A DNA stretch of 64,000 bases from assembly GCA_020137815.1 (NCBI GenBank), contig CM035359.1, positions 186,001-250,000 of the forward strand. Reading direction: 5' to 3'. The number at the start of each line of letters is the position of its first letter. Position 1 is the stretch's first letter. This document shows, one piece after another, positions 1-64,000 of the stretch. This DNA is from Hormiphora californensis. Its lineage: Eukaryota; Animalia; Ctenophora. The translations under genes were made by a program, and so were the position numbers. The notes under the pieces were generated by a model that saw only the letters and a list, made by a program, of their open reading frames with translations, ran no database searches and was not told the origin of the DNA.

Positions 1-2770
1 ATACCAGGGTAGGGTACCTATAGTAGGGAGGTACACTTTAGTTAGGGTAGAGACCATCTGGTACTATACCAGGGTAGGGTACCTGTAGTAGGGAGGTACA
101 CTTTAGTTAGGGTAGAGACCATCTGGTACTATACCAGGGTAGGGTACCTGTAGTAGTAGGGAGGTACACTTTAGTTAGGGTAGAGACCATCTGGTACTAT
201 ACCAGGGTAGGGTACCTGTAGTAGGGAGGTACACTTTAGTTAGGGTAGAGACCATCTGGTACTATACCAGGGTAGGGTACCTGTAGTAGGGAGGTACACT
301 TTAGTTAGGGTAGAGACCATCTGGTACTATACCAGGGTAGGGTACCTGTAGTAGGGAGGTACACTTTAGTTAGGGTAGAGACCATCTGGTACTATACCAG
401 GGTAGGGTACCTGTAGTAGGGAGGTACACTTTAGTTAGGGTAGAGACCATCTGGTACTATACCAGGGTAGGGTACCTGTAGTAGGGAGGTACACTTTAGT
501 TAGGGTAGAGACCATCTGGTACTATACCAGGGTAGGGTACCTGTAGTAGGGAGGTACACTTTAGTTAGGGTAGAGACCATCTGGTACTATACCAGGGTAG
601 GGTACCTGTAGTAGGGAGGTACACTTTAGTTAGGGTAGAGACCATCTGGTACTATACCAGGGTAGGGTACCTGTAGTAGGGAGGTACACTTTAGTTAGGG
701 TAGAGACCATCTGGTACTATACCAGGGTAGGGTACCTGTAGTAGGGAGGTACACTTTAGTTAGGGTAGAGACCATCTGGTACTATACCAGGGTAGGGTAC
801 CTATAGTAGGGAGGTACACTTTAGTTAGGGTAGAGACCATCTGGTACTATACCAGGGTAGGGTACCTGTAGTAGGGAGGTACACTTTAGTTAGGGTAGAG
901 ACCATCTGGTACTATACCAGGGTAGGGTACCTGTAGTAGTAGGGAGGTACACTTTAGTTAGGGTAGAGACCATCTGGTACTATACCAGGGTAGGGTACCT
1001 GTAGTAGGGAGGTACACTTTAGTTAGGGTAGAGACCATCTGGTACTATACCAGGGTAGGGTACCTGTAGTAGTAGGGAGGTACACTTTAGTTAGGGTAGA
1101 GACCATCTGGTACTATACCAGGGTAGGGTACCTGTAGTAGGGAGGTACACTTTAGTTAGGGTAGAGACCATCTGGTACTATACCAGGGTAGGGTACCTAT
1201 AGTAGGGAGGTACACTTTAGTTAGGGTAGAGACCATCTGGTACTATACCAGGGTAGGGTACCTGTAGTAGGGAGGTACACTTTAGTTAGGGTAGAGACCA
1301 TCTGGTACTATACCAGGGTAGGGTACCTGTAGTAGGGAGGTACACTTTAGTTAGGGTAGAGACCATCTGGTACTATACCAGGGTAGGGTACCTATAGTAG
1401 GGAGGTACACTTTAGTTAGGGTAGAGACCATCTGGTACTATACCAGGGTAGGGTACCTATAGTAGGGAGGTACACTTTAGTTAGGGTAGAGACCATCTGG
1501 TACTATACCAGGGTAGGGTACCTGTAGTAGGGAGGTACACTTTAGTTAGGGTAGAGACCATCTGGTACTATACCAGGGTAGGGTACCTATAGTAGGGAGG
1601 TACACTTTAGTTAGGGTAGAGACCATCTGGTACTATACCAGGGTAGGGTACCTATAGTAGGGAGGTACACTTTAGTTAGGGTAGAGACCATCTGGTACTA
1701 TACCAGGGTAGGGTACCTGTAGTAGGGAGGTACACTTTAGTTAGGGTAGAGACCATCTGGTACTATACCAGGGTAGGGTACCTGTAGTAGGGAGGTACAC
1801 TTTAGTTAGGGTAGAGACCATCTGGTACTATACCAGGGTAGGGTACCTGTAGTAGGGAGGTACACTTTAGTTAGGGTAGAGACCATCTGGTACTATACCA
1901 GGGTAGGGTACCTATAGTAGGGAGGTACACTTTAGTTAGGGTAGAGACCATCTGGTACTATACCAGGGTAGGGTACCTGTACGGAGGGAGGTACACTTTA
2001 GTAACGTTCGGGTAGAGACCATCTGGTACTATACCAGGATAGGGTACCTATAGTAGGGAGGTACACTTTAGTTAGGGTAGAGGCCATCTGGTACTATACC
2101 AGGGTAGGGTACCTGTAGTAGGGAGGTACACTTTAGTTAGGGTAGAGACCATCTGGTACTATACAAGGGTAGGGTACCTGTAGTAGGGAGGTACACTTTA
2201 GTTAGGGTAGAGACCATCTGGTACTATACCAGGGTAGGGTACCTATAGTAGGGAGGTACACTTTAGTTAGGATAGAGACCATCTGGTACTATACCAGGGT
2301 AGGGTACCTGTAGTAGGGAGGTACACTTTAGTTAGGGTAGAGACCATCTGGTACTATACCAGGGTAGGGTACCTATAGTAGGGAGGTACACTTTAGTTAG
2401 GGTAGAGACCATCTGGTACTATACCAGGGTAGGGTACCTATAGTAGGGAGGTACACTTTAGTTAGGGTAGAGACCATCTGGTACTATACCAGGGTAGGGT
2501 ACCTATAGTAGGGAGGTACACTTTAGTTTGGGTAGAGACCATCTGGTACTATACCAGGGTAGGGTACCTGTAGTAGGGAGGTACACTTTAGTTGGGGTAG
2601 AGACCATCTGGTACTATACCAGGGTAGGGTACCTATAGTAGGGAGGTACACTTTAGTTAGGGTAGAGACCATCTGGTACTATACCAGGGTAGGGTACCTA
2701 TAGTAGGGAGGTACACTTTAGTTAGGGTAGAGACCATCTGGTACTACCAGGGTATGGTACCTGTACGGAG
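1..2770. repeat. 65-bp minisatellite, ~42 copies in window, made of an innexin 3' splice site plus the first codons of the downstream exon
   Basis: Unit ataccagggtagggtacct(a/g)tagtagggaggtacactttagttagggtagagaccatctggtact. The minus strand reads ...ctccctactacAG|GTA CCC TAC CCT GGT ATA GTA CCA GAT GGT CTC TAC CCT AAC TAA (VPYPGIVPDGLYPN*). Confidence 0.95.
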
Positions 2771-2880
2771 GTTTAGTGATTGTATTACATCCGCGGATAT
2801 CCGGGCGGGGGCGGGGGGTGCTCGGGAAAAGGTATCTCGAGGAGGCTGCGGTAATTGGTAAATCGTGGTGCTATACTTAC

Positions 2881-3938
2881 ATTTTCATTGGGTATATCGA
2901 ACGCCTCCTTAATAACAAAGATACCTTGGACCCAGCAATATTCCTCCGCAAAAGAACTGGGAAAGATCTCAAAACCATGGCACTCAATTCTCTCTCCTGG
3001 GGGTTGGAGCTGTCAGTGTCAGATACTGTCAGATACTGTCAGATGGTGTAGATAACCATTTATATAACTAGTAACCAACTACATATTATGTAAATGAATA
3101 CCTAGCCTCTACGAATATAATTTAATATGACACACGTCAAATATATTTAGTGTTAAATGCTGCTTAACTTTATATCAATTTAATGCAACCCCCCCCCCCC
3201 CAATTTAATGAAGTATATTATGGGATTATCTGTTACTTAGGGGCGATTCAAAAAGGACGTCCAGGGGTAGGGGGAGGGGTATCACCTGCATATCAGTATC
3301 ACCTGCATAGTCGTTGACACTGACGATTATCCCCGCCACAAGACAAACAAGAAAAAGGAACACCCTGTTGACACGGGAAAATGCATCATCCAACTCTACC
3401 GCCTGAGAGACAAAAATGATAACTTCAGTCGGACCCCGATTTACCAGGTTGTATACCCCGATTTTCCGGGCAAAACCATTTCCTCCGAGCATCCCGGTAA
3501 ATCAGGGTCCGACTGTACTAAAACTAGTAAAAGTCACAGAAACTCTCCCGATCTCTGTCTGGCGCCGCGCCAGACCCCGATTTGATTCTCAATCGACACA
3601 TTGCGCTCAGATGGGGTCTGCATGGCGCCAGACAGCCCGATCTTGGAATGGAGTCATATCAGAATCACCTTGAAAATGTTGACACTTGATAATGGTATCT
3701 TTTTAATAATATCCATCTCTCAATCTTTATAGTGTTTCAGGATTGATTAGGAATTTGATTTTAAAATTAAATTTCACAGAAAAATTAGATATTTTTTTCC
3801 ACGTTATCAAACGACCAAAGCAACAAAAAACGACCGGTATATCAGATCGAATATATACACTCATACTGCACTATTGACATTAAGACACACCTTTGACCAA
3901 CAACATGACGGAATCTTGAGAACATCCCTGATCAACAT
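2881..3938 (-). CDS. inx: Innexin (gap-junction/hemichannel protein), 5' part; gene continues beyond the left window edge
   Basis: Exons 3938-3891 (MLIRDVLKIPSCCWSK), 3402-3303 (AVELDDAFSRVNRVFLFLVCLVAGIIVSVNDYA) and 2996-2881 (GERIECHGFEIFPSSFAEEYCWVQGIFVIKEAFDIPNEN), all with GT/AG borders and consistent phases. They show the DD..R.NR + TM1 + C-x-G...YCW EL1 signature of innexins. The start of the next exon (VPYPGIVPDGLYP) is seen only as the repeat unit at 1-2770. Confidence 0.88.
3426..3514. mobile_element. Short copy of the CAGTCGGACCCCGATTTA (Tc1/mariner-type) MITE family
   Basis: cagtcggaccccgattta...taaatcagggtccgactg followed by ta; same termini as the copies at 4869 and 38858. Confidence 0.7.
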
Positions 3939-4144
3939 ACACACATACATAACATACTTACACACAAACATTGTATGTCTAGAGGGATGAATAAGGATGA
4001 ATAGCTGTCCTTATTTAATATTTATACTTTATAGAAATTAAATAAAGAATTCCTTGGCATGTTCCCAGTATTTCCGCTCTCACACCGGGCCCGAATGGAC
4101 AGACTGTCATGTAGCATGGCAAAGAATTCCTATCTCCGTGAATT

Positions 4145-4218
4145 CTGTCTCTGTCTCTGTCTCTGTCTCTGTCTCTGTCTCTGTCTCTGTCTCTGTCTCT
4201 GTCTCTGTCTCTGTCTCT
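4145..4218. repeat. (TCTGTC)n microsatellite
   Basis: Direct inspection. Confidence 0.95.
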
Positions 4219-4547
4219 TTCTCAAACTCCCTGATGATATCCGTAACCCGAGCCGGGCAAAGATGTCCTCTTGACAACAAAAGTGGTCACCTTTCCAGCC
4301 AACTAATTTCTTTTAGTTTTTGGTATAATTTGGGAAAATTTTTGGTATGTCCTGATGTGAAATACGATGTAAGACATGTCTGGACGTAGCAGAACGTGTA
4401 AAGACCGTCAGGAGTCGCTAAAATACGAAAATTTCAATTTTGACGTCATTGTGACTCTCTGTCTCTGTCTATCGATAGACAGAGAAACAGAGAAACAGAG
4501 AGACAGAGACAGATCTATCTATCTCTCGCCCTCTCCCTGACCCCCTC

Positions 4548-4562
4548 CTCTCTCTTTCTCTC

Positions 4563-4620
<58 letters not shown>

Positions 4621-4656
4621 TCTCTTTCTCCCTCTCTCTTTCTCCCTCTCTCTCTC
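4548..4656. repeat. (TC)n microsatellite
   Basis: Direct inspection. Confidence 0.95.
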
Positions 4657-4868
4657 GCTATAGTCCACGTGCCTTCAACTGGGCCTAATAAAAGGTTGCA
4701 ATTTTTGGGATTTTGACAGCTAATAATAAGGGAATTGGGGATAGAGGGAGTTCGAGTTAATATTGAGTAAACACACTCATTCACATTGAGCTTGCTCAAT
4801 TTTTGTCGGGTTTTTGTCCTTGTGTGCTACTGAAATCTTTCAAATTCCTAGTTTGAAGTTTTACTATA

Positions 4869-5040
4869 CAGTCGGACCCCGATTTAACGGCACCCTCGGG
4901 GGAAAGGGTTTTGGTCGTTAAATCGGGGTGTCCGCTAAATCCGGGTCAAATACTGATAATTTTCTATATCGGGGGAAGATTATCCTGCCGTTAAATCGGG
5001 GTGCTGTTAAATCGGAGGCCGTTAAATCGGGGTCCGACTG
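4869..5040. mobile_element. Tc1/mariner-type MITE with TA target duplication
   Basis: ta|cagtcggaccccgatttaacgg ... ccgttaaatcggggtccgactg|ta, with internal AAATCGGGG subrepeats. Further or partial copies at ~18349, 21646-21802, ~22082, ~29095, ~35972 and 38858. Confidence 0.88.
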
Positions 5041-5157
5041 TACATACCATGTACAATGATTTTACAATTTAGGAATCTCAATCTCCTGTAGACGCTAGGA
5101 TGTAGGATAGAGTGACCCTATAATAATATCCTATATAGTTACCTGTAGACCAGCTGG

Positions 5158-6211
5158 ATGGCCGTGCTTAAAGAGGTCGTTGGGTCGATGGATGAAGAAG
5201 AAGAAGAGGGCCTCCCGCTCCTTGAAGAGGTGTCTGAGGAAGAGGAGGGAGATATTGGGGAGTCACGGAGGACGGCTAGAGAGCAGGATCATCTCGCTTC
5301 TCTAGTTGACAACATGGCTGGACCGTTACCTGGTGGGTAATTTTAGTTCTCAGGGGGCAATTCTAATTTAATTAAATGTAACTTAGAATTAAATTTTAAT
5401 TCTAAGTTAAATTTAATTTGAATTTAGTTTCGAAAGCTCTCTATTATATGCTTTAAATTTTTATTCAACCATGACTTCCAATTCTTTGAAATTTCCGATT
5501 CTCGGTGCCCAAATTGACAATTCTAAGAATTCTTCCTCTTCAACTGCTTGAATAAGATTCTTAGAAAGAGTTGTGCAGTGGCAGAGTTCTTCCCCTTCAA
5601 CTGTCAGTTGCCACTGCACAACGAGAGAAACAACAATCCGACACCGCTTGTCATACGCTGACTGTACATCGCGCGGCCTCACGTAGCCGCACCGGGCCGA
5701 AGGCCCGGTGCGAAGAGGAGGGTCTTACATGAGACAAGACACCGCGGGGTCTCAGATAACTATACTTGAAGTCCCGTGGCAGTTTCACTTCCTCGTCCGA
5801 CGCTTGCCATGTTCTATTGTTCTCACCTTCTTTTACAAGATTGTAAAAGATGATGAGAGAGGGTCAAGCAAGGCAATTCTAATTCCCTTTCAACTCACCC
5901 ACACATCTTCTCTCTAGGCCAAACAGGGCTTTTTCGCCGATCAGTTAAACTCCGCCGCCGAATGAACAAACTCCTCCTCCGATCCCGTGATTCAGTGATA
6001 CTCAGGAAGGAACAGGCCCAGAAACAAAACTCCCCATCTCAAAACTCATCTAGGTGGAATCCAAGGGTTGCCATGGTGATGTGGGGTCTACTGTTTGTTG
6101 TGTGGTTGGGAGGTTTGGCTATCGTGGTGCACAGGGTGGGTGAGTTAAGGAGTCGGAATTATACGGTGGAGGATTTGAGGGATTTGTGGGAAAATGGCCT
6201 TCCCGATCAGG
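5158..6211 (+). CDS. Unknown single-pass membrane protein (acidic N-terminus, basic linker, one TM helix); 3' end unresolved
   Basis: Exon 5158-5332 (MAVLKEVVGSMDEEEEEG...GPLP, donor G|GTGGGT) joins in phase 1 to exon 5918-6211 (ctctag|GC CAA...; ...RWNPRVAMVMWGLLFVVWLGGLAIVVHRVG...LPDQ, donor G|GTGAGG). Two ORF-track segments become one open frame. No family recognised. Confidence 0.55.
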
Positions 6212-6640
6212 GTGAGGTGCATTAGAGGTACATTAGAGGTACAGGGTGAGGTACATGGTGATGTACATTAGAGGTACATTAGAGGTACAAGGTGATGTAC
6301 ATTAGAGGTACATGGTGAGGTACATGGTGAGGTACATTAGAGGTACAGGGTGAGGTACATTAGAGGTACATTAGAGGTACAGGGTGAGGTACATTAGATA
6401 TACATGGTGAGGTACATTAGAGGTACAGGGTGAGGTACATTAGAGGTACATGGTGAGATACATTAGAGGTACATGGTGAGGTACATTAGAGGTACATGGT
6501 GAGGTACAGGGTGAGGTACATCAGAGGTACAGGGTGAGGTACAGGGTGATGTACAGGGTGAGGTGCATTAGAGGTACATTAGAGGTACAGGGTGAGGTAC
6601 ATTAGAGGTACATGGTGAGGTGCATTAGAGGTACATTAGA
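6207..6640. repeat. 11/12-bp minisatellite (cagggtgaggta / cattagaggta) starting at and reiterating a 5' splice site
   Basis: Begins at CAGG|GTGAGG (6208-6217); many copies of cagggtgaggt follow. Confidence 0.9.
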
Positions 6641-6675
6641 GAAGCAAGTATAGATGAACTGCAGAGACTTAAATA

Positions 6676-9600
6676 CAGGGTGTGAACTGCATGTCGTGTT
6701 TGCTAGTCGCGAGCGCGCTTGCGAGACAAGCAAACACGTCAAGGTTCATTAACAAGCATGCTGCTCAGTCATTTTAGATTTAATACACAATGTAAGGATA
6801 CCATGTAATAGGTGAGACTCTTGCCGTCACCCTCGTTCAAGTCCCGTGAAAAACGGAGCAGTACACGCAAACTGATGCCCATTTTCCTCGCGTGACCCCG
6901 ATTCAGCAGTTTGAGACACCAACTCTTTAGGGGGCCATATCTCAGGAACCAGACAAGATAGGAAAAATCGCCGTCTAACGAGGCGTACAGTTTTTAATCT
7001 AGTTTACCACTGTACCGGCCGTTTCACTCTCCGACCTAAAACAAAAATCGCAACCCCACAAAACTTCAAAATAATGAAATTCGCATGTCGCATGTCGTGT
7101 TGCATGTCGTGTCATGTTATTGACGCGCTCGCGTTCAACTCTCACACAGCAGCTGCAGAACATGGCGGGAAACATCGAGGAGTAGAGAGAGGGCCGGTGC
7201 CTAATCAAATATTTCTTGATCTTGATCTACTCCATCTCTCAGCTATCCTACCCCTCATCAACTCGATCTCTCAGCTACCCTTAGGCTACTCGATCTCTCA
7301 GCTACCCTTAGGCTACCCCTCATCTACTCCATCTTTCAGCTACCCTACCCCTCATCTACTCTATCTTTCAGCTACCCTACCCCTTATCTAGTCCATCTCT
7401 CAGCTACCCTACTCCTCATCTACTCCATCTCTCAGCTTCCCTATTAGGGAAGCATAGAGATGGAAACGATTAGGGGTAGGGAATCCCTATCCATAATCGT
7501 TTCCATCTCTATGCTTCCCTAGCCCTCATCAACTCCATCTTTCAGCTACCCTACCCCTCATCTACTCTATCTTTCAGCTACCCTACCCCTTATCTAGTCC
7601 ATCTCTCAGCTACCCTACTCCTCATCTACTCCATCTCTCAGCTTCCCTATTAGGGAAGCATAGAGATGGAAACGATTAGGGGTAGGGAATCCCTATCCAT
7701 AATCGTTTCCATCTCTATGCTTCCCTAGCCCTCATCAACTCCATCTTTCAGCTACCCTACCCCTAATCTAGTCCATCTCTCCGCTACCCTACTCCTCATC
7801 TACTCCATCTCTCAGCTACCCTACCTCCCATTTACTCCATCTCTCAGCTTACCTACCTCCCATTTACTCCATATCTCAGCTTCCCTACCTGCCATTTACT
7901 CCATCTCTCAGCTTCCCTACCTCCCATTTACTCCATCGCTTACCTTCCCTACCTCCCATTTACTCCATCTCTCAGCTTCCCTACCTCCCATTTACTCCAT
8001 CTCTTACCTTCCCTACCTCCCATTTACTCCATCTCTCAGCTTACCTACCTCCCATTTACTCTATCTCTCAGCTTCCCTACCTCCCATTTACTCCATCCCT
8101 CAGCTACCCTACCTCCCATTTGATCCATCTCTCAGCTTCCCTACCTCCCATTTACTCCATCTCTCAGCTTACCTACCTCCCATTTACTCCATATCTCAGC
8201 TTCCCTACCTGCCATTTACTCCATCTCTCAGATACCCTACCTCCCATTTACTCCATCTCTCAGCTTACCTACCTCCCATTTACTCCATATCTCAGCTTCC
8301 CTACCTGCCATTTACTCCATCTCTCAGATACCCTACCTCCCATTTACTCCATCTCTCAGCTTACCTACCTCCCATTTACTCCATCTCTCAGCTTACCTAC
8401 CTCCCATTTACTCCATCTCTCAGCTTCCCTACCTCCCATTTACTCCATCTCTCAGCTACCCTACCTCCCATTCACTCCATCTCTCAGCTACCCTACCTCC
8501 CATTTACTCCATCTCTCAGCTTCCCTACCTCCCATTTACTCCATCGCTTACCTTCCCTACCTCCCATTTACTCCATCTCTCAGCTTCCCTACCTCCCATT
8601 TACTCCATCCCTCAGCTTCCCTACCTGCCATTTACTCCATCTCTCAGCATGGGAGGTAGGGAAGCTGAGAGATGGAGTAAATGGGAGGTAGGGAAGCTGA
8701 GAGATGGAGTAAATGGGAGGTAGGTAAGCTGAGAGATGGAGTAAATGGGAGGTAAGGTAGCTGAGAGATGGAGTAAATGGGAGGTAGGGAAGCTGAGAGA
8801 TGGAGTAAATGGGAGGTAGGTAAGCTGAGAGATGGAGTAAATGGGAGGTAAGGTAGCTGAGAGATGGAGTAAATGGGAGGTAGGGAAGCTGAGAGATGAA
8901 GTAAATGGGAGGTAGGGTAGCTGAGAGATGGAGTAAATGGGAGGTAGGGAAGCTGAGAGATGGAGTAAATGGGAGGTAGGGAAGCTGAGGGATGGAGTAA
9001 ATGGGAGGTAGGGAAGCTGAGAGATGGAGTAAATGGGAGGTAGGGAAGCTGAGAGATGGAGTAAATGGGAGGTAGGGTAGTTGAGAGATGGAGTGAATGG
9101 GAGGTAGGGTAGCTGAGAGATGGAGTAAATGGGAGGCAAGGATGGAGTAAATGGGAGGTAGGGAAGCTGAGGGATGGAGTAAATGGGAGGTAGGGAAGCT
9201 GAGAGATGGAGTAAATGGGAGGTAGGGTAGCTGAGAGATGGAGTGAATGGGAGGTAGGGTAGCTGAGAGATGGAGTAAATGGGAGGTAGGGAAGCTGAGA
9301 GATGGAGTGAATGGGAGGTAGGGAAGCTGAGAGATGGAGTAAATGGGAGGTAGGTAAGCTGAGAGATGGAGTAAATGGGAGGTAGGGTATCTGAGAGATG
9401 GAGTAAATGGCAGGTAGGGAAGCTGAGATATGGAGTAAATGGGAGGTAGGTAAGCTGAGAGATGGAGTAAATGGGAGGTAGGGAAGCTGAGAGATGGAGT
9501 AAATGGGAGGTAGGGTAGCTGAGAGATGGAGTAGATGAGGAGTAGGGTAGCGGAGAGATGGACTAGATTAGGGGTAGGGTAGCTGAAAGATGGAGTTGAT

Positions 9601-10419
9601 GAGGGCTAGGGAAGCATAGAGATGGAAACGATTATGGATAGGGATTCCATACCCCTAATCGTTTCCATCTCTATGCTTCCCTAATAGGGAAGCTGAGAGA
9701 TGGAGTAGATGAGGAGTAGGGTAGCTGAGAGATGGACTAGATAAGGGGTAGGGTAGCTGAAAGATGGAGTAGATGAGGGGTAGGGTAGCTGAAAGATGGA
9801 GTAGATGAGGGGTAGGGTAGCTGAGAGATCGAGTTGATGAGGGGTAGGATAGCTGAGAGATGGAGTAGATCAAGATCAAGAAATATTTGATTCGGCACCG
9901 ACCCTCTCTCTACTCCTCGATGTTTCCCGCCATGTTCTGCAGCTGCTGTGTGAGAGTTGAACGCGAGCGCGTCAATAACATGACACGACATGCAACACGA
10001 CATGCGAGATGCGAATTTCATTATTTTGAAGTTTTGTGGGGTTGCGATTTTTGTTTTAGGTCGGAGAGTGAAACGGCCGGTACAGCGGTAAACTAGATTA
10101 AAAACTGTACGCCTCGTTAGACGGCGATTTTTCCTATCTTGTCTGGTTCCTGAGATATGGCCCCCTAAAGAGTTGGTGTCTCAAACTGCTGAATCGGGGT
10201 CACGCGAGGAAAATGGGCATCAGTTTGCGTGTACTGCTCCGTTTTTCACGGGACTTGAACGAGGGTGACGGCAAGAGTCTCACCTATTACATGGTATCCT
10301 TACATTGTGTATTAAATCTAAAATGACTGAGCAGCATGCTTGTTAATGAACCTTGACGTGTTTGCTTGTCTCGCAAGCGCGCTCGCGACTAGCAAACACG
10401 ACATGCAGTTCACACCCTG
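6676..10419. mobile_element. Foldback-type non-autonomous DNA transposon: ~3.7-kb near-perfect palindrome with internal 32-bp tandem arrays
   Basis: aaata|cagggtgtgaactgcatgtcg ... cgacatgcagttcacaccctg|aaata (5-bp direct repeat). The ~550-bp unique outer arms are near-identical in inverted orientation. The inner arms are arrays of tactccatctctcagcttccctacctcccatt, with the symmetry axis at ~8648. No transposase ORF. Confidence 0.9.
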
Positions 10420-10885
10420 AAATAGTATATTAATTTATCAAATATATTTAGATCAGTCACAGTTTGAGTTATGAATATGAATGCTGAATGATGGATTTAA
10501 ATCGTGTTTATTGAATTGTCATCATATGAGAATGTGTTATTTCAAAATGTGTTACGATGTCATTTGGTGTACCAAATTTTATTAGACTGTTATTTTATTA
10601 AAACCGAAATCTATCGTTAAATATTAAATAATTAGCACATGATTTTCTAAACGCAACACTCACGTTCATTCAAACCTGAGACACTCAAACCTGCTCGGTT
10701 CTATTTTTATCCGGTACAGCTATCTTGCTAAACAATTTTCAGGCCAATGCTCTGACAGCTGACCAATGAACACACACCCACGCAGTTTTATCATACCCGT
10801 AATATTCCTTGAAGAGACCCGTAAATCTATACTAATTACTAATTGATTACTCTTGGAGTTTAAACATTTCCCCGTCCCAATACGA

Positions 10886-13800
10886 TCAAACCATCGCCTC
10901 ATTATCCTTCTTCAAATGTGCCTTATTCTTTTCCTCGACCAAGTCTTTACTCAGTTTAATAACCAACTGTTCAAAGACCCTCGGGTTGACATTGTTCGCA
11001 ATTAAATGAAGATAAGTCCTTCCCGTGGTGCCGCAATTAAAATATATGTACTTCAACTTTGAATCCCCCTTGAGAAAGCACCGCTGCAGGAACCTTTGGT
11101 ATCCACCATCCACGAAGCAGTGTTCAGAGATGGTGAAGAAGAGGGAGAGAATGTTGGAGAGAATGGTTAGGACAAGGGCGAACCAGTAGATTAGGAAGAG
11201 GTATTGGTTCATAACATTGGGCGCTAGGACACACATTCCCTGTTCCTCTTCAAGACCTGCGAAAAGGGGGTGGAGAAAAAGGAGTTGTAGTTGAGTAAGA
11301 GGTAGAGAGACCTGTGAAAAAGGGGTGGAGAAAAAGGAGTTATAGTTGAGTAAGAGGTAGAGAGACAAGAAGAAAGGGTGGAGAAAAAGGAGTTATACTT
11401 AGTTGAGAGTAAGATGTAGAGAGACAGGAAGGGGTTAAATAATTATACTTTTCTTGGTAAACCATGCCAGTATCGTTCGAGATGGTGCAGGGACTATCAA
11501 TTTTATTATGACAAATACTTTGATTTACATGACCCTGGCCCTCGGCGTCACAGGACAAATTGCACTTCCTCACAGGACAAATTGCACTTAGAAAAAAATG
11601 TTTCACAAAATAGAAAGAAGAATATACACAATATATAGCTCACCCGAAGGTCCCCATCTCTTGATTTCGCACGCAACCATCTTCGGGAAAAGCCTGTCTT
11701 TTATAAACGCCGTCACGTTCGCTGACTGTATGGAAAAGGAATCAATGATTTGAAGGAAATTTGGTGTATGTTTAAAAGTGGTTAGATTTGCGATCAGTTT
11801 TTCTTTCTCAGAATTTTTAAGAAATTTCTTCGTAAGATCAAGCTGCAACTTCTGATCTATAAGCATATTTTTTTAACACCACAACTGCAACCCATATTTA
11901 GCTCCGATCTAAGTTTGTTTCTCCTCTCGAGAGGTGTCATCCCTCCAAATCATATTTCAGTTTCTAGATTTAGACTACGTAATGCATAAACTCCCCAAAT
12001 GCCCCATGGTGTCGAACTCCTATCATAATCATTGAACTCTCAACTTGAATACTTTTATGATAAGTTGCGAGTTCAGTACCCGGGCCCAAAAAGAGGGGGG
12101 TATACAATATACATACCTTGTCAAGAGAAGAGAACCACTCTGTACCGTAGGTTATAAAACTAGCTGATTCGAACATTGAATTCGTAGCGTACATAAGACC
12201 TACCGCCGCTGAGAGAGATGGGAGATTTGAGAAATTATATATATATATATATATGGCTGAGAGAGAGAGATGGGAGATTTGAGAAATTATATATATGGCC
12301 AAACAAGCCGCTGAGAGAGAGATGGGAGATTTGAGAAATTATATATAGAGATGGGAGATTTGAGAAATTATATATGGCCAAACAAGCCGCTGAGAGAGAT
12401 GGGATTATATACAGGGGTGGTGGTGCCTTGGTGGGGGCTAGTATATAGGGGGCGAAGACGCTGAGAGAGAGATGGGAGATTTGAGAAATTATATATAGAG
12501 ATGGGAGATTTGAGAAATTATATACAGGGGTGGTGGTGCCTTGGTGGGGGCTAGGGGGCGAAGACGCTGAGAGAGATTTGAGAGATTTGAGAAATTATAT
12601 GAGGCATAAACTCTGGCCACTGGCGCGTTATTTCAGATAACTTTCTCCCAGCGCGCCGCTGGGAGAAGTTAGCTGGAGTTTATCCGCCGCTGGCGGATAA
12701 ACTGGTTTAAATCACGACGACGATCCCGAGGCGGAGCCGAGGGAGAGGCGGAGGGGTTTAAACCTATAACGTGCCAGTGGTCAGAGTTTATGGGTTATAT
12801 ACCCTGCTTTAGTTGTTTATTTCAAGTATTACACACCAACAAGAGAGAGAACACTAATCAAAACACACAAAGAGAACTGAGAAATAGTTAAAAACACGTC
12901 ACAATTGAGTGTACATTGTTTGGTAACAGTTACTAAGCAGTTGCTAAGGAAAGAGAGTGAAAGAAATAGCCTGATAAGGGGCACATGTCACAAATAACAC
13001 AGAGAAAGAGATAGTGAGACAAAAGGGGAGATAAAGAGAGAGTAATTGACGGAATGTGTCCTTTCTTTCTCTCCAATGTAGTGTGTAAGTGTTGCACATA
13101 GTGTTCCCTCTGTATTTTAGTAAGAACTGATCATTTACACACACTTTGAATGTTACGTAGGAGTTAAAAATAAATAACCTGCCAGTGGGAAATAATCTGC
13201 CGCTGGACTGGCTGTTTACTGAGAGCGCGCTAGTGGGACTTCTCGCCACTGGCGCATTATTTAAGTTAGCAGGGTATATATATGGCCAAACAAGCCGCTG
13301 AGAGAGAGATGGGAGATTTGAGAAATTATATATATGGCTGAGAGAGATGGGAGATTTGAGGGAGATTTGAGAGAGATGGGAGATTTGAGAAATTATATTA
13401 TATGCAGCCAAACAAGCCACTGAGAGAGATGGGGGATTTGAGAAATTATATTATATGGCCAAACAATATTTAACAGATTTTCCAATGTTTTGTGGGATTG
13501 ATTTGTTTTTTCGGGATTGTTTTGCCACTAACCTCCGAGATACAGCAGTTTAACAGTAAATATAAGAAGGAACATCCGATGACTTTGGGTAACTTTTGCA
13601 TACGTACTTTTCTCCTGCGGATATTAACTACGGTTAATGGTTTTTGTGGCTAGACAAACTAACTTTCATACTTAGAAGATGTCAATTTTCTGTCAGGCCA
13701 ATGCTAGTCTGACAGGTTATTTTTCAGTAAACCGTCCACATCTGTTGGCGCCTATACCCAGGAATATTGATCCTACCTGAATGAAAATGGATAGTTTGAT

Positions 13801-16273
13801 GGCCAACCATCGTGATGCCTTCGCCACTTTATCCGCCATAACCTCTTCTGTTCCCACCTGTGTAAAATGGTAGAAACAATACATAAATCAAAGCTATGAC
13901 CTAATAATATAAGAACACATTTAATTTCACCAAATAAAACATTCTCAAAATCCCATAGGCTATATACCGGATTGTATAGTAGCTTGAGAACGGGTTTGAG
14001 TTCAAAAACTCCCAACTGCTTGTAAACGAGGTAGGGGGCGAAGAAGGCTACAGAGGATAACCAGAAGTAGAAGGGAACCCACTGGTACCATGTGTGGTAT
14101 ACTCTGAGAGGGGGAGGTAGGATGGTTAGGAAGGGGATTAGGGAACCCACTGGTACCAAGTGTGGTACACTCTGAGAGGGGGAGGTAGGATGGTTAGGAA
14201 GGGGATTAGGGAACCCACTGGTACCAAGTGTGGTACACTCTGAGAGGGGGAGGTAGGATGGTTAGGAAGGGGATTAGGGAACCCACTGGTACCAAGTGTG
14301 GTACACTCTGAGAGGGGGAGGTAGGATGGTTAGGAAGGGGATTAGGGAACCCACTGGTACCAAGTGTGGTACACTCGATGAGAGGGGATGGTTTAAGGGA
14401 TTCACTGGGAGACTCTGGGAGAGGGAGGAGGGGTGGGAGAAGATTGTTAGAATGAAAGGGGTGGGGATGGGAGCAGGGGGTGGGGATGGGAGCAGGGGTA
14501 CCTATTGCCACTGTTACGATGTGTGCCGCATTGTGTAGTAGCTACGCTGAAAGGGGGGGGGGGAAGTTTGTAGAGGAATTAGTTAGTAGGCGGATAGATT
14601 ATTTTCGTTCAGACAGTGCGCTCAGATGGGGTCGGTGCCCCCAGACAGATAGTTGGCTGTTGCGTACTGGATACTAACAATATATATGAGAGATTTGATG
14701 CAGGTGTATGTGATAATAATATTATCACGTACACCTCCATATTATTGGAGTGCTTGATGTATGTGATAATATTACATCTGATTTTAGTGATTTTGACAGT
14801 TTGATCATCTGACATTTTAACTGACAGGAGACCTAAGTTGCCTGGCTAGACTGTGTATCGGGCGGGAGGGTTAGAACATAACAAGGCCTAAGTTGATCTG
14901 TCTGGCGCCGCGACCCCATCTGAGCGCACTGTCAGGAGAATCAAATGGGGTACGGCGCCGCCATACAGAAGTTGATGGGGTGTAAGCATCTGATTTTATT
15001 TGGGTCGCAGCTTGCACTACGAGATGTCACTACGAGATGTCACATCTAGTTTTATCAAAATTAAATAATGCATAAATAATGCAAAGGAAGTTTAGAATAT
15101 TGATATGCTATACTTCAACTTGTCAGAGCAACTATACTGTTATGGCATATTCGATATATTGTGGTTTCATCTTAAACAATAAACGTGTGAACAGTATTGA
15201 GTATGAAAAATATGAACAGTGTGAGCAATATGAATACAAAATCAATATGAACACTCAGAACAATATGTACATTATGAACGATACCTAGTTGGTGGTAGAT
15301 ACATATCCCCCGGTGGACATTTCAACCTTCCCCCTCCTTTTAACTTCCGCTCCAAGCAAGGGGGTGCATCCTCCGGAATCAGACCTGCGAGGGTTGTCAG
15401 ACACTGACTGTACATCGCGCAACCTCGATGCACAGTCAGACCCCAAACACACAGCTACCCCAAACACACAGCTACGCGAGGCTGCTACGCGGCCTCACGT
15501 AGCCGCACCGGGCCTTCGGCCCGGTGCGGAGAGGACGGTCTTATATGAGACAATGCGAGGGGAACATGTTTTGATTTGCCTTGTTCGACCCTCCCTCAAA
15601 CAAGTTTTGATAACAATGTTAGCGAGGGAACATGTTTTGTTAGCCAACAGCTCTCACATGCGCTAATGTCTGTACTCTCCAAGTGAAACCCCTTGGTGAC
15701 ATATAGACACCTGGCGCGACCCCCGCACCAGGTGTCTATATATGTCACCAAGACAATCACCAAGACAATCACCTTCTTTAGCACAGCAATTCGCAGCTAG
15801 TGAAAGCAGGTTTTTCCGTGCAAATATCTTATTGGGGGAGCTGCATCGCGCTGACAGTAGTCAGTACATACCCGGATATGGAAGACTCCCATCTTTGATC
15901 TCATAGGCCTCCATTATCGTGTAAAGACCTTGGGTCCAACAGTAATCATCCACAAAGGAGGATGAAAACTTGGTGAGACCATCACAAGCAATAATGTTTC
16001 CAGAGTACTGCTTTAGTGTCACTGTAGGGAGGAGAATCAGTCGTAACCATGACAACACCAGTTATACTGAATGTTACCCAGGAGAACATGTTATCGTATG
16101 GTTACCATGGTTACCATAGCAACCAGCAGTCTTGTGTGTGACTTACCCACAGTCCCGAGAGTGAGGCACAGCAGAAACATGTAACAGCGGTTAAGTTGAT
16201 CCCACTTATCATCCAAAACAATCGATTTGAACGGTGTTACGCCTTTAAACTTTGATAACAAGTCAACTATCAT
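10886..16273 (-). CDS. inx: Innexin, complete, 9 coding exons
   Basis: Exons 16273-16147, 16021-15872, 15384-15285, 14103-13968, 13857-13777, 13614-13533, 12208-12117, 11725-11644 and 11256-10886, all GT/AG and in phase. Product: MIVDLLSKFKGVTPFKSIVLDDKWDQLNRCYMFLLCLTLGTVVTLKQYSGNIIACDG...DDYCWTQGLYT...PYPGLIPEDAPPCLER...RVYHTWYQWVPFYFWL...LFPKMVACEIKRWGPSGLEEEQGMCVLAPNVMNQYLFLIYWF. The hallmarks YQWVP, FPKMVAC and CVLAPN, four TMs and extracellular Cys pairs are present. Confidence 0.96.
11254..11430. repeat. ~56-bp tandem repeat (3 copies) overlapping the last innexin acceptor
   Basis: agacctgcgaaaaggggtggagaaaaaggagttgtagttgagtaagaggtagag repeated; copy 2 retains cacAG|GTCT. Confidence 0.85.
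12205..13466. repeat. Degenerate minisatellite (gctgagagagatgggagatttgagaaattatata...) reiterating an innexin acceptor, interrupted by an inserted element at ~12601-13275
   Basis: The unit contains minus-strand tctctcAG|CGGC, matching the real acceptor at 12209-12210. The array resumes after 13275. Confidence 0.85.
12601..13275. mobile_element. Unclassified insertion with internal inverted repeats
   Basis: Interrupts the minisatellite. cataaactctggccactggcgcgttat (12605-12631) is inverted at ataacgtgccagtggtcagagtttatg (12766-12792). It contains palindromes ttctcccagcgcgccgctgggagaa and ccgaggcggagccgagg, and a distal copy of gccactggcgc.ttattt.ag at ~13246. Confidence 0.55.
14072..14376. 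repeat. 68-bp tandem repeat (~4.5 copies) = innexin acceptor + first 11 codons (RVYHTWYQWVP) + TAA
   Basis: Units start at 14072, 14140, 14208, 14276 and 14344. The real exon begins at 14103. Confidence 0.95.
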
Positions 16274-17955
16274 CACGGATCATCTGAGGAGGGGAAATCC
16301 ATTTTATTGATTTATTAGCAATATAATATATTATATTGTTTGTACTTGATATACTTCCGTTCTAGTACCTTCATCATTCCGGCCGGGTTCAAAAAGTTCA
16401 TTTTTATATTTCATGGTCCGGCTTGAGGAGCCAAATCGAACGATTTTTGTTTGGGGCCTCCGTTCCCAAGATATTTTGGGGGAAAACCATATCTCACATT
16501 TGGTTACGAAGTCACCCCTATTATTGCATATAGGGGTGACAATACCGCCTACCTAAAAATGAAAATTTACGGGACCTTCTCATAAAAAGTTATCGAAAAC
16601 TTGTCTAAAACCTATCTAAAACGTATGGTACTAGTTTGTATAGTAACCAGGACCTGAATTCTACAGAAAGTAACGACCGGTAGCGATTACACCACATGTT
16701 TAACAACAGAGGTGTGTCGCATAACTCCTTATATGGGCATAAAATTCCAATCTTGTGGAATTTTTTCTGACTCGACTATAGCTTAGTTATCAATGAATCC
16801 ACCTCTAATACCTTTGGAATGGCATTTTGCACATTTCTGAAGGTTTTTGTAGCCAAATTCCAGCATCTTCATAGTTTTCCAAAAACAAAAACAGTGTTAA
16901 TGGCCAAAATATCGAAAAATTCCGGTATGTAATGGTAGCTCAGACAATTTCCTCGGTATGTTCAAAAAATTAGAACTTTCTGTTTTGTAGTTTGGACACA
17001 GGAATTTTTTTCCGCCGTACAAGCGATATTATTACCCCTCCGTGAGCTAGCGCAGAGGGGGAATTTCATTACCAAATCTCACATCGATGATTATATATCA
17101 TATAAATCGTGAGGAACTTCCTCGTGAGGAACTTCATTTGGTGTGATTTTCCACTCACGAGGGGAGATGGATAGTTAGGAGGAAGAGATGGCTGGGTAGT
17201 TAGGAGTTAGACTTGCAGAATGCAGAGATTTGAGGAAGGGTGGTCGATTAGTTAGTTACAGGATTAAGGCCTTATGGGAGAGGAAAACCCTCCCACTCAC
17301 GGTTTGCCCGCGAACATCGAGGGGCCGTCTAGACTCTGTCAGAGCATTGGCCATTCTCGTGCGAGAACTGTGGTCTGAGACAGTCTAGACTGAAGGTACG
17401 ATATGAACTCCTACCAACCTTGCCTTGTCATAATTTTCTAGATTATAAGTGACTTATAGTTGAAAGTGCGATGAGCAATGCTTTATATTTAGACGTGGTT
17501 ATGTACTATTAAAACCTAGGCGAGACTGGTATGGCGTGGTTTTACTTTGACCCACGCAAGTCGAGACTTCTGTTGCTCTGTTAGTCTGTAGGGTGCGGCA
17601 AGTCGAGACACCTGCAGCTGCAGGCAGGCATTGGGATTATCGAGACACACTTGCATTGAGATTATCAAATACTCGATGTTCTGCATCACCTAGTTAAATC
17701 TATAACTTTGTCACATACATGGAATTGAATTCCTGATGGGACAATATCCTAGTATCAGACTGTATGGCGGCGCCCTACCCCATTTGATTCTCAACAGTGC
17801 GCTCAGATGGGTCGCGGCGCCAGACAGGTATCAGAGTTCTCAAAGGGTTTAAGATGAAGTAGAAACTGAGTTAGCCTTGTCAATTACAAATTTGATACAC
17901 ACACACAATTAATGGGTGATTATTGAACTAGCATAGCTGCAGTTCAATTCCTGGC

Positions 17956-18043
17956 TGTCTCTGTCTCTGTCTCTGTCTCTGTCTCTGTCTCTGTCTCTGT
18001 CTCTGTCTCTGTCTCTGTCTCTGTCTCTGTCTCTGTCTCTGTC

Positions 18044-18108
<65 letters not shown>

Positions 18109-18135
18109 GTCTCTGTCTCTGTCTCTATCTCTGTT
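17956..18135. repeat. Compound (TCTGTC)n/(CTGT)n microsatellite
   Basis: Direct inspection. Confidence 0.95.
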
Positions 18136-19359
18136 TCAGGTTTCTGTCATCGTCTCTGTTTGTCTCTGTCTGTGTCTTTGTGCACTTTCACTTTCTCTGA
18201 CTTTTAGTTTCTGGTTTTTCTCGAAAATGTGGTTTCCCCACCCTCTCGTCAGCTCCTGCAGAACTCAGAAGTCTAGTCAGTTCTGCAGTTGTTCCAAGCC
18301 GCGACAACTACATAACCAACAATTAAGCTGTTAAACTCAAACCAAGTTACTGTCGGACGCCGATTTACCGGTCCCCGATTTACTGGAACCCCGATTGACC
18401 GGGAGTATAAAATATCCCCGGTATAGGAAATTAATGGTATTTGACCCCGATATATCGGGCACCCCGATTTACCGGGCAAAACCATTTTCCCCGAGCATAG
18501 TTATATAGTTTTATAGGCTACATAGTTCAAAATTCTCACATCTAAGGAAGCAGTTGTCTGGAGGCGCCAGACCCCGTTTTGATTCCCAAAATCTGAGTGA
18601 TCGGGGCGGCGCTGCCAGATAGTAGGGTGTGCATTGTGCACAGTGCACATACCCAAACCTACTAAGACAAGGAACAGGAGTTGGTGACATAGACACCTGG
18701 CGCGACCGAGAATGAGCTCACACCCGTATGCAGGGGTCGCGCCAGGTGTCTTTCTTGTCACCAAGAACAGGAGCTTAGACTCTTAGTTAGAGAACCAACA
18801 GGGGGGATCCAAAATGGTAGCACACTGTGCTTGTAGTAGTAGTACCATTACGGTATCCGCCATTACGGTATCTCCACTACTGCAAGCACCACTGCAAGCA
18901 CCACTGCAGTACACCATTACGGTATCTCCACTACTACAAGCACCACTACAAGCACTGCACTGTTAGCTAACTTACCACGTCGTTCAGATCACCGTGTTAT
19001 CAATGTAGATTAACACAGAATTCAGACAGAAAGATAGTATCTTGTAGAGAGAGCAAGAGTTTTCAGACAAGCTAAACGAGCTGTCTCCCAGACTTCCTTC
19101 CAGATCACTCTATTCTAAGTGGTGTTATACTAAACGAAGCTGTTCATCCCCGAAAACATTCATGATAACAACAACAACAAAAGAGAGTGCACAACTTGTT
19201 GGGCTGTAGTACGCTTTTCTTAGTAACACCCTAAAATTGGAATTCTAGGAAGCCCTCGACCAATCAGCGGCAAGGATTTGAGGTCACGTGACCACGATTA
19301 TTACAGTAGGGGAACAAAGAAAGTGAGTCATGATAGATGCAGTGCAGTTATAAATACAG

Positions 19360-19738
<379 letters not shown>

Positions 19739-20150
19739 TATAGAGAAAACTTTACAGTTTACGTCTTCGGAATTTATAGGAAAGAGGAAATAGAGGGGAA
19801 GTATCAAAATGGTGAATGTAATTGAAAATCGACAAACAAAAAGCCACACATACCTGGTTTTGAACGGTTCACCAACTTGAAATATATCCCAGATATCGAA
19901 CCAATCAGAACTAAAAGAAACAAAAAAAAACGGATTAGTTTTAGAGAAATATGGGATTTACTAACAGCTGTCTGTATCACTTTACTTTCTCTCCTTCTCT
20001 CTCTCCGTAGTTAAAGTAACAAACTCTCTCACCTTCTATCCCTTGATATATCCTGCTTTGCTTGCGTTTTCCGAGCGCCCACGCTCCAAACACGACAAGT
20101 GCCGACTAGCAAGTATTATCCACTATTCAGGTTGTTCGCTGGTCATCTTC

Positions 20151-20246
20151 CAGGAACCGAATACTGGTCCCTGATTGGCTGATAACCAGTAACGTGACGT
20201 AAATAACGAGTTCTGATTGGTTGTTTACTTGTGTCGATCGATTCTG
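20151..20246. mobile_element. Short hAT-like MITE (same family as 49178-49286)
   Basis: caggaaccga...ctgattggctgataaccagt.acgtgac...ttctg, flanked by the direct repeat (g)tcatcttc. Confidence 0.75.
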
Positions 20247-20678
20247 GTCATCTTCCAAAAGGGACAAATCGTTCTAAACCTGAAATAAATAGAGGTACCT
20301 GAGCCTGAGTGGCAATTATTTGGACTTTTATTACCACCCAGCACCCTGGTTCTACCATCACACCCTGGTTCTGTAAAAATAAAATTGGAAATTTCAGGGG
20401 CACAATAATAAAGTTAGTAACATTACAATCATAATTACTACGTCCCGATAAATATATTGACATGAAGTATAATTAAGTTCGAAATTGACAAAAAATCATG
20501 ATCATGAGAAAGTTTACAATATTACGCAATGAGTGTGAGGTGCAGTGGATGATATATGCTTAGTAACCATGGTTACAGACGTGAATGATAGGCGATTAAA
20601 TTGAAATCACGAAAAAAAAATTAAAAAATTGTCTTGGTCAGCTGTAAATTGTCCTGACACTTATACTAATTCTTCTCC

Positions 20679-23600
20679 TCAACTCTGTAGGAGTTTATTT
20701 GTTCTGGCCTCGGCGTCTTGGACTCGACCAACGTTTAGTGTTGTCTGCAGGGGGGAATTCAGTTTGAGTTTATAGTACAAAAATACCATTAATAAGAGGG
20801 GTATACATGGGTTCATTCACTTCCATTCACAATGCCAATTTAGGCAGCGGATTACGAATCCCCGGACCCCGATTTTTGATTAAACTCCCAGGAAAAAATT
20901 GCACAGAGCGATTTTTGAGGAGGGGGGGGGGGAACCTGGGCAATTCATTTCTGAGAGTTCAATCGGGGATCCGTAACCCCCTGTGGTATTAGTCTTGACA
21001 AGTTGACCAGTTTATTAAACACTTCAACTTGTAAAGTGTTTATTCGGTCATGTCTGGGTGGGGTGCTATTATATTATATATAATATATAGGAAAGTGTTT
21101 AGTAAGGTAATGATGTATTTCTGGAGACATTATGTAACTCAAAACTAGAAAGAAATAGCTTAGCCGCAATCGTGAATTAAAGGTCACAATATATTAATAT
21201 TGTTAATGTTTCTGATCGAATGACACAGTTTATGAATGATGAATCATGGGTTCCTATTGCTCGTTAGGTGTGGTTAAGGTTGCGTTTAGGTTTGGAGGTT
21301 TGGAGGTTGGTGGAGGTTTGGTGGAGGTTTGCTGGTTTGGAGGTTGGTTTTGCGGGGTTTGTCTCGGTTTTTTGGGTTTGGTCTGGCAGCATGATTCATG
21401 TTCTCAACTTACTCATTATACTACACCCCAAAACATTAGAGAGAATGTTTTACAGATTTGGACGAAACTAGCATACCTTCTCATTAATTCTGTCCAGTTT
21501 CGTGTTTTGTCTATCAAGTTCATCTCCCATGTCCAGCGCCATCATTCTCAGATCACCAACCACATCCGCCACAACTCTGTAATGACATGACTCTGTAATG
21601 ACTCTGTAATGACATGCAATTGCAGTGACTACTGAATAGTAAATACAGTCGGACCCCGATATACCGTAACTCCGTAACTCCGTAACTCCGTAACTCCGAA
21701 GATAAACTTCCCCCGTTACAGGAGATTCTGACAGTATTTGATCTCAATTGACAAAAAGTAAATCCTTTCCCTCGAGCATCTCGGTAAATCGGGGTCCTAC
21801 TGTATATTTAGGCAATTAAATTATATTAATTAAATGGCCATTGTTACCTTGCCGAATGCCGACCCCCCGTTAAAAAATTGCTTGATTAACTTACTATTAG
21901 TAGTCAACTGCTTGATAAATTCAAACTAAAATTCAACTCACGCTAAGTTTTCATCCATTTCGTCTTCCCGTGCATCGTTAGTAACACGTTGAATGTACCC
22001 AGTCTGAGCCACCTCTCCCTTATGATAACCTGCAGAGAATTAACATGACTTGGATACTAAACCCTCCATTATAGTTATACACAGTCAAACCCCGATTTAA
22101 CGGTCCCGATTTAACGGGTCCCTGGGGGGGGGGGGTCCGACTATAAGCTCCTGATACGAAGGAGTCTATAGAATGTCCATGAGAGAAGTCATGGTTCACA
22201 GCAGGGCGATCATAAACCCTGCCAATACTTTTAGAAAACGCAGCTTAGTGTGTCGGGGACAGATTGGAAAAGTTGCTTACTTTTAGAAAACGCAGCTTAG
22301 TGTGTCGGGGACGCTTGGGGCTAGTCACGACTAGTCAAAGTCACGACTAGTAATATATCATGTCTCCGATAATATAAGGCCAAGGGCATGTTATTGTCAA
22401 TGACAATGTCATGCATTCATTGAGTAATGACATTCTATGACAATAGCATTATAACAGCTAATCGCTCGAGCGACTAACTCACCATGTGGCTGAGATGTCA
22501 CAGTCCCACCAGCAGGGTTTACCCCATCTGCAGCCTTCCAACTTGCATCGTGGGTCTTTCCCTTGTTTTTTGGAGCACACGGGCAGCAGCTGTATAAAAG
22601 TGAAATGTATTAGTAGATTTATATCACATGCCTATACTTGTAAACAAGTATCTAGTTGCAGCCGGGAAAGGGCTTTCTCAAGACAAATATGACGCCCAGA
22701 CGGGGTATGATTGTTATGTATCATAATCAGGGAAGGAGTGAATTCCACAGGTTGCAATGGTGCATGCAGTGACTCACAGTGAGGCTATCTGGCACCGCGG
22801 TTTCAGACATCCTCACTGCATGCAACCGCCCCGTGCAACCGCCCCGTCTCGCCAGACAGAATGGGCTGGTGGGGGGGGGGGGGGGGTGGCCGTGGTACAG
22901 CTGCATAGGAAGATAGTAGCAATTGATTGTATTGGCTTACCCACAGAAGCGTTCCATATTCGCCAAGTGTTTCTCAGCTTTCGATAGGTCATCATTAATA
23001 TTATCCAACTTTGTCTCAATGTTATCCAATTGCTCTGAAAAAGGTGGCTTGTTTGATGAAAGACTCAGGCAAATTTGCAAGGAATTTCATGGCCAACATG
23101 CAGCAGGAGAGTTTACCGCGTTTGCGCGCGCCATCCCAGAAATAACATTGGTGTACTTTAACTTTAAGAAATTCTCCGCGCGCTCCGTTTTAATATCTCT
23201 CTGACGATCGGACTGGTCAAGATGGTTGAATCGCTTCATGTCAGTGGATATGAATGTTTCAATAAAGATGTAACGTGAAACATGCTCTATGGCTGTGTGT
23301 GTGAGATGGGATTGCGTAACATTGTTACTCATTGTAAAGTGAAGGGAGAAAGGAACATGACGAGGAAATAAGAGTGATAGACAAAAGTCGCACAGTGTCA
23401 CACAGCAATTGGTAATAAATGATAGATAATTATGATGAGAAAGGATTGAAAGATTTCCTAGTTTGTCCTACCTCCTTGTCTGTTCAGCTCCCCTGCAGTA
23501 TCAGCTCCAATTTGTCGAGTCTGAAACGGAATTATTATATTTAATTATTTAATTTAGTGACAGGTGTTCTTATACAATAAAACCCCGTCTACTCATTTTG

Positions 23601-26600
23601 TCCAGCTGGAAGGAGAAAACTAAACTTTCTCACTATTAATTTACTTTTCCTGAGTTTAGAAAGGTCTTAGTTACCATCCATTTACCACTCAGTTACCATT
23701 CAGTTACCATTCAGTTACAATTCCGTTAGGGGAAACTCTAACTGAATGGCATCCCATTAATGGGATCCCATCAACAGTAAAACTCTAACTGATAATGGAC
23801 CACAGTGATGGTTCTTTCTCTGTATTCTCTCTGTGTGCGCGCCCGTGCCCGGGCATGCCCAATGTACTGATTGATTGATTGATTGACTGTCTACAGAGAG
23901 AATACAGAGAAAGAACCATCACTGTGGTCCATTATCAGTTAGAGGTTTACTGTTGATGGGATCCCATTAATGGGATGCCATTCAGTTAGAGTTTCCCCTT
24001 ACCACTCAGTTACCACTCTGTTACCAACCAGTTACCACTCAGTTACCATTCCGTTACCAACCAGTTACCATTCAATTACCACTCAGTTACCAACCAATTA
24101 CCACTCTGTTACCACTCAGTTACCAACCATTTACCAACCAGTTACCACTCAGTTACCACTCAGTTACCACTCAGTTACCACTCAGTTACCAACCAGTTAC
24201 CACTCAGTTACCACTCAGTTACCATTCCGTTACCACTCAGTTATTACTCAGTTACCAACCAGTTATCACTGAACTACTCGGATACCACTTAGCCACACTG
24301 CTACATAATGACCCTGCATGCTATGTACCACGACACTGGTATACAATTCTACCCCTGACTCCATCTGCTACCAATACAATTCACACCAACCCTCTAAACA
24401 CACACACGCCTAGTCGAGTTCATGTACACAGTAGGAGGGGGAGGAAGGGAGTGTTAGACAGGGGATAGGAGGGGAGCGTGTTACACAGTAGGAGGGGGAG
24501 GAAGGGAGTGTTAGACAGGGGATAGGAGGGGAGCGTGTTACACAGCAGCTGTTATAGGGGGGGTGTTTTGAACCAGCTGATTTATCAATACAGATATGTG
24601 CTAGGTATATCTCCTCCTGACCTCTTAGTTGATCGACCAAGGAGAAAATAACATCATATTTTTCCTGTCTCTCCCTATCCTCTTTTTTCACCTCTTTTTC
24701 ACCTCCGAGCCTATAACAGTGGCTTTGCAAGGAGTTAACCTTCGTTTCTGTATCCCATACCATGAGAAACAGAAAGGTTAACTCCTTGCAAAACTAAACG
24801 GATGCAGAGAAGTGCCGGAAAAAAAACATTTGACAACGGTCATGACCCATGACTCATTGTGACGTGACGTGGCAAAGGCCATGAGACCATGTTTAAAGGT
24901 ATTGTTTAGTCTATGGATTTGGTATTTATGATCATAATAATGTCGGCAAACTTGCCATACTGTTTACTGTAATCTGTCGTGATACGTCGTGTCAGTTTGT
25001 TGTAACAAATTGTACTACAGTTAATCTCTCAGGAAACTTTAATTCCATATGATGCTGGCGTTGTTCTTCATTCTCCTTAGCTACCATGCCGTCCTTGCAG
25101 GTCCGTATAGTAGGTAGTAGTGAAACAAATAATTTCTTTTTTGGTATAGTACCGGGTACCCTATTTCCATATCAAAGTTCCAGGCTATCAGCATATTATG
25201 TAAAGTCCCTTGATTAAAAAATTCGACTTTATATGACGTACACACTAATTTCTGCAGATGGAAACTTGATAAGCTCCAGGCTGTCAGTTAGTCAGAGTTC
25301 GACTGGTTGGAATGGCTATGCTAGTAGGGCTGTAGATGGGAACAGCAATGGAAACTTCTGGGCTCAGTAAGTATGAAGTGACTTGATCCAGGTCAGACCC
25401 CATTTTGACACTGTTCTCAGATCGGTATAGGGTGTATTTTCCATATTACACCTAGCTACCTACTATCACGTCAGTTGATCGAGAATTAGAATTGAATAGA
25501 ATATATTTTATATAATGCTAATCATAATTTTCAGTAGAGTCGTTGAGCAATTAGTTAATTGAGAGTTGAATAATATTCTTAATTTCTATACAGATCATGC
25601 ACCCATTCTGCCGGTACTTCTAATAACTGGTGGAAGGTTAATCTGGCCAGGGTCTCGAAAATAAACCAAGTGTTCATTCATGGAAGAACTGACTGCTGCC
25701 AAAACAGATTGGACAATGCACTGGTAAGTAATTTTAATTATTTCTAAACCATCTAATAATAATGAATATAGTACAATATTTAACTAAATCCTCTCTCAAT
25801 TAACTCCGCTAAAAATCAATTAACACTATAACTTAGGTTTACGCGGGAGATGAATTTTGTGGAGCTATTAAATACCAGTATGAGGGACAATCGTTTTTCA
25901 GCGTTGACTGCAATGGAGCATATGCCGGTTAGTAGTAGTAGTAGGTACTATAATATCAGGCAACAGCCCGTCCGAAACGTGCCCCCTCACCACATCAATT
26001 ATCTCATATTATACGATGAAAAATACATAACACTTCCCCTCCAATTCTTAGATTCAATCAGGGTAGTACAGAACTACAACTACCTAACGATTTGTGAAGT
26101 AAACGTATTTGGAGACGATACCTTTGCCCTAGCTCCCCTGGATAACCTCGTCTCTGGGAAATATCTTCCTACGGCCCAGACCAGTGAAGGGTGGAGCGGT
26201 GCCGCTCCTAGAGCTATTGATGGAAGGACCAATGGACTGTGGGACCAGTCTACATGTACCCATTCAGGAAATACAGGCAGGAACCACTGGCAGGTTGACC
26301 TCCTAAGCAGACATTTTGTAAAGAAGGTTGTTGTCTACAACAGACGGGACTGCTGTCAAGATAGAATCAATGGGGCTCAGGTAACTTCGGTTTTATTTTA
26401 GGTCGGTTAGATCGTCATTATCATTATATATGTACAATTTCCATGAGATTATGTAGTATGTACTCAAAAATATCGAATCTAAATCATTTCCAGGTCTTTG
26501 TTGACGACAGATTTTGTGGGGCAATAACGTACGCCAGTGGTCAGGACGTTTACGTTGTAGATTGTGATACTTATGGGAGAGTCGTTAAAGTCGCACAGAA

Positions 26601-28880
26601 TGGACAGTATCTGACTCTTTGTGAAGTGGAAGTTCTTGGTGAGTTGTCAACGACAATGTTCGTTTCTATGACAACTATGTTCGTTACTATGACAACTTGT
26701 CATAGAAACGAACATCCTTTCCTAATTCCTTCATTGATTTCTTTCAGTTTTCAGTGTTACTTTTCTCTATATCTGTGCAGTACCTTTCACTAAATTTCCG
26801 TCTTATCAATACAACCTTATTTCAGGTCATTAAAATGAATTTGGTCAAAACAGTGGACAGAGAAACTAGCACTGGATGTCTATCGTCTACAGCAAACACA
26901 ACCTTGGTCGAATTCAACATAGGATTTCCATATTTCTCCCATTGTTCTTTGATCTTTGATTATATCAATTACTTTTTGAATTTGTTACATTGGCGTAATC
27001 ATTGGTCAGTTGGTAATTATCACTGCGCTGGCAAGCGCAAAGGTGGCCCCATCCAACCCCCCGAAAAAAATTCCCCCTAAAAACGGCCCGCTTGCTCACA
27101 GCGTATATATAGTTATTTCATACTTTTAGCCCATTTTGGCACTTTTTGACTGGCCATAACTCCCGAACCGGATGAGCTAGGAAGCTGAAATTTTGTACTC
27201 AGAAGCTTCTTGTAGACATCTATCGATGGTAAAAATTTCAAGTGGCTAGCTCTTTTTGTTCAAAAGTTATAACACCACCCCCAAAACAGAAAATTCAGTG
27301 TGGGGATAACTAGGTTGATACATACATACATAGATACATGTATAGACGCTTTGTTACCTTCCGTTTGGTCCCAGTTTGAGACGAACCAGACATCGTACGA
27401 CCTTAAACCAAGCGGCAATCGACAGATAATTGTCTCGTGCATGTACCCATTCTGGTGGCGACTCTTCATCTTGCCTATGACGCGCGCAATGACGTCACGA
27501 GTGATGTCATTGCGCGAGACCGACTAACTTTTTTCAAACGCCTCTAGCACCCTTGAGACGTGTTCCGATTTTTGATTTGACAAAAAATCGTTACCGGCAA
27601 ATCGTCTGAACTTTCAGATACTATATAGCGAATTTTCATAGCTCATCATTTTGAGCCCTTAAATTGCGTCGGAAGTCAAAAATTTGACGAAAAATTCAGC
27701 AAATTGAACGTTTTTCTAGCAAAAACTCCCTTTCCTGACCACTGCGGTCAATGATACTTTACAAGCTCCTTCAGGGTATTCATTCAAAATATATTGTGAT
27801 GCAATTACGTCGTTACGACGTCACTAATTACGTCAGATGATGTCATAATGACGTCAAAATTACGATTTTCACAGAAATTCGTCTCGTTTCTCATATAACA
27901 CATCATTTTGACAATTTCACATCATGAAATAATGTCATTAGAAACCAAAAAGGGACCTAAATTAAGCCAAAAACTAATTGGAATTAGTTGGCGGGAAAGG
28001 TGGCCCACTTACACCTTTGCCTGATGCCGGGTTTTATTTTAAAATGTATCAGGGATATAAGAGGTGAGTGAAATAGAGAAAGAGAAAGAAAGGGTGAGAG
28101 AGAGAGAGATTGAGATACCGACGTGACGTGAAGAGAATGACAGTTCGTGGTACCCGGTAGCAGCAAAAGGTGTAAGTGGGCCACCTTTCCCGCCAACTAA
28201 TTCCAATTAGTTTTTGGCTTAATATTACTTAGAATATTGAAAGGTTGAACGATAGCCCCAGCGTGCTCTTTCCAACGAGCCCACGATTTTGCAATTTGGC
28301 CAAGAAATGGATGAGTTATGACCAAAACTGTAAAAATTGTGTCCATATCAAGGCCAAGACCATTTACCGCTTACCATGGGTGCCCTATATCACTTTTACG
28401 GTCTTGTCAATGTCGCAAAATGCAGTAAAATTCAGCGTTAGAACATAATGCACACTAATTGATCTTGAGAGCACCGAATTGTGAGCACTGAGGGTACATG
28501 TGTGTTTGTTTGTGTGGCCTCTCTTTTTAATTAATCGAGTGATGGGGCGCACTACTGCACATGTATGCAGTTCTTCACTGCCCCATAACACACGCCCGGC
28601 CCCCTCTCTCCCTCCCAGTCACTCTCCATCCCTTCTTTCCCACACTATCTCTCTCGGCCACCCTCTCATCCCCTAAAAGGCATAACTACAGGGCTATATA
28701 GCTCCACAGCCCTGTATCTGTGACAACCAATCATATCGCCCCATATTTGTCACGTGATCACTGTCCGCCAATAGGAGGAGCCCACTTTTGGACGCCAGAT
28801 GCTCGCTTACCCCAATTATAATGCTCTCTTTTAGTTTTTGCCCTCTTCTCTCTCTCTCTCTCTCTCTCCCTCTCTCTCTT

Positions 28881-28916
<36 letters not shown>

Positions 28917-31090
28917 TTAGTTCCCTCATACCTGGAATATCATGCTCAATAAAAATGAAGAGATGGGATGTGAAAGCATAAAATGACAATCTGACAGCGG
29001 TGATTGTTAGCACATGCCACGTGCTCTGTTTTACCATTACCCACACTGCACAAACCACACAAACCACACTATAACAACAGTCAAACATCCAATTTATACC
29101 GGAGCTCGGTTCACCGGACCCTTGATTTACCTACCGTACAAATAAACGTTTCCCGATATAGGAAATTTACAGTATTTCACCTCGGTATAATACCGGGCTA
29201 ATCCCCTTCCCTGGGGGTCTTTTCTGAACAGGTTTATGAAGATTCTTAGGAACTTTTTGGCCGTTTTAGGAAGAAAGTTAGAGAGTTAAGAAGATTGTTG
29301 TTTCCGAACATGTCACTTAGGAAGGTTTTTTTAGCGTTAAGAATTTTCCTAAATTATCTTCCTAAGTCCCCTATAATTGAATTAAAACTGCGTGAGTCCT
29401 TGAAATTTTCTTCTTAGCGGCCTAAGAATGTTCTTAGCTCTCTTTTTTTCTTCCTAAGTAGCAAGAAAAGTTAGGACAGCTCCGGACCTTACTTAAGCCG
29501 ACTTAGGAAGATTCTTACTCTGTTAGACATATATTTTGGGCCATTTTTAGAGCTAATATCATAAAAATGATGAATTTGCTCAAGCATACATGAACATACA
29601 ACCATTTTATGTTGACGCGATATCCAATAGAGCTATATTTAAATCGGTTGGTAGTCGGTATTTTTTGTAATAATTTTAAAAATTGAAAATTATGGGTCTT
29701 GCTGTGACTCTAAAGCATCATAGGACGATAAATATATGCAAATGAAAAGGAAGAAATCATAAAATTAACATGTTGTACCTCTAATTATAACACCTCTATC
29801 ATCCAAAAAATGCAATAAATGCAAAATTCCATCTCCTTTAGATTTCTGTTGGAAATGGGTGGGAACGAGTTGACACCGGAACCATATCCAATTGCATAAT
29901 ACATATGATTAGGCCATGGCCCACGCCCTACATAGATCCAAAATATTGTGTGTACCAGCTAATTCACACCTCAATTTAAACCCCATGTTTGCTCGATTGC
30001 TATTGGTTATCGCCATTCGAATCTTAGTACCCCATTGGTTGTGTACTGTCACATGACAACAATTTGGAGCGTGAGTTTTCTTCCTAAGTATAGGTTCAGA
30101 AACAACAAAATCGCTAAGAAGATTGTATATTTCTCCCATCTGTATGTTCGGAAACGTTCTTAGCAAAACCTTCTTATAAAGAAGAAAGTTAAGAATCTTC
30201 CTAAGAAGAAAGTTCAGAAAAGACCCCCTGAGGAGTCTGTCAATTGGTAAATAGAGGTTTACCAAAGACTTTACCATCTGCTTCCATATTCGATTCGAAA
30301 CTGGATTATATTGAGCTTTCAGAATAATAAAACAGCCGGTAAACAGGAGAAAGGATTCTGCATGTAACTTGGGCTAATATGCTTCTGTTCTTGCTTCCTT
30401 TCCATTTCCAATTAAATGTTCTATTTTTTTCCAAAATTTACGTCCGTTTTAGAACCCTAAACATATTCTACCATATATAATTTTACCGTTACTCCACATG
30501 AAAAGACCATATTATATGGTCTAATTCAAATGCCACCATCCATATATGGATGGTGGCATTCGAATTAGTTTTATCTCGTTAGGTTTGACATACCTCACAA
30601 GCTAATCGTTTCATATCACGGGTTGCTTCGAGGGTCTGAAAGGAAGCAAATTGTTAGAGTTGACAAGGTTGACAAGATACTAGGACAGTCCAGTCCAACG
30701 CAACCAAGGTTGAGTCGTTATCTTTTGAGAAACCGGAAACGTGCATTTTGATTTGCGAGACGCAGTGAGTGCGCCCAGTAAACCCAGTGCTGATAATATA
30801 TCGGTAGACCCCCATTTTCGAATTTTTTTCTAGACGACAAAAAAATCTGAAATGCTTAAAGTTAATGAAATCGTAAAATACGATAGATGAAAAGTTTTAG
30901 TATAGGTATCTTGTCAACCTTTAAATCTAGTCATATGAAGAGTAAACAAGAAATTATTCTGAGCGGCTATCATGGTTTCGGCCTGCAGGTAATAGCAGAA
31001 TGTGACTCAAACAGTTTGGTTAATTACCTTATCAGTGATCTCATTAGCTTTCAGCTGGATGTCATTCATTTGCACTGCCGGTCGGGACAT
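20679..31090 (-). CDS. SNAP25: SNAP-25 (Qbc-SNARE), 202 aa, 8 coding exons
   Basis: Exons 31090-31028, 30635-30594, 23520-23472, 23034-22941, 22589-22483, 22029-21942, 21576-21477 and 20744-20679 (609 nt, all GT/AG, phases consistent). Product: MSRPAVQMNDIQLKANEITDKTLEATRDMKRLACETRQIGADTAGELNRQGEQLDNIETKLDNINDDLSKAEKHLANMERFCGCCPCAPK...GYIQRVTNDAREDEMDENLAVVADVVGDLRMMALDMGDELDRQNTKLDRINEKTTLNVGRVQDAEARTNKLLQS. Two SNARE helices, a Cys palmitoylation cluster and the DAREDEMDENL motif. Confidence 0.95.
23670..24272. repeat. 11-bp minisatellite (cagttaccact) interrupted by a MITE
   Basis: Direct inspection. Confidence 0.9.
23729..23998. mobile_element. PIF/Harbinger-type MITE, TTA target duplication, ~105-bp TIRs
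   Basis: tta|ggggaaactctaactgaatggcatccc ... gggatgccattcagttagagtttcccc|tta. Confidence 0.85.
25049..26833 (+). CDS. Secreted F-type lectin (fucolectin) with two tandem domains, nested antisense in a SNAP-25 intron
   Basis: Exons 25049-25100 (signal peptide MMLALFFILLSYHAVLA), 25258-25366, 25594-25723, 25837-25927, 26052-26380, 26494-26638 and 26826-26833. Each domain has A(V/I)DG...CTHS...W.V.L...R.DCCQ.R(L/I)...LT.CEV, the F-type lectin fucose-binding H...RxDCC..R motif. Confidence 0.92.
27962..28222. mobile_element. Palindromic MITE-like element with ~58-bp inverted arms bounded by TTAA
   Basis: ttaagccaaaaactaattggaattagttggcgggaaaggtggcccacttacacctttgc ... gcaaaaggtgtaagtgggccacctttcccgccaactaattccaattagtttttggcttaa. 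Related ATTAGTTGGC..AAAGGTG.CC ends at ~4270-4310 and ~42698-42737. Confidence 0.7.
29214..30227. mobile_element. PIF/Harbinger-type non-autonomous element, CTG target duplication
   Basis: ctg|ggggtcttttctgaac ... gttcagaaaagacccc|ctg, with subterminal cttagg/cctaag motifs. Confidence 0.8.
30666..30920. mobile_element. TTAA-targeting MITE (AGGTTGACAAGATAC termini), same family as 37976-38425
   Basis: aggttgacaagatac ... gtatcttgtcaacct|ttaa; the interior matches the 37976 copy in reverse orientation. Confidence 0.75.
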
Positions 31091-32527
31091 TATCGTTTCA
31101 CTGCAGCTTTTTTTCATAGAGGGAGGGGATAATTGTTAAAATATAGAACGGGGGAAATTCAACGGAAGTCTTATGGTGCTAAGGTCAAAGGTGTGCTTTG
31201 AGTGAGAAAAAACTTGCTTCATAGAAATTAAAGGCTTTAATGTTTGTACAAAGGATGCTTCGTAGCAACAAGAAAGGCTCCAGCGAATATTTATAATTCT
31301 AACGAAATTCCGTAGGCTGGAAATCTAGGGCTGATAACTGCTCACGCACGGTGGATATGATTATCCGAAGTTGAAGTTTTGGTTTAGGTTGTCCTAGAGC
31401 ATAATTACCAGGATTCGGCAGAGCTTTTTCGAGTTAGCTCGGCTTCAGTTTCTCTCAATTCTTCGATAAGTGCAAATGAAATCATCTGTGAGGTGATAGG
31501 GCGAATTGTGAATGATATGGAGACCATATATCAGTCGGTTATGATTGAAAATCCAACTTATTCAAACCGAGAATTTAAAAAAATAAAAATTGTTGGCAAA
31601 CGTTGCTGGCCCCTGGCGCAGCGCGGGATAAGGCAGCGCTTTTCAATAAAAATTTTTCCTCGGAAAAATTGAAACAAAAAAGTCGGAACAAGAATTTTTA
31701 AGATTTCTATTATATTTAATTCAAATATTTTGTTTATCGCGCGCGAGTAGCACGCGCAAATATACTCACGCGCGATATAAACCGCTAATTTACCACGACA
31801 CATCCTTTTAAATCCGAGACGAAATACAAAACACATTGATATTGTGGGTGGGAATTGTTATTTGAATGATCATATATCAGCACTGCACAAATAACGGTGC
31901 ATATATTATACTTATACATATCATAAATTTCTCTGTCAAGAATAAAAACACTCAATAAATATATCAGCCTGCATACGCCATACACACAACACAGCAGAAT
32001 CAACTCTCTTGTCTCAGTCCTTGACATATCACCAGTCTGCCGGTTAAAGTCAAAAGAAGGTGAGAATGATCAAGGAGTCATAAACACAAATTAAACCGGC
32101 GTTGTTCGGCCGGAAGGAAAGATACGTACTGAACGTGCAGTCGAATACCGTTATTGTCATACAACTATTGTGAGAACGGATCACGTATGAAGTTGTCAAA
32201 GGTTTAGTTCTTCTCTTTAGCTTATTGGTGATCAATATTCGATATCCAGCAAAAAATTATTTTCCTCAATAACGTCATTATGAAACATCTGCCCTAAATA
32301 AATATCAATAAAAAGTATTTTCCACAACTCCCTCAGTCTTGCTCACACTTCGTTCCAAGATGTGACGTGTGTTTTAGTTGTCTCACGGGCCGGCACTGCT
32401 ACTGCTACTGCGAGAGTGCAGGGACACACCGATCATGTACTATGATCACTACCGGCACCAGGCACACTCAAACAAAGAGACTCCAAACAACCCACTAAGG
32501 TATTAGTAATATCAATTGAGGAGTTTT

Positions 32528-57259
<24,732 letters not shown>

Positions 57260-58105
57260 TGTGACATCGGAGGGGAGCAACCCGAGCCATGGATTTTAGA
57301 ATAATTGCAGCCGCGGCTAAATGACAAAAACATTTGGTTTAGGTTTGGTGTCTATTTTATATCGGTATATTTTATCACGTTGCCGGACAATCTTGGAAAA
57401 TGGAAATGTATCAAAACTCGAAAAGAGCAAGTTTGCAGTACAAAGAACTAAAGTGGCCAAATGTTTCTGCTCACACACACACTCTCTCTCGCACGCGACT
57501 GCAGTTCATTTGCAGGGTGCATGCAAGAGATGCACTATATGTGTACTGCACACACTACTGCAACAGAAGGGGAGGATGCTTGTCACGCGTTGTGTGAAAA
57601 TGAACTCTGAGCTGAATCACACACAAAGATGAAAGAGGTGTGTGTACAGAGTTCAAGAGCTATGAACAGGACCAAAAATAATGGTAGGGATCAATGGCTA
57701 GAAACTGAACACCGATTGAAAGTAAATAAAAAAGGGATTTCGGTCTTCAGAAATTAAAAATCAATCAAGTTTTGGAAGCCGAACTATATTGCGAGAACCT
57801 GCAAACCTTCTGGAGGAATTTGTTCTGTCGTGTTTTCTATGTAAACACTGTTCATTGGAGAAAGGAATGTAGCGGTATATCAAATCTCCAGTCGATCGGA
57901 GAGTATAATATTCGTATTTCCCGCTTCATCATCATATAAACCCACATTGGTCATTAAGGTGCAGACTATCAAATTATAGCAGTGAAGCTAGGGTTCTAGA
58001 CATTCAGAGAAGTAGAATATTATGTACTAATATTATAAGATTTGGCTCTGACTGCATAATAGCCAAATCTTATAATCTGAGTGGTGTCAAGAAGGTGCTA
58101 GAAAG

Positions 58106-58163
<58 letters not shown>

Positions 58164-59769
58164 AGAGAGAGAGAGAGAGAGAGATACAAGATCAAGAGAT
58201 GAAACAAAGATGAAGCTGGGACAGAATATCCATGTCACTCGGAGGTTGCCACATAACTATAAATTTCTCTCTCTTCTCCTATTCTCTCCCTCTTTCTCTC
58301 TCTTCTCTATCCTCTCTCCTCTCTCCTCTCAGCTCTCTCTCCTCTTCTCTCCTCTCTCTCCCTCTCTCTCTTTCTCTCCTGTAAGCCCCTGTGCTCCCCT
58401 TCAATTCAAAGTACAAAGACGGGGCAAGCAAAAATGGAAGACTGGGAGCTGCAAGATATATTTCCCATGATCCAACTTCCGGAGGTTGGCCGCAACATTC
58501 ATAACCTATCAAACCATTTCTCACTCTCTTCTCACTATATTTGTCCTTGATATCCCCTCTGACCTCACCCTCTCCTTTCTCTAATCGCCCCTCACTCTCC
58601 CAGCCACTCTCTTTCTCTCTCTCTCTCGCTCAGATATCACTTTTTCTCTTTTTTCTCTTTTTTCTCCCCGATCGTTTAAGACATGAGTGTGCTAATGGGT
58701 CTTTTACAAACGCAAAAAGATAATGACAAGAGGAGAGCGCGAGGAAGAGCAAGGAAAAACACAGAGAGAGGGAAAGTAAGGGAGAGAGAGAGGGAGTGAG
58801 AGAGGGAGTGAGAGAGGGAAGGGGAGCTTGAGCCCCTAGCTGTGAGCAGGCGGACAGTGGTAAGGAGCTGTAAAAGGTTAACCGTCTGTCGTGAACTTTA
58901 TCCATGAGAAAATGAAAGAGAGATTTTGGTAGGACAGACTGTAAAATTGATAGATGGAGTCTCACATAGCACCCGGGGAAATGGTTCATAAGAGGAGAAG
59001 GGTATTGGTCTAGAATGATCAAAGGTTAAAATATGTCAAAGAAAGACTTGATGAATGGGTGAGAGTTTATTTTGTCCTAGATCAATTAGGATATTTTAAA
59101 GCCAGCTAGTTCAACTACGCCAATCACCAATTCTCACAATGCGAGGGTACAATACAAGGACATCGACGTGTAATAATGATCCATGTCGAAACCCTCTCTC
59201 TCTCTCTCTCTCACTCCATATTTCTCTCTCTATCTCCCTCTCTTTCAGACATATCAACTGACCCTGAATCTAATCACTGCAGTACACCACATCGAGCAAA
59301 TATGATCAGCTGACCTACACAGCTGACTGCTGATCTGAACAAAAGGAGATTGGACAGGGAGCATATGACCAAACCAGAGTGAACAGTATGACTTACTCAG
59401 ACTATCACTAAACAGTACCAGACAATTCAATGATGAATGATCACTGGTCAATGAATGAACAGTAATATGTTGTATGAAAAGTGGTTCAATGTTTATACAG
59501 CTATACTGTTGGTCTTCAATCCTTTATAGGACCCTGAAAGAAAAACTGATACCGACTCGGGAAGCTGATACAAAATATGAAGATGTCTATAGAATGGAAC
59601 TTAGACATGCATGGCAGTGCAATTACAGTGATCAGAAGGACTGGAATTCGTGGGAAAATCGGAATGGGTCATTCTAAAATTAACCAAATAATGGAAATAA
59701 TCGTTCCAAGCACATTACACACGTCAAAGGACCAAGCTAGCGGAGCATAAATGACTGGATGTTAAGAAA

Positions 59770-59836
<67 letters not shown>

Positions 59837-62800
59837 GAGAGAGAGAGAGAGTGAGTGCGAGAGTGTTAGAGGGAGAGAGAGACAGAGACAGAGAGAAAGA
59901 TAGATCAGCTACAGACGATCCAATAATGTTGATTAAAAGAACACGCAATGTCTTGAATTGCTTGACTTCTACTTCGACGTGGCCTCAATGCTTGGTGTAT
60001 TGAACACTCATGGTCCAGTATGGTGTATCATGCCATGCACCTACCCATACACTGTATGGGTAGGTGCATAGTACATACCCATACAGTGCTGTTTCTACAA
60101 ATATTGCTACCAAGATCAGATCCCAAGTACACCAGATATAACTAGCTGTATAATAGCTCTGGTTGGAATGCTACAACCCTCACGTGTAACTAGTAGTGTA
60201 ATAGGTAACCTGCAGTACAGTTGTCATGAGGCAAAGCAGTAGAACTACTATACTATAACTGTATATGGGAGCCTCTACAGGTCATCAAAGTTATATGGCA
60301 ATTAAGCCAAAATTGGTCATGGAAGTTATAGGTAGCACTGCATGGCAGACATAGATAGTCTAAAAACTTTCTTTTTTTTTTTTTTTTTTTTTTCCTTCCT
60401 CTATGCGGCATATTCCCCTTTCTTGGTAATAGACCATCTCTGTTGGTGTTACACTAGAAAGTAACAGCTCTCAACGCTGACCCTTGTTTGGCCCCAGTTT
60501 TTCTCAAACCGGCACTGTCTGACTCACTTAATCACTAGTGTATGTTAACAATCTCGATAACATGCAGAGCAGTTTTGTCAAACAAAGTTAATGTCATGGT
60601 TTCGGGCACGGTCGCTAACTGCGCCGTAGGGCACATGTGATAGGGTTCTGACAGACTGACGAACTGGAGGGGTAGCAAACAGGGAAAGGTTCCCCGCCTA
60701 GCCGAGATCCTCTGGAGCGAGGTCTTGGTTACAGGTGGGAAGGGTGAATGGTAGGGGGTTGGGAATGGAACTAAGGGAAGGGAAGAGATTGTGCTAGTTC
60801 CCGGTTGTTAGACATTTATAAACAATCTTATGTCTATATTGTCCTACAACCCGGAACTGATGCAGGGATAAAACAGGGGCGAAATGATATTGAGTGATAC
60901 TGATCGTGAGGGCAAAGGTTAATACTATGGCGTGGGGTGAGTGCGTGATGCCGCTAGGTCCAAATTTTACATGAGATACTGTTCTAGTGAATGGGTAGGA
61001 AGATTCAGATTCGCCCAATCACTAGCCAGCCAATCGATAGCCAGTCGCCCATTGCCCAACCAGGTGATAATGTGGTATGTGGAAAAAGAGAGTGGGGCTA
61101 CTGATTAGATCAGAAAGACGAGATAAAGGAGCGGGAGAGAGGCGAGAGACAGAGGAAGGGATAGACACAGGAAGACGGGACAGGGTAGGGGGATGAAATA
61201 AGCTACACCAGACCCGCTAATAGGGACCCTATCAAAAGAAGGATAAGGGAGATCTCCCGGGGAACTACATAGAGAAAGAAGGGGAAGAGAAGAGAAACGT
61301 GAGACCAGGAAGGGCAATTAACACCGAAAATGGTTCCGAACCAGATAGAGATGAAATACAAGACTAATAGGATCCCAGAGAGAGAGAGAGAGAGAGAGAA
61401 GGAGCAGGGAGGAGCGAGAAATGAAAGAGAGAAGGAGAGAGGGGGAAGGAGAGAAAAAGGAAGAAGGAGAAGAGAAAGGAATTAGGGTGCACTGAAAAAT
61501 GGGGAGGTGACTTGTGCAATTTGGAAGAGCATTACCGAGATTCAGATACCTGAAGAATGATAGTTGTGGTAGTGTGAGCGAGTGAACTCACCGCTCCTTA
61601 TCGGGAGCATGCCCTGCAAATGAACTCCCTAGCAATAAGGGGGGTTAAGATTTGTGATTATTATCGGTTTTCAATTCTTACCCTTGGTCGACCTGATTGA
61701 AATGGTATGGCTGACTTGTGAACCCTGTACAGGACCTTGACGAGTGGGAGAAGACAAACAACCCCATCCAACCCCAGCCATCCCGAAACTAGCCCCTCGA
61801 TGCCAAAAAACCAGGAACCCCCACTCAATTCTCCCTTATGAGGGAGAACAGAAAACAGCCCTGACCCCGGGTAAGAACGACCCTATACTAGGGGAACAGA
61901 GCCCCTGAACCACCCCCTCTCATCCCACAGAAAACTCTGCCAGGTCCTGGAGTGAGTGCATGGCCTTACCCTTTCCTCAGCAGGAACGTGCTCTGAAACA
62001 TGTTACCTAACAACTAGCAGTAATAAGTAATAACGGGGACAAGAGTAAAAACTAAAAACAACTAGACTGTTACACCAAAACCAAATCAAGCTAAGCTCCA
62101 GTCCCCGGCCTGGACTAGTAATGATGACCGAAAAATGACTAAAGACACCTACAACTAAAAGAAAGGACAAAACAAATAGAATAAGAAGAAAGGTGACCTT
62201 GCTATAACAAACTAAAAAAACACCATGACATGTCCAAATCGAAAACAGCACTACTATAACACCCCCTAGCCTACACTAGAAAAGAATAAGGAACAACACA
62301 ATAACATGAATGGTCTTATCTGATTGGAGAATGTAGATCGGTGGTCGGTAGCTGGTCGTTTCTTTGCTGTATCTTCACAGTAGCAGGGGATGGCGGGAGA
62401 ACGAGGTAGACCTAGTCTAAAAACTTCTCTTGTATTCCCTTGTATTGGCTGAGACAAGACAAGGTGCGAGTTTTAAAAGGAACCAAAGATTTAAATAATA
62501 TGTGAGTCCAACGGACTGTGAGGACTGAGTAGGGTTTGAGTGCCGAAGGGCCCTAATTCATACACACAGATCGAGGCATTATATCCACCAACTACCCTGT
62601 GCTGCAGTAGTAGCAGGCCCCCGCCTACCTACACACAAAGGTGTGAGATCAGATTACACTAATTGGAGCGGGATCATGACATCCCTGATCTACACATAAC
62701 AACGTTGCTAGGGACATGGAGTTTCGTTGCTAAGGACATGGAACCACAAAACACACATCAAAGAATGGACAGGATGTTACGTCAGAACGCGCCCCAAGGG

Positions 62801-63499
62801 TCAAGCACACACGGAGAGGAAAAGCGAATTTTATGTGCAATGCACATGGCAAGGGGAAGGGCGCTAAGAAAGTGTGTAATTTCACTTTCCTGCAGTACCC
62901 ATTTTCACACATGACTGCGACAAGAGAGAGAGAGGGAGTGAGGGGTGACGGAACTAGAATCAGGCCTGAATCAAAGCAACATTCCCCGCGCTGACATACA
63001 AAACCAGCTGCATTTAATAGGCACTCTGAGTTAAAGTGTCTGAGTTAAAGTGTCTGAGTTAAAGCGGCTGTGTAACACTGAGATCACCTGGTGGGATATA
63101 AAATAGAGAAACACACTGACTGGGGCCAGCTGCAGGAGTGAGACGAAGAAGGTAGATCACGCCGCATAGTAACACCTGGATCGGATGTCACATAAATGTG
63201 TGCAGTGCCCAACTTTATGTGGAGGCCCTTGGCCAACATGTATGTTATAGCTCCCCCTATTACGGGGGTCAATCATGTGGCTGCAGAGTTTAACATCTGT
63301 CAAACCGTGGACACAGACATGGCGTGTAATACAGGGAGTGACACTGACAAATGTTAGCGCGGGCCGACATCTCAAAAAAAGTAGAAAAAAAGGTACTAAT
63401 CCAAATGTTACACTTTACAGCCTACCAACCAATTATTTACCAACCTGGAATCCCATTGCCCAACTCCCCAACTCCCATAGAATTCCCTCATAAAATTGC

Positions 63500-63650
63500 C
63501 CTTAATCCCACAGAAACAACTGACCTGGAAACTGAGCCACTCTCATAGCCCTAAATCCCACAGAAACAACTGACCTGGAAACTGAGCCACTCTCATAGCC
63601 CTAAATCCCACAAAAACAACTGACCTGGAAACTGAGCCGCTCTCATAGCC
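63500..63650. repeat. 50-bp tandem repeat (3 copies) containing a minus-strand donor (TCCAG|GTCAGT) plus 26 nt of exon
   Basis: Unit ctaaatcccacagaaacaactgacctggaaactgagcc(a/g)ctctcatagcc. Confidence 0.88.
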
Positions 63651-63728
63651 GTTGTCACTGGTAACCATGCGTTCTCGTTCCCCTGGTACTAACGGCCGGA
63701 TTGTTGCTGTTCTCATTCCTTTTCTTCC
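63625..63728 (-). other. Probable exon (GRKGMRTATIRPLVPGERERMVTSDNGYESGSVSR), possibly an upstream or alternative 5' exon of the TRP gene
   Basis: Acceptor ttttcttgcag at 63729 and donor GTCAGT at 63624; open frame ending in phase 2, the phase required by TRP exon 56677. Confidence 0.4.
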
Positions 63729-64000
63729 CTGCAAGAAAACATAGCTGTAGCTATCAGAAGAATAGAAAGAATATATGCTATTCATCAGAAGAATAGCAGA
63801 ATTATAGCTCAGAATTACACATACTGTCGACCTCTGTCACCACGCCCCGTTATAGACCATGACAGAGAAGGGTTGGTAATGAAGTTACCCCTCGCTTGCC
63901 GGCGCGCAAGTGTGAGGTGCGCTGCGTGCAGCGTGCGAGTGTGAGGCGCCTGAGTGTGAGGTGTCTTCTTGGCATGTACAGGGGATAGCGCGACGTGCCC

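What the first reader, a model, noticed from the sequence alone, without database searches (positions are those of the whole stretch)
1..2770. ~42 back-to-back 65-nt units that each look like a complete mini-intron (AG|GT ratchet array) in an innexin gene
Seen: the minus-strand unit is GTACCC...CCCTAACTAAAGTGTACCTCCCTACTA(C/T)AG. It starts with GT, has a CTAAC branch-like motif ~25 nt from the end, then a pyrimidine-rich tract and YAG, so every unit boundary is AG|GT. Read as exon it gives VPYPGIVPDGLYPN*, so use of any decoy acceptor without further splicing truncates the channel in extracellular loop 1. Established: AG|GT sites underlie recursive splicing and the tandem-duplication model of intron gain. 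Inference: the array may be removed stepwise via zero-length exons, or may tune innexin output through nonsense-mediated decay.
Basis: partly seen in the sequence, partly recalled or inferred. Interest (0 to 1): 0.8.

Follow-up and report, generated by a model that had tools for sequence, protein, structure and literature searches.

The report
Comb-jelly innexin splice-acceptor "mirage" repeat
In a comb-jelly gap-junction (innexin) gene, a splice-acceptor signal and the start of the next exon are copied head to tail at least 42 times, likely a tolerated repeat of a kind already known from lancelets that splicing would skip in one step rather than ratchet through.

Summary
The array is real: 42 full units (37 of 65 nt) at 18-2760, running off the window; every boundary is YAG|GT and 39 of 42 units carry CTAAC. 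But a unit is not a mini-intron. Its first 33 nt are the head of the next innexin exon (7 of 11 residues match the Bolinopsis relative); the rest is an acceptor-like tail. This is an amplified intron/exon boundary, a 'mirage' as described in amphioxus. Sequence argues against a ratchet: the donor regenerated after splicing (AAT|GTACCC) lacks both -1G and +5G, unlike all 29 modelled donors here, and scores like a random intronic GT; 65 nt is shorter than all 28 modelled introns (minimum 95). AG|GT is ordinary: 12 of 28 other acceptors have it. Seven of those 28 are also duplicated, only two with GT, three of them in a neighbouring innexin with an intact 406-codon frame. No RNA of this gene was found and the real exon lies outside the window, so skipping, expression and NMD are untested. 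The scan has noted mirages before, in this genome and in other animals.

The parts
18..2760 (-). 42 full tandem units (mostly 65 nt): about 33 nt of exon-4 head plus about 32 nt of acceptor-like tail (CTAAC, C-rich tract, YAG); a 43rd partial unit at 1-17 runs off the window
   Evidence: head matches P0008 residues 91-101 at 7 of 11
2698..2760 (-). Unit 1, 63 nt, diverged edge copy (2-nt deletion, GTACCA start)
1977..2047 (-). Unit 12, 71 nt; shares its last 10 nt with the unique intron end, probably an older unit variant (inferred)
2761..2880 (-). Unique 120-nt part of intron 3: donor GTAAGT at 2880, first YAG at 2763-2761
2881..2996 (-). Innexin gene A exon 3 (116 nt), first extracellular loop with both cysteines, ends in AAT
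   Evidence: 66% identity to P0008 over 38 aa; Pfam PF00876 E 0.0034 as a fragment, below the gathering score
3303..3402 (-). Gene A exon 2 (100 nt); its donor is itself duplicated once, 17 nt apart
3669..3716 (-). Predicted gene A exon 1 (ATG at 3716), found by eye; exons 1-3 give 88 codons without a stop
   Evidence: tblastn with P0008 did not detect it
10886..16273 (-). Comparison gene: innexin gene B, 9 exons, 406 aa; acceptors of introns 3, 6 and 8 are duplicated (AG|AG, AG|CG or AG|CC, AG|GT)
   Evidence: (295 of 406 identical to Mnemiopsis P0001, no gaps)
49947..51672 (-). Comparison array: 22 boundaries of a 78-nt CTAAC...CAG|GT unit in an ankyrin-repeat, probably TRP-like gene; the last copy continues into the exon at 49996-49875

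Best explanation
The array is a minisatellite of 42 or more copies of a splice-acceptor signal plus the first ~33 nt of the next innexin exon, likely formed by tandem duplication of the intron 3/exon 4 boundary and likely removed in one step as part of an enlarged intron 3, from donor 2880 to the last copy's acceptor. Shown: unit anatomy, acceptor-like tails, the exon-derived head, a weak regenerated donor, and the same architecture at 7 other acceptors in the window. Inferred: (1) a first duplication spanning the junction, then expansion and homogenisation by slippage or unequal exchange, leaving diverged copies at the edge (unit 1, first tail) and inside (unit 12); (2) the authentic exon is the last copy, left of the window; (3) it is preferred because only it is followed by full exon sequence and a real donor at normal exon distance (exon definition), while upstream copies have no good donor; (4) occasional use of the nearest decoys would give stop-containing mRNAs lost to decay, which is noise rather than regulation.
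For: Head of unit matches P0008 91-101 directly after the residues matched by exon 3 (53-90), in frame, so the GT is the first two bases of a Val codon. 12 of 28 other modelled acceptors are followed by GT, three by GTA. 7 of 28 have upstream near-copies, followed by AG, CG, GT, CA, GT, TG, GG. Gene B aligns without a gap to its Mnemiopsis relative when the last copy is used at introns 3, 6 and 8; 9 of its 11 decoys would give a premature stop and 2 an in-frame insertion. Regenerated donor below all 29 modelled donors; 0 of 29 (0 of 11 in the two innexins alone) lack both -1G and +5G. Amphioxus mirages have the same anatomy and normal mRNA (PMC3087553, passages; PMC3902484, passage).
Against: No RNA from this gene was seen, so one-step skipping is not shown. 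The authentic exon and the rest of the gene are outside the window and no genome is held. Decoy acceptors score as well as real ones and come first in transcription, so the preference for the last copy is assumed from gene B and from the literature. The donor and acceptor matrices rest on only 29 and 28 sites; 18 of each come from a gene model made by eye and checked mainly by open frame. In the unspliced RNA the boundaries CAG|GTACCC and TAG|GTACCC score 1.5-1.6 bits and the first boundary 2.5 bits, close to the weakest modelled donors (2.2-2.4), so some internal splicing is not excluded.
Confidence: 0.72

Rival explanations
1. The expansion has damaged the gene: upstream copies capture splicing, or the distal exon is missing, so this is a null or weak allele, or a young pseudogene.
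For: Any array acceptor gives a stop near codon 100-117; decoys score like real acceptors; no listed run held the gene, which is no evidence either way.
Against: Exons 1-3 are open for 88 codons with canonical sites and both loop cysteines; gene B keeps an intact frame with three such arrays.
Confidence: 0.1
2. The array is a copy-number-dependent dial: more decoys divert more transcripts into stop-containing forms that NMD destroys, and this is selected or regulated.
For: 42 of 42 full units lead to a stop; the dominant 65-nt unit has CTAAC where the 71-nt unit does not.
Against: A stop is the default outcome of reading into intron sequence. The 78-nt array in the same window is in frame with no stop in 20 of 21 units, so stops are not a shared design. 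About 12 distinct changes among units (read) leave about an even chance that none hits the four AG|GT bases (hand calculation), so their invariance shows no selection; 3 of 42 units lost CTAAC.
Confidence: 0.08
3. Stepwise removal: the array is ratcheted out through zero-length exons, or collapsed from within by nested splicing between a unit's GT and a later unit's AG, each step regenerating AG|GT.
For: All 43 boundaries are YAG|GT with branch-like and pyrimidine signals. In unspliced RNA the boundary has -1G and scores 1.5-2.5 bits; an internal GT at unit position 14 scores 3.9 bits and could delimit a 13-nt cryptic exon. A second AG|GT array exists at 49947-51672.
Against: After a first step the donor context is exon 3's AAT, scoring 0 to -1 bits with 4 of 11 positions matching the U1-pairing consensus, against 9 of 11 for donor 2880 (consensus recalled). 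Fly ratchet points need a donor near the optimal consensus, lie in long introns and are conserved (PMC8605326, PMC6110457, passages). 65 nt is below the shortest of 28 modelled introns (95 nt). 5 of 7 other duplicated acceptors lack GT, so this genome handles such arrays without recursion.
Confidence: 0.06
4. The copy number is partly an assembly artefact at a contig or window edge and the true array is much shorter.
For: The array touches coordinate 1; the ankyrin/TRP-like exon at 35403-35250 is out of frame relative to the near-identical P0030, which may reflect indel errors in this assembly.
Against: Units carry distinct, patterned variants (T/C at -3, three 68-nt units, single substitutions), which duplication of one read would not give.
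Confidence: 0.04

Closest known systems
Amphioxus 'mirage' minisatellites (Adh3, globins BflGb6/BflGb9, troponin C, PGBD5); PMC3087553 passages, PMC3902484 passage
   Same: Head-to-tail copies of an intron 3' end plus the next exon's 5' part (as in BflGb6); unit within the reported 10-160 bp; homogenised interior with diverged boundary copies; many copies keep AG/GT signals.
   Different: Ctenophore rather than cephalochordate; 42+ copies against 3-6 in BflGb6; normal mRNA and length polymorphism are reported there but untested here.
Human F7 intron 7 37-bp VNTR with silent 5' pseudo-sites; PMC1557585, abstract and outline only
   Same: A minisatellite spanning an exon/intron boundary creates functional-looking duplicate splice sites that normally stay silent.
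   Different: Donor side, where the first copy is authentic; here acceptor side, where the last copy would be authentic.
Drosophila ratchet points / recursive splicing (Ubx, kuz, Bx); PMC8605326 and PMC6110457, passages
   Same: Juxtaposed acceptor and GT; strong acceptor motif.
   Different: There the regenerated donor is near consensus, sites are conserved, single and spaced within very long introns; here the donor is poor, the GT is the start of a coding exon, and sites recur every 65 nt.
Tandem-duplication (Rogers) model of intron gain, as cited in PMC3087553
   Same: Duplication across an AG/GT leaves repeat copies inside an intron.
   Different: No new intron position is needed: an existing intron with a strong donor would simply lengthen.

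Membership tests
Mirage minisatellite | Tandem repeat whose unit spans an exon-intron boundary | tested here: met
   Head matches P0008 91-101 in frame after exon 3; tail scores as an acceptor and resembles the unique intron end
Mirage minisatellite | Minisatellite-sized unit, homogenised interior, diverged edge copies | tested here: met
   65 nt, 97% matches; unit 1 and the first tail diverged; only the upstream edge is visible
Mirage minisatellite | Authentic exon intact at the end of the array | not testable with these tools
   Array runs off the window; no genome held. Met for the comparison arrays in gene B and at 49947-51672
Mirage minisatellite | Mature mRNA spliced normally | tested here: inconclusive
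   No RNA holder listed; run X1 did not cover gene A exons and is under 90% alike to gene B
Mirage minisatellite | Copy number varies between alleles | not testable with these tools
   No DNA run listed
Recursive-splicing ratchet point | Juxtaposed acceptor and GT | tested here: met
   43 of 43 boundaries; but also 12 of 28 ordinary acceptors
Recursive-splicing ratchet point | Regenerated donor near consensus and usable | tested here: not met
   By sequence only: 0 to -1 bits, no -1G or +5G, below all 29 modelled donors
Recursive-splicing ratchet point | Cryptic RS-exon (~50 nt) closed by a downstream donor | tested here: inconclusive
   Best internal GT at unit position 14 (3.9 bits) would give only a 13-nt exon
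Recursive-splicing ratchet point | Located in a very long intron | tested here: inconclusive
   At least 2.86 kb; far end not visible
Recursive-splicing ratchet point | Conservation across species; intermediates, lariats or sawtooth coverage | not testable with these tools
   No orthologous DNA or nascent RNA available
Intron gain by tandem duplication | A new intron position bounded by the duplicated GT and AG | tested here: inconclusive
   Unit 1 is frameshifted and follows an existing 120-nt intron segment with a 9-bit donor; a new intron would need a zero-length exon
Innexin (PF00876) | Homology to innexins with the first-loop cysteines | tested here: met
   Exon 3 best hit P0008, E 2.1e-12, 68%, named innexin inx2-like of Bolinopsis microptera, PF00876 E 4.8e-42
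Innexin (PF00876) | Four transmembrane helices and full reading frame | not testable with these tools
   Only the first ~100 codons lie in the window

The most novel reading that the evidence does not exclude
AG|GT mirages in comb jellies are self-collapsing: a unit's weak -1G donor splices to the acceptor of a unit two or more copies downstream, regenerating the same boundary, so the array shrinks in 65-nt multiples before exon 3 joins; this would be recursive or nested splicing on a minisatellite, would rescue transcripts caught by decoys, and would explain why AG|GT arrays are the largest acceptor arrays in this window (42+ and 22 boundaries against at most 8).
Probability: 0.07. Interest if true: 0.7.

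Novelty: new member of a known kind. Interest (0 to 1): 0.22.

Why it matters
As it stands this is a large but ordinary example of a described repeat type, in a lineage where my paper searches found no printed report of it. Its value is as a natural test of acceptor choice: 42 or more near-identical, well-scoring acceptors precede the one that must be used, in an early-branching animal. If decoy use or stepwise removal were shown, it would tie minisatellite length to gene output and extend recursive splicing to short tandem units.

Tried and rejected
RNA: one run search listed no RNA holder, only X1 by species label with 0.00 of words. Laid on 2630-4100 it gave a single 43-nt piece in intron 2. 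Laid on gene B its contigs were mostly under 90% alike (10 of 11 records), so a relative or paralogs; no evidence on expression or splicing. No genome held. Word-based homologue search with exon 3 found nothing; the HMMER search did. Metagenome scan with P0008 gave 3 loci at 34-38% identity; none matched gene A at DNA level. Idea that the whole unit is exon-derived, with the tail encoding the residues before the YQW motif: best of 16 shuffle tests 10 of 300, against P0008 14 of 300 and 94 of 300, not significant after multiple tests; P0008 and two related proteins in the PMC8769644 supplement keep a ~20-residue loop there; rejected as unsupported. RNA structure: a 6-bp hairpin covers each boundary but three units fold no better than shuffles (z 0.26), and the real acceptor would share it. 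Rfam: no match in 1800-6000. Gene A's own protein was not found by motif in the supplements of PMC9949713 (1 file) or PMC8769644 (8 files, then file 4); line breaks and alignment gaps can hide matches. An early guess of an exon at 14545-14503 in gene B was wrong. Searches for recursive splicing on tandem repeats (passages of PMC13196383) and for duplicated-acceptor competition returned no direct precedent in the listings; the library lacks most subscription papers.

Full report
Observation. The array is as described. TRF gives 1-2765, period 65, 42.3 copies, 97% matches. Splitting the minus strand at the boundary gives 43 boundaries, 42 full units (37x65, 3x68, 1x63, 1x71 nt) and a stub at the window edge. 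All units begin with GT and end in TACAG (27) or TATAG (15); 39 of 42 keep CTAAC, starting at -28. Between donor 2880 (GTAAGT) and the first boundary lie 120 unique bases.

Setting. The window is from a comb jelly. Gene B (16273-10886, minus) gives a 406-aa innexin from 9 exons with 295 of 406 identities and no gaps to a Mnemiopsis leidyi protein. 'TRP-like' is my reading of motifs; the calls show only ankyrin similarity. Gene A, the subject, has exons at 3716-3669 (by eye), 3402-3303 and 2996-2881, open for 88 codons. Exon 3's best hit among 1.84 billion representatives is P0008 (E 2.1e-12, 68%), Bolinopsis microptera innexin inx2-like. Two adjacent same-strand innexins fit the INXB-D cluster of PMC9949713 (passages), but I did not assign family names.

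What a unit is. P0008 residues 53-90 match exon 3 and residues 91-101 match the first 33 nt of the unit (7 of 11), in frame. The unit's GT is therefore the start of a valine codon at the head of exon 4. The remaining ~32 nt look like an intron end: they score 9.3-11.6 bits (TACAG types) or 5.5 bits (TATAG type) on a matrix from 28 modelled acceptors whose leave-one-out range is 2.0-14.8, and the 71-nt unit shares its last 10 nt with the unique intron end. I tested whether the tail might also be exon-derived; the signal was marginal (14 of 300 shuffles against P0008, best of 16 tests 10 of 300) and I dropped it. So the unit is exon head plus acceptor tail, and the array is the intron 3/exon 4 junction copied head to tail. 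The exon that completes the frame should follow the last copy, outside the window; no genome is held.

Is AG|GT special? No. I modelled 28 other introns (2 in gene A, 8 in gene B, 18 in the ankyrin/TRP-like gene). The last set was drawn by eye: a single stop-free chain runs through 13 exons from 52964 to 35723, the three upstream exons have ambiguous edges, and the chain breaks at 35403. Twelve of 28 acceptors are followed by GT. Seven of 28 have upstream near-copies of the junction (16-mer, at most 2 mismatches), followed by AG, CG, GT, CA, GT, TG and GG; one of 28 donors has 25 downstream copies. So amplification hits acceptors with and without GT, 2 of 7 against 12 of 28 overall. In gene B three acceptors are duplicated; using the last copy each time gives the gap-free alignment, while 9 of 11 decoys would give a premature stop and 2 an in-frame insertion.

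Could it ratchet? In recursive splicing the donor is judged after the first step, with the upstream exon's end in front of it. Here that is AAT|GTACCA or AAT|GTACCC. None of 29 modelled donors lacks both -1G and +5G (16 have both, 7 only -1G, 6 only +5G); these lack both, score 0.0 and -1.0 bits against a leave-one-out minimum of 2.2, and are matched or beaten by 42% and 60% of 582 intronic GT sites. The same holds for the 11 donors of the two innexins alone. Fly ratchet points have donors near the optimal consensus, weakening them leads to inclusion of the cryptic exon, and they sit in long introns and are conserved (PMC8605326, PMC6110457; passages). A 65-nt intron is also shorter than all 28 modelled introns (minimum 95). 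What remains open is nested splicing in the unspliced RNA, where boundaries keep -1G and score 1.5-2.5 bits, near the weakest modelled donors, and two units would make a 130-nt intron. The matrices are small, so these scores are indicative.

Selection? About 12 distinct changes occur among the units (read); by hand calculation there is about an even chance that none hits the four AG|GT bases, and three units have lost CTAAC. Stops after decoy use are the default: the 78-nt array is in frame without a stop in 20 of 21 units. Nothing points to a design for NMD.

RNA. No holder was listed. The one run offered covered no gene A exon and is mostly under 90% alike to gene B. Expression and splicing are untested.

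Known kind. PMC3087553 (passages) describes minisatellite-like duplications of the 3' end of an intron plus the 5' part of the next exon in amphioxus globin BflGb6, names them mirages after Adh3, gives units of 10-160 bp, notes that many carry AG/GT signals, that RT-PCR suggests normal splicing, that edge copies escape homogenisation, and links them to the Rogers model of intron gain. PMC3902484 (passage) reports the same for PGBD5 and troponin C. The human F7 VNTR is a donor-side analogue (PMC1557585, abstract). My search listed PMC3087553; the word 'mirage' reached me through earlier scan notes and I then checked it in the paper. Those notes report the same pattern in other windows of this genome and in worms, urchins and a placozoan; they are unchecked and not independent evidence. 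My searches (passages of PMC8527503) found no printed report for ctenophores, but most subscription papers are not in the library.

Verdict. Real feature, innexin gene, new member of a known kind. Most likely a tolerated acceptor mirage removed in one step (0.72). Rivals: damaged allele (0.10), regulated NMD dial (0.08), stepwise removal (0.06), inflated assembly (0.04). Interest 0.22.

Noticed in passing
window 49947-51672 (-): Second large AG|GT acceptor array: 22 boundaries, 78-nt in-frame unit with CTAAC; one internal unit keeps the tail of the first boundary, as unit 12 does in gene A.
   Followed up: partly
window 54018-54877 (-): 33-nt unit x26 carrying the donor CA|GTAAGT of a predicted 20-nt micro-exon; its acceptor is also duplicated at 55002-55121.
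   Followed up: partly
window 14072-14387, 12211-13340, 11253-11431 (-): Three duplicated acceptors in intact innexin gene B; two decoys in intron 6 (12310, 12256) would add 34 or 16 residues in frame.
   Followed up: yes
window 36781-36917 and 35392-35553 (-): Further acceptor duplications (x2, x4) in the ankyrin/TRP-like gene.
   Followed up: partly
window 35403-35250 (-): Exon is out of frame part-way relative to near-identical P0030; assembly indel or broken allele.
   Followed up: no
window 6676-10419: 3.7-kb foldback structure between the two innexins: 606-nt arms 99% complementary around inverted 32-nt arrays meeting at 8648/8649; foldback-transposon-like or an assembly inversion.
   Followed up: no
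window 6225-6636 (+): 23-nt GAG|GTACAT-rich array x18 at the end of a 122-codon open frame with a hydrophobic stretch; possible donor-side repeat of an unidentified plus-strand gene.
   Followed up: no
window 39958-47059 (+): Four tandem genes for small Lys/Arg/Ala-rich proteins with signal-peptide-like starts, nested antisense in a 9.8-kb intron of the ankyrin/TRP-like gene.
   Followed up: no
window 21471-21743 (-) and 25832-26640 (+): A stretch resembling a SNAP-25 C-terminal SNARE motif (recalled; no Pfam hit) and an F5/8 type C lectin-like domain (PF22633 E 3.9e-12).
   Followed up: no
window 3270-3320 (-): Gene A exon 2 donor is duplicated once, 17 nt apart.
   Followed up: partly
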